This document shows, piece by piece, positions 1 through 64,000 of a stretch of DNA of 64,000 bases (within the stretch, counting starts at the first letter, position 1; every line of letters starts with the position of its first letter). The position numbers and the translations under genes are program-made. This DNA comes from Candidatus Levyibacteriota bacterium. Its GTDB lineage: Bacteria > Patescibacteriota > Microgenomatia > Levybacterales > UBA12049. The DNA lies in assembly GCA_016186645.1 (NCBI GenBank), contig JACPLF010000007.1:126651-190650 (forward strand). The letters run 5' to 3'. The notes under the pieces were generated by a model. It made no database searches, was not told the origin of the DNA, and worked only from the letters and a program-made list of their open reading frames with translations.

Positions 1-299
1 CAATTTACTATTGCTAATATATCTTCCTGGCTAACTAATGTCCACTCTTCGCTATCAACTTTTACTTCATTTCCTCCCCATTTTTTATACATTACTTTAT
101 CTCCTGCTTTAACAACCATGGGCTCTTTTTTTCCATCTTTATCCATTTTTCCAGCACCAACAGCCATAACAGTTCCTATTTGTGGTTTTTCTTTAGCAGA
201 GTCAGGAAGAATTATTCCGCTTGCTGTTTTTGATTGAACCTCCAAAGGTTTTATTAAAACATTATCGAACAGTGGCTTTAGGTTTTGCTTGCTTGCCAT
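1..299 (-). CDS. groES: co-chaperonin GroES (10 kDa chaperonin), 3' end cut by window edge
   Basis: Reverse-strand translation from ATG at 297-299 reads MASKQNLKPLFDNVLIKPLEVQSKTASGIILPDSAKEKPQIGTVMAVGAGKMDKDGKK...VKAGDKVMYKKWGGNEV..., the canonical GroES mobile loop and length. Absent from the ORF track because it runs off the window. Confidence 0.8.
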   Translation of the reverse strand, partial: MASKQNLKPLFDNVLIKPLEVQSKTASGIILPDSAKEKPQIGTVMAVGAGKMDKDGKKEPMVVKAGDKVMYKKWGGNEVKVDSEEWTLVSQEDILAIVN

Positions 300-394
300 A
301 ATAAATTATCACCTTTAAATAAGTAACTGACAAAATATACACTAAAACCAAAAAACTGTCAAGAGTTAAATGTCAAAAGCTTAAAGAAAGGGTT

Positions 395-421
395 GACACA
401 GATTCATTTCTTCTATACCAT
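395..421 (+). promoter_or_regulatory. possible sigma70-type promoter (TTGACA ... TATACC) upstream of surface-protein gene
   Basis: TTGACA at 395-400 followed about 15 nt later by TATACC, about 20 nt upstream of the ATG at 440; spacing is short, so weak. Confidence 0.25.
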
Positions 422-439
422 GAATTTGTAGGGATTTAT

Positions 440-1315
440 ATGTCCATTTTTTCGTCATACAAAAAAATATTCTTGTTGGGTTTTATCATCATAATCCTTA
501 TTGCAATTCCGTTTTCCGTATATATTGCCCAACAACGTCAGAGAACAACTACCAAAGCTGCCGCTTCTACTACTCTATCTTTTGATCCCGCATCGACAGG
601 AGGAGCTCCTGTTGCTACAAAAGTAGGCGAGACACTGACTTTGAACGTTGTTCTTGATCCTTCAGCCGGCACTCCTGCAAACCAGGTTTCTTTTGTGAAA
701 TTGTCCATCACTTTTGATTCATCCAAATTTACAGCTGAAAGTTTTAAGCCAAGTACAGACCCGAAGAATACCCTTACTTCCGTATTGGAAGAAGCTAGCT
801 TAACCTCCGGCAGAGCAACTATATCTTTATCTATTGGAGCTGATCCGACAAAAGTTGTAACGACAAAAACTAAAATTGCAATTCTAAAACTTAAAGCTCT
901 ATCTGTAACAACGCCTGGCAATCCAAGCAGTGTTACTTTTGGTTCTGACACGCAAGTCTTATCAATCGCTTCCTCCGATCAAACAAGCGAAAATGTTTTG
1001 TCAACAACTAGTCCTGCGATAGTAACTATTAACTCTGCATCTGTTTCAGCGTCGCCCACTCCAACAACTGCAATTCTTACAATTACTCCTACATCTCTTC
1101 CAGGTAATGCCCCATCACCTACGCTCTCGCCTTCAGGAGGAAATGCAGCTTTGATTATTGCTACTTCAGCACCTACTCTTCAGCCTCTTCCAACGCCAAC
1201 ATTCTTTCCGCAAGTAATACTTCCTCCAACAGGACCTTCGGAAAATATATTGGGAATCGGAATTGTCGGAATGATATTTACAATTATCGGAGGGATTCTC
1301 TTTTTACTTCTTTAA
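440..1315 (+). CDS. LPXTG-anchored cell-surface protein (sortase substrate) with Pro/Thr-rich linker
   Basis: N-terminal signal/TM segment; C-terminus ...VILPPTGPSENILGIGIVGMIFTIIGGILFLLL is LPPTG plus a hydrophobic tail; PTPT-rich stalk. Confidence 0.55.
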   Translation: MSIFSSYKKIFLLGFIIIILIAIPFSVYIAQQRQRTTTKAAASTTLSFDPASTGGAPVATKVGETLTLNVVLDPSAGTPANQVSFVKLSITFDSSKFTAESFKPSTDPKNTLTSVLEEASLTSGRATISLSIGADPTKVVTTKTKIAILKLKALSVTTPGNPSSVTFGSDTQVLSIASSDQTSENVLSTTSPAIVTINSASVSASPTPTTAILTITPTSLPGNAPSPTLSPSGGNAALIIATSAPTLQPLPTPTFFPQVILPPTGPSENILGIGIVGMIFTIIGGILFLLL

Positions 1316-3060
1316 TTATTTTCTTCAATAATTGACAGAAGTGCTTCTTGAGGAATAGAGATTTTTGCCTGAGAGATCATTCGGGATTTTCCTTTTTTTT
1401 GAGCTTCCAATAATTTATCTTTTCTTCTTCTGTCCCCGCCACTCATCTTAGCTAAAACATCTTTTCTAAAAGGCGGGGTTTCTTCCCGAGTTACAATGTT
1501 TCCGTCTACAACTCCTTGGATAATTTGTCTGAATTGCTGGCGCGGCAGCGAGTTTTTAAGTCTTTCTGCTTTTTGTCTTGCTACATGAATTGCCTCATCT
1601 TTATATGCAAGCTCTGATAAAATATCAATTGCAATATCATTTACTTTTAGCTCAATTTTCGCCAAATCTGCAACTTTGTAAGAAGTCAATTCGTAATCTA
1701 GACTTGCATAGCCTTTGGATTTGGATTTCAGATCGGATGAAATTCCCCTAATAAACATGCTAAAAGGCATATCATAAGAGAGCGCTGCATAACTTTCATG
1801 ATAATTTAGGTCTAATAAGCTTCCTTTTCGGCTCTGGCAGATGTTCATAATCGGACCTACATAATCTTTAGGCGTATAAACTATCAATTTCATATAAGGC
1901 TCTAGTATTGTTCCATCCTCTCTCTTTTCATATAAGACGTGGGGCATAGTTAATAAAATTTCCAAATTAAATTCCTGCTTTATTCTTTCTTTGACAATCT
2001 GAGCATGTAAAAGTCCCAAAAATCCTACCCTAAAACCGGATCCTAAATAAGACGAATATTCTTCCGTATAAGTTAGGGCAGTGTCGTTAAGAGTCAATTT
2101 TGCAAGCGATTCTTTTAAATAGGCATAATCATTTGTACTTTTTGGATAGACTCCAAAAAACACCATCGGTTTGGGAATCTTGTATCCGGGCAGCGGTTCA
2201 AACTCCGAACTCTGAGCTCCGAACTCTGAACTCCGGACAGTGTCTCCGACACGCACTTTTCGGATATCTTTAACTCCTGTAATAACGTAACCAATTTCAC
2301 CTGTTGTTATTTCATTTGAAGAAACTAAATGGGGGGAGAAATATCCCAAATCTGTAATTTCTGACTCGATATTATTTTGATAAAACTCGATTTTTTCTCC
2401 TTTTTTTACTTGCCCATCAACTATTCTCACATACGCAACTACCCCGCGGAATTCATCATAAACAGCATCAAAAATAAGACCGCGCAGGGTCTTATCTTTT
2501 TCCCCTTTTGGCGCAGGAAGTCTCTTTACAACAGCTTCCAAAAGACTTTCTATATTTTTTCCTGTTTTTGCCGAAATATAAATTATTTCTTCTTCTTTAA
2601 ATCCAAATGTTCCAGCTAATTCTTTGCTTGTTGATTCAATCTGTGCGCTCGGCAAATCTATCTTGTTAACAACAGGTATCATGACTAAATTTTGTTTTTT
2701 GGCTTCTCTGAAATGCGCGACAGTTTGGGCTTGAATTCCCTGAGTTGCATCTACTAATAATATTGCCCCCTCACAAGCCGCCAACGTTCGGGAAACTTCA
2801 TAAGAAAAATCAACATGACCCGGAGTATCTATCAAATTCAGAATGTATAATTCAGAATTAAGAATATATTTCATTCTTACCGGGGCGAGCTTGATTGTTA
2901 TTCCCCGGCGTCTGCTGATTGGATTTTGGTCCAAAAACTGTTCTGTTATTTTTTCCTTGGGGATTGTTTTTGTAATTTCCAAAAGTCTGTCTGCAAGAGT
3001 GGATTTGCCATGATCTACATGAGCAATAATCGCAAAATTCCTAATATTTTTCTGTTCCAT
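1312..3060 (-). CDS. lepA: elongation factor 4 (LepA), translational GTPase
   Basis: N-terminus MEQKNIRNFAIIAHVDHGKSTLADRLLE (G1 motif AHVDHGKST), DTPGHVDF, NKID motifs; about 582 aa. Confidence 0.9.
   Translation of the reverse strand: MEQKNIRNFAIIAHVDHGKSTLADRLLEITKTIPKEKITEQFLDQNPISRRRGITIKLAPVRMKYILNSELYILNLIDTPGHVDFSYEVSRTLAACEGAILLVDATQGIQAQTVAHFREAKKQNLVMIPVVNKIDLPSAQIESTSKELAGTFGFKEEEIIYISAKTGKNIESLLEAVVKRLPAPKGEKDKTLRGLIFDAVYDEFRGVVAYVRIVDGQVKKGEKIEFYQNNIESEITDLGYFSPHLVSSNEITTGEIGYVITGVKDIRKVRVGDTVRSSEFGAQSSEFEPLPGYKIPKPMVFFGVYPKSTNDYAYLKESLAKLTLNDTALTYTEEYSSYLGSGFRVGFLGLLHAQIVKERIKQEFNLEILLTMPHVLYEKREDGTILEPYMKLIVYTPKDYVGPIMNICQSRKGSLLDLNYHESYAALSYDMPFSMFIRGISSDLKSKSKGYASLDYELTSYKVADLAKIELKVNDIAIDILSELAYKDEAIHVARQKAERLKNSLPRQQFRQIIQGVVDGNIVTREETPPFRKDVLAKMSGGDRRRKDKLLEAQKKGKSRMISQAKISIPQEALLSIIEENN
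2202..2237. repeat. 14-nt tandem repeat (ctccgaactctga x2 plus partial) in-frame inside lepA
   Basis: Direct tandem copies at 2202-2216, 2217-2230 and partial 2231-2237; encodes SSEFGAQSSEFEP on the minus strand without breaking the ORF. Confidence 0.7.
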
Positions 3061-3081
3061 TGGGGAATATTATACTATTTT

Positions 3082-4749
3082 CTATGGATTAATGCGGGTG
3101 ACATCAATTGCTTCGTCTCTTTTGCTAAGGATTTCTTTCCAATTTCCTATTTTCTTAAAAATTAACAAAAATGTTGTTGCTTCTTTGACGTTGAAAAGCC
3201 AGGTTAAAAAAAGATAAAAAGAGAGTCCAATTAAACTTGATATTCCGGTCAGAAATATTAAATTTATTGTTCGTGTAGTATCAAAAACTAACTGATCTAA
3301 TAATTTTACAGGAACATATAAGGCAATACCTGTAAAAAAAGTCGCTAAGAAGATTTTAAGCGGAGAGAGAAATAATAAACCCCTAGGGAATCCTTGGACT
3401 TTTTTATTCAGAACAATAATAAGAGTGATTAATTGAAGAATATTGGTTAAGGTAAACGCGAATGCGATACTTTCAATGTTCATCTGCTTGATAATAACAA
3501 AATAATATCCAAGTATTATAAGTAATGTCGTAGAAAAGCCGCTGACAATAAGAGGAATTAACGAGTTGTGTAATGCATAAAATGCGCGATAGAAAAGAAC
3601 AATTAGAGCTTGCGCAAAAATAGAAATAGATAAGAAGGCTAAAATATGACCGGTTAGAACTGTTGCTGGCCAATCAAATTTATCTGCTCCGAAAGCCAGA
3701 CGCACGATTGGTATTCTAAGAACAAGTATAAGAATCGAGATTGGAAGAATAAGATATAGCATTTGATTGAAGCTCGTAATAAAGGTTATTTTAAAATCAT
3801 TAAGATTATTTTTTTCTCGTGAAAGAACAGGAAAAGCTGCCTGGGCAATACTGAATCCAACCAAAGAAATTGGAGCAAACATAAGCGTCTTTGCCGCATT
3901 AAAGAGTAAATGTGTGCGTCCAGGCTCAATCATAAATGCTATAATTGCAGCAAGAATAATTGTCCCTATTTGCTGTACAGCTACTTGAATCGTGCGTGGC
4001 CACATAAGCGTAAATATCTTATTGAGTCCTTTTGATTTGATAAAATTGATTGTCGGTCTAAAAGAAAATCCGACTTTTCTGGCAAGTGGAATTTGAAACA
4101 AAACAAAAATCACAGCACCCAAAACAACCCCAAGGGGAATAGCATAAATTCCGAAAAACTGATTGAATAACAAAATACCAAATATTATTCCTACATTGTA
4201 AAATGCCGCCGCAATTCCAGGTATAAAAAAATGGTTGTATGATTGCAGCATTGCGCTAAAAAAAGTACCAATTATATAGATAAGCTGGCCAACGACAATT
4301 ATCCGCATTAGATTAGCCATTAATTGCATGTCGCCGCTGGAAAAATTATGTCCACCATTAAAAATAGCAAGTAGTTGAGAAGCAAATATAGCAAGAGTTA
4401 GAGAAAGAATAATGAAAATAGCAAGCCCGACAGAAAGAAGCGTTGATGCCATTTCATGCGCAGATTTTTCCTCCCCTTTTACCAAATACTCAGAAAAAAC
4501 CGGTATAAATGCAGATGTAAGCGCTGCTGCAATAGTTAACTGAAAGATAGTGTCAGGAAGAATTGACGCATAATCGTAAATTCCTAAAGTGTTTGATGGG
4601 CCAAAAATAGAGAATGATAACCTCGTGCGGATAAGACCCAGAATATGAGACAAAACAACAGTTGTCATAATAATAAAAGCGGCGGAGAGAATATTGGTTT
4701 GACGAGTAAGAAGTATATTGATACTTTTCTTTAAAAAGTTCTGGGCCAT
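3082..4749 (-). CDS. murJ: lipid II flippase MurJ (MviN family)
   Basis: 555 aa, about 14 predicted TM helices; MurJ-like N-terminal region and conserved Arg/Asp positions; adjacent to cell-envelope genes. Confidence 0.8.
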   Translation of the reverse strand: MAQNFLKKSINILLTRQTNILSAAFIIMTTVVLSHILGLIRTRLSFSIFGPSNTLGIYDYASILPDTIFQLTIAAALTSAFIPVFSEYLVKGEEKSAHEMASTLLSVGLAIFIILSLTLAIFASQLLAIFNGGHNFSSGDMQLMANLMRIIVVGQLIYIIGTFFSAMLQSYNHFFIPGIAAAFYNVGIIFGILLFNQFFGIYAIPLGVVLGAVIFVLFQIPLARKVGFSFRPTINFIKSKGLNKIFTLMWPRTIQVAVQQIGTIILAAIIAFMIEPGRTHLLFNAAKTLMFAPISLVGFSIAQAAFPVLSREKNNLNDFKITFITSFNQMLYLILPISILILVLRIPIVRLAFGADKFDWPATVLTGHILAFLSISIFAQALIVLFYRAFYALHNSLIPLIVSGFSTTLLIILGYYFVIIKQMNIESIAFAFTLTNILQLITLIIVLNKKVQGFPRGLLFLSPLKIFLATFFTGIALYVPVKLLDQLVFDTTRTINLIFLTGISSLIGLSFYLFLTWLFNVKEATTFLLIFKKIGNWKEILSKRDEAIDVTRINP

Positions 4750-4786
4750 GATTGTATTTTATAGTATAGCATGCTAAAATAACCCA

Positions 4787-5050
4787 ATGCCAGTAATAAG
4801 AAGTGCCAAGAAAAAATTAAGAGTTGACAAAAAAAGAGAGGCTGCCAACAAAAAAATTAAGGCTTTTGTTAATTTGGTCGTTAAAAAGGCCCAAAGAAAA
4901 CCGACTCCGGCAAGCATACAAGCAGCTTTTAGAGCAATCGATAAAGCTGTTAAGAAAGATATATTTCACAAAAATAAAGCTGCGAGACTAAAGTCAAGAT
5001 TATCAAAACTCCTCCCAAAAACTCCAAAAAGCAAAACTATCAAAAAATAG
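4787..5050 (+). CDS. rpsT: 30S ribosomal protein S20
   Basis: MPVIRSAKKKLRVDKKREAANKKIKAF..., 87 aa, highly basic; typical S20. Confidence 0.85.
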   Translation: MPVIRSAKKKLRVDKKREAANKKIKAFVNLVVKKAQRKPTPASIQAAFRAIDKAVKKDIFHKNKAARLKSRLSKLLPKTPKSKTIKK

Positions 5051-5094
5051 CTCCTAAGTGCTTTGACAAAAAGATCAAATTCCCCTAGACTAAA

Positions 5095-5631
5095 TTGGCT
5101 ATGCCAAATAATCTGTCCTCTATAAATCTTATCAAAAATAAACAGATTCCTCTTTTTGATAAGTTTATGAACTGGGCCCTAACAGTAGGCCGCTTGATTG
5201 TAATATTTACAGAAATAGTAGCAGTTTCAGCTTTTATTTATAGATTTTCCCTGGATGAGAGACTTATTGACCTTCACTCTGCGATCAAACAAAAACAGGC
5301 TTTGATCTCACTTTTAAAGCAAGATGAAACTAAATATAGAAATTTACAGAATCGTATCGCCCTAGCGTCTACGCTTTCTGAAAAAAATGAAAAAACTAAC
5401 AAGATAGTTTTAAATATTACAGACTTAATACCCCAGGGAGTAAGAATCAGTAATTTGACTTTCAATCAAGACAAAATAACCATAAACGCAAATGTAAATT
5501 CCGTATCATCATTAACGGATTTCATAAATACCCTTAGAGATTACCCAGATGTTAAATCTATAAGTATAGCCAACATCGAAAATAAGCCTTTGGTCGGCCT
5601 TTCGGTCACTGTTACAACAACACTTAAATAA
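5095..5631 (+). CDS. pilN: type IV pilus assembly protein PilN-like (single N-terminal TM)
   Basis: About 178 aa, short cytoplasmic N-terminus, one TM helix, periplasmic coiled-coil; followed by a PilO-like gene. Confidence 0.5.
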   Translation: MAMPNNLSSINLIKNKQIPLFDKFMNWALTVGRLIVIFTEIVAVSAFIYRFSLDERLIDLHSAIKQKQALISLLKQDETKYRNLQNRIALASTLSEKNEKTNKIVLNITDLIPQGVRISNLTFNQDKITINANVNSVSSLTDFINTLRDYPDVKSISIANIENKPLVGLSVTVTTTLK

Positions 5632-5634
5632 AAT

Positions 5635-6252
5635 ATGCAAGATATAGCTCAAGAAATAGCAAAAATTAAATATTTCCCAAAACTTCCATATTTAAGTGAA
5701 GAAAGAAGTCACAAGTTCCTTACTATAGCATTAACTCTTCTTGCTTTGTCGTTTTTTGGACTTTTTGCTATAAATCCAACCGTCTCAACTATCTTAAAAT
5801 TGAAAAAAGAACTTTCAGATAGTGAATTCATCCATAGAGAGCTGGAAACTAAAATAAAAAATTTAGGTATACTTAGAAATCAGTACAATAATATACAAAC
5901 TGATTTGCCAATTGTTACAGATGCTATAACCACGCAGCCGGATGTTCATATCCTCTTTGCCCAAGTGCAAGCCGCCAGCCAAAGATCAAATGTAAAGATA
6001 AAAAAACTTCAAAATTTCGAAGTAGAAGTCATCAAAAATGAAAAGACACTGAATAAAGATTATTATTCCTATTCTTTTGCGATCGCGGGTAGCGGCGCTT
6101 TTGAAGATATATCTGATTTCGTCACAACCATTACAAATATGCAAAGAGTTATTGATATTGATGTGTTCTCTATAAGCAGCGCAACTACACAAGCTAGTCA
6201 GTCTTTGGAATTCAACATTCAGGCAACAGCTTTTTTCAAGGATAATTTATGA
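5635..6252 (+). CDS. pilO: type IV pilus assembly protein PilO-like
   Basis: 205 aa, N-terminal TM helix, coiled-coil then alpha/beta C-terminal region; gene order pilN-pilO. Confidence 0.45.
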   Translation: MQDIAQEIAKIKYFPKLPYLSEERSHKFLTIALTLLALSFFGLFAINPTVSTILKLKKELSDSEFIHRELETKIKNLGILRNQYNNIQTDLPIVTDAITTQPDVHILFAQVQAASQRSNVKIKKLQNFEVEVIKNEKTLNKDYYSYSFAIAGSGAFEDISDFVTTITNMQRVIDIDVFSISSATTQASQSLEFNIQATAFFKDNL

Positions 6253-6545
6253 AACGAAAAGATTTTTTGATAATTCTGGTTCTTCTTTTTATTTTTGTTA
6301 TTGCCTGGATAGCAGGAAATATTTATCACAGTATCGCCACTTCAACGATATCTAATACAACAAATCAGGATATATCTCCAATTAGTCCTGCCTTTGACAC
6401 AAAGACTGTTGATAAGCTTAGGCAGAGACAAAAAGTAAATCCCGTTTTTGAGTTGAGCAATACCGCCCCAACTCCTACCCCTTTCCCTCTTGAGATATTA
6501 TCTCCTCCAGAATCATCTGAAGAAGCAAGATTAATATTGCCATGA
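6249..6545 (+). CDS. small membrane-anchored protein (PilP-like?) with PTPTP tail
   Basis: 98 aa, N-terminal TM helix, Pro/Thr-rich C-terminus; 4-nt overlap with upstream and downstream genes. Confidence 0.3.
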   Translation: MKRKDFLIILVLLFIFVIAWIAGNIYHSIATSTISNTTNQDISPISPAFDTKTVDKLRQRQKVNPVFELSNTAPTPTPFPLEILSPPESSEEARLILP

Positions 6546-7858
6546 AAAATCAATTACTTAATAAACGCATCCCCACCATCTTTGTTGTTGGGTTAATATT
6601 ATTAGGCATAGTCTTAACAACGCTTATTGTAAGAATGCAGACAAATCTCAAGAGCAATGCATCAAATTCGGAAGAACCGAAAAATGTAAAGATTACAAAT
6701 CTATCAGATAAATCTTTTACCATAACTTACCAAACGCAAGCGCTCACCACTGGGTCTGTAAGTTACGGCAACAGTAAACAGCTGGGAAATACAGAAGTGG
6801 AAGATCTTAATCCTAAAAATATTCACAGTATCAGTATACAAAAACTTGATCCTTCAACGAGATATTATCTTGTTGTAATTTCTGGTCAAAACACCTTTTT
6901 AAATAATGGCTCCCCCTTTGAGATTTCAACAGGACCTAATATCTCTTCTCCTTCTGCAGTACAGACAGCTATAAAAGGAAAGGTTCTTTTACCTGATGGG
7001 AAAGCACCTACGCAAGCACTTGTATATTTAAGCTCAGATAGTTCGCAGGTTTTGTCTACAACTGTCCAAAAAGATGGGGAATTTAGTTTTTCTCTAAAAG
7101 AACTTCGGACAAATAACCTTTCTTCATACTTTGGATTCAACGAGAATACGGTTTTTGAACTTTTGGCTGTAGATAATTCCTTAAAATCAAAAGTCTCATT
7201 TTCTTTAAATGAGACAGGTTCACTTCCCACAATTACATTGTCCAATGATTATGATTTTACTAAAGATTTTGTATCAGATGCTTCAAGTTCTGCGCAAGTC
7301 GGTTTCCCCTCTACGGCAGTCAGTTCTGAAAATTTGAAACCAGAGATATTAACTCCAAAAAAAGATCAGTCTTTCACCGATCAAAAACCGCAATTTCGCG
7401 GAACAAGTTTGCCAAATGAAGATGTGGAAATAGTAATTCATTCTGATGAAAATATACAAACTCAAGTAACAGCAGACAGTAATGGCAACTGGACATATCG
7501 TCCTCCCAATAATCTTTCTCCGGGACCTCATACGATAACAGTTAAAACTCGTGATTCATCCGGCATATTAACAACCATAATGCAGTCTTTTATTGTATTC
7601 GCACAGGGTTCCCAAGTATCAGAATCTGCTACCCCTTCCGCTGCTCCCACTCAACAGATCACGCCAACTTTGATCCCTACACTCACCCCAACACCCTTTC
7701 CATCCCCAACAATTACTCCTACTCCGTTACCAGTCTTTGTAGAGACCAAGGGTGGTTTGCCGCCAACAGGAGATTCTTCAATCCTGTTAATTATGGGAGG
7801 GGTTGTTAGTACAATTTTTGGGATCGCATTATTCCTGCTAACACGCACCGCCTTATGA
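6542..7858 (+). CDS. LPXTG-anchored surface protein with Ig-like/FN3-like beta domains
   Basis: Signal/TM at N-terminus; C-terminal ...TKGGLPPTGDSSILLIMGGVVSTIFGIALFLLTRTAL is LPPTG + TM + basic tail; PT-rich linker. Confidence 0.55.
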   Translation: MKNQLLNKRIPTIFVVGLILLGIVLTTLIVRMQTNLKSNASNSEEPKNVKITNLSDKSFTITYQTQALTTGSVSYGNSKQLGNTEVEDLNPKNIHSISIQKLDPSTRYYLVVISGQNTFLNNGSPFEISTGPNISSPSAVQTAIKGKVLLPDGKAPTQALVYLSSDSSQVLSTTVQKDGEFSFSLKELRTNNLSSYFGFNENTVFELLAVDNSLKSKVSFSLNETGSLPTITLSNDYDFTKDFVSDASSSAQVGFPSTAVSSENLKPEILTPKKDQSFTDQKPQFRGTSLPNEDVEIVIHSDENIQTQVTADSNGNWTYRPPNNLSPGPHTITVKTRDSSGILTTIMQSFIVFAQGSQVSESATPSAAPTQQITPTLIPTLTPTPFPSPTITPTPLPVFVETKGGLPPTGDSSILLIMGGVVSTIFGIALFLLTRTAL

Positions 7859-9402
7859 TGGTGTTTTTATTGATTTTAATTGGCGGATTTTTTCGCTTTT
7901 ACAATTTGGATTGGGGCAGCCCTTTTTATTTTCACCCTGATGAAAGAAATATTGCATCTTCTGTATTACAGATCAATTTCCCCAATCAGATGAACCCTCA
8001 TTTTTTTGCTTATGGATCTTTTCCTATATATTTAATTTATTTTACAGCTTTTTTTTTAAATTTAGTTAGCAAATCCCAACTGACTTTTGAACAAGCGCTT
8101 ATTATCAGCCGGTTCTATTCTGCAATTTTATCCGTACTTCTTATTCCCTCCATTTATTACATAGGAAGCAAATTAGCAAATAAAAACGTTGGGCTTATTG
8201 CAGCAGTATTTTGTACTTTTAGTGTTGGTCTGATTCAATTTTCTCATTTTGGAACATTTGAAATTTGGCTTACTTTTTTAGGTCTTTGGCTCTTTTATTT
8301 TTCCCTAAAATTATTAAAACAATTAGATTTTAAAGATATCATTACGGTTGGACTAATATCCGGACTTCTTGCAGCAACAAAGATTTCCTCTCTACCTCTT
8401 CTGATGATCCCTATGTTTTCTATATTAATAAGTTATTTATCACACAATAAATTATTCAAACATATCTTATATGGCTTGTCGCTAATATTTATCTCCTGCA
8501 TCTTATTTTACGCTGTTTCTCCTTATGTTTTTCTGGATACTTCTTCTTTTATAGCAAGCATGAGGCATGAGTCTTCTGTTGCTTTGGGAACATTATCTGT
8601 TTTTTATACGGGTGGCTTTTTCAATTCTATTCCTGTTATTTTCCAGTTTACGAAAATTTATCCATTTTTACTTAATCCAGCCTTGACTATCTTATTTATT
8701 CCTTCCCTAATTTATGTTATTTATTTTTTTCTGAAAAAACGGCATTATCCTCAATTACTTGTAGTCGCTTGTTTTTTATTACTTTTTTTCTCCCAAGCTT
8801 TTCTTTTTGCCAAATGGACAAGATATATATTGCCCACTTTGCCATTTGTATATTTAATAATTGCAATTTTTATAGATAAATTTATCAATAAAAAAATATT
8901 GCAAATCATATTTCTTATTTGCATAGTTTTTTCATGTTCTTATTTTATTGACAGTTTTGCAAGAAAGGATACCCGTATCCAGGCAAGTCTTTGGGCAAAA
9001 GAAAATATTCCTTCCAGCTCACGAGTATTAAGTGAGGTTTATGATTTGGGAATAGTCCCATTTAATCAATATCTGCCAAATATTTCCTTATTCAATTTTT
9101 ATGACTTAGATCAAACCCCCGACAAACCCTTGGAGCTTGATAAATTCTTATTAGAAAGTGGATATATTATTTTACCTAGTCAGAGAATTATACAAACTCG
9201 TATGATGAATAAAGACGAATTTCCCAATGGATATAAGTTTTACAATGAACTTATAAATGAGAAATTGGGATATAAAAAGGTTTACGAAACTTCTTGTGAT
9301 CTATTCTGCAAAATAATATATCTTGGAGATCCGGTTTTTTCATTCGAGGAAACTGCAAATGTTTTCGACCGCCCTACTGTTTTTATCTTTAAAAGAATGT
9401 GA
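7855..9402 (+). CDS. GT-C fold membrane glycosyltransferase (GT39/PMT_2-like, HPDER loop motif)
   Basis: 515 aa polytopic membrane protein; N-terminal loop FYNLDWGSPFYFHPDERNIASS; paralogous to the next gene. Confidence 0.55.
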   Translation: MMVFLLILIGGFFRFYNLDWGSPFYFHPDERNIASSVLQINFPNQMNPHFFAYGSFPIYLIYFTAFFLNLVSKSQLTFEQALIISRFYSAILSVLLIPSIYYIGSKLANKNVGLIAAVFCTFSVGLIQFSHFGTFEIWLTFLGLWLFYFSLKLLKQLDFKDIITVGLISGLLAATKISSLPLLMIPMFSILISYLSHNKLFKHILYGLSLIFISCILFYAVSPYVFLDTSSFIASMRHESSVALGTLSVFYTGGFFNSIPVIFQFTKIYPFLLNPALTILFIPSLIYVIYFFLKKRHYPQLLVVACFLLLFFSQAFLFAKWTRYILPTLPFVYLIIAIFIDKFINKKILQIIFLICIVFSCSYFIDSFARKDTRIQASLWAKENIPSSSRVLSEVYDLGIVPFNQYLPNISLFNFYDLDQTPDKPLELDKFLLESGYIILPSQRIIQTRMMNKDEFPNGYKFYNELINEKLGYKKVYETSCDLFCKIIYLGDPVFSFEETANVFDRPTVFIFKRM

Positions 9403-11147
9403 AATATCTACCATTATTTTTAATTTTAATTCTTGCTTTTATCTTGAGGGTATACGGACTAAATTGGGATCAAGGATTTCATTTGCACCCTGATGAACGG
9501 GCAATTGTAATTGCCTCTATACCCTTACAACTTCCTACCAATATTTCGGAACTTTTATCTGTCCAAAGCCCTTTAAATCCTCACTTTTTTGCATATGGGA
9601 GTTTACCAATGTATCTTCTTAAAGGGGTTGCTGTTCTCTTAACACCTTTTTATCCTCTTGCCTCATCATATGATCATATTAATTTAGTCGGACGTTTCCT
9701 CTCTGTTATTTTCGACATGGGAACTATTCTTATTATTTTTCTTCTGGGACAAAAACTTTTTTCAAGAAAAGTTGGACTAATAGCTGTATTTTTTTATACT
9801 ATAAGTGTTTTCCCTATCCAAGCTGCGCATTTTTATGCTGTTGATACCCCTCTTACTTTCTTTATTTTAGCAACTCTTTATATGCTTATTAGTTTCTATG
9901 AAAATCCTACAAAGAAAAAAGCTCTTTTTGTGGGGATATTATTTGGAATGTCTCTTGCAACGAAAACAAGTGCTTTAGTTCTGATAATGTCAATTGGAGC
10001 AGCATTAATTTCAGATTTTGTTTTGATATTTCTAAGAATTCCCCACCGACCTCATATTTGGTTTCCTCACATCCCTAAACTCATAAAAAAACTTTTAATA
10101 GAAGGTTTAATTATTTTAATATCAACAGTTATTTCTTTTATTATTTTTGAACCTTATGCTCTTTTGGATTTTAAGGAATTCTCAAGACAAACTCTGGAGC
10201 AATCGCAAATGACACATAATCCTTTCGCTTTCCCTTTTACCCTTCAGTACGTTGGAAAAATTCCATATTTCTATGAATTAAAAAATATTTTCTTTTGGGG
10301 TCAAGGACCGATTATTGCGACAATTTCTTTTTTGGGAACACTGTATATTAGTTTTCACCTAATAAAGAGACACCTCGGATGGTGGCGAAGCAACGACTTC
10401 GACTCCTCCGAGGTGGACAAGAGATGGGCACAAGAACTTATTCTTTTAATTTTTTTCTTAAGTTATTTTATTGTGGTTGGAAAATTTGCAGTCGGCTGGA
10501 TGCGCTACATGCTCCCTCTCTATCCTCTCCTTTCTCTTTTCGCAGCAGTTCTTGCTTATAAACTTCTAATTTTAATTAAGCGCAAATTTGGTTATTGGTA
10601 TTTATTTGTAGTATTGGTATTTATTTGTAGTATTTTATACTGGCCTTTATCTTTCGTGAATATTTATACAAAACCAAACACTCGCGTTTTGGCATCTGAG
10701 TGGATTAATCAAAATATTCCAGTAGGACCAACTCTTGCAATAGAACACTGGGATGATTCCCTTCCCTTGTTTGGCCAAGAAAAATATAAAATGCTTACAC
10801 TTCCGCTTTATGATCCCGATACTTCTGAAAAATGGAAAACAATAAATCAGGAATTATCAAAAACCGATTACATTATTATTGCTTCCAATCGACTTTATAC
10901 GCCACTTATGCGTTTGACAGATTGCAAAAAATTACCGGTGGGAAGATGCTATACGCAAACTTCTGAATATTATAAAAAACTATTTAGCGGATCTCTGGGT
11001 TTTAAGAAAGTAGCTGAATTCACATCGTATCCTAAATTTAGCTTCCCACTTGTCAAGTGGGAGCACGAAATAAATGATTCCTCAGCAGATGAATCTTTTA
11101 CGGTATACGATCATCCAAAAGTCCTAATTTTTCAGAAAATTCCTTGA
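9399..11147 (+). CDS. GT-C fold membrane glycosyltransferase (GT39/PMT_2-like), tandem paralog
   Basis: 582 aa; VYGLNWDQGFHLHPDERAIVIAS loop motif; ATGA start/stop overlap with the upstream paralog. Confidence 0.55.
   Translation: MKYLPLFLILILAFILRVYGLNWDQGFHLHPDERAIVIASIPLQLPTNISELLSVQSPLNPHFFAYGSLPMYLLKGVAVLLTPFYPLASSYDHINLVGRFLSVIFDMGTILIIFLLGQKLFSRKVGLIAVFFYTISVFPIQAAHFYAVDTPLTFFILATLYMLISFYENPTKKKALFVGILFGMSLATKTSALVLIMSIGAALISDFVLIFLRIPHRPHIWFPHIPKLIKKLLIEGLIILISTVISFIIFEPYALLDFKEFSRQTLEQSQMTHNPFAFPFTLQYVGKIPYFYELKNIFFWGQGPIIATISFLGTLYISFHLIKRHLGWWRSNDFDSSEVDKRWAQELILLIFFLSYFIVVGKFAVGWMRYMLPLYPLLSLFAAVLAYKLLILIKRKFGYWYLFVVLVFICSILYWPLSFVNIYTKPNTRVLASEWINQNIPVGPTLAIEHWDDSLPLFGQEKYKMLTLPLYDPDTSEKWKTINQELSKTDYIIIASNRLYTPLMRLTDCKKLPVGRCYTQTSEYYKKLFSGSLGFKKVAEFTSYPKFSFPLVKWEHEINDSSADESFTVYDHPKVLIFQKIP
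10374..10413. repeat. hairpin element (cctcgga ... tccgagg) in-frame within the GT-C gene
   Basis: 7-bp inverted repeat flanking cgacttcgactcc, a core shared with the uvrD/guaA element family; encodes ...LGWWRSNDFDSSEVDK.... Confidence 0.5.
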
Positions 11148-11178
11148 TCCACACCCTTGCCGGTGTTAGAATAGCCTA

Positions 11179-12222
11179 ATGACAAAAAAGGAAGTTTTAA
11201 TTACGGGAGGTTGTGGCTTCTTAGGAGTACATCTTGCAAGAAAGCTCCTTAGAGAAAATTATGAAGTAACTCTTTTTGATATTGTGAGTCCTGATGCAAA
11301 AGATCTGATTGAGAAAGTTAAATATATACAAGGGGATGTGCGAAACAAAAAAGCTATTGAGAATGCATTAAAAAACCAGGATTACGTTGTCCACGCAGCT
11401 GCAGCTTTACCAATTTTAAGAGAGAAAAAAATAATTTTCGACATAAATATAAACGGCACTGAAAATGTTTTGAGTTCTGCTTTGCAGAATAAAATAAAAA
11501 GATTAGTTTTCATTTCATCAACCGCAGTTTATGGAATTCCTAGACATCTTCCAGAAACAGAAACAAATCCTCTTGATCCAATTGGATATTATGGAGAATC
11601 AAAAGTTGCGGGAGAAAAATTGTGTTTGGAATATTTCAAAAAAGGACTATCTGTGAATATACTTCGCCCAAAATCATTTTTAGGCCCTGAGAGATTAGGT
11701 ATTTTTGAATTATGGTTTGAAGCGATATATAGAGATAAAAGCGTGTTCATTCTGGGTAACGGCAATAACAAATATCAACTCTTGGCAGTATCTGATGTGG
11801 TTGATGCAATAATAAGGGCAATGGAAAGTGAAATTGATGGAGAAATTTTCAACATTGGAGCAAAAGAGTTCCAGACTTGGAATAAAGATCTGGGATCTGT
11901 AATGAGATATGCAAAGTCCAAATCCAAAATAGTAAAACTCCCTACTCTACCTTCCCAGGTTATTTTAAGTATCTTAGAAAAATTGAATCTTTCCCCAATT
12001 GCTGCCTGGCATTATAAAACTATGCCTGTCGACTCATATATATCTATAAAAAAAGCAGAAAAATTATTAAATTGGGAGCCTGAAAAATCCAATGAGGAAT
12101 TATTAATTGAAAGTTATGACTGGTATAAAAAACACAGAAGTGAAATAATAAATAAAGTCGGGATTACCCACAGAGTCGGCTGGAATTTCAAGCTTATAAA
12201 TCTTATTAAGAATATATTTTAA
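11179..12222 (+). CDS. NAD-dependent sugar epimerase/dehydratase (SDR family)
   Basis: VLITGGCGFLGVHLARKLL Rossmann motif; YxxxK (YGESK) catalytic motif; 347 aa. Confidence 0.8.
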   Translation: MTKKEVLITGGCGFLGVHLARKLLRENYEVTLFDIVSPDAKDLIEKVKYIQGDVRNKKAIENALKNQDYVVHAAAALPILREKKIIFDININGTENVLSSALQNKIKRLVFISSTAVYGIPRHLPETETNPLDPIGYYGESKVAGEKLCLEYFKKGLSVNILRPKSFLGPERLGIFELWFEAIYRDKSVFILGNGNNKYQLLAVSDVVDAIIRAMESEIDGEIFNIGAKEFQTWNKDLGSVMRYAKSKSKIVKLPTLPSQVILSILEKLNLSPIAAWHYKTMPVDSYISIKKAEKLLNWEPEKSNEELLIESYDWYKKHRSEIINKVGITHRVGWNFKLINLIKNIF

Positions 12223-12224
12223 AG

Positions 12225-12791
12225 ATGAATATTGGATTTGATTTAGATAAAATATTTATTAATTATCCTCCTTTTGTTCCATCAAAAATTATTGATTTAT
12301 TATATAAAGGAAAACCGCGTGCGGAATTGGAATATCGTATACCGTCAAGATTGGAGCAGATTATTAGAATATTCAGCCACCACCCTATATTTAGATCTCC
12401 TATAGCTGAAAACATGAATTATGTTAAAGACTTAGCTTTACAGAATGAAAATAAATATTATCTTATTTCCAGTAGATTCAGCTTTTTGGAGAAAAAAACA
12501 ACAGAACTTATAAAGCGTCTCAGCCTAGATAAAATATTTAATGCGATGTATTTCAACTACAATAATGAACAGCCTCATCTTTTTAAAAACGGAGTGCTAA
12601 AGAAGTTAAAACTTGATATGTACATTGACGATGATTTGCAACTTTTGGAATATCTAGGGAATAAAAATCCTAAAATCAAATTTTTCTGGTTGAATAAGAA
12701 GTTTAGCAGATCATTGAAAAAAAATTTATTTGCTATAAAAAACATTTCGGAAATGTTCACCCCGCACCAAAATGGTGCAGGGTTCAAATAA
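12225..12791 (+). CDS. hypothetical protein, possibly degenerate HAD-like (NT5C-type) hydrolase
   Basis: MNIGFDLDKIF resembles HAD motif I (DxD); YIDDDL resembles motif IV; weak. Confidence 0.3.
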   Translation: MNIGFDLDKIFINYPPFVPSKIIDLLYKGKPRAELEYRIPSRLEQIIRIFSHHPIFRSPIAENMNYVKDLALQNENKYYLISSRFSFLEKKTTELIKRLSLDKIFNAMYFNYNNEQPHLFKNGVLKKLKLDMYIDDDLQLLEYLGNKNPKIKFFWLNKKFSRSLKKNLFAIKNISEMFTPHQNGAGFK

Positions 12792-15069
12792 TATGCTCCT
12801 CTCGGATTTGCTTAATATTTTCCAATGGTGGGCAACATTTTTTTTTGCTGGCGTTATCTTTATTCCCATAACAACTTTGATCTTTCCCAACTTTTTCGAT
12901 AAGGGTTATATTTTTGCGAAAGTTATAGGAATAGCATTAATAAGTTATACAATTTTTGTTTTAGGGTTTTTAAAACTACTTCCTTTTGAAACGCAAAATC
13001 TCTACATAATTCTAGGATTGTTTATTCCTATCAATTTATTGATTGGGAGAAAAAGTAAACTCAATTTCAAGCAGATACTCCCAATAATTATTATAGAAGA
13101 ATTTTTATTCGCAGCAATTCTTTTGTTTTGGTCTTTTATCCATGCCCACCAACCGGACATTCATGGGCTGGAAAAATATATGGATTATGGATTTATAAAT
13201 TCTATTTTAAGAGCTAAGTATTTTCCTCCTTTAGATATGTGGCTTACACCCTACCCTATTAACTATTATTATTTTGGGCATTTAGTAACTGCTGTTTTGA
13301 CAAAGCTTTCATTTCTTTCGTCATCAATTACTTTCAATTTAACGCTTTCAACAATCGCTGCATTTACTTTTACAGGTGCATTTTCAATTGGCGCAAATCT
13401 CCTATATTTTTTAAACAAAAACGGTAAAAATTCGAAATTACCAATAATCGGAGGCATTCTTACTGGACTTATACTAGGTTTTGCAGGAAACCTGCATACA
13501 GTTTATTTATTTTTCAAGCCTTATGAAAATGAAAATCCTGTACCTTTTTGGCAGTTAATCTTTTCTCCTAATACATTTCCAAATAGCTATTGGTATCCAA
13601 ATGCAACGCGCTTCATCGAAAACACTATTCACGAATTTCCAATCTATTCCTCTGTTGTTTCCGATCTGCATGGCCACGTTCTAGACATACCTTTTGTACT
13701 GCTAACAATAGCTATTCTTTTATCAATATTTTTTAGATTTAATAATCAATCCTCAATTCAAAATTTAAAATTCAAAATTCAAAGTGACAATTCAAAATTC
13801 AAAATCTTAAACTTTGAGTTTCCGTTTTTAACTTTTAACTTTTCACTTTTAACTTTGCTAGCATTTTTGCTAGCAATTATGTATATGATCAATGCTTGGG
13901 ACGGAATAATATATTTCTTATTGACAGCAATCGTAATTGCCTATGTCAAGCTAAAGTCAATAATACAAATTTCTCCCCACCAAAGTATTAAGTATTATGT
14001 ATCAAGTATTAAACAATCAAAGTACCTAATACCTACTACTTTATACTTAATACTTATTTTTGTTGGGTTTTTCCTTTTTACTTTACCTTTTAATCTTAAT
14101 TTCAAGCCTTTTGCTTCGGGGATTGGCGTACTTTGTGCGCCAAAATTTCTAACAGACATAGGACAATTTGGACCTTTCCTTTTTGAGCCAGACCATTGCC
14201 AACATTCACCTTTATGGCAATTATTTATTCTATATGGCTTTTTCTATTTTTGGATTTTTGGATTTTTAGTTTTTAAAATTAGAAATTTTTCTCCACCCGA
14301 TATCTTTGTATTGATTCTAATCCTGTTATCCGCTCTTCTTATTATCATTCCTGAATTTATATATGTAAAAGATATTTATCCTGCACACTACAGAGCAAAC
14401 ACCATGTTCAAACTTGTATATCAGTCATTCATGATGCTTTCTATCTCCTCGGGCTATATAATGGTTAGGCTAGTATCAAGTATTAAGTATTACGTATTAA
14501 GTATCGAGAAAAAAATTCTTTATGTCTTATACTTTATACCTGCTACCTTATACTTAATACTGGTATTCTTTTATCCTTATTTTGCGATTAATTCCTACTT
14601 TGGAAATTTAAAAACTTACCATGGTCTTGATGGAACAAGTTATCTTAAGCCACTTTATCCAAATGACTATGAAGCCATTTTGTGGATTAATAAAAACATT
14701 AAAGGACAACCAATTATTCTTGAAGCGCAGGGAGATTCGTATACCGACTATGGTCGCGTATCAGCCAATACCGGACTACCAACTGTTTTAGGATGGACTG
14801 TTCATGAATGGCTTTGGCGCGGAACCTATGATATTCCTTCCCCTCGGATCGAAGAAGTTGCAAAAATGTACGAATCCGATAATTCGAAAGAGATAGAATC
14901 CTTGTTAAAAAAATATAAAGTTTCGCTTATATTTATTGGTGAGTTAGAAAGACAAAAATATCCAAATCTTAATGAGGAAAAATTTCAGCTTTTAGGAAAA
15001 ACTATTTATCAAAAAGGCGATACAAGGATATTCCAGTCGATCACTGAAGAGGACAATCGCCAATTTTAA
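12772..15069 (+). CDS. large polytopic membrane protein (possible GT-C/DUF2298-like), carrying in-frame repeat insertions
   Basis: 765 aa, many TM helices, C-terminal soluble domain; internal tandem repeats and two inverted-repeat insertions (see repeat features). Confidence 0.45.
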   Translation: MVQGSNNMLLSDLLNIFQWWATFFFAGVIFIPITTLIFPNFFDKGYIFAKVIGIALISYTIFVLGFLKLLPFETQNLYIILGLFIPINLLIGRKSKLNFKQILPIIIIEEFLFAAILLFWSFIHAHQPDIHGLEKYMDYGFINSILRAKYFPPLDMWLTPYPINYYYFGHLVTAVLTKLSFLSSSITFNLTLSTIAAFTFTGAFSIGANLLYFLNKNGKNSKLPIIGGILTGLILGFAGNLHTVYLFFKPYENENPVPFWQLIFSPNTFPNSYWYPNATRFIENTIHEFPIYSSVVSDLHGHVLDIPFVLLTIAILLSIFFRFNNQSSIQNLKFKIQSDNSKFKILNFEFPFLTFNFSLLTLLAFLLAIMYMINAWDGIIYFLLTAIVIAYVKLKSIIQISPHQSIKYYVSSIKQSKYLIPTTLYLILIFVGFFLFTLPFNLNFKPFASGIGVLCAPKFLTDIGQFGPFLFEPDHCQHSPLWQLFILYGFFYFWIFGFLVFKIRNFSPPDIFVLILILLSALLIIIPEFIYVKDIYPAHYRANTMFKLVYQSFMMLSISSGYIMVRLVSSIKYYVLSIEKKILYVLYFIPATLYLILVFFYPYFAINSYFGNLKTYHGLDGTSYLKPLYPNDYEAILWINKNIKGQPIILEAQGDSYTDYGRVSANTGLPTVLGWTVHEWLWRGTYDIPSPRIEEVAKMYESDNSKEIESLLKKYKVSLIFIGELERQKYPNLNEEKFQLLGKTIYQKGDTRIFQSITEEDNRQF
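13755..13855. repeat. tandem simple repeats (aattcaaa)n then (ttttaac)n in-frame within CDS
   Basis: aattcaaaatttaaaattcaaaattcaaagtgacaattcaaaattcaaaatc ... ttttaacttttaacttttcacttttaacttt; encodes QNLKFKIQSDNSKFKILNFEFPFLTFNFSLLTL. Confidence 0.7.
13984..14055. repeat. inverted-repeat element (agtattaagtat ... atacttaatact) inserted in-frame, copy 1
   Basis: Termini agtattaagtatt and atacttaatact are reverse complements; a diverged second copy lies at 14472-14562 in the same gene. Confidence 0.55.
14472..14562. repeat. inverted-repeat element (agtatcaagtattaagtatt ... tacttaatact), copy 2
   Basis: Same terminal inverted repeats as copy 1; encodes VSSIKYYVLSIEKK...ATLYLIL paralleling ISPHQSIKYYVSSIKQ...TTLYLIL. 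Confidence 0.55.
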
Positions 15070-16183
15070 TCTCGCACTCGACATGCCTCTGAACTTCTGA
15101 AAAATCCTCTCTTCCTCTTCGGGGGATTAAAACCCATTGATTATTATAGACGGGAGATTCAGGTGGATTAATAAAAATACCTTGTTTTTCCGAATAGGGA
15201 TCTGAGTAGAAAAAAACTACACTATTGACTTGAACATCTTTAACTTTCATGGCAAGTTTTGCAAAATCATCATATTCCTGAGCTTGTATGTTGGTATGAA
15301 TACTATCCTGAAAAACATTATATAAGTTCATAAGTTTTCCAGGGTTAAGTAAGGTATTCAAAGAAAATACTTTATCTTTAAATGCTTCTATTACTATTTC
15401 TTGGCGTCTGGATCTTGCAAAATCTGTGCCTTCTGTTCCTTTCGCATGGCGTGACCGAACAAACTTAAGCGCTTTTTCTCCGTCCATGTGCTGGACCCCA
15501 TCTTTAAAAACTAAGTGTTCATAGCGGCATGGAAATACCTCGAAGATAGCTGATGATGTTGCTCTTTTTTCGAATTCTTCTCCTGTAAATCCACATGGAT
15601 CTGTTTCTTTCCCGGCAATTGGATATTCCAAATCTTCAAATCCTTTCTGAACGCTTACATCTATCCCTCCAACCATATCTATTGCCTTTATAAATCCATT
15701 GAAATCGATACGCAGAACATAGTCGACAGGTTGATTGAAAATTTTCTCAACCACTGCTTTTGTCAAAAGGAGTCCTCCATCTTTTTTTCTCGCCTCTCCA
15801 GAAGAGTAAGCGGTATTGATTTTTGATTTCAGATCTGTGATCCATAAATCTCGGGGGATAGAAATAAGCGTTACTTTTTGGAATTCTGGGTCAATGCTTA
15901 CATAAATCAGAGTATCTGTGAGAAGCGGACCATCGTGTTTTCCTCCTCCAATGCCTAGAAATAATACATTCACCCTATCTTCTGTCTTTTTTAGATCAAT
16001 CTCCTTATGGAAAAAATATTGGAAAATAACAGGAGACCATTTAGCTCCCTCGACAAGAAGCCGTCCAAAAAGTCCAACAAAAAGAAATACCAATGCTATT
16101 ATTATCGCCTTCTTATGCGTTTTTAATGATTGCGTAAAATTCTTGAGCATCAAGACTTGCCCCCCCAACCAAGACTCCGTCAA
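15041..16183 (-). CDS. LytR-CpsA-Psr (LCP) family cell-envelope phosphotransferase
   Basis: N-terminal TM anchor then LCP domain (VNVLFLGIGGGKHDGPLLTDTLIYVSIDPEFQKVTLISIPRDL); true start probably an internal Met, since the first 70 nt overlap tpiA. Confidence 0.7.
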   Translation of the reverse strand: MTESWLGGQVLMLKNFTQSLKTHKKAIIIALVFLFVGLFGRLLVEGAKWSPVIFQYFFHKEIDLKKTEDRVNVLFLGIGGGKHDGPLLTDTLIYVSIDPEFQKVTLISIPRDLWITDLKSKINTAYSSGEARKKDGGLLLTKAVVEKIFNQPVDYVLRIDFNGFIKAIDMVGGIDVSVQKGFEDLEYPIAGKETDPCGFTGEEFEKRATSSAIFEVFPCRYEHLVFKDGVQHMDGEKALKFVRSRHAKGTEGTDFARSRRQEIVIEAFKDKVFSLNTLLNPGKLMNLYNVFQDSIHTNIQAQEYDDFAKLAMKVKDVQVNSVVFFYSDPYSEKQGIFINPPESPVYNNQWVLIPRRGREDFSEVQRHVECEIKIGDCPLQ

Positions 16184-16781
16184 TATTCGACATTTGAGTA
16201 AACTTTTTTACATTCTCCGATGTTACACTTCCTCCATAAAGAACATATTGGACTTTGTAATTTTTTTTGAAAAATGCAGCAACTTCTTGTGCACTTTCCG
16301 CAGTATCAGGGCGTCCTGTTCCTATTGCATTAATAGGTTCATATGCGACTATAGCGATATCCGAAGGAATCTTTGTCTCGATTCCCTGGACACAAAAAAT
16401 TGGGGCCAAACCATGCTGCTTTGATAACTCCGCTTTTTTAAACAATATTTCATCATTTTCATTAAAATTCGTTCTTCTTTCAGAATGACCAATGAGGACG
16501 TAGTCTGCAAATTCTTTAATCTGCCTTGCAGATACCTCTCCAGTATAGGCACCTTCATCAAAAGGGGAAACATTTTGCGCCCCAATCTTAAATCCTAATT
16601 CATAATTCTTGATTACCGATTCAATTTCAGAAAGAAGAGTAAAAGACGGACATATAATTATCTCCTTATTCATAATTCGTAAATCATAATTCTTAAATCT
16701 CTGAAACCAAAAATCAGCTTCAGAACTCGTGAAATTCGACTTCCAATTAGCCACAATAAAGGTCTTTTTCATATGGTACAA
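16113..16781 (-). CDS. tpiA: triosephosphate isomerase
   Basis: IVANWKSN..., AYEPINAIGTG, LYGGSV motifs; 222 aa. Confidence 0.8.
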   Translation of the reverse strand: MYHMKKTFIVANWKSNFTSSEADFWFQRFKNYDLRIMNKEIIICPSFTLLSEIESVIKNYELGFKIGAQNVSPFDEGAYTGEVSARQIKEFADYVLIGHSERRTNFNENDEILFKKAELSKQHGLAPIFCVQGIETKIPSDIAIVAYEPINAIGTGRPDTAESAQEVAAFFKKNYKVQYVLYGGSVTSENVKKFTQMSNIDGVLVGGASLDAQEFYAIIKNA

Positions 16782-18677
16782 TTACAACATTATACTATGG
16801 ATCAAGACTTTCTAAAAGACTTAAATCAGGAACAACAAAAAGCAGTTTTGCAGACTGATGGTCCGGTAATCATTCTGGCAGGAGCAGGATCTGGAAAAAC
16901 AAGAGTGTTAACGTATAAAGTCATGTATTTAATACAAGATATGAAAATTGATCCCTTCAATATTCTAATGGTAACCTTTACCAATAAAGCTGCTAATGAA
17001 ATGAAAGAACGTGTCCAAAAAATGGGTGCAATTCCGACCGTTGCTACTTTTCATTCTTTATGCGCCAAAATTCTGAGGATTGAAGGAAAACATATAAACC
17101 TTCCTTCGCAATTCGCAATATATGATACGCAAGATAGTCTGGAGGCTATAAAAGAAGCAATGAAAAGGCTGAATATTTCTATAAAAGATTACAAACCGTC
17201 CTCTATTCTGGCGAATATATCGCAGGCAAAAAATGAACTTATCAATGATTCCGAATATTTAAAATATGCAAGAGGGAATTTCCAGGAAAAAGTTGCAAAG
17301 ATTTATCCTGTGTATCAAAAAATTTTAGCAGAAAACCATGCTCTTGATTTTGACGATCTTCTTTCTAAAACCGTGTTATTGTTTGAAGAAAATTTAACAA
17401 TTCTTGAAAAATATCAAGATCGTTTTCGTTATATCTTGATAGATGAGTACCAGGATACAAATCGAGCCCAATATATCTTGACTAAAAAATTAGCCAAAAA
17501 GTGGAATAATGTGTGTATTGTTGGAGATTTTTCCCAAAGCATATATAGCTGGAGAGGTGCGGATTTTACCAATCTATCCCGTTTCAAGGAGGATTTTAAA
17601 AATACAAAAACTTTTTCTCTTTCCCAAAACTATCGATCTACACAAAAAATTTTGGATAGCGCCTCATCGGTAATATCCAAAAATACAACTCACCCAGTAT
17701 TAAATCTTTGGACGGAAAATCCGAACGGTGATGAAGTTGTTATTTTTGAAGCACAAAATGAGCAGCAAGAAATAGAATTCGTAGTAAATACAATAGGAGA
17801 ATTTAGACTACAAGAAAAGAAAGATTTTAAATTTTCCAATAATGCTGTCCTGTATAGGACTAACGCTCAATCGCGAGTTTTGGAAGAAGTTTTTTTACAT
17901 AATAGTATTCCGTATGTCCTAATTGGGGGTACACGGTTCTACGAAAGAAAAGAAATAAAAGACGTACTCGCTTATTTGAGAGCATTGGATAACAAAAAGG
18001 ATAAGATATCTTTAAAGCGCATTGAAAAAATTGGAAAAAGAAAAATGGAGAAATTTCTAGAATTTCAAGAGAAAGTAAACGTCACTCTGGGGAGGTCGAC
18101 GCTTCGACCGACTCCAAAATCCGATTCTGGACAAGCCAGAATGACAACATTAGAACTTCTGGACAAAGTGCTAAATGTAACCGATTACCTATCTTTATAT
18201 GATGACCGTGACGAAGAAGATAGACAAAGACTGGAAAATATTAAGGAACTTCGTTCTGTAGCTTTTGAATTTTCCGATCTTACTAATTTTTTAGAAAATG
18301 TCTCCCTTGTTGAACAAGAATATATGCCGGATCCTTCGGCAAGCTCAGGACAAGCAAAGAAAGATGCTGTAACTCTTATGACACTACATGCAGCTAAAGG
18401 TCTTGAATTCCCATACGTATTTATGATCGGCATGGAAGAAGGACTTTTTCCACACTCTCGCTCATTAATGGAGAAGAATGAACTTGAGGAAGAAAGAAGA
18501 CTCTGCTATGTAGGAATGACTAGGGCTCGGAAAAGGCTCTTTTTAACCTATGCTAGAAGAAGAATATTCTTTGGTCAAAAAATTTCAAATATCGTTTCCA
18601 GATTTATTTTGGAACTTCCTGAAAATGTAATTGAACAAAATATTTCCTTAACTAACAATTATGAAAGCCTTAACTAA
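16773..18677 (+). CDS. uvrD: ATP-dependent DNA helicase UvrD/PcrA
   Basis: Walker A LAGAGSGKTRVLT, DEYQDTN, helicase motifs throughout; 634 aa; contains two in-frame hairpin-repeat insertions. Confidence 0.85.
   Translation: MVQLQHYTMDQDFLKDLNQEQQKAVLQTDGPVIILAGAGSGKTRVLTYKVMYLIQDMKIDPFNILMVTFTNKAANEMKERVQKMGAIPTVATFHSLCAKILRIEGKHINLPSQFAIYDTQDSLEAIKEAMKRLNISIKDYKPSSILANISQAKNELINDSEYLKYARGNFQEKVAKIYPVYQKILAENHALDFDDLLSKTVLLFEENLTILEKYQDRFRYILIDEYQDTNRAQYILTKKLAKKWNNVCIVGDFSQSIYSWRGADFTNLSRFKEDFKNTKTFSLSQNYRSTQKILDSASSVISKNTTHPVLNLWTENPNGDEVVIFEAQNEQQEIEFVVNTIGEFRLQEKKDFKFSNNAVLYRTNAQSRVLEEVFLHNSIPYVLIGGTRFYERKEIKDVLAYLRALDNKKDKISLKRIEKIGKRKMEKFLEFQEKVNVTLGRSTLRPTPKSDSGQARMTTLELLDKVLNVTDYLSLYDDRDEEDRQRLENIKELRSVAFEFSDLTNFLENVSLVEQEYMPDPSASSGQAKKDAVTLMTLHAAKGLEFPYVFMIGMEEGLFPHSRSLMEKNELEEERRLCYVGMTRARKRLFLTYARRRIFFGQKISNIVSRFILELPENVIEQNISLTNNYESLN
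18086..18146. repeat. hairpin repeat element family A (ggtcgacgcttcgacc + gattctggacaagccagaatgaca) in-frame in uvrD
   Basis: Near-identical to 54802-54858 in guaA (shared gactccRaaatcgattctggacaagccagaatgacaa); two stem-loops; encodes GRSTLRPTPKSDSGQARMTT. Confidence 0.7.
18329..18356. repeat. repeat element family B (ggatccttcggcaagctcaggacaagca) in-frame in uvrD
   Basis: 29-nt near match, about 3 mismatches, to the dnaG copy at 50347-50376 in reverse orientation; encodes PDPSASSGQAKK. Confidence 0.6.
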
Positions 18678-19662
18678 TCACCCATTACAATCTGCTGCGT
18701 GGGGTGAATTTAGAAAAAAAACTGGAATAAAAGTAATAAAAATTAATAGAACCCAAATAACAATTCACAAGGTTCCTCACACACCCTGGACAATTGGCTA
18801 TGTCCCAAAAGGTCCGCTTCCAGACAAAGAAATGATTTCAGAACTTAAGAGAATCGGGAGAGAGAAAAAATGTGTGTTTATTCAGCTGGAACCAAATGTA
18901 TTAATTGAAAATTCTAAATTGAAAATTGAAAATTTAGGTCTTAAGCCAGCCGCTCATCCTTTGTTTACAAAATATACTTTTGTGTTGGATTTAACAAAGT
19001 CCGAAGTGGAATTGCTGAAAGAAATGCATCCAAAGACTAGATACAACATAAAAGTAGCGCTCAAACACGGTGTTAAAATTGTTCAGGATAATTCGAATGA
19101 AGCTTTTGAAACCTATTTAAAATTGACAGAAGAGACAACAAGAAGACAAGGTTTTTATGCGCATACAGAAAAATACCATAGGCTAATGTGGGAAACATTA
19201 AAAAATGAAAAATTAAAAATGAAAAATGAAAAATTGGATACTGATAAACTTACTGCTCATCTCTTATTGGCTAAGTATAGTCCAAACTCTCAACTCTCAA
19301 CTTTCAATTCTCAACTCGTTCTGGCTGCTTGGATTTTGTTTGTTTATAAAGATACCCTTTATTATCCATATGGCGCATCAAGCAGTTTACATCGGGAAAC
19401 AATGGCATCAAATCTAATAATGTGGGAAGCAATAAAGTTTGGAAAAGAATTAGGTCTTAAAAAATTTGACATGTGGGGAGCCTTAGGGCATGATCCTTCT
19501 ACAAATGACCCTTGGTATGGATTCCACAAATTCAAACAAGGATATGGGCCAAAACTTACTGAATTTGTTGGAAGTTTCGATCTGGTAATAAATCCGTTTT
19601 TTTATGAGATGTATAAAATAGCAGACAAAATTAGGTGGGCACTTCTGAAAATTAAAAAATGA
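18661..19662 (+). CDS. FemAB-family peptidyltransferase (peptidoglycan interpeptide bridge formation)
   Basis: 333 aa, FemABX/GNAT-like fold signatures (...YYPYGASSS...MWEAIKFGKELGLKKFDMWG); carries three in-frame simple tandem repeats. Confidence 0.55.
   Translation: MKALTNHPLQSAAWGEFRKKTGIKVIKINRTQITIHKVPHTPWTIGYVPKGPLPDKEMISELKRIGREKKCVFIQLEPNVLIENSKLKIENLGLKPAAHPLFTKYTFVLDLTKSEVELLKEMHPKTRYNIKVALKHGVKIVQDNSNEAFETYLKLTEETTRRQGFYAHTEKYHRLMWETLKNEKLKMKNEKLDTDKLTAHLLLAKYSPNSQLSTFNSQLVLAAWILFVYKDTLYYPYGASSSLHRETMASNLIMWEAIKFGKELGLKKFDMWGALGHDPSTNDPWYGFHKFKQGYGPKLTEFVGSFDLVINPFFYEMYKIADKIRWALLKIKK
19201..19235. repeat. (gaaaaat)n tandem repeat in-frame in FemAB gene
   Basis: aaaaatgaaaaattaaaaatgaaaaatgaaaaatt encodes KNEKLKMKNEKL; related (ttgaaaa)n tracts at 18916-18935 and 33526-33562 and in intergenic DNA at 45826-45856 and 53825-53856. 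Confidence 0.65.
19286..19317. repeat. (ctctcaa)n tandem repeat in-frame in FemAB gene
   Basis: aactctcaactctcaactttcaattctcaactc encodes NSQLSTFNSQLV. Confidence 0.65.
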
Positions 19663-21023
19663 AAAAGCTTATTCCTCTTGCCCTTTTTATATTATTTTTT
19701 CTTTTATTAAAAGTGGACAGCAATTCCATAAGATTATCCGATACGAATATCTATTTCAATATTGCATACCAAATCTTCAATGGAAAATTATTGTATAAAG
19801 ACATTTTTTTCTCTAATTTTCCCTTTTTTTCATATGTATCTTCTTTATATTATTTAATAACGGGAAAAAATATAGAACTTTTTTATTTTACTTCTTCTTT
19901 GGAAATTGCGATAATTACAACTTTTATATATCTGGTAGTTTACAAAAAAACAAAAGATTATATTATCTCAATAATTAGTGTAGTCTTATATATTTTTTCT
20001 TTTATTGTGCTGTCTACATCCGATCACCAAACAGGAATTTTTACGGCATCCTTATTTGCAATATTGGGATTTTATTTTCTAAAGGAAAAAGCGTTATTGT
20101 CCGGAGTCTTCCTTGCAGCATCATTTTTAACCAAAGCATATTTTCTCCCCATAGTCCTTGCTTTTTATGGCTATCTCCTTCTACAAAAAGACAAAGAGAA
20201 AATAATTAAATTTAGTATTGGATTTATTTTAGTATCGTTATTTATTCTATTGCCTTTTTTACTGCTTGCTCCAAAAGAATTTCTCTCCGATATTTTTGGC
20301 TTTTCTCTTACCCGCCCGGTAGGTCTCTCAAAATTAAATATTATGTGGTTTTTTATAACAAAAGATTTTCTGCTTTTTATTCTGTTGATCTTTAACCTAT
20401 TAAATATTAGAAAAAATATTTTATTTGGCATAATGTCTATGTTCTCCATAATTTTCTTCTTTGGATACCAAGATATATATTATCTATATCTAAATTTTTT
20501 ACCACCATTCCTTTGTATTTCCCTCTATGAATTTGTTTTCTTTTTAAAAAATAAGTTTAATCTTCAAAAACTAGTTATCCCAACCATAATTTCTTTTTTT
20601 ATTTTGCTTAACCTATTTACTTATGTTTCCTCCTATCGAAATCTAGGAAAAATCGAAGATGTAAGCAAAATCACGGAAATAATAAAGAAAGAGAAACCTG
20701 ATTATTTGTATGGCGTTAATGACATTACTCCGGCATTAATAGCTATTACGAAAATTCCTGCATTAGAAAATGTTAATGATGCGCATGAATATTTTTTTAC
20801 AAGAGGAGTCTATGATAAAAATATATTAACAGATAAAGCAATTAAAACTAAAACAATAATTGTTACTCATGGAGCAGATTATCCGGACTACGATATTAAA
20901 CAAGACATTTTAGACAACATTTTTGTAAAAGAGGCCATTTATAAAAATTGCAAAAAAATTTTAAGTGTTCCTGCGATATCCGAAGGAGACGCTAATAGGA
21001 TAAATTTATTTAAGTGTTATTAA
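19659..21023 (+). CDS. polytopic membrane protein, probable GT-C glycosyltransferase (ArnT/PMT-like)
   Basis: 454 aa, at least 10 TM helices, C-terminal soluble domain; same architecture as other GT-C genes in the window. Confidence 0.4.
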   Translation: MKKLIPLALFILFFLLLKVDSNSIRLSDTNIYFNIAYQIFNGKLLYKDIFFSNFPFFSYVSSLYYLITGKNIELFYFTSSLEIAIITTFIYLVVYKKTKDYIISIISVVLYIFSFIVLSTSDHQTGIFTASLFAILGFYFLKEKALLSGVFLAASFLTKAYFLPIVLAFYGYLLLQKDKEKIIKFSIGFILVSLFILLPFLLLAPKEFLSDIFGFSLTRPVGLSKLNIMWFFITKDFLLFILLIFNLLNIRKNILFGIMSMFSIIFFFGYQDIYYLYLNFLPPFLCISLYEFVFFLKNKFNLQKLVIPTIISFFILLNLFTYVSSYRNLGKIEDVSKITEIIKKEKPDYLYGVNDITPALIAITKIPALENVNDAHEYFFTRGVYDKNILTDKAIKTKTIIVTHGADYPDYDIKQDILDNIFVKEAIYKNCKKILSVPAISEGDANRINLFKCY

Positions 21024-21546
21024 TTTTGTATAAATATATATTGTTTGCCCTGTCGTAAGAAGAAAGCGGTAAGCTAATTTTGTATCTGTAGCTTACAACT
21101 CGCGTTCCAGGCTTTAATTCTTTCAAAAATTTTGGTTTTAATCTTTCCAGCGCTTTTGGCACCAGATAAACAAATATTACAGTAGCATTGGAAAGATCAA
21201 CATTAAAAAAATTCTTTTTTTTAATTATTATTTTATCCCGCACTTTAGCGCTATGTAGCGCTAAAGTAGATATAACTGCTCGTAATGGATCTATTTCTAT
21301 CCCAACTCCCCTTGCACCAAACTCTTTTGCTGCTATGAGGAGTAAGGTTCCTGTTCCCGATCCCAGATCATAAATGACATCCTTTTTACTTATTTTCGCC
21401 AGACGGCACATCGCGCGGGCCGTCCTTTTATTGGTTCTCCACCATGGCGCCCAAGGGCTGTCTGGTGGCCAAAACATAGATAAGAGTAAAAGAAGAAAAA
21501 AAATAATTATAAGCAAGATAATATTTATAGACCACCACAAAAACAT
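21010..21546 (-). CDS. class I SAM-dependent methyltransferase with N-terminal TM
   Basis: VIYDLGSGTGTLLLIAAKEFGARGVGIEID SAM-binding motif I. Confidence 0.7.
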   Translation of the reverse strand: MFLWWSINIILLIIIFFLLLLLSMFWPPDSPWAPWWRTNKRTARAMCRLAKISKKDVIYDLGSGTGTLLLIAAKEFGARGVGIEIDPLRAVISTLALHSAKVRDKIIIKKKNFFNVDLSNATVIFVYLVPKALERLKPKFLKELKPGTRVVSYRYKISLPLSSYDRANNIYLYKINNT

Positions 21547-21549
21547 ATT

Positions 21550-21837
21550 TTAGATTTTAAATATTACTTTTCCAACAATTTCTTTTTTAGAAACCCAACC
21601 GATTTCCAAACTATCCTTATCATTATCTCCCCTTACAAAATAACTTTCTGTACCAGCTGATGGATTTGCTTGAAGGATTCTCTTGATCAATATTTTTTTA
21701 TTTTTTTTCAATGCTATTATATCTCCAACTTTAGGTTTGAAAATTAAAAAAGGAATACTGCTTACTAATACCTTATCGCCCATAGATATAGTTGGTTCCA
21801 TACTATGGCCAACAATCTTAAAACTAGAAAGAAGCAT
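21550..21837 (-). CDS. sodX: Ni-SOD maturation peptidase SodX (S26 signal-peptidase-like)
   Basis: GHSMEPTI (catalytic Ser motif of S24/S26) and KR general base; sits immediately downstream of sodN, as in characterised sodN-sodX operons. Confidence 0.65.
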   Translation of the reverse strand: MLLSSFKIVGHSMEPTISMGDKVLVSSIPFLIFKPKVGDIIALKKNKKILIKRILQANPSAGTESYFVRGDNDKDSLEIGWVSKKEIVGKVIFKI

Positions 21838-22325
21838 TATTTATAAACAACAATTTCTCGCTGCGTTGGATAAGGGGACTTTACGCGAATAGGAACAAGG
21901 TTCTTTGTTTTATAAAATATTTCAGAAATCTTTAAAACCGTCTCAAGTAACTGCTCTGCCGATGCCATATCTATAGTCTGGCGTGTTTTGGCTGAAAGTT
22001 TTACTGCGCTTGCAATTAACTCTTTCAATTTAGGGTATTCCTTAAAATGCTCTTCCTTAAAATAATCATTTTCTAATGTCCCCAGTTCCTCCTCAATCAT
22101 ATTGCCATGATCATCTTTCACATGAGTGATCCTTGCAACATCATGCTCTGCTTTTGTTTCATCTACTCTTTTTAACTCGCTTAGTAATTGGGTCATACGT
22201 ATAACGGTATGAGCTCCAACTTGTGCAGCATGAGGATCGTAAATACCACAGGGGATATCGCAGTGGGCATAAGCTATCTGCGTTGGAAGAATCCTGGAAA
22301 TTGCAATAAACAAGCTTGCCATCAT
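21837..22325 (-). CDS. sodN: nickel superoxide dismutase precursor SodN
   Basis: 20-aa propeptide then HCDIPCGIYDP, the Ni-hook motif His-Cys-x-x-Pro-Cys-Gly-x-Tyr that becomes the mature N-terminus. Confidence 0.85.
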   Translation of the reverse strand: MMASLFIAISRILPTQIAYAHCDIPCGIYDPHAAQVGAHTVIRMTQLLSELKRVDETKAEHDVARITHVKDDHGNMIEEELGTLENDYFKEEHFKEYPKLKELIASAVKLSAKTRQTIDMASAEQLLETVLKISEIFYKTKNLVPIRVKSPYPTQREIVVYK

Positions 22326-22380
22326 AATAAAGCCAATATAATCCTTTTGAAAATATCTGTCAATAAGTCAACATACAGTT

Positions 22381-23466
22381 TTAAATATTAAGGTCTTTTT
22401 CAAACCTTATAAATCGTTTTATTGCTTTAAATAAAGGCAAAATTTCGAGAAGATACTTAAAAAGAATAAGCTGCTGAAGAATGTATGCAAAGATACCCGA
22501 TATATGAAATCTACCCATGGCAAAAGTTGCAAAATGACTACCTAAAGGAACTAAGTATCCTGTATTATGATACGTATAAGCTGAAAGTGGCCTTCCTTCA
22601 ATCTGTCTTAAAATATTTTCTGAAGATATTTTCCCCATGGTTATGGCGCGACGAGCCATGCCTGGACTTATAACGTCTCCTGCGGCAAAAATATTTTTAT
22701 CGTCAGTCAGTTGAAGGCTGTCATTAACCTCAATTTTACCTAAAAGATCATTTGGCTTAACTCCACCTGTCCAAATAAAAACATCATAAGGAAATATTTT
22801 ACCTTTTTCCGATTCAATCGATTCCTTTGAAGCTTTTTTTATATGCTCTCCCAATATTAAACGGACATTTGCTTTTTCTAACCTTTTTTTAGCAAGTTCT
22901 GAGCTTGATCCGCCTATTTCTTTTAATAAAATATGTGATCCTTGAATAAGAGTTATATCCATATAGCTTTTGTGGGTCGAAAGCTCACAGGCAATTTCTG
23001 TTCCTGAAAATCCTCCTCCTCCAACGACTACTTTTTTTGCGTTTTTTAAAGCATTTTTAATTTGTACTGCATTCTGAAGAGTTTTTAGCGGAATCGAGTA
23101 TTCTTTGATTCCTGGAATTCCGAAATCAGCTGTATCGCTACCTAGCGCAAAAATTAAATAATCGTATATAAATACTGTCCCACCATCTAATAAAACCTTT
23201 TTATTCTTGACGTCTATCTTCTCAACATTTCCCTGCTTAAACTCAATATCATTACCGAATATTTCCTTGAATGGAATAGTTACATTTCTTTGTGGTTCTT
23301 CCGCGGCAGCAAGTTCATATAAGGATGGCGAGAATGTATGGAAACTATTGCGATCAACCAGGGTTACTTTTATATCTTTTAAATTCCTGCTTTTAAAAAT
23401 CAAACCAGCCTTTACTCCAGCAAAACCTCCACCCAAAATAACTATATTTAGCATATCTGTATTCAC
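22381..23466 (-). CDS. ndh: type II NADH:quinone oxidoreductase (NDH-2) / FAD-dependent pyridine nucleotide-disulfide oxidoreductase
   Basis: IVILGGGFAGVKAG FAD motif; second dinucleotide motif VVGGGGFSGTE; 361 aa. Confidence 0.75.
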   Translation of the reverse strand: MNTDMLNIVILGGGFAGVKAGLIFKSRNLKDIKVTLVDRNSFHTFSPSLYELAAAEEPQRNVTIPFKEIFGNDIEFKQGNVEKIDVKNKKVLLDGGTVFIYDYLIFALGSDTADFGIPGIKEYSIPLKTLQNAVQIKNALKNAKKVVVGGGGFSGTEIACELSTHKSYMDITLIQGSHILLKEIGGSSSELAKKRLEKANVRLILGEHIKKASKESIESEKGKIFPYDVFIWTGGVKPNDLLGKIEVNDSLQLTDDKNIFAAGDVISPGMARRAITMGKISSENILRQIEGRPLSAYTYHNTGYLVPLGSHFATFAMGRFHISGIFAYILQQLILFKYLLEILPLFKAIKRFIRFEKDLNI

Positions 23467-23498
23467 CTATCTTATCTATTCCATAAACTTTTCTCAAG

Positions 23499-23906
23499 GT
23501 GTATACTGAATATATGAGCCTACCTTTCCCTCGCTTTGCTATTTTTGTAATATATTTCTGGTTTGGATTTTTAAAGTTAATAGATTCAAGTCCTGCTAAT
23601 CCTTTGGTTGAATCATTGCTAAATAAGACTTTGCCTTTTATTAGTTTTAGCCAATTCATAATATTCTTAGGACTTTGGGAGATGATTATAGGGACAATTT
23701 TTTTGATCCCCAAATTAGAAAGGGTCGCGATTACTATTCTTGTTTTGCATATGGCAACAACGTTTATGCCATTGTTTATACTCCCGTCCATCGCTTGGAC
23801 TGGTTTCTTGGTTCCTACCCTTGAAGGTCAGTATATGATAAAAAACATAATTACTCTGGCACTTGCTGTCAATATAGTTTCCCAAGCAAAATCAAATAAT
23901 AAATAA
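23499..23906 (+). CDS. small integral membrane protein (DoxX-like?)
   Basis: 135 aa, 4 predicted TM helices. Confidence 0.35.
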   Translation: MYTEYMSLPFPRFAIFVIYFWFGFLKLIDSSPANPLVESLLNKTLPFISFSQFIIFLGLWEMIIGTIFLIPKLERVAITILVLHMATTFMPLFILPSIAWTGFLVPTLEGQYMIKNIITLALAVNIVSQAKSNNK

Positions 23907-23907
23907 T

Positions 23908-24846
23908 ATGACGCCTCAGACTTTTGATGTTGTATGTATTGGTAATGCAAAAATCGATACCTTTCTGACTTTGCATGAGGCAAATCAACATCTACGATTA
24001 ATTGAAAAGACTAATGAGCTTTGCATTAAGTTTGGCGATAAAATAACGGTTGATAAAGCAGAAATTTTGGTTGGCGGAAACGCCGCAAATGTTGCAGTAG
24101 GTACTTCCCGGCTTGGATTACATACTGGAATCGTTGCAGAAATAGGAAAAGACGAATTTGCTCAGAAAATAATAAATACTCTATCCTTTGAAAAAGTTGA
24201 CACATCTAACGTAAGACAAACAGAAGGACAACAATCTTCTTTTTCGGTAATTTTAAATTTTAAAAAAGAGAGAACTATTTTTTCAGAACACGTAAAAAGA
24301 TCGCATAATTTTGAATTTGGAAATATCACGACGAAATGGGTCTATCTGACTTCTCTTGGAAATGAGTGGAAAAATGCATATAATAAAACTGTAGATTTTA
24401 TCAAAAAATCTAAAGTGCGTCTTGCTTTTAATCCTGGAACATTGCAAATTCAAAGTGGAAGAAACAATATAGAAAATGTATTGCTCGCTACAGATGTTCT
24501 TTTTGTAAACAAAGAGGAAGGAGAAGCTTTGTTAGGACATACGCAAGGACGACAAAGCATTGAGGATATCGCTTCAAATTTACAGAAATTTGGACCAAGA
24601 GTCGTAATAATAACAGATGGGGAAAATGGCTCTTTTGCAATCGATGACAAAGGAAATATTTCAAAAAAAGGAGCTATTGAAACACAGGTCGTAGAAAAAA
24701 CCGGAGCAGGAGATGCATATTCATCAGGCTTTCTTTCTGCCTTAATAAACAATAAGCCTATTCCCGAAGCTATGGAATGGGGGACAAAAAATTCTGCATC
24801 CGTAATTGGAAAAGTTGGTGCCCAAGCCGGACTTCTATATGTTTAA
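23908..24846 (+). CDS. PfkB-family carbohydrate kinase (ribokinase-like)
   Basis: N-terminal VVCIGNAKIDTF; GG motif; C-terminal TGAGDAYSSGF (PfkB signature 2). Confidence 0.75.
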   Translation: MTPQTFDVVCIGNAKIDTFLTLHEANQHLRLIEKTNELCIKFGDKITVDKAEILVGGNAANVAVGTSRLGLHTGIVAEIGKDEFAQKIINTLSFEKVDTSNVRQTEGQQSSFSVILNFKKERTIFSEHVKRSHNFEFGNITTKWVYLTSLGNEWKNAYNKTVDFIKKSKVRLAFNPGTLQIQSGRNNIENVLLATDVLFVNKEEGEALLGHTQGRQSIEDIASNLQKFGPRVVIITDGENGSFAIDDKGNISKKGAIETQVVEKTGAGDAYSSGFLSALINNKPIPEAMEWGTKNSASVIGKVGAQAGLLYV

Positions 24847-25750
24847 TACTTTGGGTTATAAAAAAAATCTTTTCATACTCCCTTTTGATCACCGGTCTTC
24901 TTTTGCTAAATTGTTCGGATTTACAAATCCCGAGTTGAGTAGTGACGAAAAAAATATTATTACTTCTGCAAAAGAAACCATTTTCATGGCTTTTGAAAAG
25001 GCGTTATTGAAAGGAGTACCAAAAGAACTGGGAGCGATTCTGATCGACGAGGAATATGGAGACAAAATTATCCGTGATGCGATAGGCAAAAAATATAACG
25101 TTATTCTTACCACAGAAAAAAGCGGACAAAAAGAATTTACTTTTGAATATGGAGATGAATTTGGCAAACACATAGAAAAATATAAACCCACATTTGTAAA
25201 AGCCCTCGTTCATTACAACCCAAATGATGATCCTTTATCTAAAATGCGTCAGCAGCAAAAATTGGAAGTATTAAGTAATTACTGTCATCAAAATTCTTAT
25301 AAATTTCTGTTTGAGATTCTTGTTCCGCCAACAGAATCACAACTTAGAAATGTTAGCGGAAATATTCAAAGGTATGATACTGAGGTAAGACCAAATCTGA
25401 CTGCAAAAGCAATAGAAGAATTACAAAATGTAAATGTTAAGCCGGATATTTGGAAGATCGAAGGGATGGAAGAAGAAGATAGCTATAAAATTGTTTCCTT
25501 GCAAGTACAAAAAGGTGGGGACAATGTTGGAATTGTTATTTTGGGACGTGCCGAAAACCAAGATAAAGTTGAGCAGTGGATAAAGGCTGGTAACAAAATC
25601 AAAGGAGTGGTAGGATTTGCTGTTGGAAGAACAGTGTTTTGGGAGCCTCTTACCCAATACAAAAATGGTACTATAGACAGAGATACGACTATAGAGCAAA
25701 TTAGTAATAATTTTTTGCATTTCTATAATATTTTTACAAATAAAGAATAA
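24838..25750 (+). CDS. class I aldolase-like protein (LacD/DUF2090-like), co-operonic with PfkB kinase
   Basis: Likely start at the ATG at 24838 (MFNTLGYKK...), overlapping the kinase stop; ILPFDHRSSF resembles the LacD/DUF2090 motif. Weak. Confidence 0.35.
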
Positions 25751-26199
25751 TGAAAATTTATTTAGGAACAGACCATGCGGGATTTGAATTTAAAGAAAAA
25801 ATTAAAGAGTTCCTTCTTATTTTAAAGTACGATGTTGTCGATTGTGGCGCTCATGTGTATGATAAAAACGATGATTATCCGGACTTTATCAGTAAAGTTG
25901 CAGATAGCGTTTCTAAGGATACAAATTCACGAGGTATTGTTCTGGGCAAATCGGGGGCCGGAGAATGCATTGTCGCAAATAAATATAAAGGTGTTAGAGC
26001 ATTTCTCGCAGTGAATGATAGAAATGTAAGGCTTGCAAGAGAACATAATAACGCAAACATTATGTCTTTAGGATCAGAGATTGTTGCGCTTGAAAAGGCA
26101 AAAGATCTTGTAAAGCTCTTTCTTGAAATACCATTTTCCGCAGAAGAAAGACACATTAGGAGAATTAATGAAATTAAAGAAATTGAAGACAAATGTTAA
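25750..26199 (+). CDS. rpiB: ribose-5-phosphate isomerase B
   Basis: MKIYLGTDHAGFEFKEKIKEFL..., GxGxGxxIxANK; 149 aa. Confidence 0.85.
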   Translation: MKIYLGTDHAGFEFKEKIKEFLLILKYDVVDCGAHVYDKNDDYPDFISKVADSVSKDTNSRGIVLGKSGAGECIVANKYKGVRAFLAVNDRNVRLAREHNNANIMSLGSEIVALEKAKDLVKLFLEIPFSAEERHIRRINEIKEIEDKC

Positions 26200-27470
26200 T
26201 TAAAAATTTTGATGCTTTAAACAAAACCCCTCAAAGGAAAATTTGTCTGGATTTAATAGAGTCGGCCCTTTTATCAATTCAACCCGAAAATATAATTCAA
26301 AAAAATATTTCTTTAAAAGAAAGTATTTTAACTATCCAAAATAAAACTTTTGATCTTAAAAATTTTGATAGAATTTTTCTAATTGGCTTTGGAAAAGGGT
26401 CTGCAGATATTTCTAAAAAAATAGAAACCTTACTTAAAGATCGATTAACAGATGGCTATGTTATTGATACAACAAAAGAAGAATTTTCAAAAATAAAATT
26501 TACTTTGGGAACCCATCCATTACCATCTCAGGAAAACTTTGATTTTACCCACAATGTCATTTCAAAATTTTCTAACCTTACGGGAAAAGATTTAGTTTTG
26601 GTTGTAATATCCGGCGGAGGATCTGCAATGCTGGTTCATCCCCATAACATAACGCTTGATGAAAAAATAAAAGTTGATAATGCATTACTTAAGTCAGGTG
26701 CCGATATTATAGAGATAAATATTGTAAGACAACATCTGTCAGACGTAAAAGGAGGAGGTCTTGCTCAAATATTATATCCTTCAACAGTAATTAGTCTTAT
26801 TTTCTCCGACGTGCCTGGAAATGATATTTCATATGTTGCATCCGGGCCAACAGTAAAAGATCATACAACAGTTTCGGATGCAATTAATATTATCAAAAAA
26901 TATAATCTCGAAAAAGAGCTTAACTTATCCTACGAAGCATTTGCAGAAAATCCCAAAGAAGATAAATACTTTGAAAAAGTTAAAAACATAATAGTATTGA
27001 GCAATTTAACAGCCCTGCAGGCTATGAAAGAAAAAGCAAAAGAACTGGGAATAAATGCAGCAATTTTTACAGACAGATTTCAGGGAGAAGCAAAATTGGC
27101 CGGAAAAAAGTTAATTAATAAAGCTCCAAATAATCAGATCCTTTTGGTAGGAGGAGAAACAACTGTAAAAGTTTTAAATCAAAATGGAAAAGGAGGAAGA
27201 AACCAAGAGCTGGTTCTGGGGGCATTACAGTATATAGACAACGATACGACAATTGCGTCTTTTGCAACGGACGGATGGGACAATACGGAAGCGGCCGGTG
27301 CAATTGGAGACTTTCTAACAATTCAAAAAGCAAAAGAACAAAATCTTGATCCGGGAAGCTTCTTGCAAGAAAATAATAGCTTTTACTTTTTTGAAAAAAC
27401 AGGAGACGGAATAATTACCGGCCGCCTCCCCTCCAACGTCTCCGACCTCATGATTGTATTAAAAAAATAA
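26193..27470 (+). CDS. glycerate kinase (MOFRL / DUF4147 family glycerate 2-kinase)
   Basis: 425 aa; N-terminal DUF4147-like and C-terminal MOFRL-like regions (VVISGGGSAMLV, LVGGETTVKV). Confidence 0.65.
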   Translation: MLIKNFDALNKTPQRKICLDLIESALLSIQPENIIQKNISLKESILTIQNKTFDLKNFDRIFLIGFGKGSADISKKIETLLKDRLTDGYVIDTTKEEFSKIKFTLGTHPLPSQENFDFTHNVISKFSNLTGKDLVLVVISGGGSAMLVHPHNITLDEKIKVDNALLKSGADIIEINIVRQHLSDVKGGGLAQILYPSTVISLIFSDVPGNDISYVASGPTVKDHTTVSDAINIIKKYNLEKELNLSYEAFAENPKEDKYFEKVKNIIVLSNLTALQAMKEKAKELGINAAIFTDRFQGEAKLAGKKLINKAPNNQILLVGGETTVKVLNQNGKGGRNQELVLGALQYIDNDTTIASFATDGWDNTEAAGAIGDFLTIQKAKEQNLDPGSFLQENNSFYFFEKTGDGIITGRLPSNVSDLMIVLKK

Positions 27471-27545
27471 ATGATTTTAAATCCTAAAATACGTCAAGTT
27501 TGGGCAGATAAGACGTTTGAATTTACCAACAACACTTGATTTACT

Positions 27546-27662
27546 ATGAAAATTGATTCTTTAACACTATATCTTATCGGCATAATAATTATTCTTTCTA
27601 TAGTAGGGTTCATTGGTTATTTAGATACAAAAAGTAATGTTAAAAAATCAAACAAAAAATAA
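27546..27662 (+). CDS. possible 38-aa single-TM micro-protein
   Basis: MKIDSLTLYLIGIIIILSIVGFIGYLDTKSNVKKSNKK*; not in ORF track (under 60 aa); hydrophobic core plus basic tail. Confidence 0.25.
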   Translation: MKIDSLTLYLIGIIIILSIVGFIGYLDTKSNVKKSNKK

Positions 27663-27717
27663 CCCCTTTTTATTCTCAAGCCAAAACCAAATTTGATTCT
27701 AAAGACAGGGTGTCAAG

Positions 27718-28530
27718 CTAGACCGCCTCGAGGGTGGACGAGGGTGGGCTTTTTTTCATTTCTTCAAAACGACCACCTATATACCTAGGAGATTTCGGCG
27801 GAAGCGAACGCGTAGAGCCCAGGAAGCTACCATCCAACGATAATCTGTAAGAGACATAAAACCCATAACAAATGAGACGAGAACCAAGCCATGACCATGT
27901 ATTTACATCGAAACGTTCTCCCCTTAAAACTCTACTTGCTTCAGAGGCGAGGATATATGTATTTTCTCGTTGCGGAACGTATCCTTGTCTTATGGAGTGT
28001 TTCTTCAGATCTCTTCGAGTAGTACCAAGATTTGGAGCATCAAGAGTTGCTTCTACTTTAACCCATACGCCTTTTGTATTAGTATCAGATCTATCCTGCA
28101 CATTAGCACCTTTTTGAACTGAAGAATTTTGTATACTCGGACTAAGATACATTTGTTTCAATTTTGCTAGTCCTTCTTGTCCCATAAGCTCGCCTGGAAT
28201 ATAGACCAACATCGAAGGAACCGCGTTGCCTCCCGTGTCTTTCATTGGCAATCTTATTTCTTCTTCTGTCCAGTTGCAGTCGGGCACAGAAATCTCAAGT
28301 CCTACTCTTTTACCATCTACTTGCAATTTTACCCGCCAATAATTAGTAAGAGCTTCTGGAGAAAAGGGATTTGCTTTAAGTTCTGCAATTGCTTCGCCCA
28401 AAACATCAGATGGCAAAGGGTTTGTCTCATCTGGGACTACTGCTTTGGGCACAGAAGATTCTGGTACGCCTCGCATTCCTGGAATATTACCTTTAAATCT
28501 TCGTGCTAATATCTCTAGAATTGCTGGCAT
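27718..28530 (-). CDS. hypothetical protein, compositionally atypical (noticeably higher GC than neighbours)
   Basis: 270-aa ORF with balanced amino-acid composition and no recognisable motifs; sits between glycerate kinase and tkt. Confidence 0.35.
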   Translation of the reverse strand: MPAILEILARRFKGNIPGMRGVPESSVPKAVVPDETNPLPSDVLGEAIAELKANPFSPEALTNYWRVKLQVDGKRVGLEISVPDCNWTEEEIRLPMKDTGGNAVPSMLVYIPGELMGQEGLAKLKQMYLSPSIQNSSVQKGANVQDRSDTNTKGVWVKVEATLDAPNLGTTRRDLKKHSIRQGYVPQRENTYILASEASRVLRGERFDVNTWSWLGSRLICYGFYVSYRLSLDGSFLGSTRSLPPKSPRYIGGRFEEMKKSPPSSTLEAV

Positions 28531-28608
28531 ATTAAAAAAATACTATTATAATTATAAAACTATAAGTTAGCTGTTGTCAAGTTTTTTTGTACGTGTTACT
28601 ATAAATAA

Positions 28609-29466
28609 ATGGTAGATTTAACTTCGGAAAAATTAAAAGATTTAGAAAACAAAGCAAATAAGATAAGACAGATGATTATTGAAATGCTTGTTGAGGCGGG
28701 ATCAGGACATTCAGGAGGACCGCTCGGAATGGCAGATATTTTTACGAGTTTTTATTTTCATATTTTAAATCACGACCCAAAAAATCCAAGTTTGCCTGAC
28801 CGAGACAGACTAGTTTTGTCCAATGGACATATTTGTCCTGTTCAATATGCCACAATGGCTTTGGCCGGATACTTTCCGATTGATGAACTAAAAACTTTAA
28901 GAAAAATAAATTCCCGTTTGCAAGGACATCCTCATAGAAGCTCTCTTCCCGGCGTCGAAACAACTTCAGGGCCTTTGGGTGAAGGATTGTCTCAGGCAAT
29001 TGGAATAGCATTAGCCGGAAAGATGGACAAAAAAAACTATCGTGTTTACTGTCTGACATCTGACGGAGAACATGAGGAAGGAAATACATGGGAAGCAGTT
29101 ATGTTTGCGGCAAAAAATAAATTGAATAATTTAATTCAGGTTATAGACCGCAATTATATTCAAATAGATGGCAGAACAGAAAATGTTATGCCTCTTGATC
29201 CTTTAAAAGAAAAGTATGAATCTTTTAATTGGAATGCAATAGAGGTAGATGGAAATGATATTAAGAGTTTTATTGTGGCTATTGAAAAAGCCAAATCAAT
29301 GTTGGATAAACCAACTATTATAATTGCGAAAACAATTCCGGGAAAAGGTGTGAGTTTTATGGAAAATGATTATCATTGGCACGGCAAGCCGCCAAATAAA
29401 GAAGAAGCCGAGAAAGCTCTAGTTGAACTACAAGCATTGAGAGAAAAAATTATAAAAGGAGAGTAA
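28609..29466 (+). CDS. tkt: transketolase, N-terminal (TPP-binding) subunit
   Basis: GSGHSGGPLGMADI TPP motif; 285 aa; partner C-terminal subunit at 29944. Confidence 0.85.
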   Translation: MVDLTSEKLKDLENKANKIRQMIIEMLVEAGSGHSGGPLGMADIFTSFYFHILNHDPKNPSLPDRDRLVLSNGHICPVQYATMALAGYFPIDELKTLRKINSRLQGHPHRSSLPGVETTSGPLGEGLSQAIGIALAGKMDKKNYRVYCLTSDGEHEEGNTWEAVMFAAKNKLNNLIQVIDRNYIQIDGRTENVMPLDPLKEKYESFNWNAIEVDGNDIKSFIVAIEKAKSMLDKPTIIIAKTIPGKGVSFMENDYHWHGKPPNKEEAEKALVELQALREKIIKGE

Positions 29467-29943
29467 CGATTCTAATATACGAATGTATACTAATAATACG
29501 AATAGAAAAATAAATAAAGACAAACTGATATTTCCCGAACTTTCTTATATGTTAACGGGAATTTGTTTTGACGTCCATAACGCTCTGGGCAGATTCTCTA
29601 AAGAAAAACAATACTGTGATGTGCTGGAAGAAAAATTAAAAAACTCTAACATTCCTTATGAAAGAGAATTAAGAGTAAAAAATACAGGCAACATATTGGA
29701 TTTTCTAATAGATAATAAAATTATAGTGGAAATAAAGGCCAAAAGGATACTTCTAAAAGAAGACTATTATCAATTACAGCGTTATCTTCAAGTACTAAAC
29801 ATGAAACTTGGTTTATTAATAAACTTTCGGAACCGCTACTTAAAACCCGCAAGAATTATCAAAATAGACACAGATGCAAGAAAAAAATTCGTACAACAGT
29901 AGTATTAGTATAATTAGTATGCATTAGTATATTCGTATCGCTT
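29467..29943 (+). mobile_element. small inverted-repeat-flanked element carrying a PD-(D/E)xK (GxxExxY/PDDEXK_3-like) gene, inserted between the tkt subunit genes
   Basis: Left end cgattctaatatacgaatgtatactaataatacgaat and right end cattagtatattcgtatcg match the two halves of the 71-nt palindromic element at 30939-31009. Confidence 0.5.
29483..29902 (+). CDS. PD-(D/E)xK nuclease-fold protein, GxxExxY (PDDEXK_3) family
   Basis: ELSYMLTGICFDVHNALG ... ILDFLIDNKIIVEIKAKRIL ... LQRYLQVLNMKLGLLINF matches the family pattern (ELSY..IG.A..VH..LG; DLLV..KIIVELK; LNYLK..GLKLGLLINF); D-x(n)-E-x-K core. Confidence 0.7.
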   Translation: MYTNNTNRKINKDKLIFPELSYMLTGICFDVHNALGRFSKEKQYCDVLEEKLKNSNIPYERELRVKNTGNILDFLIDNKIIVEIKAKRILLKEDYYQLQRYLQVLNMKLGLLINFRNRYLKPARIIKIDTDARKKFVQQ

Positions 29944-30933
29944 ATGCTTAATCCTGATTTAAAACTCAATCAAAAATTATTTGATCAAGACGTAGAAGTC
30001 AAACCCACTCGCGCGGGCTATGGCGAAGGACTTTTGGCACTTGGAGAAAAAAATCCCAATGTTGTGGCTCTTAGTGCGGACCTGACCGAGTCAACATACG
30101 CTCATCTTTTCGCAGAAAAATATCCTGATAGATTTTTTCAATGCGGTGTTGCCGAACAGAATATGGCAGCAATTGCTGCGGGTCTTGCAGTTAGCGGAAA
30201 AATTCCGTTTATCTCCTCCTACTCAACTTTTTCTCCCGGTAAAAACTGGGAAACTATTCGAACAACTATTATTTATAACAACGCCAATGTAAAAATGGCA
30301 GGCCATCATGCGGGAATAATGACAGGACCCGATGGCGCGACTCACCAGGCAACTGAAGATATTGCAAGCGTGAGAAGCTGGCCAAACATAAAAATTCTTG
30401 TTCCTTGTGACAGTATCGAGGGGAAAAAAGCAACAATTAGCGCTTCCGAAATAACAGGCCCCATCTATCTTCGTTTTTCTCGAGATAAAACGCCAATTAT
30501 AACAACCCCTGAGACTCCATTTGAGGTAGGCAAAATTCAAACTTTTTGGACAACGGAAAATCCTGTTGCCACTATTTTTGCAACAGGGTACATGCTTTAC
30601 TATTCAATTTTGGCCGCGAAAGAATTAGAGATAGATGGAATAAAAGTATTAGTCGCAAATGTCTCAGCAATAAAACCAATGGATCAAGAAGCTGTACTTT
30701 CTTATGCTAAGAATACTAAAGCATTTGTTACTGTTGAAGATCATCAAATAACAGGCGGGCTTGGCGGTGCAATTGCAGAATTTCTAGCTAAATTTATTCC
30801 AACGCCAATGGAATTTATCGGACTAAAAGACACATTTGCAGAATCGGGCGCACCAAAAGAGCTGATTGAAAAATATGGGATGGGGAAAGAAAGTATAAAA
30901 GAAGCAGTAAGAAAAGTGATTGGAAGAAAATGA
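29944..30933 (+). CDS. tkt: transketolase, C-terminal (pyrimidine-binding) subunit
   Basis: 329 aa; Pyr domain and C-terminal domain motifs (FQCGVAEQNM, GPDGATHQ). Confidence 0.85.
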   Translation: MLNPDLKLNQKLFDQDVEVKPTRAGYGEGLLALGEKNPNVVALSADLTESTYAHLFAEKYPDRFFQCGVAEQNMAAIAAGLAVSGKIPFISSYSTFSPGKNWETIRTTIIYNNANVKMAGHHAGIMTGPDGATHQATEDIASVRSWPNIKILVPCDSIEGKKATISASEITGPIYLRFSRDKTPIITTPETPFEVGKIQTFWTTENPVATIFATGYMLYYSILAAKELEIDGIKVLVANVSAIKPMDQEAVLSYAKNTKAFVTVEDHQITGGLGGAIAEFLAKFIPTPMEFIGLKDTFAESGAPKELIEKYGMGKESIKEAVRKVIGRK

Positions 30934-30938
30934 TTATG

Positions 30939-31009
30939 CGATGCTAATATACTAATTCGTACCAATAATACGAATTTGTATCATTAGTAACATTCGTATA
31001 TTGGCATCG
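30939..31009. repeat. 71-nt nested palindromic element (cargo-less copy of the GxxExxY element ends)
   Basis: cgatgctaatatac ... gtatattggcatcg terminal inverted repeats, 1 mismatch; inner aattcgta/tacgaatt pair; fills the whole tkt-FAD oxidase intergenic space. Confidence 0.6.
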
Positions 31010-31014
31010 ATTTT

Positions 31015-32667
31015 ATGAATGACAATCTCGCACAACAACTTAAAGCCGTCATCAAAGGTGATATTTTATCAGATGAAAAAACACTTACCGAGTATAGTCA
31101 TGATGCAAGTCTTTTTGAAGTAAAACCTCAAGTAGTTGTAAATCCAAAAGATGTATGTGACTTAAAAGCATTAGTAAAATTTGTCAGTGAAAATAAGAAA
31201 AATAATCCTTCTTTCTCTTTAACTGCAAGATCCGGCGGAACAGATATGGGCGGAGGGGCAATAAACGATTCTATTGTTGTTGCTTTTCAAAAATACTTTA
31301 ATCATATGAAACCTATAAATAACAATATTGCCAGCGTAGAGCCCGGTGTATTTTATAGAGAATTTGAAGAGCAAACTCTAAAACAGGGTCTTATTTTTCC
31401 ATCTTATCCTGCATCTAAGGAAATCTGTTGCCTGGGAGGAATTGTAAATAATAATGCCGGAGGAGAAAAATCACTTAAGTATGGAACAACAGGACAGTAT
31501 GTTAAAAGAGTAAGGGTAGTTCTTTCCGATGGCAACGAATACGAGTTCAAACCCCTTTTTGAAAATGAATTAAATGAAAAAATGAAACAGGAAAATTTTG
31601 AAGGAGAAATATATAGAAAAATGTATAGACTTATTATTGATAATTATGCCGAAATTATAAAAGCCAAACCTGATGTATCCAAAAACTCCGCAGGATATTA
31701 TTTATGGAATGTGTGGGACAAAGAAAAACGAATTTTCGATTTAACAAAGTTATGGGTTGGCGCTCAAGGAACATTGGGCTTACTTGTTGAGGCAGACATT
31801 CAACTTGTGCCTATTCGCAAACACCGCGACATGATGATTATTTTTTTACATGACTTGTCCCACCTAAGTCAGATTGTTAAAGAAGTCTTATCTTTTAATC
31901 CTGAAAGTTTTGAAGCATATGATGATAGTACTTTAAAGCTTGCGCTAAGATTTTTCCCCGAATTTGCTAAATTATTAGGAACAAAAGGAATTATTCAAAC
32001 AGCCCTTAGTTTTCTCCCGGAATTTTTTATGATCATGTTTGGAGGTTTGCCTAAATTAGTTCTTCAGGTTGATTTTACCGGAGACAATATTGAAGACTTG
32101 CAGAACAAAATCAAAAAACTTAAAGAAAGATTAAAACCTCTTCATCTGCAAATAAGAATTGCTCAAGAAAATCAGGAAGAAAAATATTGGGCAATAAGAC
32201 GCGAAAGCTTTAACTTGCTTCGTAAAAAAGTACGCAATAAACACACAGCTCCTTTTATAGATGACTTTATTGTTAAGCCGGAATATTTATCAAAAATTTT
32301 GCCGCAGGTAGTAAAGATTATCAAAAAACATCCGGAATTTATGTATACAATTGCAGGGCACGTTGGAGATGGGAATTTCCATATTATACCACTGGTTGAT
32401 ATTGCTAATCCTAATGTAAGAAAAAATATTCCAATTATTGCAGATCAAATTTACGATTTGGTTATTAAATATAAGGGCTCTATAACAGGAGAACATAACG
32501 ACGGACTTATTCGCACTCCCTATCTAAAACGAATGTATGGTCAAAAAATAATTTCTCTTTTTGAAGAGACCAAAAACGTTTTTGATTCCCAGAACATATT
32601 TAACCCGCGAAAAAAAGTCTTTGGAGATATCAATTTTGCAATGAACCACATCCGACAAAATTGGTAA
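31015..32667 (+). CDS. FAD-binding oxidoreductase (GlcD/D-lactate dehydrogenase-like, PCMH-type FAD domain)
   Basis: ARSGGTDMGGGA FAD-binding motif; 550 aa. Confidence 0.7.
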   Translation: MNDNLAQQLKAVIKGDILSDEKTLTEYSHDASLFEVKPQVVVNPKDVCDLKALVKFVSENKKNNPSFSLTARSGGTDMGGGAINDSIVVAFQKYFNHMKPINNNIASVEPGVFYREFEEQTLKQGLIFPSYPASKEICCLGGIVNNNAGGEKSLKYGTTGQYVKRVRVVLSDGNEYEFKPLFENELNEKMKQENFEGEIYRKMYRLIIDNYAEIIKAKPDVSKNSAGYYLWNVWDKEKRIFDLTKLWVGAQGTLGLLVEADIQLVPIRKHRDMMIIFLHDLSHLSQIVKEVLSFNPESFEAYDDSTLKLALRFFPEFAKLLGTKGIIQTALSFLPEFFMIMFGGLPKLVLQVDFTGDNIEDLQNKIKKLKERLKPLHLQIRIAQENQEEKYWAIRRESFNLLRKKVRNKHTAPFIDDFIVKPEYLSKILPQVVKIIKKHPEFMYTIAGHVGDGNFHIIPLVDIANPNVRKNIPIIADQIYDLVIKYKGSITGEHNDGLIRTPYLKRMYGQKIISLFEETKNVFDSQNIFNPRKKVFGDINFAMNHIRQNW

Positions 32668-32670
32668 ATT

Positions 32671-33222
32671 ATGGGAACTGTAACTTTAGGCGGAGGGCCT
32701 GCCCGCTATGCCACGGCAACCCTGGCAGGCGGGTGTTTCTGGTGCACAGAGGCTTTGTTCAAACGATTAAAAGGAGTTTTGTCTGTTGTTTCAGGATACA
32801 GCGGAGGGGAAACGGATAATCCATCTTATGACAAAGTCTCTCAGGGTACCACAGGACATGCTGAAGCGATCCAGATTGAGTTTGATCCGTCTATAATTTC
32901 TTATGAAAAGATTCTTAAGGTTTTTTGGGCTACTCACGACCCAACCACTTTAAATCGGCAAGGAGCTGACGTTGGCACACAATACAGATCTGTTATTTTC
33001 TATCATAATGAAAAACAAAAAGAACTAGCTGAGAAATCCAAACAGCCTTCTTTTGTAACCCAAATTCTGCCATTTGATAAGTTTTATAAAGCAGAAGATT
33101 ACCACCAAAATTTCTATGACAAAAATAAATCATATCCCTATTGTCAGATTGTGATAAATCCAAAAATCCAAAAACTCTTGGAACAATTTAAAAAGGACGT
33201 AAAAGAAGATGCAAATAATTAA
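32671..33222 (+). CDS. msrA: peptide methionine sulfoxide reductase MsrA
   Basis: ATLAGGCFWCTEALF catalytic motif. Confidence 0.85.
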   Translation: MGTVTLGGGPARYATATLAGGCFWCTEALFKRLKGVLSVVSGYSGGETDNPSYDKVSQGTTGHAEAIQIEFDPSIISYEKILKVFWATHDPTTLNRQGADVGTQYRSVIFYHNEKQKELAEKSKQPSFVTQILPFDKFYKAEDYHQNFYDKNKSYPYCQIVINPKIQKLLEQFKKDVKEDANN

Positions 33223-33847
33223 GCCTCATACAGTATTGGAAGAAAAGCTTTGGAAGAAAGGTTTTATTAATGTTGTGGGCATTGATGAAGCGGGAAAGGG
33301 ACCATGGGCCGGGCCGGTAACTGCTGGCGCTGTACTTATTCATTCTAAAAAACAGGTTGTAAAAACTGTTCGCGACAGTAAGCTGATGACGAAGTTACAA
33401 AGAGAAAAAGCTTTTGAAAAAATTATTAAAAAATCTTCAGGATTCGGAATTGGAATTGTCAGCGAACAAGAAATAGATAAGATTGGTATTCAAAAAGCAG
33501 TAAAAAAAGCAATGTTAATCGCTTTAAAAAACTTAAAATTGAAATTTAAAATTAAAATATCCTATCTTCTCGTCGATGGATCCAAGACTATACCCCTTAG
33601 AAAAAAGAATGCTAAAAGAATTTTAAGAGGAGGGCTTTATCATTATTCTATATCCGCAGCATCGGTTCTCGCAAAAGTAACGAGGGACGAATTAATGAAA
33701 AAAATGTCTAAGCAATATCCGAACTACGGATTTGAAAGACATGTAGGATATGGAACAAAACTGCATATGGAAAAACTTAAGACGCATGGGTTTTCCCCTA
33801 TTCATAGAAAGTCCTTTGCTCCAATAAAAAACATGCTCAATGTCTGA
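33209..33847 (+). CDS. rnhB: ribonuclease HII
   Basis: GIDEAGKGPWAGPV active-site motif; contains an in-frame (ttgaaaa)-type repeat at 33526-33562. Confidence 0.85.
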   Translation: MQIIKPHTVLEEKLWKKGFINVVGIDEAGKGPWAGPVTAGAVLIHSKKQVVKTVRDSKLMTKLQREKAFEKIIKKSSGFGIGIVSEQEIDKIGIQKAVKKAMLIALKNLKLKFKIKISYLLVDGSKTIPLRKKNAKRILRGGLYHYSISAASVLAKVTRDELMKKMSKQYPNYGFERHVGYGTKLHMEKLKTHGFSPIHRKSFAPIKNMLNV

Positions 33848-33934
33848 AGAATTATTTATTTTTGATAAGAAGGTGCTGAGTAATCCATTGAAGATTTATT
33901 ATATCAAAATAGTTAAGATGTCCATACTTCCTAA

Positions 33935-34573
33935 TTAATTTCTCTTTAAATGTTCTGGTTCTGTTGTTCCTCTTCGTTTTGCGTATAAAAGATAAGGAAT
34001 TATGCTTAATAAATTTGTAGTTGCTGCCAGATAAAATAAAAACGTAAAGCCATAACTACTAGCAACAAAACCGCCAATGGTTGCAGACATTGCCATTCCC
34101 ATAAAAACAAATCCGTCGTAAATACTCCACTCCGTAACTTCTTTATTTTTATCTAGATGCATAGAAAACAAAGAATTTTTTGCAGGGGTGGCAATTCCCA
34201 GTCCCATTCCAATTACGCTATAGAAAATAAATATCGAAGTAACGCTGGTCGTCATAGCAAATCCTAAATAACCGATACTAATAAGAATAATTCCGGCAAT
34301 AGATATTATGAATTTTTTCATTTCCTTTGATTTGGATAAATATCGGCCGCTAATCAATTCAAAAATAACTCTAACAATCAAATAGCAGCTAAAGGAAGAG
34401 GCGGCAATTTCTGTACTGCCCCCCGGTATTTTGGTAGCTGCAAAAATGGCAAAGATTGGAATAATCGCGTTCCAAGAAGACCAAAGAAATATCTCAGAGA
34501 TTATAAATGCTTTAACGACTCCATTCATGTGGAAATCTGAAGGTTTTCTCCCAATAAAAATTTCTTTTATCAT
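33935..34573 (-). CDS. integral membrane protein (6 TM, transporter-like fragment)
   Basis: 212 aa, hydrophobic throughout. Confidence 0.35.
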   Translation of the reverse strand: MIKEIFIGRKPSDFHMNGVVKAFIISEIFLWSSWNAIIPIFAIFAATKIPGGSTEIAASSFSCYLIVRVIFELISGRYLSKSKEMKKFIISIAGIILISIGYLGFAMTTSVTSIFIFYSVIGMGLGIATPAKNSLFSMHLDKNKEVTEWSIYDGFVFMGMAMSATIGGFVASSYGFTFLFYLAATTNLLSIIPYLLYAKRRGTTEPEHLKRN

Positions 34574-34636
34574 TACTTTAGCATAACAAATTAAAGCAGT
34601 ATTGCAAATTTAGATTAAAGCTGTTAATCTTGATCC

Positions 34637-35788
34637 GTGAATTCTTATCACAAGCTCCTACGTTCAATTGGACTTATCATAGTATTAATAATAGTAGGGA
34701 CTATTTTAACTAAGTATGCTCCTATAAAAACTGCTACTATCCCCATATCCGTAACTACTCAGGATGTTCCGGAAATGGCAGATATTTTAGATCCTAGTAA
34801 TCAAGAAAAAAGATTAAAAGCAGCAAGAAAATTAGTAGAAAGAGTTGATGTCGAACAGGCTTTGGAGATTTTGGAACACTCTAGCCTACCGCATACCGGA
34901 GAAGGTCATTTGGTTGTACATCAAATTGGATTTTATGCTTACAAAAAATATGGGGTGGATTCAATTCTAAAATGCAAAGATTACTTTCTTTATGCTTGCT
35001 ATCATGGGACAATAATTGAAGCAGCGTCCAACGAGGGTTTTGAAGCGATTAAAAAAATGACGGATAAATGTAAAGCATCTCCTGTCAGATATTTCCAGTG
35101 CGTTCATGCTGCGGGCCATTCAATTCTCGCCATGTGGAATTATGATATGCCCAAAGCATTAGAAACTTGCGATTCGATTTATGAAAAAGAAACGGAATTT
35201 CCAGAGGCCTTATCATCTTGTCATAATGGCTCTTTTATGGAAAACCTTTTCGGAGTACATGATTGGGGCAGTGGCAAAGAACCCGTAAGAGATTGGCTGT
35301 CTGATGATCCGTATTTTCCCTGCAACTATTTTGGAGAAAAATATCAAAGGGGATGTTGGCTCAACCAAGCAGCTAGGATTTATCAGATGAACAAAGGAGA
35401 CATGGTTAAAACTTCTCAAATTTGCCAGGAAGCTGGCAATTCAGAATACGTGGCCTGGTGTATGGACAATGTAGCAAGACAAATTCATCCATTAACTCTG
35501 GGAGATCCTGCCAAATCTTTTGAACTTTGTCAGCAAGAAGGAGTCGATTGGTATGATAATTGCCTGGTAGTAAATGCCGGATCATTTTATTCGGTTGGAG
35601 GACGCGACCAGGCAATATTTATCTGTCAAAATGTACCCCCGCATTTAAAGAATGAATGCTACCAAAGAGTAATTGGGCAAATTGTTTCTGACCCAATTGA
35701 TGTCGGACAAAAACAAGCTCTTTGTCAAAAACTTGAGCAGCCGTTCAATAATCATTGCTTCGCAGGCCTGACCCCTGTAAATTTTTAA
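34637..35788 (+). CDS. membrane-anchored extracytoplasmic Cys-paired repeat protein (paralog of the repeats in 39605..42115)
   Basis: N-terminal TM anchor; about 18 Cys in pairs; motifs CYHGTIIEAAS, CVHAAGHSILAMW, PYFPCNYFGEKYQRGCW, shared with the downstream 836-aa protein. Confidence 0.5.
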   Translation: MNSYHKLLRSIGLIIVLIIVGTILTKYAPIKTATIPISVTTQDVPEMADILDPSNQEKRLKAARKLVERVDVEQALEILEHSSLPHTGEGHLVVHQIGFYAYKKYGVDSILKCKDYFLYACYHGTIIEAASNEGFEAIKKMTDKCKASPVRYFQCVHAAGHSILAMWNYDMPKALETCDSIYEKETEFPEALSSCHNGSFMENLFGVHDWGSGKEPVRDWLSDDPYFPCNYFGEKYQRGCWLNQAARIYQMNKGDMVKTSQICQEAGNSEYVAWCMDNVARQIHPLTLGDPAKSFELCQQEGVDWYDNCLVVNAGSFYSVGGRDQAIFICQNVPPHLKNECYQRVIGQIVSDPIDVGQKQALCQKLEQPFNNHCFAGLTPVNF

Positions 35789-35798
35789 GGTTAATATT

Positions 35799-36446
35799 AT
35801 GGAACCAGAAATCCAGAAATTATTGCATTCGTTTTTTGACAAATTTGAGTTGAAATTATTTGACAAAGGAAAAACGATTATAGGACCCACGAATGATAAG
35901 ATATTTTTTTTGACCAAGGGAGTAGTAAAAATGCTTGGCCTTTCAAAAAAAGGAAAGGATCTAACTCTAAATATATATAAGGCATATTCATTATTTCCTA
36001 TATCTTTGATTTTTAATATGCGAAATAAATATATATTTAAATCATTAACGGAAACGCAGGGATATTTCGCCCCTAAAAAAAAATTAGATCTGTTCATCAG
36101 CAAAAATCCAATTGTGCTTTTCGATCTATTAAAAAGAGTTTATCAGGGTTTAGACGGATTTTTTATGCTTTGGGAAGCTCTGCTTTCAGGAAATTCTCTC
36201 TATAAAGTATTGACTCAGTTAATTATTTACGCGAAGCGGTTTGGTCAAAGAAATCACAACACAATTACTTTTGATTGGCATCTTACCCACGGTCAATTAG
36301 CTTCTCAAACAGGCCTTGCCCGAGAATCAGTCACCAGGCAAATTAAAAAACTTCAGAATAAAGGCTTGATTGGTTACTCCGGCAAAAAGATATTTATTTA
36401 CGACCTTTCTAAATTGGAAAAAGAACATTCTTCCTTGTCTAAATGA
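35799..36446 (+). CDS. Crp/Fnr-family transcriptional regulator
   Basis: cNMP-binding-like beta-barrel region then C-terminal HTH (LTHGQLASQTGLARESVTRQIKKLQNKGLI). Confidence 0.7.
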   Translation: MEPEIQKLLHSFFDKFELKLFDKGKTIIGPTNDKIFFLTKGVVKMLGLSKKGKDLTLNIYKAYSLFPISLIFNMRNKYIFKSLTETQGYFAPKKKLDLFISKNPIVLFDLLKRVYQGLDGFFMLWEALLSGNSLYKVLTQLIIYAKRFGQRNHNTITFDWHLTHGQLASQTGLARESVTRQIKKLQNKGLIGYSGKKIFIYDLSKLEKEHSSLSK

Positions 36447-36480
36447 AATTCCAAATTACCTCTTGACAAACGATAAGAAT

Positions 36481-36496
36481 TGTGACCAAAATTACA
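36481..36496. promoter_or_regulatory. candidate Crp-type binding site TGTGA-N6-TTACA
   Basis: tgtgaccaaaattaca, one mismatch from TGTGA-N6-TCACA; lies between the Crp/Fnr gene and the start (36507) of the small-TM/giant-protein operon. Confidence 0.3.
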
Positions 36497-36506
36497 ATAG
36501 GGGAAA

Positions 36507-36785
36507 ATGGATAATCAAAATAAAATAACATCTATCTTATTTCTTCTTAAAAAAAAGAAAATACTTATTGGAGTACCATTGCTTCTGCTTTCTGTCGGAG
36601 TAATTTATGTTGGGCTAGTGCGATTTGGAGTTATCAAAGATCCTTTCCCTCTTCCTAATATACCTTTTCTTCAAACAGTCCCACAAGTTTCTATAAAAAC
36701 AGAATACAAAAATCCTTTTGATAAAAAAACCCAGTACGTAAATCCATTTGACACTTATAAAAATCCTTTTGTAATTGCAAAATAA
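36507..36785 (+). CDS. small membrane protein with C-terminal NPFD repeats, coupled to the giant protein
   Basis: 92 aa; one TM; C-terminus KNPFDKKTQYVNPFDTYKNPF; TAATG overlap with the next gene. Confidence 0.35.
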   Translation: MDNQNKITSILFLLKKKKILIGVPLLLLSVGVIYVGLVRFGVIKDPFPLPNIPFLQTVPQVSIKTEYKNPFDKKTQYVNPFDTYKNPFVIAK

Positions 36786-39553
36786 TGATAATAAGTAAAA
36801 TTTTAACATTGAACCCTATTAAGACATTACTTCTGGCATTGGCTGCGATGTTTTTATTATTTCTCGTAACAACTTCTGTTTTTTCACAAAGCCCAACAAT
36901 CCAACCAACAACTGCTACAGGACCGTCTCTTAACCTTGCTTTTCCCATAGAAGAATTGGGCGCATGCAAGAGTCTGGAAGAATGTAGCAATTATTGTCAG
37001 GATCCTGTTCACCAAAACAGTTGTACTAATTTTGCAAAGAAAAATGGATTCTATCAGGATGACCAAACAGCCTATGGAGATGATAAATTTTATCAGGATG
37101 TAAAAGAGGAATTAGGATGCGATACGCACGAATCTTGTTTTAACTTTTGTTCAGAGCCTGCGAATTTTGACACATGCGAATCCTATGCCAAAAGAAATGA
37201 AATACCAGGCGGCTATGTCGGAGAACCGGATAAGCCTGAATATTTAACCATTGCTAAGCAAGTTTTAGGTTGTGATTCACCTGTAAGCTGCTCAAATTTC
37301 TGCGATGATCCCGCAAATGCTGATAAATGTTCTAGCTTTGCTGATCAAGTAGGACTTTTAGGCGGAAATACTCAAGAAGGTCCTGGTGGATGTCAGACTC
37401 CCGGCACTTGCGGAGCATATTGTTCTGATCCTGCAAATTATGTGGAATGTTCTAAATTTGCTCCGGGAGGGGGTAATTTTGCAGGACCAGGCGGGTGTAA
37501 TAGTGAAGCAACATGTCGAAGTTATTGCGATCAAAATCCTGCTAATTGCCGAAGTTATGCTCCCGGCTCAAGTGGGGCATATGGGACTTTTAATTGTGTC
37601 GAAGGTCAGACTCATGGACCAGGCGGACTTTGTACCAATGTGAACGTTATGGCTTTGGCTGCTGCCTGCGTTGGAGCTGGTAAATTTTGGGATGGAACTT
37701 CCTGTCAGGATACCGCTCCTGTAGGTATATCTCCAGAACTGCCAAGTGCGCATTTTGAACAAAGACCGGAAATGGGCAATTGCTCAACTCCTGGTCAATG
37801 TTATGATTATTGTAAGGATAATCTTGTGAATGGTGCGAGCGTTTGTCCGGGATTCGATGCTACAGCATCCCGTCCAACCGACAGCTATACACCATATCTA
37901 TATTATACTCCCGGAACTGAGGTTAAATTTGAACCAAAGCCGGAGATGGGTAACTGTGATTCTCCTGGCGCTTGTTATGACTATTGTAAAGAAAATCCCG
38001 ATAAATGCGAAGGATTTGATCCTAAGGCTCCAGTACCAATAGACATTTGGATTCCAAATACTTACTACACTCCTCCTACAGATGGTATCTATTCTACTCC
38101 GCCAACAACCAATTTCTACACAACGCCAATGTACTACACTCCGCCAGTCGGCTCTACTTATACTACTCCTCAATACTACACGCCTGGCACATATTCTACT
38201 CCAAGTTACTATACACCGCCTATAGGATCGAACTATACTACGCCTAACTACTATACTCCTTGGACTAATTATGCGACACCAACCGGAGAGTATCCGACTC
38301 CGACTTATTCAACACCAACTTACTACACTCCTCCTGGTGGATCTAATTACACAACGCCTTACTATTACACTCCCCCTCATTACACAACGCCTTACTATTA
38401 CACTCCCGGCCAAGGTGGCTATGCGTCTAATTACACAACTCCTCCTGCCTATTCAACTCCTCCGCCATATGTAACTCCTCAGTATTACACGCCTTACACC
38501 GGCGGCGGTTATACAACTCCTGTTTACTATACACCGCCTGTTTACACAACCCCAACTTACTACACTCCTCCTGCAGGCTCGAACTACACCAGCCCAAGTT
38601 ATTACACGCCTCCTCCTCCTTATACAACACCAAATTACTATACTCCTGGCACTTACCCAACACCTCCTACTTATACATCTCCTACGGCTTATACGACGCC
38701 TAACTATCCAACTCCTCCATTAGGCAGTAACTATACCTCCCCTAGCTATTATTCGCCAGCAAGCTATCCAACACCAACTTATTACACACCAGGTTTTTAC
38801 CCAACACCTTATTATTACACGCCTTATTCAACACCCTCCTATCACACTCCTCCTGAAGGATCAACCTATACCAGCCCGACTTACTACACACCATATTCAA
38901 CGCCAAATTACTTTACGCCAACGTACTATTCACCTTCTTACTACACGCCTGGCGGAACCTACACAAGTCCTTATTATACTCCTGGAAGCGGTTACACATC
39001 CCCAACCTCAAATTATACAACTCCATCAACTAGCTATACTTCTCCATACTACAGTCCTTACGCAAGTCCATCATATTACACACCCTCAGACCCGAATTAT
39101 ACAACGCCGTCTTATCCAACGCCTTATTCCTATCCTACTCCGGGATCAACAACTTCTTATCCATACCCGACTCCTGGAACAGGATATTCTTACCCAACGC
39201 CAAGCGGCTATTATTACCCAACCCCATCAGACACTAGTTATCCTTCTCCATATACCGGCTATGCTTATCCAACGCCTGGAACTAGTTATTCTTACCCTTC
39301 GCCAACATACGGCACGCCTTCGGGAAGCTATTATTACCCAACACCCGGATCCGGATCTTATGGCACGCCATCATACGGCACCCCTGAATATCACACACCA
39401 AGCTATGGAACACCTTCAGAAAGCTACGGAACACCGAGTTATGGAACGCCATCGTATGGCACTCCTTCTGATTACCCAACCCCTCCCTTGGGAGTTTCCA
39501 CCTTCAATCCCGGATTATTACAGAATATCTGGAGCTTCCTTATCGGCAGATAA
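36785..39553 (+). CDS. giant secreted protein: seven 4-Cys modules followed by about 500 aa of Tyr/Thr/Pro-rich repeats
   Basis: Signal/TM at N-terminus; repeats of G-C-x4-C-x2-[YF]-C-x2-P-x-N-x2-3-C-x2-[FY]-A; then YYTPP / GSNYT[TS]P repeats; hydrophobic C-terminus. Confidence 0.6.
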   Translation: MIISKILTLNPIKTLLLALAAMFLLFLVTTSVFSQSPTIQPTTATGPSLNLAFPIEELGACKSLEECSNYCQDPVHQNSCTNFAKKNGFYQDDQTAYGDDKFYQDVKEELGCDTHESCFNFCSEPANFDTCESYAKRNEIPGGYVGEPDKPEYLTIAKQVLGCDSPVSCSNFCDDPANADKCSSFADQVGLLGGNTQEGPGGCQTPGTCGAYCSDPANYVECSKFAPGGGNFAGPGGCNSEATCRSYCDQNPANCRSYAPGSSGAYGTFNCVEGQTHGPGGLCTNVNVMALAAACVGAGKFWDGTSCQDTAPVGISPELPSAHFEQRPEMGNCSTPGQCYDYCKDNLVNGASVCPGFDATASRPTDSYTPYLYYTPGTEVKFEPKPEMGNCDSPGACYDYCKENPDKCEGFDPKAPVPIDIWIPNTYYTPPTDGIYSTPPTTNFYTTPMYYTPPVGSTYTTPQYYTPGTYSTPSYYTPPIGSNYTTPNYYTPWTNYATPTGEYPTPTYSTPTYYTPPGGSNYTTPYYYTPPHYTTPYYYTPGQGGYASNYTTPPAYSTPPPYVTPQYYTPYTGGGYTTPVYYTPPVYTTPTYYTPPAGSNYTSPSYYTPPPPYTTPNYYTPGTYPTPPTYTSPTAYTTPNYPTPPLGSNYTSPSYYSPASYPTPTYYTPGFYPTPYYYTPYSTPSYHTPPEGSTYTSPTYYTPYSTPNYFTPTYYSPSYYTPGGTYTSPYYTPGSGYTSPTSNYTTPSTSYTSPYYSPYASPSYYTPSDPNYTTPSYPTPYSYPTPGSTTSYPYPTPGTGYSYPTPSGYYYPTPSDTSYPSPYTGYAYPTPGTSYSYPSPTYGTPSGSYYYPTPGSGSYGTPSYGTPEYHTPSYGTPSESYGTPSYGTPSYGTPSDYPTPPLGVSTFNPGLLQNIWSFLIGR

Positions 39554-39604
39554 ACCGCGGCTATTTTTAAACTTTCCTCTGCCTAATTTAGTATAATTAT
39601 AAAT

Positions 39605-42115
39605 ATGTTCAAATTCTTCGCGTTACTCTTATTTCTCATTTTTCATTTTCCTGCCTCGCCGCCAGGCGGGTCTTTTTTCATTTCTCCTGTTTCTGCTCAT
39701 TCAGAAGTTGCGGTTATAGAAATGGTGCCTTATGGCTTTGTTCCTTCTGAAACAACTATTGATGTAAATTCAAGTGTAATTTTCATCAATAAAGATAGTC
39801 AACCAAGATGGCCTGCCAGCAATGTCCATCCGACTCATAATATATATCCCGAATTTGATCCAAAAAAACCAATTGAGCCCGGAGAATCATGGGCATTCAA
39901 GCCTAAAAGAATAGGAGAATGGAAATTTCACGATCATAATTTCCCCCATATGAGAGGAGTTTTAACTGTCGTTGATGAAGAAGGTTTTACTTCAGAGGAA
40001 AAAATAGAGTCCCCTTCTTTTGTTACTAAGTTTAAAAATGCAATTAACAATTTCTTTAATCAGATTAAAAACTTATTCGCTAAAAAAGCATTAAATCAAC
40101 AGGTACAATTACCTGATAAAGAAGGGTTCAAAAAACTATCTTATGATGCTCAATCTAAAATACTAGAAAAAATTGCGAGAAACAATGGTGCTTCAAAAGC
40201 TTGGGAATATGTGAAAGATGTTTTCAAAGGAGAAGGAGGATCTTCCGGCAACATTCATGATTTGGCGCATTTATCAGGTCTTTTGATATATGAAAAGAAT
40301 GGCTTTGAAGGAATTAAAGACTGCACTAGTAATTTTGCTTTTGGCTGTTATCATGGTTTTTTAGATACTGCTTTTGCCAAAAATTTGGACCATCTTTTGG
40401 ATGCAGAGAATGCTTGTTTGAAATTAGGCCCTACTAATTCCGGACCTGTTGCAAGCTGCATACACGGAATTGGACATGGAGTTGCTTCTTTTTATTCAAC
40501 GCAGGATTTGGAAAAATCTCTTGTTACCTGCAGGAAATTAAACCAAGGCAATGAATACTGTTTTGATGGAGTATTTATGGAATTTGTCCGCTCCGCGCCC
40601 GATTCATTTTTTAAAAGTAACGATCCCTACTACCCTTGCAACAGCTTGGAGGAAAAATATGGATATTCTTATTCATCTGCCTGCGGAAGAAATCAATCTT
40701 CCCTTTTAATGAGTAGATTTAATATGGGATTTGACGAAGTGGTTGGAATTTGTCTTTCTTCAACATCAAAACCTTTTAAAGAAAGTTGTTTCGACGCTCT
40801 AGGATTTTCTCTTGCTTCTTCTGGAGATGTTAACCAAATAATAGTAGGGTGTCAAAAGATGCAGATATCTGAATATATTAATAAGTGCGCAAAAGCTGCC
40901 GCAGGAGAGTTAGTTTTTCAGGAAATACCCGGATGGCCGGAAAAATCAAAAGAAGTTTGTAATGCATTTGAAAAAAGCGAAGAGTGTTTGCAAAACGTAG
41001 ATAGACTTATTAAGGAATATAACCTTCAAGTCCAAATCAACTTTACCCCAAAAGAACTCAATGAAGATATTAATTTATATGTAAGAAGCCAGATGAAAAA
41101 ATGTTATGAAACGGATGGCAGGGACGGATGCTACAAAGCCGTTGCTGACATATTGTATAGTCAGTTTGGTTTAGCCAAAACTCTTAATGTTTTTAAAGAA
41201 AACGAAGGATATGTAGAAATTTATGCAAGATGTCATGAGACAACTCATTATCTTTCCCGGCTGGAATATGAGAAGCAAAAGAGTATTGCCAAAGTTTATG
41301 CTCAATGTGATTCAACATGTCATGGAGGATGTTACCACGGAACACTTGAGGCATATCTTAAAGAAAAGACAAATGAGACTGGATTTAATCTAGTGAGTCG
41401 ATTTGCTAAAGTTTGCGGAAAACAAAGCGATTATCAGAAGCCTATCGAGTTTAATGAATGTCTTCATGGCATGGGACACGCAGCAATGTTTGTCACAGAT
41501 ATGGAACTTAAACAATCTTTAAAGCTTTGCGATACTATTGCTGATCAAGCGCATAAAGAAAGATGTTATACCGGAGTATTTATGGAAAATTCCTCATCCT
41601 CTACTTCTTTTGATCATGCAAGTATATACATTAAAAAAGATGATCCATTTTATCCATGCAATTCTTTAGAGGAAAAATATTTATCTTTGTGCTGGCAGTA
41701 TCAAAGTTCGTATTTTTCCATTATCAGTCACCAGGATTGGAAAAAAGTAGCAAGTCTTTGCCTGCAAATTCCTAATCAGTATCAAGATCGATGCTTTAGG
41801 ACTATCGGAACAAACCAAGTTGGTTTTACTCAATCTTTAGAAACCATGAAAAAAGATTGTGATCTTATGCCCTCTGAAAATTTTAAAGACATTTGTATTG
41901 CAGGCGTTGTTTCCTCTCTTTCCTATCGTTTTGTCGGAGACATGCGAAAAATGATTGACTTTTGCTCTCTTGTCTCTTCACAAAATAGAGAAAGCTGTTA
42001 CAAACAAATTGGTAATGGAGTTTCTGATTGGGATAGCAACAAAGATGTGGCAAAAAACCAATGTCAAAAAATTCCCGACCCCCAAGGCCAATCTTGGTGC
42101 CTGAGCGCAATATGA
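39605..42115 (+). CDS. secreted protein: N-terminal cupredoxin-like domain (Cys ligand replaced) plus two tandem Cys-paired repeat domains
   Basis: Signal peptide; EWKFHDHNFPHMRGVLTVVDE aligns to the amicyanin/pseudoazurin loop Y-x-C-T-P-H-P-F-M-R-G-K-V-V-V-E with Cys replaced; then two repeat units with CYHGF, CIHGIGHG, YPCNSLEEKY motifs. Confidence 0.55.
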   Translation: MFKFFALLLFLIFHFPASPPGGSFFISPVSAHSEVAVIEMVPYGFVPSETTIDVNSSVIFINKDSQPRWPASNVHPTHNIYPEFDPKKPIEPGESWAFKPKRIGEWKFHDHNFPHMRGVLTVVDEEGFTSEEKIESPSFVTKFKNAINNFFNQIKNLFAKKALNQQVQLPDKEGFKKLSYDAQSKILEKIARNNGASKAWEYVKDVFKGEGGSSGNIHDLAHLSGLLIYEKNGFEGIKDCTSNFAFGCYHGFLDTAFAKNLDHLLDAENACLKLGPTNSGPVASCIHGIGHGVASFYSTQDLEKSLVTCRKLNQGNEYCFDGVFMEFVRSAPDSFFKSNDPYYPCNSLEEKYGYSYSSACGRNQSSLLMSRFNMGFDEVVGICLSSTSKPFKESCFDALGFSLASSGDVNQIIVGCQKMQISEYINKCAKAAAGELVFQEIPGWPEKSKEVCNAFEKSEECLQNVDRLIKEYNLQVQINFTPKELNEDINLYVRSQMKKCYETDGRDGCYKAVADILYSQFGLAKTLNVFKENEGYVEIYARCHETTHYLSRLEYEKQKSIAKVYAQCDSTCHGGCYHGTLEAYLKEKTNETGFNLVSRFAKVCGKQSDYQKPIEFNECLHGMGHAAMFVTDMELKQSLKLCDTIADQAHKERCYTGVFMENSSSSTSFDHASIYIKKDDPFYPCNSLEEKYLSLCWQYQSSYFSIISHQDWKKVASLCLQIPNQYQDRCFRTIGTNQVGFTQSLETMKKDCDLMPSENFKDICIAGVVSSLSYRFVGDMRKMIDFCSLVSSQNRESCYKQIGNGVSDWDSNKDVAKNQCQKIPDPQGQSWCLSAI

Positions 42116-42145
42116 CTCCTTGCAACCCTAATAAGATGCACGTGA

Positions 42146-42454
42146 CTATTTAAATTGAACCTGGAGAGTAACATCCAAAGCGGCTGCTAGTCTTTTGAGC
42201 AAAGAAATAGAAGGGCTTGTATTGCCTTGCTCAACCCTGGAAATAACTGATTGAGTAGTATTCATTTTTTTAGCCAACTCTTTTTGAGTTATTTTATTTT
42301 TAATTCTGGCACGGATAATAGCCTTAGCAATTTCAAACTCAGGTTGAGATTCCTCGTAGAGCTTTTTAAACTCAGAGTCTTTTAGCATTTCTTTTTTTAG
42401 CACACTCCAGTCTTTCATAGATGTATTGTATCGCAAATTTGCGATATCTGTCAA
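42146..42454 (-). CDS. higA: HigA-type antitoxin, XRE-family HTH
   Basis: KITQKELAKKMNTTQSVISRVEQGNTSPSISLLKRLAAALDV (HTH_XRE); 4-nt overlap with the upstream toxin gene. Confidence 0.75.
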   Translation of the reverse strand: MTDIANLRYNTSMKDWSVLKKEMLKDSEFKKLYEESQPEFEIAKAIIRARIKNKITQKELAKKMNTTQSVISRVEQGNTSPSISLLKRLAAALDVTLQVQFK

Positions 42455-42810
42455 CTCCCCAATTTTCTTGATTGGTATTCCTTTAGTCTCTCCTCAGCTA
42501 TTTTTATCTCTTTCGGAGGAGTCTTTTGTTTTTTCTTTTTAAACCCATGTAGTAGTAGGAATATTTTCCCAGTTATGGTGATATAGAAAATTCTGATGCT
42601 ATCTGTTCCCAATATACGAAGTTCCCAAAGCGAGGTACCAACCAGTTTTTTAACATGAGGATATGCTCCTTCCAATCCAAATTCCTCTAAGAGATCAAGA
42701 GTTCTGGAAACCTTTAACCGTGTCTTCTTTTCTAAGGATTTAATAAATTCCTCAACTGGTATGTCGCCCCTGAGAGATTCATAAGCCTTAACTTTCCATT
42801 TATCATCCAT
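42451..42810 (-). CDS. higB: HigB-like toxin (RelE/ParE superfamily, phage Gp49-like family)
   Basis: LWELRILGTDSIRIFYITITGKIFLLLHGFKKKKQKTPPKEIKIAEERLKEY matches the Gp49-like pattern (ELR...R..Y......LLHGFKKKTQKTP..EI..A); toxin-first order typical of higBA. Confidence 0.7.
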   Translation of the reverse strand: MDDKWKVKAYESLRGDIPVEEFIKSLEKKTRLKVSRTLDLLEEFGLEGAYPHVKKLVGTSLWELRILGTDSIRIFYITITGKIFLLLHGFKKKKQKTPPKEIKIAEERLKEYQSRKLGS

Positions 42811-42910
42811 AAAAACAGTTTAGCATAAAAGAAATGGCTTCAAAAAGCGGAACTAAAAGCACCCTCTGCACCCCTAAATCTTCTCCCTCCAAAAACTCTA
42901 AATGTTAAAA

Positions 42911-43846
42911 TTAGTGGATTAGAAATTCATCAAGATATTTGTTCAATTCTTCATTAGGTTGCGAAAAAATGCCTACTAAATCTTCATCAAATATTTTCTG
43001 TAAAGATCTTCTAGCAATATCTTCTGCATCTCGTATTATTTCATTTGCACTCAAAGGATTACTCAAGACTCTTCTAGGAAGACTCGCTCCATGAACTGCA
43101 GATGATCTCAGCTCGTAAATAGTCTTAATCTTCTGAATTATAGATTTTTTTTCCGTTATACTCTGGCCAAGAAAAGCGGCACACCGCATTCTTAATGAAT
43201 ATCCTACTTCTGATTCCGAGGTATTAAATAGAGATTCCAGGGTAATTGCAAAAGGAACAGTTCTGAGTTTTGCATAATGAGTTAAATACCCTAGCTGAAA
43301 AAAATTAAAAGCATTAAGAACTCGATTGTATGAACCCTGATATTTTGCAAATAATTCTGACACACAATAGTAATATCTCTGAATTTTCTTTTCTTCCCCA
43401 GCCTGAAAATGTGATGATCCAAGAGGCTCACCATAGATCAAAAAAATTGCATTTGTTTTCTGACTTGCACCTTCGGGACTCAGATTTCCATTATGATCTA
43501 AACTAAATAAGAATGTTGAACTTGCTGCTCTAGTTGGACGCACAACACGTAAGCTTTCAATTATATGGTGAATTTTCTTCTGAGCTTTATCTGAATCTTC
43601 TACAGATGAATCGAATTCATATACGGCATAAAATCTACAATTTTTTAACTCATCTATCTCATATTTAGCATAAATGTCTTGAAATGAGTCAACTATTATT
43701 GCGATTAAGTCGTTTAGTTTGTCATCTTTTCTCCTCAAGCTCAATGCATCCTCTAATTTTATTTCATCAGGAAGACGATCCCTTGGATCATCATAAAAGA
43801 AGTGTATCGGGGCAATAATTCTAAGTTTGCTCATATTTTCAAACAA
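42911..43846 (-). CDS. hypothetical protein with C-terminal Rx4HG (HEPN-like) motif; possible abortive-infection-type RNase
   Basis: 311 aa, soluble; ...IYELRSSAVHGASL contains R-x4-H-G, the HEPN catalytic signature; adjacent to the TA pair. Confidence 0.35.
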   Translation of the reverse strand: MFENMSKLRIIAPIHFFYDDPRDRLPDEIKLEDALSLRRKDDKLNDLIAIIVDSFQDIYAKYEIDELKNCRFYAVYEFDSSVEDSDKAQKKIHHIIESLRVVRPTRAASSTFLFSLDHNGNLSPEGASQKTNAIFLIYGEPLGSSHFQAGEEKKIQRYYYCVSELFAKYQGSYNRVLNAFNFFQLGYLTHYAKLRTVPFAITLESLFNTSESEVGYSLRMRCAAFLGQSITEKKSIIQKIKTIYELRSSAVHGASLPRRVLSNPLSANEIIRDAEDIARRSLQKIFDEDLVGIFSQPNEELNKYLDEFLIH

Positions 43847-43935
43847 ATTTTAGGACTATTTAATATCATCCCATCTATCAAGATACTTATTTAAAATTAC
43901 ATCTTTGAAAGTAATGGAATCTTTCATACCTTTGA

Positions 43936-44133
43936 TTAATTTGATGACTTTTTGAAGGATTTAAGTGATTTATCCCGCTGATTAGTTGAATTCTTTGATA
44001 AATCTATGGCTTTTGTCTGCAGTGGACTCGAAAGCGTAATTATTCCATTACTTTGTTTACCTCTTGCCACTTCGATTTTCTTACCACCACCAAAATGAAT
44101 GGTCAAATTCTTAATGAGGCTAAACTCAAACAC
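43936..44133 (-). CDS. hypothetical small protein
   Basis: 65-aa ORF overlapping the upstream ORF by 8 nt; no motifs. Confidence 0.2.
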   Translation of the reverse strand: MFEFSLIKNLTIHFGGGKKIEVARGKQSNGIITLSSPLQTKAIDLSKNSTNQRDKSLKSFKKSSN

Positions 44134-44446
44134 TTATTGTACCTCCTGCTATAGTTGTAAGCATATGTAGGAATGTTTTTGAATCTTCTCGGTGTGCTTG
44201 TCTCAAATCTGGATCTATTAGTTCCCAATTAAACTGTCTTCCATCTCTCCCGAATGGTTGAATAATTCCATTTCTTTCCAAAGCAGAGACAGTTCCTCCT
44301 AATGCATTTCCCTGTAAACCTGAAGCTGTAGATATATAAGTTCCTGGGACCACAAAATTTGCATAGGGGACAGACACCATAGCTTGTATCACCTTTGCCT
44401 GATTTTGTGTTAATTTTCTCACTTTTAGTTCTGCCATTGTTCCCAT
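44126..44446 (-). CDS. hypothetical small protein (possible winged-helix)
   Basis: 106 aa; LTQNQAKVIQAMV ... ALERNGIIQPFGRDGRQ suggests a helix-turn-helix plus wing; speculative. Confidence 0.25.
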   Translation of the reverse strand: MGTMAELKVRKLTQNQAKVIQAMVSVPYANFVVPGTYISTASGLQGNALGGTVSALERNGIIQPFGRDGRQFNWELIDPDLRQAHREDSKTFLHMLTTIAGGTISV

Positions 44447-44750
44447 ATATTCTAATTATACCACACTACGCCAACTATTGCAAGTATCATTTGAAAGTAG
44501 AGCATTACGACTACTTTAAAAGCAAATTTTACCAACTTCTCTCAGGACAAGTCTTTTTTGTGGGGAATTTCCAGATTTAAAAAATTTTACCATTTACGAA
44601 GCTCAATTTAAATAATTCTTCCTTGCTCGCCAGCCAAGCGGGACGATTTCCGCTATCCTCTCACACTTCCTTTTTTATTTGGGGTTTCAAACGTTTTCGC
44701 ATCATCATTGTGAGGTTTTAAGTCGCTCCATAATTTGCCTATTTTTATCT

Positions 44751-45524
44751 TTACCCTTCGATTGGGTTTAGTGTCAGGCAGCCGGGAACTGAGTAAGATG
44801 ATTCATTGTAAATAGTTTTTCCTTTATAATTATTCCATGCTCTATAAAAAGCCCGAAGTTTTGCATAAATATCTTCCTTAATTGATGGATCCAAATACAA
44901 AAATGGACAGACATGATATGGCGTGTTACCACCTTTTAAAATTCCGATTTCAACTACACCAAATCCGGCCGGCGCATTATTACCAAAATTACCTACTTCT
45001 GCTATAATTTGGCCTGCCTGCACCTTATCTCCTACTTTAACTTTTGGATTTCTAACATGTTCTGTCTCATAAATCCATTTTTCCATTTTGCCATTGGCAG
45101 TTACCTGAATAGAATAATCCCCACTCCAAAGCGTTGGAATAGCAATTACTATTCCATCCACCAAAGAACGTGCAGGCGTTCCTAAGGGTACAATAAAAGT
45201 AGGCTGAGGATTGGATTTATCACCACCCGCACTGCTAGCCGGAATTACAAAACCATAATTCATAAATAAACTATCAAACTCAAGTCTTTCTTTTGTAAAA
45301 ACGAAATCTCCTGCTTTATTTGTTTTCGGATCATAATAATCAAGATTTACACCAATACTTTTTAAAAGAAGAGGGGGCAAATCATCTGTTGCTCTGGAAA
45401 CAGATTTTTGAGTTGATTGATTTTTGCTATTTGTCAGTAAGAATCCAACAATTGCAAGAGTAATCCCAAAAGAAACAATTACAAAACCAATAGAAAAAGT
45501 TTTCAGCCAAGAATTATCTTTCAT
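44751..45524 (-). CDS. M23-family peptidase-like protein (membrane anchored)
   Basis: N-terminal TM; C-terminal ...VRNPKVKVGDKVQAGQIIAEVGNFGN... resembles the M23/LytM beta-barrel region; canonical HxH not evident. Confidence 0.45.
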   Translation of the reverse strand: MKDNSWLKTFSIGFVIVSFGITLAIVGFLLTNSKNQSTQKSVSRATDDLPPLLLKSIGVNLDYYDPKTNKAGDFVFTKERLEFDSLFMNYGFVIPASSAGGDKSNPQPTFIVPLGTPARSLVDGIVIAIPTLWSGDYSIQVTANGKMEKWIYETEHVRNPKVKVGDKVQAGQIIAEVGNFGNNAPAGFGVVEIGILKGGNTPYHVCPFLYLDPSIKEDIYAKLRAFYRAWNNYKGKTIYNESSYSVPGCLTLNPIEG

Positions 45525-45547
45525 ATTAAAACATTTTCCCGCTTATC

Positions 45548-45745
45548 TTACTTTGAAAATTTGAAAGCGCTGTATGCTAAAAAACCGCCCAAGGCTACTC
45601 CTACGAAACTTAGCCAAACAGGCAGCTGCCAACCTCCCAAAATTACGTCCCAACCAAGAATAAGTCTCAAAACATGAAGAATAGTAACTACGGAAAAAAT
45701 AATCCCCGTTACCTTTATATACGCTTCTTGCTTCATTTTCTTCAC
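45548..45745 (-). CDS. small two-TM membrane protein
   Basis: 65 aa, two hydrophobic helices. Confidence 0.3.
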   Translation of the reverse strand: MKKMKQEAYIKVTGIIFSVVTILHVLRLILGWDVILGGWQLPVWLSFVGVALGGFLAYSAFKFSK

Positions 45746-45862
45746 CTCCTCCCTCTTACAAAACCACAGGATAATTATATCAAAAGCTAGATTTATAAGT
45801 GTTTTAATGATAAAATTATAGCCAGAAATTAATTTTTAACTTTTAATTTTTAATTTCGTTTA

Positions 45863-45937
45863 TTCCTCTGTAGCTCAATGGTAGAGCGGCGCCCTGTTAA
45901 GGCGAAGGTTAGAGGTCCGAGTCCTCTCGGGGGAGCC
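45863..45937 (+). tRNA. tRNA-Asn (anticodon GTT)
   Basis: tcctctgtagctcaatggtagagcggcgccctgttaaggcga...agaggtccgagtcctctcggggga-g-cca; 5' half matches E. coli tRNA-Asn (UCCUCUGUAG...CUGUUAA); cloverleaf folds with 7-bp acceptor (2 GU), T-stem agagg/cctct; encoded CCA. Confidence 0.8.
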
Positions 45938-45960
45938 AAGGTTGTCTCTCAACTCCGCCC

Positions 45961-47034
45961 CTATTTCTCCTCAAAATTTGATTTAGGAAAATATTGATTT
46001 TCTTCTAGTTGATTTTCTTCAACAGTTTTAGTAGGTTTTTTGTGAGTTTTCCAACAGACAAAACCCATACCTCCCAATATAAAAATTGATATAAAAATAT
46101 AAGGCAAAAGTGTTATTTTTGAAATGCCTTCAATAAGAGTTTGCTTGGGAGGGTTAGAAGTTAAAGTTGGAGCGGAGGCCTTTGCAGATGCTGAGGCAGA
46201 TTGACTGATAGGCGTGGAGCGGACGAGCGAAGCGACGGAGCTCGCCTGCTTGACAGGCGTGGATATTAAAGTTAGAGTTGGAGTTGGGGTTTTTATCATC
46301 ACGCCTACTTTGGCAAAAAGTTCATTGGAATAATTCCCAGGAGCGCATCCATTGCCTGCCCTCACAACAAAATAATAAGTTTTTCCATCCACTAGCTTAT
46401 CAATCGTATATGAGGTTGTATTTGGTCCGCCAACATTCGGATTCCCATAAATATATTTTTTCGATTCAGTTCCGTAAGAAACAAGATAATAACTAACAGA
46501 TCCTGCGGCTTTTGTCCAAGTTAAGGTTATTTGACTTCCTGAACTGGAAACTGCAGATTTCAATACCGGTGCGGTGTCCGGTGCTTTGTCTTTGCAGGAA
46601 TCATCCGGCACTAAAGGGGAAGCAGTAAACTTGATCCAAACGCTGCCAAGAGTAACGGCTGGATTGCTGCTAACATCTGTAACAGTAAATGTATTTGTGC
46701 TTGGACTTAAGTTTTTTGATTTTACAGTAAAATCAACCTTTCCATTTGAATCTGTTGAGGCAGTGTGATTGCCTGCGCCAACAGCGCCATCATTAATAAT
46801 AAGTCCCGGGTCGCTTGTGCTTGTTAAAGTAATGTGGTCTCCTCCTAAACTATTTTTTTGCGCATCTTTTACGGTAACAGAAATAGTGGCAGTTGTTTTT
46901 CCATCCGCTGGTATAGAATCAGTGCTTTTTGTAATACTTGAGTTAACAGGATCCGCGTTATCTGCAAAAACAAAAGATGGAGAAATGTAGAAAAGGAAGA
47001 AAAGAACTAGAAGCAAGATTTTTATTTTTTGCAT
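45961..47034 (-). CDS. secreted, C-terminally membrane-anchored protein with Ig-like/FN3-like domains
   Basis: Signal peptide; FN3-like segment (SQITLTWTKAAGSVSYYLVSYG...YYFVVRAGN); C-terminal TM + basic tail. Confidence 0.5.
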   Translation of the reverse strand: MQKIKILLLVLFFLFYISPSFVFADNADPVNSSITKSTDSIPADGKTTATISVTVKDAQKNSLGGDHITLTSTSDPGLIINDGAVGAGNHTASTDSNGKVDFTVKSKNLSPSTNTFTVTDVSSNPAVTLGSVWIKFTASPLVPDDSCKDKAPDTAPVLKSAVSSSGSQITLTWTKAAGSVSYYLVSYGTESKKYIYGNPNVGGPNTTSYTIDKLVDGKTYYFVVRAGNGCAPGNYSNELFAKVGVMIKTPTPTLTLISTPVKQASSVASLVRSTPISQSASASAKASAPTLTSNPPKQTLIEGISKITLLPYIFISIFILGGMGFVCWKTHKKPTKTVEENQLEENQYFPKSNFEEK

Positions 47035-47270
47035 ACCTCTTTAGTATAGTATTTGCCTTGATAATTGTAAAAAGTTTAATTCCCACTCAAAGCTATGGAG
47101 AATTATTTAGCTTGACACCTTAAAGGCTTCGGCCGTGTCTTCGACTCTGAGGGATGAACCCTCAGGCTCAGACTCGAATGAGAGCTCAGCCGAATCGGTG
47201 GGATCGTATATCGTAACTACGAAATATAAAAAAAACTATTCTGGAAATTCCCCGCAAATGGCTTGGGTAA

Positions 47271-47298
47271 TTGTTCCGTTGTCTAGACAACGGAACAA
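47271..47298. promoter_or_regulatory. 28-bp perfect palindrome ttgttccgttgtctagacaacggaacaa (operator-like) in a divergent intergenic region
   Basis: Exact reverse-complement symmetry over 28 nt, in the 524-bp gap between divergent genes 45961..47034(-) and 47559..47945(+). Confidence 0.4.
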
Positions 47299-47519
47299 AT
47301 TAAAGTAAATCAACTATAGCCAATCTTCCCTCAAAGTCCTAAAACTTGCCAATTGGTCACCGCTTCTAAGCCTAAAAAAATGGACAAAATTTCCCGATCG
47401 GAGAAATTTGTCAAGAATCTAATGCTGGAAATTACCCACAAAAAAGAGTAAAATTGGGTTCAAATACTTGATGAAGAAGTGATTATTGACGTAGAAATGC
47501 CCAACATGTAAGAAAAGGG

Positions 47520-47552
47520 GGGTTGTTCACGAAGTCGAGAGTCTGATATAAT
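47520..47552 (+). promoter_or_regulatory. possible promoter (TTGTTC-18-TATAAT) giving a near-leaderless transcript for the SRPBCC gene
   Basis: tataat at 47547-47552, 6 nt before the GTG start at 47559. Confidence 0.25.
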
Positions 47553-47558
47553 TGGCTT

Positions 47559-47945
47559 GTGAAAACGATTAGGCAAACATATCGCGTACATTCTTCTCTT
47601 GCGGAAGTTTGGAAAGCTCTCACCGATCCAAAATACATTGACGCTTGGGGCGGGGGTCCTGCAAAAATGAATGATAAAGGTGGGACTAAATTTGAATTTT
47701 GGGGAGGAGATATTTTTGGAAAAAATATCGAAGCTGTTCCTTTGAGAAAAATAAAACAGGAATGGTTTGCCGGCAAATGGGACAAGCCTTCTATTGTTAC
47801 CCTTACTCTTACAAAAGAAAGCCACGCGGTAAATATTGAACTTTTACACACAGACATACCAGATAATGAAGCAAAAGATATTGGTGAGGGATGGAAAGAA
47901 TATTACTTAGGCCCTCTTAAAGAATATCTCGAAAATAAATCTTAG
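47559..47945 (+). CDS. SRPBCC/AHSA1-domain protein (activator of Hsp90 ATPase homolog-like)
   Basis: [48 protein letters not shown] typical of AHSA1/SRPBCC; GTG start. Confidence 0.65.
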
Positions 47946-49081
47946 TCTCCAAGATAATCACGGAGTTTGTTTCCTCGGGATGGATGGCGAAGTTTTCTTA
48001 AAGCCTTTGCTTCGATTTGCCTAATACGTTCTCTAGTAACTGCAAACATGCGGCCCACCTCTTCCAAAGTTTTTGGCTTTCCATCCTTAAGACCAAAACG
48101 TTCTTCCAAAACTCTTCTTTCTCTATCAGATAAAGTGAGCAATACTCCTTCTACTTGTTCTTTCAAAAGCTCACGAGATGCGGAGTCAAAAAGAGTTGGT
48201 GCTGCAGCATCATGAATAAAATCTCCGAGTCTTGAATCATCTTCATCTCCGACAGGAGTTTCCAAAGAGGCCGGTTCCTGAGAAATTTTGATAATTTCCA
48301 AAGCCTTATCTGACTCAATCCCCAATACTTTTGCAACTTCTTCAGGCGTTGGTTCGCGTCCCAATTCCTGCATTAATTTTCTGGAAGTTCTAAGAAATCT
48401 ATTTATGTTCTCGACCATGTGGACGGGGATTCTAATAGTTCTTGCCTGATCGGCAATTGCACGAGTGATACTTTGTCTAATCCACCACGTGGCATAAGTT
48501 GAAAATTTAAAACCTCTTCTCCAGTCGTATTTCTCAACAGCTCTGATTAATCCCTGGTTTCCCTCCTGAATCAAATCCAATAAAGTCAAGCCTCGTCCTA
48601 CATATTTTTTCGCAATTGATACTACCAAACGAAGATTTGAAGTGGTAAGCATTTTTTTTGCAGCCTTGTCTCCCTTCTCAACCTTTTTGGCCAGTGTTAT
48701 TTCCTGATCAAATTTAAGAAGAGGAATTCTTCCAATTTCTTTAAGATACATCCTCACAGGATCTGAAACCGTACCCTCGGTCAATACAGTCAAAGCTTCA
48801 AGTTCTTTTTCCAATGCCTCCATTGGCTTGTTGTCTCCATCCTGATCTTTTACAACAGATTCAAAAACGTCAATATCTGATTCCAAAAGTCTGTTATACA
48901 GATGATCCAACTCAACTAAATGCTCTTCTGGCCTTGGGAAGATGGATAAAATTTCCTCCTGAGTGATATATCCTCTTTTTTTTGCAGACAAAACAATATC
49001 TGAGAGTATATCTGGTGCTTTTTCTTTATGATTCTTCATAATATCCTTTGAACCTCTATCCAGCACCTTTGAAAATCTCAA
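47942..49081 (-). CDS. rpoD: RNA polymerase sigma factor RpoD (sigma-70)
   Basis: Regions 1.2-4 present: [37 protein letters not shown]-terminal [29 protein letters not shown]. Confidence 0.9.
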
Positions 49082-49136
49082 TTTACCAATGGATAAACAC
49101 TACCCATTAAAAGGTGCTGGATCTATTTTACCACAT

Positions 49137-50960
49137 TTAAGCTTTGGAGAGGAGGCTAATCGTTGAGGCTAGTTCTTTTTCTAAATCGCCCACTTTTTTA
49201 ACATCTGCATCCCTATCTCCTGTCTTAAGCTTTAAGGAAATTTTTTTTATTCTTTCTTTCAAAAATAACGTTCTTAATTCAGCTGCGACCTTTTCTGATT
49301 CTAAAATATATTTCTCCTCATCTTCAAATTTAGGTAAAGGAAATAGATACTGAGTGTCAAAAGCGGTTTCCAATTCTTTAGGGAGGACCTTTAAGAAAAT
49401 TTTGGGATTAAATGTATTACTAGACTTGAAATAGTCAACTAAAAAATTTATTATTTTTTCATATGAAACTGTCTTAAACTCATAATTTTTGAGAATTGCC
49501 AAGCATCTATCTAAAATTTTCTTGGCATTGCCATTCTGAAGAATCAGAGCCAATAAATAATCCTCCAAGACTTCTTTTCTCTCTTTTTTTTCTATTTTCG
49601 CCTCTTTGATTTCTTCCTTTATAACCTCTTTCTTTTCTATTTTTTCTACCTCTTTTGCAATAGCATCCAAAGATATATCAAGATCAAGACTTAATTTTTT
49701 TAGATAGTGCTCTTTTACTATTTCATTTGAGATCTTTGTAAAGATAGGCAACAACTCTTCGCTTATTTTTCTTTTTCCATAAATTTTATCTTTTTCAAAG
49801 GCAGAAAACGTTTTTGAAAAAATAAAATCATATATTGGAACATCTTTTTTGATAGCCTTTTTAAAAGATATAGGATCTTTTTTTATGGCTTCGTCAGCGT
49901 CTTTACTTTCTTCAAAAATACAAGTTGTTATATTCATTCCTTTTTTTTCTAAAACAAGCAAACTTCTTTTCGCAGCTTCATAACCAGCATCGTCTTTATC
50001 AAAACAAAGACAAATATTATTTGTAAATCGGCTAATGAGAGCAACTTGATTCTCAGTAAGAGCAGTTCCTTTTACCGCCACGACATTTTTAACGCCAATA
50101 CTAAAACAAGAAATAACGTCCAATTCTCCTTCTACAATAATTGCTTTGTCTAGTTTTTTTATTTCTTCTTTTGCAGTATTTAAACCAAAAAACATACTGC
50201 CTTTGTGATAAACGAGTGTATCTCGAGTGTTAATATACTTTCCGCCGCTGTATGGCTCCAGAATTGCACGTCCTGAGAATCCTACAACATTATCCCTATG
50301 ATCAAAAAGCGGAAACATTACTCTTCCTCTAAAAAAATCAAGCACGCCTGCTTGTCCTGAGCCTGTCGAAGGACCCCTTCCATAAAACGCTAATCCTGCT
50401 TCTATCAAATCTTCCTTTTTATATTTTTTCTTGTTGATTAGATAATTGGACAGATCAACGCCATCTTTTGGAGAAAATCCAATCATAAAAGTCTCGATGA
50501 GTCTTTCGTCTAACTTTCTTTCTTCTACTAAGTAACCGAGTGCTTTTTTCCCGGCTTTGTGTTTGGTTAAAACATAATGATAAAAATCCAGGGCGGCTTT
50601 ATTTATTTTATAAATCATTTCTTTTTTCCCGGAAACACCCGCCTGGAAATCTGATTGTCTAAGCTGTATCCCTGTTCTTTTTGCCAAAATCCTCAAGGCT
50701 TCAACAAATTCCAAATTCTCATACTCCATGAGAAATGTATATACGTCTCCGCCCTTGCTGCAGCCTCCAAAACAGTGCCAAATCTGGCGCTCAGGAGAAA
50801 CAACAAAAGACGGAGTTTTTTCGTTATGAAAAGGGCAAATTGCCTTAAAATTGCGGCCCATTTTCTTAAGAGGAATATATTCCGATATAAAAGAAACTAT
50901 ATCTATTCTTTCTCGTATTTGCGCAACCTCATCCATCCCGTTAGAAAACCCTCCTTTCAA
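49137..50960 (-). CDS. dnaG: DNA primase DnaG
   Basis: Zinc-ribbon CPFHNEKTPSFVV...HCFGGCSKGGD, TOPRIM EGELDV...DKDDAG; contains the family-B repeat element in-frame at 50347-50376. Confidence 0.85.
   Translation of the reverse strand: MKGGFSNGMDEVAQIRERIDIVSFISEYIPLKKMGRNFKAICPFHNEKTPSFVVSPERQIWHCFGGCSKGGDVYTFLMEYENLEFVEALRILAKRTGIQLRQSDFQAGVSGKKEMIYKINKAALDFYHYVLTKHKAGKKALGYLVEERKLDERLIETFMIGFSPKDGVDLSNYLINKKKYKKEDLIEAGLAFYGRGPSTGSGQAGVLDFFRGRVMFPLFDHRDNVVGFSGRAILEPYSGGKYINTRDTLVYHKGSMFFGLNTAKEEIKKLDKAIIVEGELDVISCFSIGVKNVVAVKGTALTENQVALISRFTNNICLCFDKDDAGYEAAKRSLLVLEKKGMNITTCIFEESKDADEAIKKDPISFKKAIKKDVPIYDFIFSKTFSAFEKDKIYGKRKISEELLPIFTKISNEIVKEHYLKKLSLDLDISLDAIAKEVEKIEKKEVIKEEIKEAKIEKKERKEVLEDYLLALILQNGNAKKILDRCLAILKNYEFKTVSYEKIINFLVDYFKSSNTFNPKIFLKVLPKELETAFDTQYLFPLPKFEDEEKYILESEKVAAELRTLFLKERIKKISLKLKTGDRDADVKKVGDLEKELASTISLLSKA
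50347..50376. repeat. repeat element family B (reverse orientation) in-frame in dnaG
   Basis: Reverse complement ggtccttcgacaggctcaggacaagcagg resembles uvrD 18329-18356; encodes GPSTGSGQAGV in DnaG. Confidence 0.6.
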
Positions 50961-51172
50961 AGTTAATTTGTTGAATGTATGTCGACTCTTCTAATGTGTA
51001 TTTTCTAACGGGATCCATAGTGCTCGTATTCTATACCCCTTCGCTTTCAAAATACAAGTAGTATAAGTGCCTAACGAAGCTTTGATTTTGAAAGCTACGG
51101 AGGTATATGCAATTTATAATCAAATCGTAGTGGCATATCACTTTAATGATTGATTTTTCTAGATTCCTTTAA

Positions 51173-52468
<1,296 letters not shown>

Positions 52469-52480
52469 TATAATATAATT

Positions 52481-53818
52481 ATGCCACTACCAGAAAGATA
52501 CGCCAGAGAAGTTCCTAAGATGGTTAAGATTTGGGAACCAGCAGGATATTTTGACGCTCAATCAAGAATTTGGTTAGCTCAAAGTGAAGCTCGACACGAA
52601 TTATATGGCAAACCCACAGCAGAACAATTAAAAGAAATTCGTGCTGCATTAGCATTAAATCCAGAAGATGTCGATGCTTTAAATGAAGCAAAAGGACATG
52701 AAACAAATAAATTACTTAGAAAAGTTCAGGGAAAACTTTCTCCAGAGGCGGGAAATTTTATTCATTTGGGAAATACAAGTAGTGACGTTCTGGATACAAG
52801 TCTTTCTTTACAAATAATTGAGTCTTTAGGGGTAATAAAGAGTGACTTCGATAAATTAGGAGAATCATTAGCATCTCTTGCTCTAAAACACAGAGGGACA
52901 TTGCAAGTAGCAAGAACACACACTCAACATGGAATTCCTCAAACTTTTGGTCGTCAAGTTCTTGGATGGTATGAAGAAGTACAAAGAGGAATTGAAAGAA
53001 CTGCTCGAGCAAAACAAACTATATCATTTGGAAAAACTTCCGGAGAAGTTGGAACTAATGTTTTTATTGAACCTGAAGTAGAAGAATTAGCCTTATCTAA
53101 ATTAGGACTCAAACCAGATTCTGCACCGACTCAAATCATAAGCCGAGACAGGCATGCTGAAGTTGTAGCTTTAATGGCAGTTAATGGTACGACTCTTGCT
53201 CGTATTGCAACAAATATACGTCTCTTAGGAAGTACAGATATAGGAGAAGTACGTGAGCCTTTCGATCCAGAAACTCAACAGGGATCAAGCGCAATGCCTC
53301 ATAAAAGAAATACAGAATTGACAGAAAGAGTTGTAGGATTAAATCGAAGAATAAGATCTACTGTTGGAGAAGAATTAGATGCAGCCATAACATGGCTTGA
53401 AAGAGACATAAGTCATTCATCAACTGAAAGATTAACTCTTCCTGATCTTTTTGGTTGTTTGTCTTATATAGCTAAATTAACGACATTTGTTACAGATGGA
53501 TTAGTAGTAAATGCAGATACAATGCTTAAAAATATGGACAAAACACATGGAAGTATTTATAGCTCCCGTTTATTAAATGCTTTATTAGAGACAGGACAGA
53601 TATCTCGAACAGAAGCTTATGAATTGGTAAAAGGACTTTCTCAAACAGCAATGGATACAGAAACTCCATTACTCAAACTTGCATCGGATAATCCGACAAT
53701 TGCAAAGCTTTTAAAACCAGACCAGCTTCCTGAACTTTTTGATCCAGGTTTCTATCTTAGAAATATTGATGTTGCTTTCAAAAGAGCAGGATTAATTTTC
53801 TCCAAAGATAAAAAGTAG
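52481..53818 (+). CDS. purB: adenylosuccinate lyase (fumarate lyase family)
   Basis: Fumarate-lyase signature GSSAMPHKRN; 445 aa. Confidence 0.85.
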   Translation: MPLPERYAREVPKMVKIWEPAGYFDAQSRIWLAQSEARHELYGKPTAEQLKEIRAALALNPEDVDALNEAKGHETNKLLRKVQGKLSPEAGNFIHLGNTSSDVLDTSLSLQIIESLGVIKSDFDKLGESLASLALKHRGTLQVARTHTQHGIPQTFGRQVLGWYEEVQRGIERTARAKQTISFGKTSGEVGTNVFIEPEVEELALSKLGLKPDSAPTQIISRDRHAEVVALMAVNGTTLARIATNIRLLGSTDIGEVREPFDPETQQGSSAMPHKRNTELTERVVGLNRRIRSTVGEELDAAITWLERDISHSSTERLTLPDLFGCLSYIAKLTTFVTDGLVVNADTMLKNMDKTHGSIYSSRLLNALLETGQISRTEAYELVKGLSQTAMDTETPLLKLASDNPTIAKLLKPDQLPELFDPGFYLRNIDVAFKRAGLIFSKDKK

Positions 53819-53865
53819 TATTGTCGTTCAATTTTTCACTTTTCATTTTTCATTTTTAGTTTATG

Positions 53866-55446
53866 TCATTCCCATTCCATTGTTGCTGGAGGCTTGGTAG
53901 TAATGTCGTAGACAACTCTTGAGACGCCTGGAACTTCGTTAACTATTCTTGAAGAAATTTTCTGTAAAAGATCATAGGGGAGCCGGGCCCAAGTTGTAGT
54001 CATAAGATCTTTTGACTCAATCACCCGAAGAGCTACAACCTCTCCAAACTGCCTCCCATCTCCTTTAACTGCAGTTGAATATGCATCTGTCATAACCGGA
54101 AAAGACATGAAGATATTTGGAATTCCCGATTTTTCAAGCTCTGAAAGAACAATCTCATCTGCCATTTTCTCCATTTCCAATCTTTCTTTTGTAACTTCCC
54201 CTCTAATTCTGACTGCGTATCCCGGACCGGGAAAAGTCTGCTTGCTAACAAATTCCTCAGGCAGTCCTAATTTTCTTCCAATTTTTCTCACTTCATCTTT
54301 ATAAAAATCCCGCATTGGTTCCAAAAGTTTTAATTTCATTTTTTTTGGCAATCCGCCAACATTGTGATGTGACTTAATTTTAGCCGAATGTTTTGTGCCT
54401 TGAGATTCTATAACATCCGAATAAATCGTGCCTTGAAGAAGAAACTTTACAGGTATTTTTTTCTTTAACAATTTTCTCCTAACACTTTCAAAAATCTCTA
54501 TGTAAAAATTGCCAATAATTTTTCTTTTCTTCTCGCTATCTGTAATTTTTTTAAGGCGGGACATGGTCTCCCCTGTCACATTTACTACTACAGGCTTAAT
54601 GCCAATTTTCTTAAATATTTTTATTACATGCTCCTCTGTTCCCTTCCTCATTAATCCATTGTCAATAAAAACAGGGACAAATCTTTTCCCTATCGCTTTT
54701 GCTGTTAAAGTCGCAGCAACTGTAGAATCAACTCCTCCCGATACTGCTCCGATTACATAACTCTCCCCGACAGTTTTTTGAATTTCTGAAATTATCCTCT
54801 CTGTCATTCTGGGGAACGAAGTGACTCCAGAATCGATTCTGGACAAGCCAGAATGACAAATACCAATAAAGTTTTCCAAGATTTGTAAGCCAAATTGCGT
54901 GTGTTCCACTTCCGGATGAAATTGAAGCCCGTATATTTTTTTATACTTGTTTTCAACAAATGCAAAAGGAACCCCAACGGACGAACCTACTGTTTGAAAA
55001 CCTTTAGGCAATCTAACCACCTCATCTCCATGACTCATCCAGACAATAAATTGCCGCGGCAATTTAGATGAGAATTGAGAAATGAGAGATGGGAAATTTT
55101 TATTTCTCATTTCTGACCTCTCATCTTTCATTTCCAGTGTCGTTGGTCCATATTCTTTTTTTCCTGCAATAACTCTTCCGCCTAATAAATGTGCTGTTAA
55201 TTGCAAACCATAACAAATTCCCAAAATTGGAATTTTCAAACTAAAGATCTTCACGTCGATAGTTGGTGCGCCTTTTTCGTAAACAGAAGATGGGCCTCCA
55301 GACAAAACTATTCCTTGGGGTTTCTTCTTTTTTATTTTTTCAAGGGCATCATCCGGATTAGCTATTAATACCTGTACACCAATTTCTTTAAGACGGCGTG
55401 CAATAAGATGTGTCGTCTGAGACCCAAAATCAACAATTATAATCAT
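53866..55446 (-). CDS. guaA: GMP synthase (glutamine-hydrolysing)
   Basis: GATase (GICYGLQ, HPEV) plus ATP-PPase SGGVDS motif; contains the family-A repeat element in-frame in the inter-domain linker. Confidence 0.9.
   Translation of the reverse strand: MIIIVDFGSQTTHLIARRLKEIGVQVLIANPDDALEKIKKKKPQGIVLSGGPSSVYEKGAPTIDVKIFSLKIPILGICYGLQLTAHLLGGRVIAGKKEYGPTTLEMKDERSEMRNKNFPSLISQFSSKLPRQFIVWMSHGDEVVRLPKGFQTVGSSVGVPFAFVENKYKKIYGLQFHPEVEHTQFGLQILENFIGICHSGLSRIDSGVTSFPRMTERIISEIQKTVGESYVIGAVSGGVDSTVAATLTAKAIGKRFVPVFIDNGLMRKGTEEHVIKIFKKIGIKPVVVNVTGETMSRLKKITDSEKKRKIIGNFYIEIFESVRRKLLKKKIPVKFLLQGTIYSDVIESQGTKHSAKIKSHHNVGGLPKKMKLKLLEPMRDFYKDEVRKIGRKLGLPEEFVSKQTFPGPGYAVRIRGEVTKERLEMEKMADEIVLSELEKSGIPNIFMSFPVMTDAYSTAVKGDGRQFGEVVALRVIESKDLMTTTWARLPYDLLQKISSRIVNEVPGVSRVVYDITTKPPATMEWE
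54802..54858. repeat. hairpin repeat element family A in-frame in guaA (tgtcattctgg ... ccagaatgaca terminal inverted repeats)
   Basis: tgtcattctggggaacgaagtgactccagaatcgattctggacaagccagaatgaca; 38-nt core nearly identical to uvrD 18109-18146; encodes CHSGLSRIDSGVTSFPRMT, a linker about 7 aa longer than E. coli GuaA. Confidence 0.7.
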
Positions 55447-56621
55447 GAATAGCTTTTCCCCGGATTGGTAACAAAAATATCATGAGGATGACTTTCTGTT
55501 AATGATGCCTGAGTAATTTTGATAAATTTTGCTTTTTTCCACAGTTCCCTTATATTTTTTGCTCCAATATAGTACATCCCTGATTTTATTCCGCCAATTG
55601 CCTGGCCAACCAAATCTTTAACAGATCCCCTTATTGGCACGAGTCCTTCCACTCCTTCTGCAATCAGCACTCTATCTTTGTAATTTTTTCCATGGAATTC
55701 ATCTTCTGATTTTATCAAAGCTCCTTTTTTCATCGCTCCCTCTGACCCCATTCCCCTATATTCTTTGAATTGATAATGTTTTTTTATATTAGAAATTCTT
55801 TGAAACCGAGAGGGAATTTCATTTCGACCAAATGTTACAACTTTTCCCGGAGATTCGAGAGATTGAGCAAAATAACTCCCCATCATAACCGTTGAAGCGC
55901 CGGCAGCCAAAGCCTTCACCATGTCACCTGAATATTTGATTCCTCCATCTGCAATAACCGGAACCCCGAGTTTTTTTGCAATTCTTACACTTTCTAGTAT
56001 TGCTGTTATTTGCGGCACTCCCATTCCGGAAATTATTCTTGTTGTGCAAATCGCTCCGGGCCCCATCCCTACCCGCAGCCCATCCGCTCCAGCTTTGATC
56101 AGTGCTCTTGCTCCATCCGCAGTTGCGATATTGCCTGCAATAACATCGATATTTTTGTAATTTTTTTTGATAAATTTTACAGCGTCTATTACTCCTTTGG
56201 AAAATCCGTGAGCAGAATCAACAACAACTACATCCGCTTCCCCATTTGCCAGAGCTTTTATTCTTTCTTCAAATCCTTTGCTCGCTCCAACTGCCCCACC
56301 AACGAGCAGAGCTCGCCCTGAGGCGGGCGTTTGGGTTTTTTTCACCTTTTTAACTTCAGACGCTTGATTTTCTACAGACAAATTTCTATGAATAATTCCA
56401 ATTCCGCCTAATTTTGCCAGTTCAATTGCAAGTTCAGACTCGGTAACCGTATCCATTGGGGCTGAAACAAGAGGAATAGAAATTTTTATTCTTTTTGTTA
56501 ATTGAGTTGATAAATTTATGTCCTTACGAAGAAAATCACTATAGCCGGGAAGAAGAAGAACATCGTCAAAAGTCAATCCAAATTTAAAGTTTGCCCTGAG
56601 CTTGCCGAAGGGTGGCTCCAT
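55443..56621 (-). CDS. guaB: IMP dehydrogenase-family protein (GuaB-like, no CBS pair)
   Basis: 392 aa TIM-barrel; catalytic-loop region [15 protein letters not shown] (Cys) and GGIKYSGD phosphate-binding motif. Confidence 0.8.
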
Positions 56622-56695
56622 AATTCACTTTACACCATTTGCCCCTTCTCGTCAATCCATTGCTTAAATTATAATCCTGTAGTAAAATAGTCGCC

Positions 56696-57979
56696 ATGAC
56701 TGAAAGGGAAAGGGGCATACAGCTTGAATTAACGGGATTTGAGATGGAAGGAGAAACCTATGGCTTCTTACCCAGCTCTGATTTAAAAAGATGGACAGAG
56801 GAGGACGATCCTTACGAAAAGGCGTTTCGACGTCTTCCCCTAGGAAGATTAGATGGCGTAAAAGCCTTAAGTTTTTTATCTTACATAGGTCCTGCCGCAA
56901 AAGATCAAATTTTTCTACCATATACTCATACCAGATTCGATCATTCATTTGTGGTTGGGCTTGTCATAGAAGCTATAATGAGACAAAATGGATTTGATCA
57001 AGAAGATATAAATGTAGGGATTGTGGCAGGATTAATTCATGATATTGCAACTCCTGCACACGGGGATGCGACCAAAAAAGTTGACCCAAAAGCTTTGGAC
57101 GAAGAACAATTTTGGTGGGAAGCATTAGGAGAAAATGGACAAGTTTTTGTTACTCAAGAACTTAACATACCGCAAAAAAGATTAGATGCAATTATTAAAA
57201 ACCAAGGAATAATAGGTCAAGTGTTGGATATAGCAGATAGAATTACCTACACTATGAAAGACCTTAACGAAATTGTTGCAGTAGATCAAAATAATGCTTG
57301 GTCTTGGGTTTTTCAAAATCCTTATCTGCAAGAACTTCATGATTTTACCATGATCAATCCCAAAATCGGAAATATCTATAAAGAGGTCGGGGTTGATAGA
57401 AAAAAGAACGAAGTATTTTTCAATGATCCAAGAAACCTTGGCATATTTCTTTTATTAAGAGCTCGCCTTCATAAAACTCTTTATATGAATCCAGTCAGTC
57501 AGGGAAGAGATCTTTTCATAGCTTCCCTTATTAAGAGATTATACTCAAGAGACGGAAGGAGGCCCCTTTCTCCCAAGAGCCTAAGAGGGATGACAGATGA
57601 AAATCTTATCGAGGTTTTGCAAAAGTATTACAAACCGGAATATGGAGATTTTTCACAAAAGCTATATCACGACTTAACAAGTTGGTATCCGTATTTTGAA
57701 AGATTTACAACTAAAGAAGAAGCAATAGAGCGAATAAAAGAATTAAAAAAAGACAAGGATATTTTAATTATAGGCATGAGTCAATGTAAAGGATTTGATC
57801 CGGGAACATCGTACAAAGTAACCAACGAAAAAGGACAGACAGTACCATTTAGAGAATTTGATCCTGTCATCGCATCGGAAATAGAAAGGGTCATGGACGA
57901 AACAAAAGGTTTTTTCGTTTTCTTTGTGAATATTTCTGAAAGAAATTCCATCAATTCTTTCCTCCGAAAACATTCCTAA
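56696..57979 (+). CDS. HD-domain phosphohydrolase
   Basis: H...HD motif (HSFVV...GLIHDIATPAHGD). Confidence 0.6.
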   Translation: MTERERGIQLELTGFEMEGETYGFLPSSDLKRWTEEDDPYEKAFRRLPLGRLDGVKALSFLSYIGPAAKDQIFLPYTHTRFDHSFVVGLVIEAIMRQNGFDQEDINVGIVAGLIHDIATPAHGDATKKVDPKALDEEQFWWEALGENGQVFVTQELNIPQKRLDAIIKNQGIIGQVLDIADRITYTMKDLNEIVAVDQNNAWSWVFQNPYLQELHDFTMINPKIGNIYKEVGVDRKKNEVFFNDPRNLGIFLLLRARLHKTLYMNPVSQGRDLFIASLIKRLYSRDGRRPLSPKSLRGMTDENLIEVLQKYYKPEYGDFSQKLYHDLTSWYPYFERFTTKEEAIERIKELKKDKDILIIGMSQCKGFDPGTSYKVTNEKGQTVPFREFDPVIASEIERVMDETKGFFVFFVNISERNSINSFLRKHS

Positions 57980-57989
57980 AAACTTAGAC

Positions 57990-59876
57990 TTAGGATTTTA
58001 CTGGAACGAGAGCTTTTTTGGGGCCGAGGAGTTTTGCAAAACTATCCGCGTCAATTGTTTCTTTACTCAAAAGTTCTGCCGCTATAATATCAAGCTCTTT
58101 TTTTAATTTTGCCAAAATCGCAACAGCAGACTTGTAACCCGCGTCTGTAATTTTTTTAATCTGGTCGTCAATTTTTGAAGCCATAACAGGAGAGATAGTT
58201 TTCTGATCATAAAAAGTTTTCTGTTGCGAATCCAAATTAATTGGGCCTAAATCGCTCATGCCATACTCAACTACCATAGTTCTTGCAACTTCTGTTGCTT
58301 TTGCAATATCATCAGACGCTCCTGTTGTCATTTCTTTGAAAATCATGTTCTCGGCAGCGCGTCCTCCAAGCATCACCGCAATTTGCTCAATTAATCTTGT
58401 TTTCGTTTCATGAACATGTTCTGTTGGCTCCATCATTGTATGTCCGAGGCTCATTCCGCGGCTCACAATTGAGATTCTGTGAATTGGATCCATGTGAGGC
58501 ATTTCCCAAGAAACAATAGCGTGTCCCGCCTCATGATATGCGGTCATTTTCCTATCTTCCTCAGATTGCAGTCTTTTTTTCTCAGGACCCAATTTTACTT
58601 TTGTGGCTGCCTCTTCCAAATCCTTCATGTCAATTGCTTTTTTCCCTAAGCGGGCTGCCAAAATTGCTGCTTCATTAAGCATGTTTTCCAAATCTGCGCC
58701 GGAAAATCCGACTGTTCTTTTTGCAGCTTTTTTCCAATCAACGCTAGGAGCAAATGGCTTACCGCGGGCATGAATTGCCAGAATTGCTTCCCTGCCTACA
58801 ACATCAGGCATATCCAAAGCCACTCTCCTATCAAATCTTCCCGGCCTAATTAATGCCGGATCAAGCACGTCAGGACGATTTGTAGCCGCCATGACCACCA
58901 GCTGTTCTGTTGGGGAAAACCCATCCATCTCAACCAAGATTTGATTTAAAGTCTGCTCTCTTTCATCATGGCCTCCCATGAAGCCTGCTCCGCGCTGTCT
59001 GCCAATCGCATCAATTTCATCTATGAAAATAATTGCGGGCTGAGATTTTTTGGCAGTATTAAATAAATCACGCACGCGACTTGCTCCCACACCTACCAGC
59101 ATTTCCATAAATTCAGATCCTGCCATTGAGAAAAACTGCACATTTGCTTCTCCAGCTGTTGCCCGAGCCAAAAGTGTTTTTCCGGTTCCGGAAGGACCAA
59201 TCATTAAAACTCCTTTAGGAGTACGAGCGCCCATTGCCTTATACTTTCCAGGATTCTTCAAGAAATCTACAATTTCTGTTAATTCTTGTTTTGCCTCATC
59301 TACTCCTGCTACATTTGCAAAACTGATTTTTGGAGTATCTTTGCTAAAAAGTTTTGCCGAAGATTTTCCAAAAGAAAAAATGCTTTCCTGAGCACCCCTT
59401 GCCTGACGAAAAATAAAGTAAAAAAATGCGACCATCAAAAGAATTGGAAGAACTGAAGAGATAATACTCAGCCAATTATTAAGACTTGTCTCATCCTTTA
59501 TGACGACTTTTGTTTTGTCTAATTGTACGCCTGCATCTTTAAATATCTGGTAGACGTTTGCTCCTGATTCCTTAAAACTCTGCAAAGTCTCTTTCCCTTT
59601 TCTAATTACGAGCTTATTCTCCAAAACTTCTATTTCTGAAACTTTGCCCGCATTTACGTCTGAAATAACTTGAGAAAGAGGAACTGTTTTTGTGTCTTCA
59701 AAAGACTGTTGATTGTTAACGCCCAAGAAGAGAAACATAGCAAAAAGAAACAAAAATACATAAATCAAGACATTTTTCCACGATGCCTTAATCTTCATTT
59801 TCACGATTTTTTGATGTCTATGATTCTTGTGATTCTGCATTGCAGAACGATTGTAGTTTTTACCGTTTGCTGGCAT
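57990..59876 (-). CDS. ftsH: ATP-dependent zinc metalloprotease FtsH
   Basis: TM anchor, AAA Walker A GPSGTGKT, Walker [13 protein letters not shown], zinc motif HEAGHA. Confidence 0.9.
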
Positions 59877-60117
59877 AACTTAGTTTGGAGTATATCACAA
59901 AAAAGAGGCTAAGCCAACCCCGATTTAATCGGAGCCAAACCCATTTTTCCGCGGACTTCTTACATTATTTCTTTGTCCACTAAGGTAGAATGCAACATCC
60001 TCTTTAGAGCGAGCATTTCTATTTTGTCAAGTAGTAGTTTATCCTATCAAATCAAGCTAAACGAATATATATATTATATAGATAATAAAGGGTATATAAT
60101 CCTCAAACCTAAATCAT

Positions 60118-61848
60118 ATGGCAATGAGTCATGACTTTGAAGTATTTGTCCAAAACGACAAGATTACAAGAGAAGATTGGCGCAAACTAATACTCAAGAT
60201 ACAAACCTACGAAGGGAATTTCGTAGTTGAGGTTCGTTTTGAAACAAATAACGTAGAGTTTTATATTTATTCTCAAAAGGATCTCTCATCTTTGGGAGAT
60301 AAACTTGAAGGGTTTATTGTTAAACCTATTGATAGAGGGATGGTAAAAAAGCCAGAGTTCCAAAAGCACATAAATTTTAAGCTTTCTTCAAATAAAAATA
60401 TACTCGAGATTAGAGAAAAAGAACAAATCAAAAACCAAAGAACCATAAGTAATGTATTTATCCGTTTTAAAAGAATAGTTAAGGCTAACGTTCATTTTGT
60501 CACCATATTGTTAAGTGATAGTAAAAATAATAGGTATTACTCAAGTTATTTTAGCCTTCTTAATCCCCTCCTTAGCTTTGATTTTGATTTTAACAGTAAT
60601 ATAAAAATAACCAAAAAATCCGTTCCTTTATTTCTTAAAATCGATGAAGCAACTAAATTATTCACTCAAGACTACAAGAATGACTTACTGGAGGTTGTTG
60701 GATTTCCTCAATTTTCAACACCCACCTATTTTCCTTTAAGAAATTTTGAGTTTGGAATGCACAGCCTTGTTGTAGGACAAACAGGGGTCGGGAAAACTAA
60801 ATTCATAGAGCTTTTCGTCAAAAATATCGCAAAATACTCTCCCAGCGAATATGTAATAGTAACCATCGACCCTCACTCTCAGCTATACTCTCAATTTTTG
60901 AATATTAATGAAAATAAAGTTAATTTTGATTTTATAAAAAATTCATGCGAGCTTTTTCCTGCATTTTCAGAACCAAAAATTGCCACGGAATTAACAATTC
61001 TTCTTTTTAAAACATTGTTAAAGGATCAGTTTAACGCCAAAATGGAAAGAGCACTTAAGTACGCCTTATACGTATTGTTTCTTCGAAATAACATGTCTTT
61101 GGACGCCTTAAAAAAATTTCTTACCAGTCTTGAGTTTAGAAGGCAAATTTTAGAATCTTTAGGAGGCGACTACGATTACCTAATTCAATTTTTCGGCACT
61201 GAATTTGTCGAATTCCAAACAAAGTTTTACGAAGTATCTATTATGCCTATCTTGGTACTTATAGATGAATTGAGCTTTATTCCTGCCTTCTTTAATAATA
61301 AAACTACCAACAATTTAGAGTCAGCACTCAAGGAGAATTTTTCGGTAACGTTTTCTCTAAACAGGATATTTTTAGGAGAAAAGGCGACAAGACTTATTGC
61401 AGGTCTTATAATTCAGCAGCTATTTCTTATTGCCCAAAAAGGCGGAATAAACAAAAAAATAATTCTTATAATTGATGAAGTTTCCACCGTTGAGAATGAA
61501 GGCCTGGTAAATATACTTTCAGAATCAAGAAAATTTGGATTGTCACTTTTTCTTTCCCAGCAATACCTAACCCAAATTACCCCAAACCTTCTAAAAGGCA
61601 TCCTGTCAAACGTCTACAATTATTTTGTCTTTAAGGTTTCTGACGAGGACGCAAAAATTATAGTAAAAAACCTGGATATATCTTTTCCGGACGAAATTTT
61701 GGTTAGGGAAAAATCTAAAGGGCTTGAGGATGAAGATCTGAAAAGAAATTTACTGGTAACTTTAAATCCCAGAGAATGCCTGGTCAGAGCTTTTGCAAAC
61801 GGTAAATTTTTTCCATGTTTTAAAGCAAAAACTATTGATGTAAACTAA
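60118..61848 (+). CDS. FtsK/HerA/VirB4-superfamily P-loop ATPase (orphan) with about 200-aa unknown N-terminal domain
   Basis: Walker A HSLVVGQTGVGKTKF, Walker B KIILIIDEVSTV, superfamily Arg/Gln motif SESRKFGLSLFLSQQYLTQI; no TM segments. Confidence 0.6.
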   Translation: MAMSHDFEVFVQNDKITREDWRKLILKIQTYEGNFVVEVRFETNNVEFYIYSQKDLSSLGDKLEGFIVKPIDRGMVKKPEFQKHINFKLSSNKNILEIREKEQIKNQRTISNVFIRFKRIVKANVHFVTILLSDSKNNRYYSSYFSLLNPLLSFDFDFNSNIKITKKSVPLFLKIDEATKLFTQDYKNDLLEVVGFPQFSTPTYFPLRNFEFGMHSLVVGQTGVGKTKFIELFVKNIAKYSPSEYVIVTIDPHSQLYSQFLNINENKVNFDFIKNSCELFPAFSEPKIATELTILLFKTLLKDQFNAKMERALKYALYVLFLRNNMSLDALKKFLTSLEFRRQILESLGGDYDYLIQFFGTEFVEFQTKFYEVSIMPILVLIDELSFIPAFFNNKTTNNLESALKENFSVTFSLNRIFLGEKATRLIAGLIIQQLFLIAQKGGINKKIILIIDEVSTVENEGLVNILSESRKFGLSLFLSQQYLTQITPNLLKGILSNVYNYFVFKVSDEDAKIIVKNLDISFPDEILVREKSKGLEDEDLKRNLLVTLNPRECLVRAFANGKFFPCFKAKTIDVN

Positions 61849-61852
61849 GATT

Positions 61853-62545
61853 ATGGACACAACAAAAGCAAAACAAATAACAGATTACATATTCAAGGAC
61901 GTCTTTGGGATGGAAAACCCTTTTTCTTTAGGCGAGCTCCAAAGAAGATTTGCGATGGATATTCCTTTACCTCAAAAAGTAGTCTCTGCTTTGTCGAAAA
62001 AAGATACATGGACAAATTCATCAGTAGAAAAAATTGCTTCTCAAGAAGAGATAGGAGATAGATTTAAAAAGGATGAGTGGACAGTCAAGAAGAAGCCTCT
62101 CCGCTCTATTCAGGATATTTTAAAAGCCTGGGAAGAAATAAACTATTTGACAGGAGAAAAGTATATAAATTCTAGAGATATAATCGAATCTGACAGCGTA
62201 TATAACAGCTCTGATGTCTACCGTAGCATGTCAATATTTGATTCCAAAAATATCGTATTTTCCTATAAACTTTTTGACTCAAATTACATGCTTGCTTCAA
62301 GAGATAATTCTTCCTGTACTCTTGGAATAAGGGTTAAGGAAGCTATCTTCTGCTCGTCGGGATTTGAAATTTCTTGGTCTAATAAAGTTTCAAAAAGTAT
62401 GTATATCCATGACTCTTTTGATTTATTCGAGTGTCTTTTCTGCTCGCATCTCCGATCCAAAAAATATTGCATAGCCAACATGCAGTTTGAAAAAGAGGAA
62501 TATTTTGAACTCAAAAAACAGGTTGTTGATTGGATTTTAAAGTAG
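61853..62545 (+). CDS. hypothetical protein with C-terminal Cys cluster, co-operonic with the ATPase
   Basis: 230 aa; 4-nt gap after the ATPase gene; C-terminal CTLG...CSSG...ECLFCSHLRSKKYC Cys pattern. Confidence 0.3.
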   Translation: MDTTKAKQITDYIFKDVFGMENPFSLGELQRRFAMDIPLPQKVVSALSKKDTWTNSSVEKIASQEEIGDRFKKDEWTVKKKPLRSIQDILKAWEEINYLTGEKYINSRDIIESDSVYNSSDVYRSMSIFDSKNIVFSYKLFDSNYMLASRDNSSCTLGIRVKEAIFCSSGFEISWSNKVSKSMYIHDSFDLFECLFCSHLRSKKYCIANMQFEKEEYFELKKQVVDWILK

Positions 62546-62588
62546 ACTTAGACCAAGCCCATTTTGGAGCGGATTTCTCTTTTGATTA

Positions 62589-63035
62589 TCAATTTATATC
62601 TTTTCTGAATCTAAGTTCAAAATATCCTTTGAATTTCTGGAAATCAAGTCTTGCAAAGTTAAATATACTGTCTTCCCCCAAAATACACGGCCAGATCAAT
62701 CGCTCGTTATCAATAACTGTAAACGGCAAATTAAAATCATACCCATAAATGTTAATGTCTATTGCGGGAAGTTGCCAAGATTTATATTCACCGCTCACCG
62801 AAATTCCTTTATCTGATGCTCCTAATTTTTCTAAATTAAACCCAAGAGCTTCGGCAACAAGTGGGTGAAGAATTGATTTATTAGCTCCTGAATCAACTAA
62901 AGCAATCAAGGGTTGAGGCAAACTTGTCTCACTATGTTTTAGTTTTACTTTTAAAATAGGCCACTTAACTCCAGGTCCTCCCGGAAGTATATCGTACCAA
63001 ATCTTTATCGGAGTCTGAAACTGATTTTGCTTCAT
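62589..63035 (-). CDS. retropepsin-like (clan AA) aspartic protease
   Basis: ALVDSGANKSILH contains the D-S-G-A catalytic motif; 148 aa, a single lobe. Confidence 0.6.
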   Translation of the reverse strand: MKQNQFQTPIKIWYDILPGGPGVKWPILKVKLKHSETSLPQPLIALVDSGANKSILHPLVAEALGFNLEKLGASDKGISVSGEYKSWQLPAIDINIYGYDFNLPFTVIDNERLIWPCILGEDSIFNFARLDFQKFKGYFELRFRKDIN

Positions 63036-63223
63036 TAGCCAACGTAGCTCGAGTAATCTTTTGCGGCAACCATAATAAATCCCTTAGGATTCCCCAAATG
63101 TTTAAGCCTTGCGAGTAGTTGTCGAAGGGTTTTTCCCTGAGCTATAATTTTTTTGTTGTCGTTTGAAACAGAAACCCACCCAATTTTTCCTTTTAATGTT
63201 TTCGTTAAATTAGTAACTGCCAT
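63035..63223 (-). CDS. small basic protein translationally coupled (TAATG) to the aspartic protease
   Basis: 62-aa ORF; stop overlaps the protease start codon by 1 nt. Confidence 0.3.
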   Translation of the reverse strand: MAVTNLTKTLKGKIGWVSVSNDNKKIIAQGKTLRQLLARLKHLGNPKGFIMVAAKDYSSYVG

Positions 63224-63251
63224 ACGTGCATATTTTAAAAGTCTTTAAACC

Positions 63252-64000
63252 TTATGTCAATCCCATCTTCTTCCTAACTTCTTTTATTGTTTGTTCTACA
63301 ATTTGAATGCATTTTTTCTGACCTTCAATAATTATTAAATCAACAAGTTTTGGGTTATTAATAAATTCTTTTCTTTTTGCCTGAAAGGGCTGTAATTCTT
63401 TGAAAATTGCTTCCGCTAAAACGTCTTTCAGTTCTGAATATCTGATTTTTTTATCTCTATAGTCTTGTTCAAATTTATTGTACTCTTTATCTAGTTTAAA
63501 TAGTTTTAACAGCTTAAATAAATTAGCAACACCACCTGTCTCTGGCACATTCCCGCCAATAAGACCACTGTCTGTTGGAGCATATGCTAAACGTTTACGA
63601 ATTGTTTTCAAATCATCTGTTAAATTGATAAAACTCCCATTTATTGACTTACTCATTTTTCCAGCTCCGACAAGAGACGGAACATAATCTCCATTGGTTT
63701 TAAACCTTTGGGGCTCTGGAAATGTTTGCCCGAACATTGAGTTAAACTTTCTGGCGATTTCACGCATTACTTCCAAATGAGGCTCCTGATCAATCCCAAC
63801 CGGAACCAATTCTCCTTTATACAAAAGCACATCTGCTGCCATAAGAACCGGGTAATATAAAAGCCCCATATTTATATATTTTGGATATTGAGCTTTTTTC
63901 TCTTTGTAGGTTGGCAAATCTTCAAGACGAGAAACCGGATAAATAGTTGAGAGAAGATAAGCAAGTTCTGTGTGCTGTGGCACCATTGATTGAATTTCAA
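63252..64000 (-). CDS. trpS: tryptophanyl-tRNA synthetase (class I), N-terminus beyond window end
   Basis: KMSKS motif (GAGKMSKS); reading frame continues past 64000 (HIGH region not in window). Confidence 0.8.
   Translation of the reverse strand, partial: EIQSMVPQHTELAYLLSTIYPVSRLEDLPTYKEKKAQYPKYINMGLLYYPVLMAADVLLYKGELVPVGIDQEPHLEVMREIARKFNSMFGQTFPEPQRFKTNGDYVPSLVGAGKMSKSINGSFINLTDDLKTIRKRLAYAPTDSGLIGGNVPETGGVANLFKLLKLFKLDKEYNKFEQDYRDKKIRYSELKDVLAEAIFKELQPFQAKRKEFINNPKLVDLIIIEGQKKCIQIVEQTIKEVRKKMGLT

Follow-up and report, generated by a model that had tools for sequence, protein, structure and literature searches.

RPEs are read through by the genes that carry them, and their insertions were judged compatible with the protein folds concerned (PMC10969869). 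Some repeats of the RPE type sit in repair genes (PMC3733652). REPs, quoted at 20-40 bp, are in some cases intragenic; many of these copies lie in replication/repair genes, and related species sometimes share the site (PMC3733652). Yeast mitochondrial GC clusters (e.g. GC42) are GC-rich hairpins of ~42 nt in a very AT-rich genome. They occur sporadically at homologous positions, with stems more constrained than loops, and show flanking tracts reminiscent of co-conversion. GC clusters are exchanged between species by homologous recombination, and they merge and shuffle into new clusters (PMC4478555).

The element described here lies in a glycosyltransferase gene of a Candidatus Levyibacteriota contig, of which a stretch of 64,000 nt, hereafter the window, was analyzed. 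It is almost certainly a dispersed repeat that was inserted in frame. Overall, it is probably a selfish, non-autonomous palindromic DNA repeat of the Patescibacteria (CPR), comparable to REPs, RPEs, and GC clusters, that is read through as a tolerated loop. The locus comprises the following features:

7855 to 9402, + strand: tandem PMT_2 paralog, without the element at the equivalent loop
9399 to 11147, + strand: host gene, a GT39/PMT_2 (GT-C fold) glycosyltransferase of 582 aa, assigned by Pfam, homologues, and AlphaFold2
10370 to 10417, + strand: whole element, 48 nt or 16 codons, its bounds set by conservation within the family
10371 to 10379, + strand: left arm of the 9-bp basal stem, CACCTCGGA, codons His-Leu-Gly
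10379 to 10561, + strand: nested ORF of 60 codons in another frame, its ATG formed by GGA-T-GG of the element
10380 to 10385, + strand: bulged T and then GGTGG, together the left half of the internal module
10386 to 10401, + strand: variable apical stem-loop, CGAAG, loop CAACGA, CTTCG (subfamily A)
10401 to 10406, + strand: GACTCC box, the right half of the internal module
10407 to 10415, + strand: right arm of the 9-bp basal stem, TCCGAGGTG, codons Ser-Glu-Val

The element is a discrete unit with sharp ends. Its basal stem of 9 bp leads into an internal module, which is asymmetric and conserved, and this into an apical stem-loop, which is exchangeable; the layout is A-CACCTCGGA-T-GGTGG-CGAAG-CAACGA-CTTCG-ACTCC-TCCGAGGTG-GA. 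The hairpin proper occupies 10371-10415 (45 nt). An earlier note had quoted a 41-mer from this site, which is present and runs from 10373 to 10413, its start having been given one position too late (10374). The inverted repeat of 7 bp described in the same note is real and was drawn too short, as the arms CACCTCGGA and TCCGAGGTG pair perfectly over 9 bp, with GG/CC and G/C pairs next inward. The inner stem comprises 5 bp (CGAAG at 10386-10390 with CTTCG at 10397-10401), and the core CGACTTCGACTCC is located at 10394-10406. The G at 10401 serves both as a base of the GACTCC box and as the final base of the inner stem. GACTCC stands opposite GGTGG, yielding T-T and G-A mismatches. As RNA, the hairpin folds with a minimum free energy of -26.5 kcal/mol (z = -4.1; none of 200 shuffles equally stable), as DNA with -15.9 kcal/mol (z = -6.6), and it ranks second in stability among 12,790 sliding 50-nt windows over the 64 kb. 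A chance palindrome is ruled out by the shuffles and by this ranking. Over 40 nt, the GC content at the element reaches 0.60-0.62, compared with 36% for the genome and a 99.5th percentile of 0.60, and the element is the GC maximum of its host gene. A search of the window with degenerate arms did not reveal a second copy; the one other pair (52002-52079) matches weakly and by chance.

The host gene matches Pfam PMT_2 (7.5e-14) and PMT (6.7e-08), in agreement with the GT-C glycosyltransferase proposed earlier. Its product is 100% identical to an NCBI 'Candidatus Levybacteria' protein and has 1277 homologues. Within the ORF 9399..11147, the element is read in frame as HLGWWRSNDFDSSEV (residues 325-339), adding 15 residues to an interhelical loop of the PMT_2 glycosyltransferase and leaving the frame intact. 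In the AlphaFold2 model (pLDDT 85.7), the loop encoded by the element corresponds to residues 326-336 between the helices 304-325 and 337-360, as expected from the soluble loop predicted before, and the insert is modelled as non-helical at low confidence (pLDDT 57-70). The position thus modelled reads as a tolerated insertion site. The ORF 10379..10561, already suspected to be raised by the element, exists in another frame with its ATG inside the element; lying wholly inside a gene with 1277 homologues, it is probably spurious.

At the same site, the ten closest orthologs (66-74% identity) and the tandem paralog contain a short Lys-rich linker, KKNKERKW, in place of HLGWWRSNDFDSSEV, bearing out the suggestion that the paralog lacks the segment. 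The site is also empty in locus L007, the closest ortholog with DNA compared, and in P0002, the sister of the window gene in a neighbour-joining tree. More distant orthologs, scattered on the tree, harbor the element at the same codon with arms that are base-for-base identical. In this tree of 120 orthologs, the carriers fall into at least six separate places. In the carriers L001-L005, whose host genes are ~65% identical to the window gene at the DNA level, ACACCTCGGATGGTGG and GACTCCTCCGAGGTG are unchanged apart from one base in L002. The ortholog of L019 shares 61.7% of its protein and 67.7% of its DNA with the window gene, while the element is identical at 45 of 45 positions, for which the chance at this background is 0.677^45, i.e. 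~2e-8. The interior of the element ranges from 20 to 62 nt among carrier orthologs. The earlier note would have been contradicted by orthologs encoding an equivalent segment with non-palindromic DNA; the carriers use the same palindromic DNA. A paralog-type gene at the metagenome locus L179 also carries the element at the equivalent loop, and the GT-C loop of other lineages contains two further types of palindromic elements.

The upstream flank shows a mosaic pattern. Over the 14 aa preceding the element, the identity is 0.59 to carriers and 0.43 to the closest non-carriers, whereas the global identity runs the other way (0.61 and 0.72, respectively). The DNA within ~60 nt upstream is 80-90% identical to L001/L003 and 51-67% identical to L007, the one allele on which the DNA comparison with empty sites is based. 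Other patches of the gene likewise resemble distant orthologs, so that the mosaic is not special to the element site, and it could also reflect an adaptation of the helix end or a chimeric metagenome assembly.

Beyond this gene, a 26-nt core of the element is found on 108 metagenome contigs in ~85 (84-88) distinct flank contexts and 36 clusters of host proteins. The hosts include GT2, GT4, and PMT_2 transferases, DUF2298, PurL, PurQ, ArgRS, FolD, an M24 peptidase, a radical-SAM enzyme, and GvpL/F, which confirms that the family is not limited to information-processing genes. Two loci, L129 and L159, had been grouped with the GT-C members only via the peptide encoded by the element; they are aminotransferase-like by alignment and were rejected as GT-C members. 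A genome scan with the arms only, of which the low-GC subset was kept since high-GC organisms gave unrelated hairpins and terminators, retrieved among the matches listed LepA, TopA, PheT, AspRS, SucC/SucD, an aldolase, TsaD, AtpD, and others, from lineages that include Levy-, Davies-, Gottesman-, Woese-, Curtiss-, Beckwith-, and Berkelbacteria as well as Parcubacteria. In the purL gene of L118, one copy is identical to the window element over the inner 21 nt, and the same gene holds copies of two other subfamilies, both known from GT-C orthologs.

Across the 85 flank contexts, conservation falls to background right outside the 48-nt block. Open frames of at least 150 aa enclose 68 of 88 distinct contexts (~77%); the intragenic copies are oriented 38:30 relative to the coding strand and use all six frames. 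The element is thus a DNA-level entity, and the conservation, as judged by comparing the copies, lies in the DNA and not in the protein. The stem pairing is maintained by compensated changes. The apical stems fall into the subfamilies CGAAG/CTTCG, CGAGG/CCTCG, and CAAAG/CTTTG, all of which keep their pairing; of 84 contexts, 69 have G-C at the variable inner pair, 15 have A-T, and none has a mismatch, and a GAA/TTC variant of the basal stem is compensated as well. This covariation may come from few subfamily founders and not from many independent events. The internal module is conserved around differing apical hairpins. Among 47 low-GC hairpins retrieved by the outer arms alone, 23 have (Y)GGTGG(C) in common; CTCC in all 23 of these was a selection criterion of the script, while positions free to vary show G at -6 in 20 and A at -5 in 19 copies. 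Direct repeats of 3-5 nt, examined for 78 distinct copies, did not exceed a permutation test at any of the offsets tested. A clear target motif was not found either, with weak 2-nt signals only in A-rich flanks.

The glycosyltransferase element had been assigned to one family with a hairpin in the uvrD gene, an assignment that is rejected on account of differing arms. The elements compared with it are:

18081 to 18145, + strand: uvrD element, in frame in the UvrD gene, GTCACTCTGG-GGAG-hairpin-CGACTCC-AAAATCC-GATTCTGGACAAGCCAGAATGAC
54803 to 54857, + strand: second copy of the uvrD type, in frame in guaA (GMP synthase; gene on the - strand)

The uvrD and guaA elements form a separate family with the framework GTCATTCTGG...CCAGAATC...ATTCTGGACAAGCCAGAATGAC. 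In the window, GTCATTCTGG...CCAGAATC together with the ATTCTGGACAAGCCAGAATGAC motif occurs only at 18124 and 54836 and is absent from the glycosyltransferase element. Members of this type possess the terminal repeats GTCATTCTGG/CCAGAATGAC and a second hairpin, ATTCTGG-ACAAG-CCAGAAT, resulting in a double hairpin, and are devoid of the CACCTCGGA arms. The proposed echo between the core and the uvrD string CGACGCTTCGACCGACTCC (18097-18115) does not connect them, as CTTCGAC is part of the variable inner stem, where even the subfamilies of the glycosyltransferase element differ from one another. Both types are GC-rich, palindromic, and in frame, and they have in common only the inner module of GG, variable hairpin, and (C)GACTCC, by homology or convergence; this module is present in 6 of 13 listed copies of the uvrD/guaA family. 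In the L236 lineage, an element of the uvrD/guaA type sits in this very GT-C loop.

The distribution of the element suggests mobility, and the intact frames suggest that the element is transcribed and translated through. It would be mobile DNA, either selfish or neutral, that persists at positions where the protein tolerates one more surface loop, being read through rather than removed. The single copy in these 64 kb, the modest density elsewhere, and the negative search for target-site duplications and a clear target motif count against this reading. At the glycosyltransferase site, an allele bearing the element may have arrived via homologous recombination, dragging along ~40 nt of 5' flank. 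Alternatively, the insertion may be old, with losses in the sister lineages and its uniformity maintained through copy correction against the other copies. Transposition to new sites would probably require a structure-specific enzyme that recognizes the single-stranded hairpin with its conserved mismatches, for which the RAYT/IS200-type HUH transposases acting on REPs may serve as a model. Any such mobilization mechanism is proposed with much less confidence than the in-frame insertion of a dispersed repeat.

The near-identity across CPR lineages and the conserved mismatches could also mean selection for a host function. The element would then be a beneficial DNA signal kept by selection instead of selfish spread, such as a site bound by a nucleoid protein, by gyrase, or by a recombination protein, or an uptake/self-recognition sequence of competent, pilus-bearing episymbionts. 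In compact CPR genomes with little intergenic space, such sites would need tolerant coding loops. The extreme nucleotide conservation over distinct CPR lineages fits this explanation, as do the use of both orientations, which is expected of a DNA site, and the absence of copies from two scans of viral contigs (IMG/VR), on which carriage by phages is rejected as well. Moreover, the internal module keeps its mismatches and bulge, which suggests recognition by a protein. However, the density of copies is low and uneven (one in these 64 kb; ~0.03 extra copies per kb in carrier contigs), the closest relatives lack the element at this site, and neither regular spacing nor a positional rule was seen. 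Furthermore, the apical part is readily swapped for, or nested with, other elements, a trait typical of selfish palindromes like the yeast mitochondrial GC clusters (PMC4478555), and a host signal is regarded as improbable.

Explanations at the level of RNA or protein are less probable still. A functional mRNA structure in the operon, i.e. a pause after the transmembrane helix, an RNase processing or stabilizing site, or an attenuator, would agree with the very stable hairpin, its compensated stem changes, and its position directly after a transmembrane helix. It is hard to reconcile with copies in both orientations and six frames, in soluble as well as membrane proteins and at arbitrary positions, or with the absence of the element from the ten closest orthologs. 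A known RNA family was not matched in Rfam 15, which yielded one tRNA and nothing else over the window at gathering thresholds and only chance-level matches (E 3.6-8.8) on 10330-10460 with E up to 10. An intrinsic terminator is rejected, as the coding strand has no terminator-like site and the opposite strand contains one partial stem at chance level. An mRNA function is therefore considered very unlikely. The presence of HLGWW...DSSEV at the same position in several orthologs would be expected if a loop motif of the protein were under selection and the palindromic DNA incidental, an idea that hardly deserves credence. Synonymous positions are invariant in a gene otherwise ~65% identical, the length of the interior ranges between 20 and 62 nt, most orthologs and the paralog are devoid of the segment, and the loop is modelled at low confidence; the use of six frames already contradicts it, with other genes reading the same DNA as WRGNDL, GEATTS, VARQRP, ESRSLP, SRGRCL, or VEVVAS.

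The CPR makes up a very large and uncultured share of the bacterial tree, and its genomes are tiny and densely packed. An earlier description of such repeats in CPR/Patescibacteria was not found in a literature search of limited coverage, which is no proof of novelty, and the repeat is apparently undescribed. If read as a non-autonomous repeat, it would add the Candidate Phyla Radiation to the bacteria with 'protein-coding palindromes', which are described mainly in Rickettsia and, in the form of intragenic REPs, in a few further phyla. A nearly identical unit of 45-48 nt among host genes of ~65% identity indicates recent DNA exchange or strong copy correction in the CPR, and it provides a concrete handle on the enzyme that would move such hairpins. 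The inserts also bear on annotation and phylogeny: they generate spurious nested ORFs (e.g. 10379-10561), and the lineage-specific loops that they introduce upset the alignment of marker genes and the trees built from them. In metagenome assemblies, they are potential sites of breaks or chimeras, and in essential proteins, they flag insertion-tolerant positions. A more far-reaching proposal, doubtful at present, is a CPR-wide class of mobile hairpins with a fixed module for protein recognition (9-bp stem plus T-T/G-A loop), a swappable apex, a putative structure-specific enzyme, exchange between lineages, and homing-like repeated insertion into the same loops; or else the module might be a domesticated uptake or recombination signal. 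Such a class would be the counterpart of mitochondrial GC clusters in free-living bacteria and would imply a new mobilization system.

Among the known systems, MITEs share terminal inverted repeats with the element (here, the 9-bp arms), but the latter is one hairpin with no enclosed core and showed no target-site duplication. Like REPs, it is a short, imperfect palindrome dispersed over many sites, at 45-48 nt somewhat longer than these, and its conserved hairpin irregularities would suit recognition by an HUH tyrosine transposase. The GTAG/CGTC end tag of REPs is absent from both ends on either strand, the ends being ACACC and GGTGRA, and the mainly extragenic location of REPs downstream of genes contrasts with the ~77% of copies that are intragenic here, in hosts that carry Pfam domains. 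RPEs resemble the element as palindromic repeats that have entered a variety of unrelated housekeeping genes in frame, in a small and AT-rich genome and where the fold accommodates them, with copy numbers in the tens per genome as a further likeness. They differ in their length (~100-150 bp), their residence in Rickettsia, and their one conserved peptide per family, whereas the element comprises 45-48 nt, resides in Patescibacteria, uses six frames, and, unlike RPEs, has a modular basal stem, an internal loop, and an exchangeable apical hairpin. A relationship in sequence is not expected. GC clusters are fungal mitochondrial elements with putative AG target-site duplications, whereas the element is located on a bacterial chromosome, mostly within genes, and no duplication was found. 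As with GC42, a GC-rich hairpin of ~40 nt with constrained stems occurs sporadically in an AT-rich genome (60% GC vs 36%). The upstream flank co-varies with the element in a manner reminiscent of co-conversion, in a gene with other mosaic patches and with the DNA of one empty allele for comparison. The element parallels the GC clusters in its GC peak, scatter on the tree, compensated stems, and exchange of modules, and possibly in its upstream flank mosaic.

The GC-rich hairpin at window positions 10371-10415 is closed by perfectly complementary arms of 9 bp, CACCTCGGA at 10371-10379 and TCCGAGGTG at 10407-10415. The inverted repeat around a core described in the earlier note is thus real, but its arms are longer than the 7 bp given there; the quoted sequence is also present, with its 41-mer occupying 10373-10413 and starting one base before the reported 10374. 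Inward from the arms follow a bulged T, GG/CC, a T-T mismatch, a G-C pair, and a G-A mismatch, and the apex consists of a 5-bp stem (CGAAG/CTTCG) with a 6-nt loop. The fold is far above chance level: the RNA fold reaches -26.5 kcal/mol (z = -4.1, 0 of 200 shuffles equal or better), the DNA fold -15.9 kcal/mol (z = -6.6), and the hairpin is the second most stable among 12,790 overlapping 50-nt windows of the 64 kb. The most stable one (32686-32735, -27.5 kcal/mol, GC 0.75) contains GCCTGCC..GGCAGGC and lies at the 5' end of ORF 32671..33222. With 60-62% GC versus 35.7% for the window, the hairpin stretch is the GC maximum within its host gene and stands at about the 99.5th percentile among all 40-nt windows. 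No known RNA family in Rfam matches the element, and terminator-like sites are absent from the coding strand at this position; the sole such call, a partial stem on the opposite strand, is at chance level.

The host gene, ORF 9399..11147, shows Pfam PMT_2 and PMT matches, and its product is 100% identical to an NCBI protein of a Candidatus Levybacteria MAG. The segment reads in frame as HLGWWRSNDFDSSEV (residues 325-339) within LIKR-HLGWWRSNDFDSSEV-DKRWAQE. In an AlphaFold2 model (mean pLDDT 85.7, pTM 0.88), residues 326-336 are predicted to be non-helical between helices 304-325 and 337-360, which supports the proposed loop placement; pLDDT at this loop (57-70) is among the lowest of the protein. 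The nested ORF 10379..10561, attributed earlier to the hairpin, was found in another frame with an ATG start made by the element, and the tandem paralog (7855..9402) lacks the segment, as had been stated. In an alignment of 120 orthologs, the ten closest (66-74% identity) carry a short lysine-rich linker instead, e.g. ILKKNKERKWAQE. A minority of orthologs, scattered and more distant, have related inserts (e.g. KHLGWWQKHQTFDSSEVDKKW, EHLGWWRGSDLDSSEV) at exactly the same position. A rough neighbour-joining tree puts these carriers in six or more separate places, and in it the sister of the window protein, P0002, is empty.

DNA was compared for seven orthologs, with gene order as in the window wherever flanking genes are present. 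Carriers follow the pattern ACACCTCGGATGGTGG-[20 to 62 variable nt]-GACTCCTCCGAGGTG, then mostly GACAA, and the arms are identical base for base, with one base in the locus L002 as the single exception; DNA identity of the carrier genes to the window gene is only 62-67%. The closest ortholog compared in DNA (L007, 76% identity) has an empty site, AAAAAGAATAAAGAAAGAAAATGGGCG. In L019, a GTDB representative of the Levyibacteriota, the element is identical at 45/45 positions at 61.7% protein and 67.7% DNA identity, a match with a probability of about 2e-8 against the latter background by our own arithmetic. In these alignments, conservation sits in the DNA rather than in the protein.

Such conservation could be ascribed to a selected DNA signal, which we consider unlikely. 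A function of the sense-strand RNA or selection for a peptide motif is contradicted by the use of both orientations and all six frames: 68 of 88 contexts lie inside open frames of at least 150 aa, with a ratio of 38:30 for the orientation of the element relative to the host frame. The consensus is a 48-nt block, A-CACCTCGGA-(Y)-GGTGG-CGAGG-CAACGA-CCTCG-ACTCC-TCCGAGGTG-RA, corresponding to 16 codons at 10370-10417 in the window, and per-position conservation falls to background right outside it (85 contexts). Neither a target-site duplication nor a clear target motif was seen among 78 full copies. At one inner pair, for which the search pattern permitted all four combinations, G-C occurs 69 times, A-T 15 times, and a mismatch 0 times; a basal-stem variant, GAA/TTC, is compensated, and a third subfamily has the inner stem CAAAG/CTTTG. 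A small number of founder subfamilies, and not many independent events, may lie behind these pairing counts. Beside the basal stem, the bulge and both mismatches (T-T and G-A) are kept even with quite different apical hairpins.

In the ortholog loci, further genes contain the same arms, read in different frames: the upstream PMT_2 paralog and a DUF2298 gene. A scan for CACCTCGGA-N(8-38)-TCCGAGGTG, with one genome per species, gave a lower bound. Its high-GC matches were rejected as unrelated hairpins. Among the matches listed, 23 of 47 low-GC hairpins have the module (Y)GGTGG(C)...GACTCC in common, and it encloses a variable apical hairpin. The low-GC arm matches as a whole include, as named lineages, Levy-, Davies-, Gottesman-, Woese-, Curtiss-, Beckwith-, and Berkelbacteria and Parcubacteria, and they are hosted by ordinary housekeeping genes (PurL, LepA, topoisomerase I, PheT, AspRS, SucC/SucD, fructose-bisphosphate aldolase, TsaD, AtpB, M24 peptidase, and others). 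Several low-GC loci stem from 'binchicken' MAGs that carry a Gammaproteobacteria label; L002, L118, and L123 belong to one of these, GCA_964544105.1 (CAZIZQ01, 'uncultured Gammaproteobacteria'), whose label is probably wrong because gene order at L002 is that of the Levybacteria window and GC is 36-41%. The purL gene of L118 carries the copy ACACCTGGAAGGTGG-CGAAGCAACGACTTCGACTCC-TTCAAGGTGGAC, its inner 21 nt the same as the window's, and copies of two more subfamilies, both also seen in GT-C orthologs. The 26-nt core GGTGGCGARGCARCGACYTCGACTCC matched 108 metagenome contigs (GC 33-47% in all) with 84-88 distinct flank contexts. Their 85 host open frames (≥150 aa) form 36 clusters, with Pfam matches to GT4, GT2, PMT_2, DUF2298, ArgRS, M24 peptidase, PurL, PurQ, radical SAM, GvpL/F, amine oxidase, and FolD. 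The window holds one copy in 64 kb, and carrier contigs hold about 0.03 further copies per kb, a density that suggests tens of copies per genome. No copies were found in IMG/VR.

Kinship with an element in uvrD had also been claimed. Three copies of that type are:
18081-18145, + strand gene: in-frame palindromic insert in uvrD, two hairpins
54803-54857, - strand gene: in-frame palindromic insert in guaA, two hairpins
L236 (ortholog locus) 1943-2080: uvrD/guaA-type copy at the GT-C loop
The uvrD and guaA inserts share GTCAYTCTGG...GACTCCARAATC(C)GATTCTGGACAAGCCAGAATGAC in the layout GTCAYTCTGG-[GGAG-hairpin-CGACTCC or TAAGC..GCATC]-CAGAATC..ATTCTGGACAAGCCAGAATGAC, and relatives elsewhere mark them as a family of their own, for which about 1.15 Mb of low-GC DNA yielded 13 distinct copies. 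The CTTCGAC similarity falls in the variable part, and only the inner arrangement 'GG-variable hairpin-(C)GACTCC' is common to both, so the claim is not supported in that form: both are elements of one kind, possibly with a shared module, but they are not one family.

Further stretches of the window are palindromic or unusual. In lepA (ORF 1312..3060, - strand), a GC-rich repetitive palindromic stretch at 2182-2256 (..CCGGAGTTCAGAGTTCGGAGCTCAGAGTTCGGAGTTTGAACCG.., in frame as RSSEFGAQSSEFEP; -27.6 kcal/mol with flanks) looks like another intragenic element type. In dnaG (ORF 49137..50960, - strand), the palindrome GTCCTGAGCCTGTCGAAGGAC at 50337-50384 reads in frame as GPSTGSGQAGV; hairpins resembling it, CCCTGAGC..TCGAAGGG, make up the apex in some copies of the present family (L126, L055, L015), suggesting that element types have become nested or merged. 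Tandem or nested arrays are frequent (metagenome GT-C orthologs L128, L138, and L161; L118 1292-1450; L006 3497-3586), e.g. HLGWWRSNDFDSSEV-DVHLRGVHSATSKV.., with GAGGTGGCCGAATGGACTCCTCGRAGGTG as recurring composite, and indicate merger and shuffling of units. An Ig-like/fn3 protein (ORF 45961..47034, - strand) contains the in-frame, partly palindromic CGCCTGTCAAGCAGGCGAGCTCCGTCGCTTCGCTCGTCCGCTCCACGCC at 46189-46267 (GC up to 72%). The GC-rich, strongly folding stretch 47124-47300, outside listed ORFs of ≥100 aa and downstream of a sigma-70 gene, comprises CTGAGGGATGAACCCTCAG, GAGCTCAGCCGAATCGG.., and GGAACAATTGTTCCGTTGTCTAGACAACGGAAC; it has no Rfam match at E up to 1 and may be a small RNA or element cluster. 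ORF 36785-39553 (922 aa, no Pfam match) ends in about 500 residues of Tyr/Thr/Pro-rich low-complexity repeat (YYTP, YTTP, SYGTP), and this repeat explains the GC of 0.44 and the GC skew of -0.40 seen locally at 38-40 kb.

As a hot or permissive spot, the GT-C loop takes up elements of more than one family: L236 has its uvrD/guaA-type element and L237 a third palindromic type at the same position, and L179 carries the present element in the equivalent loop of a paralog-type gene. PurL orthologs likewise have one insertion site common to several lineages. Over about 60 nt upstream of the insert, window DNA is 80-90% identical to the loci L001 and L003 and 51-67% to L007; farther away, the ranking is reversed. 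The 14 upstream residues show an identity of 0.59 with carriers and 0.43 with the twelve closest non-carriers, versus global values of 0.61 and 0.72. Near the insert, the window is more like the carriers than like its own closest relative. This pattern looks similar to the co-conversion tracts alongside yeast mitochondrial GC clusters (PMC4478555), a reading that is not decisive because the host gene has other mosaic patches, the empty-allele DNA is one allele (L007), and assembly chimeras at repeats are possible. Examples of these other patches lie at alignment columns 1395-1455 (closer to L001 than to the nearest ortholog) and 1785-1830 (90% identical to L004), and the patches suggest recombination among Levybacteria alleles.

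The hairpin is a dispersed repeat inserted in frame. It would represent a small non-autonomous palindromic element, spread or exchanged at the DNA level, translated by read-through, and persisting where an extra surface loop of 15-16 residues is harmless. Arrival may proceed by homologous recombination or copy correction, and an enzyme recognising the irregular hairpin might mobilise it. No such element was found described for CPR or Patescibacteria in the literature searched, which had limited coverage. REPs also occur inside genes, repair genes among them, and at shared sites (PMC3733652), but the element lacks the GTAG/CGTC tag and extragenic habit that define REPs, and, unlike MITEs, has no target-site duplication. 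The Rickettsia palindromic elements, which lie in frame in unrelated genes (PMC10969869), come nearest in behaviour, although the present element differs in size, lineage, and the lack of a single-peptide character. In form, the nearest counterparts are the GC clusters of yeast mitochondria, e.g. GC42 (PMC4478555).

What the first reader, a model, noticed from the sequence alone, without database searches (positions are those of the whole stretch)
13984..14562. Two copies of an inverted-repeat mini-element inserted in-frame in one membrane-protein gene
Copy 1 (13984-14055) and copy 2 (14472-14562) each begin with agtattaagtatt-type and end with atacttaatact-type sequences, which are exact reverse complements. 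Both are translated in the same frame, giving parallel peptides ...SIKYYVSSIK...TTLYLILIF and ...SSIKYYVLSIEK...ATLYLILVF. Upstream at 13755-13855 the same gene also carries (aattcaaa)n and (ttttaac)n tracts. This gene looks like a hotspot for insertions that keep the frame.
Basis: seen in the sequence. Interest (0 to 1): 0.55.

Follow-up and report, generated by a model that had tools for sequence, protein, structure and literature searches.

The report
Seven-base repeat hairpins inside genes
The two look-alike segments are real. They belong to a much wider habit of this uncultured bacterial group (Candidatus Levybacteria) of carrying short runs of a 7-base unit, often next to a back-to-front copy, inside working protein genes, where they are read as extra or rewritten protein loops.

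Summary
The DUF2298 membrane-protein gene (12772-15069, +) holds two imperfect hairpin repeats, at 13983-14056 and 14472-14561. Both are in frame and both fold well (z about -4 to -5).

The upstream tracts also have period 7, not 8.

Period-7 arrays are a lineage-wide feature:
- The window has 10, against 0.05 in shuffles.
- 1.44 Mb of related Levybacteria loci has 152, against 0 in shuffles. 94% lie inside ORFs, with more than 100 different units.
- In this window they also sit in GuaA, LepA and FemAB.
- About a quarter have an adjacent inverted copy.

Ortholog comparison shows:
- Copy 1: the right arm (start of a transmembrane helix) is shared by close relatives, while the left arm and loop (17-18 codons) are present in only some.
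- Copy 2: no net insertion. It rewrites an orthologous 35-codon segment and most resembles copy 1.
- GuaA: a 36-nt inverted copy was added beside a pre-existing array.

Best reading (0.5): arrays arise in place by slippage, short-range template switching adds inverted copies, and selection keeps only in-frame, stop-free versions in tolerant loops. Main rival (0.3): small mobile palindromes like the Rickettsia palindromic elements. I rate it a new variant of known kinds.

The parts
12772..15069 (+). Host gene: a 765-aa DUF2298 ('YYY') polytopic membrane protein of a Candidatus Levybacteria MAG
   Evidence: ORF. Pfam PF10060, E 1.1e-96. A 100% identical protein is named Candidatus Levybacteria by NCBI.
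13755..13805 (+). Heptamer array (AATTCAA)x7.4, encoding SIQNLKFKIQSDNSKFKI, in a variable loop ('site 0')
   Evidence: TRF period 7. Orthologs carry (AAATTGG)x4 or other units at this place. Disordered in the AF2 model.
13826..13856 (+). Heptamer array (TTTTAAC)x4.4, encoding FLTFNFSLLTL. One unit reads TTTTCAC, which turns a would-be TAA into TCA.
   Evidence: Only weakly complementary to 13755-13805 (z -1.7).
13983..14012 (+). Copy 1, left arm: (AAGTATT)x4.3, encoding QSIKYYVSSIK. Together with the loop, this is the part absent from the close orthologs L083 and L084.
   Evidence: Short helix 406-413 in the model.
14013..14022 (+). Copy 1, loop (KQSK)
14023..14056 (+). Copy 1, right arm: (TACTTAA)x4.9, encoding YLIPTTLYLILI, the start of a transmembrane helix. 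Present in all close orthologs. Contains most of the longest exact DNA match to ortholog L081 (40 nt, 14027-14066).
14472..14504 (+). Copy 2, left arm: (AGTATTA)x4.7, encoding LVSSIKYYVLSI
14505..14526 (+). Copy 2, loop (EKKILYV), 12 nt longer than in copy 1
14527..14561 (+). Copy 2, right arm: (TTATACT)x5.0, encoding LYFIPATLYLIL, the start of a hydrophobic helix
55066..55134 (-). The same kind of object in GMP synthase (guaA). A heptamer array (GAAATGA-type, present in all orthologs) is followed by a 36-nt inverted copy that the closest ortholog lacks. Peptide: LEMKDERSEMRNK + NFPSLISQFSSK.
18903..19317 (+). Three heptamer arrays in the FemAB-family gene: 18903-18934 (AATTGAA), 19201-19234 (AAAAATG) and 19285-19317 (AACTCTC)
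2201..2235 (-). Heptamer array, (AACTCCG)x5 on the + strand, in the LepA inter-domain linker (peptide RSSEFGAQSSEFE)
45829..45856 (.). Intergenic heptamer array (TTAATTT)x4, just upstream of a tRNA gene
53831..53857 (.). Intergenic heptamer array (ATTTTTC)x3.9, between the convergent purB and guaA genes

Best explanation
The two segments are local instances of a lineage-specific DNA-level process in a subgroup of Candidatus Levybacteria. They are not two insertions of one transposable mini-element.

Step 1 (shown as a pattern, mechanism inferred). Short tandem arrays of a 7-nt unit, typically 4-5 copies, arise and are homogenised in place by replication slippage. Because 7 = 1 mod 3, an array encodes the same cyclic 7-residue peptide in all three frames. 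Only changes of 3 units (21 nt, 7 aa) keep the downstream frame, so these are the changes seen between orthologs.

Step 2 (polarity shown at guaA, compatible at DUF2298 site 1, mechanism inferred). A short-range template switch, or snap-back synthesis, adds an inverted copy of an existing array next to it. This creates a quasi-palindrome with a short A-rich (Lys-rich) loop. The same process can later keep the arms similar.

Step 3 (shown). Selection keeps only versions that stay in frame, lose their stop codons through variant units, and sit in permissive places. These places are loops and the ends of transmembrane helices, which is why the loop-rich DUF2298 gene is a hot spot.

In this gene, copy 1 is a shared array encoding a helix start plus an added inverted left arm. 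Copy 2 is an orthologous 35-codon loop-plus-helix segment that is heptamer-structured in many lineages. In this genome it has been overwritten or homogenised with the copy-1 sequence by ectopic conversion or template switching over about 490 nt. That last step is inferred.
For: Period-7 excess:
- Period 7 is uniquely enriched: 10 arrays in the window against 0.05 in shuffles, with other periods near 0.
- 1.44 Mb of related loci has 152 arrays against 0 in shuffles; period 6 gives 7, period 8 gives 17, period 9 gives 2.
- There are 221 arrays with more than 100 different units, and 94% lie in ORFs, which cover 93% of the DNA.

Distribution:
- Most arrays are solo. 26% have an inverted partner (at least 16/21) within 110 nt, against 3% of controls, and these partners use at least 35 different units.
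- Array density is clade-structured at similar GC, which points to a heritable mutational property: 167 arrays per 799 kb on the window side of the tree against 42 per 700 kb elsewhere. About half of the 83 loci have none, most of them about 22 kb long (L081-L084 were not scanned).

Slippage signature:
- L083 differs from L084 by exactly 21 nt, 1 against 4 units of TTAAATC, at site 2.
- Length differences to the nearest orthologs at arrays peak at +7 aa: 31, against 11 and 13 for +6 and +8.

Concerted evolution at fixed position and length:
- 77 of 120 guaA orthologs share the modal length for this segment. The 60 listed there carry arrays with different units (LKIKNLKLKI, LEIGNLKLEI, LQMANGKWQMAN).
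- The FemAB loops behave the same way.

Polarity of hairpin formation:
- The window guaA equals the closest ortholog L205 plus 36 nt that are an inverted copy of the adjacent array.
- At DUF2298 site 1 the right arm is shared, and the left arm with loop is present in only some orthologs.

Translation and selection:
- Units that would carry a stop make up 37% on the coding strand, against 59% for random heptamers and 73% on the opposite strand.
- TAT or TAC replaces the would-be TAA at the same unit in both copies.

Literature:
- Heptameric SSRs are over-represented in many bacteria, and this has been attributed to polymerase slippage (PMC4692102).
- Quasipalindrome template switching is an established bacterial mutational route (PMC7202029).
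Against: - The same AGTATTA/TAATACT hairpin occurs in frame in unrelated genes of related organisms: a WecG-family transferase, two PMT_2-type proteins and an unknown protein. In the WecG loop whole hairpins of at least 5 recurring types are present or absent, and they are scattered on the tree. That looks more like dispersed element families.
- Relative to more distant DUF2298 orthologs (L012, L019, L030) the whole of copy 1 is extra, so L083 and L084 could be half-deleted derivatives.
- A genuinely dispersed, roughly 100-nt in-frame palindrome exists in these genomes.
- Close relatives (L015/L021; L137/L138/L182) show no copy-number differences, so slippage is not fast now.
- The +7-aa peak comes from non-independent comparisons.
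- No slippage or template-switch event was observed directly.
- Why the unit length is 7 remains unexplained.
Confidence: 0.5

Rival explanations
1. Small non-autonomous mobile palindromes, like MITEs or Rickettsia palindromic elements. In this reading, families of 60-110-nt hairpin elements whose arms happen to be heptamer repeats transpose or are copied into genes. They survive only when in frame in permissive loops. Copies 1 and 2 would be two members of the 'AGTATTA' family, and solo arrays would be decayed halves.
For: - The two copies have sharp, perfectly complementary termini, and their flanks are unrelated.
- The same hairpin is in frame in WecG, PMT_2 and an unknown protein.
- The WecG loop is empty in minimal orthologs and filled by at least 5 recurring hairpin types elsewhere.
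- The same roughly 100-nt palindrome sits in FemAB of L006 and DUF2298 of L007, with similar peptides in guaA.
- GC-rich palindromes are nested in arrays with flanking direct repeats (L081, L027).
- RPEs set the precedent for in-frame palindromic insertions (PMC10969869).
Against: - Only two copies, both in one gene, occur in 64 kb.
- 74% of arrays lack a partner, and units are very diverse.
- Copy 2 and the guaA array involve no net insertion, yet have different units in different lineages.
- At guaA only one arm is new.
- No convincing target-site duplication was seen at the filled-versus-empty comparisons.
- Loops differ among 'family' members.
- No transposase was seen among the 27 window ORFs scanned; this is weak evidence.
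Confidence: 0.3
2. The hairpins are kept by selection for a function of the nucleic acid itself. One example would be an mRNA stem that paces translation just before a transmembrane helix is inserted. Another would be a DNA or RNA binding site.
For: - The hairpins fold significantly on both strands (z -3.4 to -5.8).
- In this gene the right arms coincide with helix starts.
- The right arm of copy 1 contains most of the longest exact DNA match to an ortholog that is 75% identical overall.
- Hairpin architecture persists at the WecG loop while the sequence changes.
Against: - Arms often drift apart. In L015 the right arm (TTGCTAC)x4 matches the left arm at only 5 of 7 positions; L068 is similar.
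- Most arrays are solo.
- Hairpins also occur in soluble enzymes (guaA, WecG).
- Many orthologs do without them.
- The 40-nt exact run is not an outlier: other runs reach 36 and 35 nt.
Confidence: 0.1
3. Phase-variable contingency loci. Heptanucleotide tracts in genes for envelope-related proteins would switch the genes ON and OFF by single-unit slippage, as in E. coli neuO.
For: - Coding heptanucleotide repeats drive phase variation in neuO, which is translated only when the repeat number is divisible by 3 (PMC13001214).
- Several hosts are envelope-related: DUF2298, PMT_2, FemAB, WecG.
Against: - The tracts are short (4-5 units) and imperfect (75-92% matches).
- They also lie in housekeeping genes such as guaA and lepA.
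- 79 of 83 DUF2298 orthologs are intact through both end motifs, with no frameshifted alleles. By contrast, 66% of neuO genomes are OFF.
- Close relatives have identical copy numbers.
Confidence: 0.04
4. An ancient internal duplication of a loop-plus-helix module of the protein, unrelated to any DNA-level process.
For: The two peptides are parallel, and each precedes a hydrophobic helix.
Against: - The distribution among orthologs is patchy, and different sequences occupy the same sites.
- The similarity is confined to the DNA repeat and is 88-93% at DNA level in a gene whose orthologs are about 75% identical.
- A 7-nt periodicity has no protein-level rationale.
Confidence: 0.03

Closest known systems
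Heptanucleotide simple-sequence repeats of bacteria: cyanobacterial STRR sequences (Calothrix, Nostoc) and Xanthomonas GGGAATC repeats
   Same: Both are tandem 7-nt units in short arrays. Period 7 is over-represented genome-wide and in a lineage-specific way relative to other periods. Some pairs are arranged as inverted repeats. Polymerase slippage has been proposed as the cause (PMC4692102). From my own knowledge (Elhai et al. 2008, Genome Res 18:1484; the paper was not readable here, reference seen), small palindromic elements are embedded in heptamer arrays in Nostoc. This parallels the GC-rich palindromes nested in arrays in L081 and L027.
   Different: The known cases are described as intergenic and use a few G-rich units. 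Here 94% of arrays lie inside ORFs, including housekeeping genes. They are translated, use more than 100 AT-rich units, and occur in CPR bacteria.
Rickettsia palindromic elements (RPEs) and other intragenic MITEs
   Same: Both are palindromic segments found in frame inside unrelated genes, adding peptide segments at tolerated surface positions (PMC10969869).
   Different: RPEs are about 150 bp and fall into ten sequence families, each with a conserved peptide. Here the segments are 70-90 nt, their arms are tandem heptamers, and their sequences are highly diverse. Often only one arm is extra, or there is no net insertion.
The neuO poly-heptanucleotide tract of E. coli K1
   Same: It is a 7-nt tandem repeat inside a coding sequence. 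The frame is preserved only in steps of three units, and the tract is translated into a 7-residue periodic peptide (PMC13001214).
   Different: The neuO tract is long (3-53 units), perfect and hypermutable, and it works as an ON/OFF switch. The tracts here are short, imperfect and stable between close relatives, and no OFF alleles were seen.
Quasipalindrome-associated template-switch mutations (E. coli, yeast, great apes)
   Same: An inverted copy is templated from adjacent sequence during replication. Imperfect inverted repeats are made or corrected in this way (PMC7202029, PMC7954356). The 36-nt addition in guaA has this form.
   Different: Known events are mostly point-like corrections or rare rearrangements. 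Here they would have to be frequent enough to accompany about a quarter of the arrays in a lineage.
[quoted passage not shown]
   Same: The coding DNA has dyad symmetry, encodes amphipathic segments and is associated with membrane proteins (PMC2996958).
   Different: PARCELs are tandem arrays of a conserved 25-residue motif in ORFs of unknown function. Here there are single hairpins with no conserved motif, sitting inside conserved enzymes. I did not test this with the PARCEL HMM.

Membership tests
Heptanucleotide SSR / STRR-type repeats | Tandem head-to-tail copies of a 7-nt unit | tested here: met
   TRF gives period 7, 4.3-5.0 copies and 75-88% matches for all four arms. The upstream tracts have 7.4 and 4.4 copies.
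Heptanucleotide SSR / STRR-type repeats | Period 7 specifically over-represented in the genome relative to chance and to other periods | tested here: met
   Window: 10 arrays against 0.05 in shuffles. Related loci: 152 against 0, with periods 6, 8 and 9 giving 7, 17 and 2.
Heptanucleotide SSR / STRR-type repeats | Intergenic location, as described for STRR and Xanthomonas repeats | tested here: not met
   207 of 221 arrays lie inside ORFs of at least 150 aa. Hosts include guaA, lepA and femAB.
Heptanucleotide SSR / STRR-type repeats | Length variation in whole units between relatives | tested here: inconclusive
   An exact 21-nt (3-unit) difference separates L083 from L084, and there is a peak at +7 aa. 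However, the closest pairs show no copy-number change, and the comparisons are not independent.
MITE / Rickettsia-palindromic-element-like mobile element | Terminal inverted repeats bounding a short non-coding-capacity unit | tested here: met
   The termini are 12-13 nt and perfectly complementary, and the arms are 29-35 nt.
MITE / Rickettsia-palindromic-element-like mobile element | Multiple dispersed copies of the same sequence at unrelated loci of one genome | tested here: inconclusive
   The 64-kb window has only the two copies, both in one gene. The rest of the genome is not available. Related organisms carry the same arms in WecG, PMT_2 and an unknown gene.
MITE / Rickettsia-palindromic-element-like mobile element | Filled versus empty orthologous sites differing by the whole unit, with a target-site duplication | tested here: not met
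   At copy 1 only the left arm and loop are missing from L083 and L084. Copy 2 shows no net length change. At guaA only one arm is added. No target-site duplication beyond AAA was seen. Whole-unit differences exist only against distant orthologs and at the WecG loop.
MITE / Rickettsia-palindromic-element-like mobile element | A cognate transposase or other mobilising enzyme in the genome | not testable with these tools
   Only 64 kb of the genome is available. None of the 27 window ORFs scanned with Pfam is a transposase.
Phase-variable contingency locus (neuO type) | A long, perfect repeat tract | tested here: not met
   The tracts have 4-5 units with 75-88% matches.
Phase-variable contingency locus (neuO type) | Out-of-frame (OFF) alleles among relatives or within populations | tested here: not met
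   79 of 83 orthologs are intact through both end motifs. One of the other four (L068) is cut by the contig end; L048, L073 and L077 keep ORFs of 715-731 aa in which the exact C-terminal motif string was not found. Population reads were not available.
Internal protein-domain duplication | Both copies shared by orthologs | tested here: not met
   The distribution is patchy, and different sequences occupy the same sites.
Template-switch (quasipalindrome) product | An inverted copy lying directly beside its source with a short spacer, and relatives that have the source only | tested here: met
   guaA: L205 has the array only, while the window has the array plus a 36-nt inverted copy. DUF2298 site 1: L083 and L084 have the right arm only. 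Spacers are 13-15 nt.
Template-switch (quasipalindrome) product | Direct observation of the event, or a polymerase or repair defect that promotes it | not testable with these tools
   This needs population reads, complete genomes or experiments.

The most novel reading that the evidence does not exclude
A subgroup of Levybacteria, and perhaps other lineages such as heptamer-rich cyanobacteria, may possess a dedicated heritable activity that writes 7-nt arrays and their inverted copies into DNA genome-wide. This could be an unusual replicative or repair polymerase property, a snap-back-prone enzyme, or a hairpin-specific nuclease or transposase. In these tiny genomes it would act as a generator of new protein segments, such as loops and helix extensions, inside essential genes. 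The recurring hairpin 'types' would be its products. This would be a new route of protein-sequence innovation and a new class of intragenic repeat.
Probability: 0.2. Interest if true: 0.85.

Novelty: new variant of a known kind. Interest (0 to 1): 0.62.

Why it matters
Repeats whose unit length is not a multiple of three are normally excluded from coding DNA, or are used as on/off switches. Here they are common inside intact genes, including essential ones, in a reduced-genome CPR lineage, and they are translated.

If the in-place reading is right, a simple replication error mode (7-nt slippage plus snap-back copying) continually rewrites and extends protein loops. It would explain much of the length variation among Levybacteria orthologs (698-885 aa for DUF2298, 505-585 aa for GuaA, 237-314 aa for WecG).

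The clade-restricted density makes the long-standing question 'why heptamers?' testable, by comparing replication and repair genes between array-rich and array-free sister lineages. There are also practical consequences. These segments can mislead homology searches, alignment, domain boundaries and structure prediction for CPR proteins.

Tried and rejected
1. Ancient internal duplication: rejected by ortholog alignments.
2. A known RNA family: Rfam at gathering threshold found only a tRNA in the window, and nothing in four gut loci that carry the same arms.
3. Testing the 'genome-wide copies' idea with an exact two-arm pattern in metagenomes returned at least 120 hits. Most are non-coding elements in human-gut contigs of 40-48% GC and are not informative for this lineage. 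Only 8 are in frame in CPR-like genes.
4. Pairing called from consensus units alone was too crude: only 2 of 33 adjacent array pairs had complementary units within 1 mismatch. I replaced it with an ungapped complementarity scan against controls.
5. Searching for the conserved core of the roughly 100-nt palindrome (AAATACAAATGACAAAAA) found only 2 exact copies in 204 loci, and nothing above chance in the window.
6. A neighbour-joining tree of WecG, intended to test whether hairpin types are clade-specific, was too noisy to decide.
7. Whole-element identity could not cleanly separate 'copy 2 derives from copy 1' from 'copy 2 is the ancestral site-2 hairpin' (scores 39.0 against 37.5). Only the right arm discriminates, at 28/32 against 14-23/32.
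8. Elhai et al. 2008 could not be read.
9. Literature searches found no description of heptamer arrays or in-frame hairpins in CPR bacteria.
10. The AF2 model is only moderate (mean pLDDT 64), so I did not take it to fold search.
Full report
**What is there.** The finding lies in one intact ORF, 12772-15069 (+), 765 aa. It is a DUF2298 ('YYY') polytopic membrane protein (Pfam E 1.1e-96). A 100% identical protein is recorded from a Candidatus Levybacteria MAG on a 244-kb contig.

AGTATTAAGTAT and its reverse complement bound both segments, and one-mismatch matches number 9 against 0.52 expected. The repeat finder reports two inverted repeats: 13983-14011/14027-14055 (83% complementary) and 14479-14513/14527-14561 (74%). 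It also reports direct similarity between the copies, 93% over 27 nt for the left arms and 88% over 32 nt for the right arms. Both segments fold far better than shuffles, with z -4.8 and -4.1 as RNA and -4.4 and -5.8 on the opposite strand.

Every arm is a tandem array of a 7-nt unit with 4.3-5.0 copies. The upstream 'aattcaaa' and 'ttttaac' tracts are also period 7: (AATTCAA)x7.4 and (TTTTAAC)x4.4.

Period-7 arrays with other units occur elsewhere in the window:
- in lepA (2201-2235);
- in a FemAB-family gene (three arrays, 18903-19317);
- in guaA (55066-55134, again a hairpin);
- in two intergenic spots.

A period scan gives 10 period-7 arrays in the window against 0.05 in dinucleotide shuffles, with other periods near zero.

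**It is a lineage-wide phenomenon.** I fetched 80 loci around DUF2298 orthologs from species-representative genomes, nearly all labelled Levybacteria or Patescibacteria.
- In 1.44 Mb, period 7 gives 152 arrays against 0 in shuffles. Periods 6, 8 and 9 give 7, 17 and 2.
- At a looser threshold there are 221 arrays with more than 100 different AT-rich units. 94% lie inside ORFs of at least 150 aa, which cover 93% of the DNA, so coding sequence is not avoided.
- 26% of arrays have an inverted-complement partner (at least 16/21) within 110 nt, against 3% of controls. These hairpins use at least 35 different units.
- DUF2298 genes carry 0.47 arrays/kb against 0.093/kb in their flanks, clustered at relative positions 0.40-0.55 and 0.60-0.80.
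- Density is clade-structured at similar GC. About half of the 83 loci have none, most of them about 22 kb long (L081-L084 were not scanned), while every locus of 10 kb or more in the window's clade that was scanned has 0.1-0.7/kb.

**The arrays are translated and filtered by selection.** Because 7 = 1 mod 3, a perfect heptamer array encodes one cyclic 7-residue peptide in all three frames. If the unit can produce a stop, every frame meets it. Stop-producing consensus units make up 37% on the coding strand, against 59% for random heptamers of the same composition and 73% on the opposite strand.

In this gene the would-be TAA of (AGTATTA)n is TAT in copy 1 and TAC in copy 2, in the same unit. 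The would-be TAA of (TTTTAAC)n is TCA. 79 of 83 DUF2298 orthologs are intact through both end motifs, and none is frameshifted at an array.

**Are the two copies insertions?** I used alignments of 25 and then 83 orthologs, plus DNA of the four closest orthologs.

*Copy 1 (site 1).* The right arm, of (TACATAA)/(TACTTAA) type and encoding the start of a hydrophobic helix, is present in all five close sequences. The left arm and loop (51-54 nt, 17-18 codons) are present in the window, L081, L082 and L068, and absent in L083 and L084. Other relatives carry a different heptamer hairpin at this place (KNEKLKIKN...FKFKIK), and more distant ones have nothing there.

*Copy 2 (site 2).* The anchored segment is 43 aa in the window against 40-41 in three of the four closest orthologs (34 in L083). 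The span used is 105 nt long in the window and also in six distant lineages (L015, L021, L034, L050, L029, L027). Each of these has heptamer arms of a different unit and a common peptide pattern (R-I-V-S-S-I-K-Y-x-V-L-S-I-x-K-K-I-L...Y-L-L-L-A). So there is no net insertion.

Most of the closest relatives instead carry a (TTAAATC)x4 array there. L083 has exactly 21 nt, or three units, fewer than L084. Copy 2's right arm matches copy 1 (and copy 1 of L081) at 28/32, against 14-23/32 for site-2 arms of other lineages. This suggests copying or homogenisation between the two sites, but whole-element scores do not separate the alternatives.

*Structure.* The AF2 model (mean pLDDT 64) and hydropathy place the right arms at the starts of helices that all orthologs have. 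The copy-1 left arm forms a short extra helix at 406-413, and site 0 is disordered. No transmembrane helix is added.

**Polarity of hairpin formation.** guaA gives the clearest case. 77 of 120 Levybacteria orthologs share the modal length (35 aa) for the KEYG...VWMSHGD segment. From memory of the B. subtilis GuaA sequence, this is about as long as in B. subtilis. Its core is a heptamer array whose unit differs between lineages (LKIKNLKLKI, LEIGNLKLEI, LQMANGKWQMAN...).

The window protein is 12 aa longer there. At DNA level it equals the closest ortholog (L205, 80% identical) plus 36 nt inserted between GAAATAA and ATTGCCGC, and those 36 nt are an inverted copy of the adjacent array. The array therefore came first and the inverted arm was added later. 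Site 1 of DUF2298 is compatible with the same order.

The guaA and FemAB loops also show arrays at fixed positions and lengths with different units in different lineages. That is what concerted evolution of an inherited array predicts, and it is not what independent insertions predict.

**Slippage signature.** Besides the exact 21-nt difference between L083 and L084, length differences at arrays relative to the nearest orthologs peak at +7 aa: 31 cases, against 11 and 13 for +6 and +8. The comparisons are not independent. Close pairs (L015/L021; L137/L138/L182) have identical copy numbers, so the process is slow at present.

**Evidence pulling the other way.**
Eight hits are in frame in unrelated genes on contigs of 28-44% GC: a WecG-family glycosyltransferase whose relatives are Levybacteria or Patescibacteria, two PMT_2-type proteins, an unknown protein, and one short unidentified ORF (L142).
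- In the WecG family one loop is 6-9 aa in minimal orthologs and 30-90 aa in most. It is filled by at least 5 recurring hairpin types, including AGTATTA and TTAAATC types that also occur in DUF2298. There are also half-hairpins and nested GC-rich inserts, and the types are scattered on a noisy tree.
- One roughly 100-nt palindrome (core AAATACAAATGACAAAAA) is in frame in FemAB of L006 and in DUF2298 of L007, and similar peptides occur in guaA orthologs.
- GC-rich palindromes sit inside arrays, flanked by direct repeats of the array (L081 site 0; L027 2878-3049).

These genomes therefore do contain dispersed in-frame palindromes like the Rickettsia palindromic elements. The AGTATTA hairpins could belong to that world.

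**Verdict.**
- Best-supported (0.5): heptamer arrays form and are homogenised in place, template switching adds inverted copies, selection filters them, and copy 2 was homogenised with copy 1.
- Main rival (0.3): a family of small mobile palindromes. The two readings are not exclusive.
- Minor readings: a selected nucleic-acid hairpin (0.1), phase variation (0.04) and an ancient protein duplication (0.03).

**Comparison with what is known.** Heptameric SSRs are known to be over-represented in many bacteria. The classic cases are cyanobacterial STRR sequences and Xanthomonas GGGAATC repeats, which are intergenic, and polymerase slippage has been proposed as the cause (PMC4692102). E. coli neuO shows that a coding heptanucleotide tract is read through only in multiples of three units (PMC13001214). 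RPEs show in-frame palindromic insertions (PMC10969869). Quasipalindrome template switching is an established mechanism (PMC7202029).

I found nothing in the searched library on heptamer arrays or hairpin-coded insertions in CPR bacteria. The combination seen here fits no single known family: arrays are mostly intragenic, they are translated, their units are diverse, they are often paired as quasi-palindromes, and their density is clade-restricted. I rate it a new variant of known kinds.

Noticed in passing
L087 1982-2042; L090 9468-9528; L097 12240-12298; L102; L118 1425-1492; many others among L085-L204: Human-gut and other metagenome contigs of 40-48% GC carry a non-coding repeat family. 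It has perfectly complementary 28-nt arms made of four heptamers (AGTATTAAGTAATAAGTATTAAGTATTA) around variable 30-40-nt cores, which often contain CCGCATGG next to one arm. Several different cores share the same arms. There was no Rfam match. Organism and function are unknown.
   Followed up: partly
L081 about 2650-2812 (DUF2298 site 0); L027 2878-3049: GC-rich palindromes of about 40-72 nt are inserted inside AT-rich heptamer arrays and flanked by direct repeats of the array (AAATTGGAAATTG; AGTATTTAGTATTAAG). In L081 the insert is in frame, giving ARPPATLPKQSNVKQASVAGEVGRG. This resembles the small dispersed repeats embedded in heptamer arrays in Nostoc.
   Followed up: partly
L006 about 13040-13140 (FemAB gene); L007 about 11620-11730 (DUF2298 gene): The same roughly 100-nt palindrome (core AAATACAAATGACAAAAA; peptide ...KQYQNTNDKNSK...FEFRIS) is in frame in two different genes of two genomes. 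Similar peptides occur in guaA orthologs P0207, P0221 and P0141. This is a genuine dispersed in-frame palindromic element family.
   Followed up: partly
WecG-family proteins P0241-P0360 (loop between KIAFVGEEW and DILFVAFGAPKQE); DNA example L111 614-678: One loop of this glycosyltransferase ranges from 6 to about 90 aa among Levybacteria/Patescibacteria orthologs. It is filled by at least five recurring hairpin-coded peptide types, plus half-hairpins and nested inserts.
   Followed up: partly
L147 (14,185 nt, 47% GC) and L091 (same sample): A different organism with an extreme density of heptamer arrays: 20 arrays in 14 kb and 6 in 5.3 kb. Its identity was not determined.
   Followed up: no
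window 45827-45935: An intergenic (TTAATTT)x4 array ends 6 nt before a tRNA gene (45864-45935, Rfam 62 bits).
   Followed up: no
window 10593-10634: A perfect 19-nt tandem repeat (TATTGGTATTTATTTGTAG x2.2, 100% matches) lies inside the PMT/PMT_2 membrane glycosyltransferase gene 9399-11147. Its period is not a multiple of 3.
   Followed up: no
window 38346-38545 and 38771-38814: Degenerate 18-nt and 15-nt tandem repeats lie inside a 922-aa ORF (36785-39553) that has no Pfam match.
   Followed up: no
window 14235-14267: A period-8 tract (TGGATTTT x4.1) lies in the same DUF2298 gene, encoding FWIFGFLVF within a helix. At the corresponding place, about half of the 25 aligned orthologs show KNWKLEIR/KNLKLKIK heptamer-type peptides.
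   Followed up: no

Follow-up and report, generated by a model that had tools for sequence, protein, structure and literature searches.

Short palindromic repeats with a CGTC or TGTC tag, stems that start in AT, and dimers in which the tags face outward have been grouped as CGTC REPs; RPE-4, RPE-6, and the Neisseria repeat dRS3 are counted among the members, and intragenic copies are found in repair and replication genes, UvrD included (PMC3733652). The motif ATGAC is a mark of RPE-4/6/7 (PMC3767692). In Neisseria, the target of the nuclease SsnA, the NTS (CGTCATTCCCGCG..GCGGGAATC), is cut only as single-stranded DNA (ssDNA); the three bases 5' of its palindrome govern cleavage by SsnA, and the C 3' of it is the most critical for binding (PMC11893778). 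The NTS-ssnA-NTS arrangement has been described as insertion sequence (IS)-like, the demonstrated role of SsnA in Neisseria is restriction of incoming ssDNA during transformation, and present or past mobility of Ssn cassettes has been raised by the Ssn authors as a hypothesis only (PMC11893778).

In a Candidatus Levybacteria genome, the essential genes uvrD and guaA each contain an in-frame copy of one double-hairpin repeat of 57 to 67 nt. The element is composed of two inverted hairpin units with tags outward, is free of target-site duplication, and has the layout Y-GTC-ATTCTGG-(variable tip)-CCAGAAT-C-(spacer)-G-ATTCTGG-ACAAG-CCAGAAT-GAC-R, the outermost Y and R being flanking bases. A sequence-only reading of the window (the whole 64-kb stretch of DNA analyzed) had reported a repeat common to uvrD and guaA, and this repeat is real: one 25-mer, GATTCTGGACAAGCCAGAATGACAA, is found without mismatch at 18123-18147 (+) and again at 54835-54859 (+), and 0.00 copies would be expected by chance (dinucleotide shuffles). 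The 38-nt core given in that reading was likewise shared, but not without gaps, since the two versions of its GACTCC(A/G)AAATC part differ by a single substitution and an indel of 1 nt (aaaatcCgattc against agaatcgattc); its coordinates were 1 to 2 nt off and are corrected to 18110-18147 and 54823-54859. The element also extends further than had been noted, over 18080-18146 in uvrD and 54802-54858 in guaA, the shared left end having been missed. This left end, GTCA(C/T)TCTGGGGA, lies at 18081-18093 and 54803-54815, and because it is present in the uvrD and guaA copies alike, both are complete elements. A profile built from 64 family members had only these two matches in the window (guaA, E = 1.8e-18; uvrD, E = 6.8e-15). 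Single-strand folds of the element were more stable than shuffles (z of -3.0 to -4.8), and Rfam searches at gathering thresholds of the window and five loci returned tRNAs only, with no family matching the element.

The uvrD copy (67 nt, 18080-18146, +), delimited by its sequence, the profile match, and an alignment with 63 other copies, has the same orientation as uvrD and is translated as VTLGRSTLRPTPKSDSGQARMT. Its left hairpin unit (18080-18121, +) consists of flank C at 18080, tag GTC at 18081-18083, arm A at 18084-18090, a variable loop at 18091-18113 with a tip hairpin (GGTCGA/CGCT/TCGACC, 18094-18109), arm B at 18114-18120, and the conserved C at 18121. The right unit (18123-18146, +) has G at 18123, arm C (ATTCTGG) at 18124-18130, loop ACAAG at 18131-18135, arm D (CCAGAAT) at 18136-18142, tag GAC at 18143-18145, and flank A at 18146. 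The sequence ggtcgacgcttcgacc, which had been taken for a second stem-loop preceding the element in uvrD, proved to be the variable tip of the first hairpin of the element and no separate feature. Arms A and B are imperfect in this copy (ACTCTGG and CCAAAAT), pairing of the first hairpin is lost in the fold, and the uvrD copy is evidently the older or the more degenerate of the two.

The guaA copy (57 nt, 54802-54858) has its canonical orientation on the + strand, opposite to guaA, and is translated from the - strand as CHSGLSRIDSGVTSFPRMT. It comprises a left unit (54802-54834, +), with flank T at 54802, tag GTC at 54803-54805, arm A (ATTCTGG) at 54806-54812, loop GGAACGAAGTGACT at 54813-54826, arm B (CCAGAAT) at 54827-54833, and the conserved C at 54834, and a right unit (54835-54858, +), with G at 54835, arm C at 54836-54842, loop ACAAG at 54843-54847, arm D at 54848-54854, tag GAC at 54855-54857, and flank A at 54858. 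This copy is intact, with four perfect arms, the exact 11-bp terminal inverted repeat already noticed in the sequence-only reading, and a fold z of -4.8. In both copies, the units are 0 to 1 nt apart with no gene between them.

Both host ORFs are intact, as had been stated, according to the ORF list and its translations. uvrD (16773-18677, +) encodes a UvrD/PcrA-type helicase of 634 amino acids (aa), with the element at residues 437-458, and its product matches, at 100%, a UvrD-helicase protein of Candidatus Levybacteria in which UvrD Pfam domains are present. guaA (53866-55446, -) encodes a GMP synthase of 526 aa, with the element at residues 197-215; its placement in the linker between the GATase and ATP-pyrophosphatase (ATP-PPase) domains was borne out, the insert lying between the GATase H-x-E motif (H177/E179) on one side and the SGGVDS P-loop (residues 236-241) on the other. 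As the encoded peptides, DSGQARMT and SGLSRIDSGVTSF had been given correctly. uvrD reads the element on one strand and guaA on the opposite strand, as unrelated peptides; the similarity is therefore at the DNA level only, and the earlier view that protein homology does not explain it stands. The window, which also encodes the pilus assembly proteins PilN and PilO, comes from a metagenome-assembled genome.

The element was found in at least 118 genome loci, several genomes having five or more copies, and genome and metagenome scans taken together gave more than 200 loci. The element is multicopy over many independent assemblies, and about half of the copies are in ORFs. Among the matches listed, the family is dispersed mainly in genomes of the Candidate Phyla Radiation (CPR). 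The canonical set comprised 64 copies, 62 public ones (among the matches listed) and the two from the window, and all 64 are tags-outward heterodimers with the four-arm layout (among the matches listed). GTC 5' of arm A and its complement 3' of arm D were present in both window copies and in 64/64 canonical copies, the tag having been required in the search that gave the 62 public copies and not for the flanks of the uvrD copy. The four arms hardly vary over the family, two of them having been set by the search, and the variable tip is not reliably alignable. The base before GTC is C in 31 and T in 27 of the 64 (CGTC in the uvrD copy, TGTC in the guaA copy); thus, the flanking base at -1 is Y in 58/64, and the one at +1 is R in 59/64 (among the matches listed). 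At positions unconstrained by the search pattern, C follows arm B in 60 copies and G precedes arm C in 63. The stem is 7 bp, the right-unit loop 5 nt, and the left-unit loop 14 to 26 nt in most copies, with a single C as the tail, and the right loop reads ACAAG in 52 of the 64 canonical copies (among the matches listed). No target motif was found in these 64 copies (among the matches listed) beyond the Y/R pair extending the palindrome.

Host genes in CPR bacteria include those for UvrD, GuaA, DNA ligase, Pol I, and tRNA synthetases. The genes for DNA ligase, an EamA transporter, and TrmD in different CPR genomes contain a 55-nt element that is identical in all three, even in its variable tip. 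In uvrD, 6/6 synonymous third positions of the right unit are unchanged in three orthologs versus 61 to 65% third-position identity elsewhere in the gene; together, the identical copies and this invariance are consistent with recent spread or constraint. The hairpin tips differ among the three "orthologous" uvrD copies, which one insertion followed by simple vertical descent does not explain well. In viral contigs, the right unit had three matches only, all in contigs of higher GC content and all in hybrid dimers with other stems, and these matches give no evidence of phage-borne spread in CPR. A rule of orientation by replication strand, suggested by the location of both window copies on the + strand, is not supported, pairs within 8-kb loci being concordant in two cases and discordant in three; GC skew over the window was uninformative. 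Two "host ORFs" resembling translated rRNA (L037 and L046) proved not to be rRNA; both are probably spurious.

The units carry the NTS features required by SsnA, namely, an unpaired GTC 5' of the palindrome, a stem starting with AT, and a C immediately 3'. In these respects, the tag reading (C/T)GTC, they are like the Ssn motifs (NTS/SRM; Chenal et al. 2025, PMC11893778), and the Ssn system is also alike in its inverted units around a single-domain GIY-YIG gene of ~95 aa and its dispersed gene-less copies. They differ in the stem, 7 bp here (ATTCTGG) versus 9 to 10; in the left unit, which has a long, variable, self-pairing loop; in the hosts, which are CPR/Patescibacteria, a group that PMC11893778 does not mention; and in the share of copies in long ORFs, 47% here (among the matches listed) versus 2% reported for N. 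meningitidis (PMC11893778). The CPR proteins differ further in being known from sequence alone. The published SRM pattern, HGTCWYN(0-2)YYVSBRHN(0-5)WNVSBRGN(0-2)RNCYNB, failed to match the window copies exactly, whichever strand was read, because the stem is 7 bp and not 9 to 10; the best fit needs three substitutions. The hairpins that flank an ssn-like gene at another locus (L081) also fail this pattern, and the pattern, built from 29 genomes, appears to be too narrow for variants with 7-bp stems.

The GTCAT...ATGAC ends, the AT-start stem, and the tags-outward dimer correspond to the published signature of the CGTC REPs, with RPE-4 and RPE-6 among them (PMC3733652, PMC3767692). With the four CGTC families (CGTC-1 to -4; Di Nocera et al. 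2013, PMC3733652), the element shares the CGTC/TGTC tag, the AT start, the 5-nt right-unit loop, the predominance of "HH" dimers (heterodimers here), the variable spacer, and in-frame copies in repair, replication, and translation genes. It differs in the stem (7 bp versus 8 to 9), the tail (a single C versus CCA), the loop of one unit (14 to 26 nt versus 4 to 5 nt), and the host phylum, which is new; moreover, no dedicated enzyme was found in PMC3733652, whereas a nuclease gene is enclosed by the units of the present family. The element would fit the CGTC superfamily and none of its four described families.

The likeness to Rickettsia RPEs proposed in the sequence-only reading, that of in-frame selfish palindromic elements, holds: the copies are insertions, are multicopy, and bear the CGTC-REP signature. 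Shared with the RPEs are in-frame palindromic repeats in housekeeping genes of a reduced genome, absence from orthologs, peptides in exposed regions, the ATGAC/GTCAT terminal motif, and the occurrence of different families at the same ortholog site ("hot spots"). The peptides use the same reading frames as published CGTC/RPE peptides, starting with VIP.., RHSG.., or SF.. and ending with ..GMT or ..RND (PMC3733652), and parallel the published RPE-6 dimers, e.g., SFLRKQES...LDSRFRGND, in a comparison by end motif and frames. As judged from sequence, the resemblance is deeper than the similar "behaviour" first noticed, extending to the ends, the stem start, the dimer arrangement, and the peptide frames. 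The differences lie in the stem and loop sequences and in the hosts, which are uncultured small-genome bacteria largely from groundwater metagenomes in place of intracellular alphaproteobacteria; at about 100 to 150 bp, RPE-1, -2, and -3 exceed the element in length, and their sequences are unrelated. The family is new, and so is its host group, but the kind of element was already known from Rickettsia and Neisseria.

Long ORFs contained 30 of the 64 canonical copies (47%, among the matches listed) versus 81% of random sites (p = 1.6e-9). Intragenic copies had the orientation of the gene in 26 cases and the opposite one in 4 (24:4 when counted as ~28 separate insertion sites; p = 1.8e-4), and the exit frame DSGQARMT outnumbered FWTSQND by 23 to 3; three of the four copies in the opposite orientation are in membrane proteins. 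Statistically, copies in genes persist only where they are tolerated, i.e., with an open frame, mostly in the hydrophilic ...DSGQARMT orientation and frame, and in flexible surface loops or linkers. As with the Rickettsia RPEs, and as the frame and orientation bias suggests, the copies are probably translated within the host protein.

Ortholog alignment, which the sequence-only reading had proposed as a check, identified the element peptides as lineage-specific insertions that are missing from most UvrD and GuaA orthologs. The family occupied the uvrD site in 10/120 UvrD homologs, 110/120 being without it, and the guaA site in 9/120 GuaA homologs. GTCAT-tagged elements of at least four families were present in the GuaA linker of 35/120 homologs. 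Over the same alignment columns, this linker has 35 residues here versus a median of 29 in element-free CPR orthologs; the median is 55 in the nine homologs with the element family. At the DNA level, the element in uvrD takes the place of a variable linker of 7 to 10 codons, and the flanks are not both intact; the closest element-free orthologs have a different 7- to 10-codon linker, and the exact junctions are therefore unreadable. In AlphaFold models, both window peptides are low-confidence coil between helices: in UvrD, the segment corresponds to residues 429-450 of the AF2 model and is mostly coil (433-450), with pLDDT of <50 over 433-447; in GuaA, residues 199-210 are coil, with pLDDT of <50 at 201-210.

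A metagenome scan for two ATTCTGG-type units 290 to 320 nt apart yielded 96 loci, of which 84 enclose a GIY-YIG gene of ~95 aa, and the enclosed ORFs scored above the cut-off for Pfam PF01541. In cassettes oriented by their gene, the long-loop unit was upstream and the ACAAG unit downstream in 29 and the order was reversed in 2; the commonest order is that of the gene-less element. The Levybacteria assembly GCA_016182235.1 contains a full cassette (L224; ssn gene at 3001-3309 of this locus and at 28176-28484 of JACOXT010000003.1), in which the right unit encodes the C terminus of the Ssn protein (...DSGQARMT-stop), and also a gene-less copy (L073); a UvrD with the element (P0069) very probably belongs to this assembly. 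A Daviesbacteria genome had the same cassette layout. No ssn gene lies within the 64-kb window, and all-versus-all clustering of 1,780 ORFs near elements gave no family in more than seven loci, the small GIY-YIG cluster comprising three. A PDB sequence search with the Levybacteria Ssn protein found no relative, and no NCBIfam model names these small GIY-YIG proteins. The CPR proteins may be likened to Neisseria SsnA (cd10448-type), a comparison that rests on size, domain, and gene context.

With good confidence, each copy can be regarded as a gene-less derivative, similar to a miniature inverted-repeat element (MITE), of a hairpin-ssn-hairpin cassette. Upstream in the complete cassette is the unit YGTC-ATTCTGG-(long structured loop)-CCAGAAT-C; it is followed by a gene encoding a single-domain GIY-YIG protein of about 91 to 102 aa and then, downstream, by the inverted unit G-ATTCTGG-ACAAG-CCAGAAT-GACR. 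How the element moves we infer as follows. Each unit would fold in ssDNA and be bound by the cognate Ssn-type nuclease of the lineage, which would cut a few bases outside the tag; nuclease and host repair together would then spread the units, leaving no target-site duplication. No Ssn protein is known to carry out transposition.

CPR bacteria probably depend on DNA uptake, PilN and PilO are encoded in the window, and, from one CPR class to another, the stems, tag, and 3' C are much better conserved than the host genes. These points, like the modulation of Neisseria natural transformation by the NTS/SsnA pair (PMC11893778), would suit a host-beneficial structural signal kept by selection, acting either as Ssn sites that restrict incoming ssDNA or as mRNA or DNA hairpins that modulate expression. 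However, element presence is patchy between close orthologs in the UvrD and GuaA alignments, families are interchangeable at the same permissive sites, and copies are rarer in genes than at random sites and are decaying, as in the unpaired first hairpin of uvrD; the RNA form is further opposed by the lack of RNA binding by SsnA (PMC11893778) and of any Rfam family match. A host signal as the whole explanation is therefore unlikely, and a domesticated role could coexist with selfish cassettes.

It is very improbable that the elements are REPINs, i.e., doublets of REP hairpins mobilized by RAYT, an IS200/IS605-type tyrosine (Y1, HUH) transposase acting on ssDNA hairpins. The form is REPIN-like, an inverted doublet of short hairpins with a variable spacer and no target-site duplication (PMC3116915), and, as in REPIN/RAYT systems and IS200/IS605 PATEs, the doublets are nonautonomous with presumed recognition of ssDNA hairpins, and an associated enzyme gene in single copy lies between repeats. 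The tag, however, is YGTC and not GTAG, and the gene flanked by exactly these hairpins encodes a GIY-YIG nuclease instead of an HUH tyrosine transposase. No RAYT was detected near the elements: a phmmer search with E. coli RayT of all window ORFs and the 118 element loci (~0.9 Mb) gave nothing credible, the best hit (E = 0.0098) being a membrane protein, and the study of Di Nocera et al. turned up no RAYT with CGTC repeats at its sides (PMC3733652).

Equally little probability attaches to a classical MITE, in which an insertion sequence with an internal deletion would be mobilized by a DDE transposase through the 11-bp terminal inverted repeats. The ends of the guaA copy, TGTCATTCTGG/CCAGAATGACA, are perfect, and the elements are small and dispersed, but a 2-bp direct duplication was present in 0/64 copies and one of any length from 2 to 7 bp in at most one (among the matches listed), and no transposase gene is recurrent near the elements or present in the window. 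What look like terminal inverted repeats are, moreover, simply the outer arms of a pair of hairpin units, and such units were also found alone and in hybrid dimers. An artifact or coincidence, whether an assembly chimera, conceivable for a metagenome-assembled source, or a shared protein motif, is refuted by the presence of the element at orthologous positions in independently assembled genomes and at more than 200 other loci, and by the opposite strands, unrelated peptides, and chance expectation of the 25-mer.

Derivation of the gene-less copies from hairpin-ssn-hairpin cassettes leaves room for a stronger and more tentative proposal, possible but doubtful at present, that the cassettes are autonomous mobile elements of an IS-like class so far unrecognized, in which a GIY-YIG single-strand nuclease takes the place of the transposase, and that the gene-less doubles are their MITEs, still active in CPR and colonizing essential genes in frame. 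In-frame palindromic "selfish DNA" within genes has so far been regarded as a curiosity of Rickettsia; the same superfamily is now found in CPR housekeeping genes. The elements lengthen CPR proteins, and their low-complexity peptides (VILG...SGQARMT, HPERSEGS...) can lead annotation, alignment, and structure prediction astray; the elements also show where conserved enzymes have flexible sites that tolerate insertion. The CPR Ssn proteins may have new specificities of ssDNA cleavage. Within one lineage, the exact ends of the gene-less element also border a nuclease gene, which gives circumstantial support to the mobility hypothesis of the Ssn authors, and if the cassettes are truly autonomous, they would provide, in very small genomes, a testable answer to what moves CGTC-type REPs, RPE-4/6/7, and dRS3, a question open since 2013.

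In the window (35.7% G+C), the exact 25-mer GATTCTGGACAAGCCAGAATGACAA occurred twice on the + strand, at 18123-18147 and 54835-54859, against 0.00 copies expected from shuffles. Upstream of it, both copies carried GACTCC[A/G]AAATC with one substitution and a 1-nt indel between them, so the 38-nt core described in the sequence-only reading exists but contains a gap, with coordinates 1 to 2 nt off. The copies also shared a left end (GTCACTCTGGGGA at 18081 in uvrD and GTCATTCTGGGGA at 54803 in guaA), and the complete elements occupied 18080-18146 within the uvrD ORF (16773-18677, + strand) and 54802-54858 within the guaA ORF (53866-55446, - strand), both ORFs being unbroken, as had been noted. 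What had been taken for a separate second stem-loop in uvrD was the tip of the element's first hairpin. Since uvrD and guaA read the element on opposite strands and the conceptually translated peptides differ (VTLGRSTLRPTPKSDSGQARMT in UvrD and CHSGLSRIDSGVTSFPRMT in GuaA), the likeness lies at the DNA level only. Single-strand folds of both copies were more stable than those of shuffles (z, -3.0 to -4.8), and a profile of the element family matched the window at these two copies only.

The element is multi-copy. When one genome per species was scanned with the pattern GTCATTCTGG-N25-55-CCAGAATGAC, at least 118 loci were found, and 62 of the matches listed, together with the two window copies (n = 64), had one common architecture: two inverted hairpin units with tags outward, GTC-ATTCTGG-(loop)-CCAGAAT-C-(0-28 nt)-G-ATTCTGG-ACAAG-CCAGAAT-GAC, flanked outside by Y (58/64) and R (59/64). 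At positions left free by the search pattern, a C followed the left hairpin in 60/64 copies, a G preceded the right hairpin in 63/64, and the right loop was ACAAG in 52/64. The left loop (modal length, 14 nt; range, 4 to 26) was often self-pairing and often contained GCGAAGC; we take templated "quasipalindrome correction" during replication to be a plausible source of such self-pairing, hypervariable tips. Hosts among the listed matches were mostly Candidate Phyla Radiation (CPR) bacteria, namely, Gottesman-, Roizman-, Davies-, Curtiss-, Levy-, Blackburn-, Berkel-, and Saccharibacteria; different stems with the same ends were found in Eubacteriales, Adhaeribacter, and others. Three unrelated genes of different CPR genomes, encoding a DNA ligase, an EamA-type transporter, and TrmD, shared a 55-nt element, GTCATTCTGGTAAGCAAAGCGCATCCAGAATCGATTCTGGACAAGCCAGAATGAC, without a single difference, variable tip included (loci L022/L044, L066, and L080, 4932-4986); this identity suggests that a "master copy" spread recently, possibly from one genome to another. 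At Gottesmanbacteria JACPZF01 loci L006, L028 (two copies), L104, and L062, the element was nested in another palindromic repeat with flanks gacgaagcaatc...gattgc...; at four or more loci these copies did not differ even in their flanks, and the composite was therefore copied as a unit. IMG/VR viral contigs L125-L127 (46 to 58% G+C) carried the right unit in hybrid dimers such as TGTCATTCCCG-CTTGT-CGGGAATC, in which stems covaried while tag and loop were conserved.

Long ORFs contained 30 of the 64 canonical copies, versus 81% of sites drawn at random from these loci (P = 1.6e-9), and copies are thus depleted in genes, although they are intragenic far more often than ordinary REPs. Intragenic copies were oriented 26:4 along the gene, or 24:4 over the roughly 28 separate insertion sites (P = 1.8e-4), with membrane proteins hosting three of the four in opposite orientation, and the two open exit frames, DSGQARMT and FWTSQND, were represented 23:3. 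The simplest reading of these biases is selection on the translated peptide. Host proteins, presumptively assigned by eye, included TrmD, ATP-dependent DNA ligase, prepilin peptidase, ArgS, PheT (two sites), Pol I, RNase H, a second UvrD site, NusA, TsaE, RsmI, NadD, and SufD.

Alignment with orthologs identified the element-encoded peptides as insertions. Among 120 UvrD homologs (67 to 100% identical), 10 had at the corresponding site an ATTCTGG-family element that reads (N)V[I/T]LG...[S/A/Q]ARMT, and the remainder had a short variable linker there (median aligned segment, 14 residues). The GuaA linker between the GATase and ATP-pyrophosphatase domains held an ATTCTGG-family element in 9 of 120 homologs and other GTCAT...ATGAC-tagged families in 26 more, encoding, for example, HPERSEGS...QND, HPEFISGS...QHD, or HPDRV...LGMT, for a total of 35 occupied linkers and at least four tagged families. 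Across homologs P0125-P0236, at least four tagged families, with these three peptides and VILG..ARMT, occupied the UvrD site and the linker of GuaA (residues 197-215 in the window protein); the shared sites are either insertion hot spots or places where one element replaces another. When the DNA of the five closest uvrD genes was aligned at codon level, the element stood in place of a 7- to 10-codon linker rather than between intact flanks. Three element-bearing uvrD orthologs had identical arms and different hairpin tips and spacers, and all six synonymous third positions in the right unit were unchanged, against 61 to 65% third-position identity in the rest of the gene. AlphaFold2 models built from 60-sequence alignments predicted both inserted peptides to be low-confidence coil between helices, with pLDDT <50 at residues 433-447 of the UvrD model and at GuaA residues 201-210, the latter between helices 186-198 and 211-226.

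The gene-less element was linked to a nuclease cassette. At a Saccharibacteria locus, a GIY-YIG ORF lay about 370 nt from a canonical element and had inverted hairpins, TGTCATTCTGA-ACTTGA-TCAGAATC, on both sides; their stem is a sister of the element's, from which one compensated base pair separates it. A metagenome scan with GTCATTCTGG-N5-20-CCAGAATC-N290-320-GATTCTGG found 96 loci, 84 of which encoded between the hairpins a GIY-YIG protein of about 95 aa; Pfam PF01541 scored above its cut-off. In the commonest gene-oriented layout (29 cassettes versus 2 reversed), the long-loop unit was upstream and the ACAAG unit downstream, the same order and polarity as in the gene-less element. Homologs of the protein numbered 2,320 at E <= 1e-10, with named sources in Curtiss-, Davies-, and Levybacteria and Parcubacteria. 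Levybacteria GCA_016182235.1 carried both a cassette, tGTCATTCTGGGGAGTTCCGCTTAGCGGGACGACTCCAGAATCagagaaatATG...(102 aa)...GATTCTGGACAAGCCAGAATGACATAG, and a gene-less copy (L073), and it very probably also carries the element-bearing UvrD P0069; a Daviesbacteria genome had the same cassette layout. The Ssn-like nuclease of GCA_016182235.1 (L224, 3001-3309) ended in ...SDSGQARMT*, its last eight residues, DSGQARMT, being encoded by the right unit and matching the peptide added to UvrD by the element; the ssn-like gene of Daviesbacteria L226 stopped before the hairpin.

The kind of element is already known. CGTC-tagged REPs, whose members include Rickettsia RPE-4 and RPE-6 and Neisseria dRS3, have CGTC or TGTC tags, A-T pairs at the first two stem positions, and 4- to 5-nt loops, form mostly "HH" dimers with tags outward, lack a dedicated transposase, and occur in frame in repair, replication, and translation genes; their tabulated peptides are VIPAKAGI...IPAFAGMT, RHSGGGRNL, and SFPRKRES...DSRFRGND (Di Nocera et al. 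2013, PMC3733652). The ATTCTGG family uses the same three entry frames (here VILG/RHSG/SFW) and two exit frames (ARMT/QND). ATGAC is the hallmark of RPE-4/6/7, and different RPEs share insertion sites among orthologs (Matsutani et al. 2013, PMC3767692). The Neisseria NTS, CGTCATTCCCGCG..GCGGGAATC, contains dRS3 and is bound and cut only as single-stranded DNA by SsnA, a 94-aa GIY-YIG nuclease whose cleavage, a few bases upstream within the variable flank, is controlled by three bases 5' of the palindrome, the key binding base being a C 3' of it; bacterial ssn genes are flanked by NTS-like motifs, a layout termed IS-like (Chenal et al. 2025, PMC11893778). That study does not mention Patescibacteria, and our literature search found no paper tying these repeats to CPR. 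Within this kind (CGTC-REP/Ssn-related motif, RPE-4/6/7-like in-frame palindromes), the element forms a new family, with a 7-bp ATTCTGG stem and a long-loop/ACAAG heterodimer, and CPR are a host group new to the kind. Both the observation and the RPE-like interpretation of the sequence-only reading were upheld.

Other repeats and inserts were also observed. A second, unrelated-looking GC-rich repeat of about 23 to 24 nt, CCTTCG[G/A]CA[A/G]GCTCAGG[A/G]CAA[G/A]C, which has GGACAAGC in common with the main element, lay in three housekeeping genes: uvrD (18333-18355, +; translated PSASSGQA, in a modeled loop with pLDDT <50), the DnaG primase ORF 49137-50960 (50350-50372, -), and the 5' end of the IMP dehydrogenase ORF 55443-56621 (56589-56611, -). 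In the close UvrD ortholog P0002, a related 24-nt block, CCTTCGGCTTCGCTCAGGACAGGT, was a clean 8-codon insertion (PSASLRTG) at a neighboring position, and 25 of 120 UvrD homologs had a repeat of one or the other type. AT-rich repeats, both direct and inverted (CGATTCTAATATACGAAT...; 29467-29503, 29904-29944, and 30935-30975), bracketed a PD-(D/E)XK nuclease ORF (Pfam PDDEXK_3; 29483-29902, +) that lay between separately encoded transketolase halves (N-terminal, 28609-29466; C-terminal, 29944-30933); this ORF may be a further small inserted cassette. The PMT_2 membrane glycosyltransferase ORF 9399-11147 contained in frame, at 10371-10415 (+), a perfect, GC-rich 9-bp hairpin, CACCTCGGA...TCCGAGGTG, with GCGAAGC in its loop; this hairpin is probably an inserted copy from one more palindromic family. 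Units resembling AGTATTAAGTATTA formed AT-rich inverted repeats (13980-14560) within the 3' part of the DUF2298 ORF 12772-15069, outside the region matched by the profile, and this part may be a spurious ORF call or a further repeat insertion. Neither the 922-aa ORF 36785-39553 (+), in which degenerate Tyr/Thr/Pro-rich repeats (YTTPxYYTPP; nt 38080-39400) form a long array, nor the next, 836-aa ORF (39605-42115) had a Pfam match. A membrane protein of a Patescibacteria MAG (locus L077, 7248-8000, -) contained VILSVTRNLLRMRDSSNKLRDSSPAKRVGNDKK, another in-frame GTCAT-tagged-type repeat, which illustrates that insertions of this sort are common in CPR proteins.

The window elements are multi-copy insertions made up of both ends of a hairpin-ssn-hairpin cassette and lacking its gene; they bear the determinants needed by SsnA, and the copies surviving inside genes have been filtered for frame, orientation, and structural context. 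An artefact, a functional RNA or DNA signal, a DDE-type MITE, and a REPIN/RAYT system were considered as alternatives; a 2-bp target duplication was present in 0 of the 64 copies examined, and no RAYT or other transposase linked to the elements was found in the window or the element-bearing loci. The sole rival left standing is a domesticated role, which may exist alongside selfish spread. Under the cassette reading, a cognate Ssn would recognize the elements as single-stranded DNA and its activity would disperse them, and intragenic copies would be translated. A specialist would not be astonished. The way the gene-less element relates to the cassette, the very high share of intragenic copies, and the small size of the host genomes are useful, testable additions that bear on what moves such repeats.
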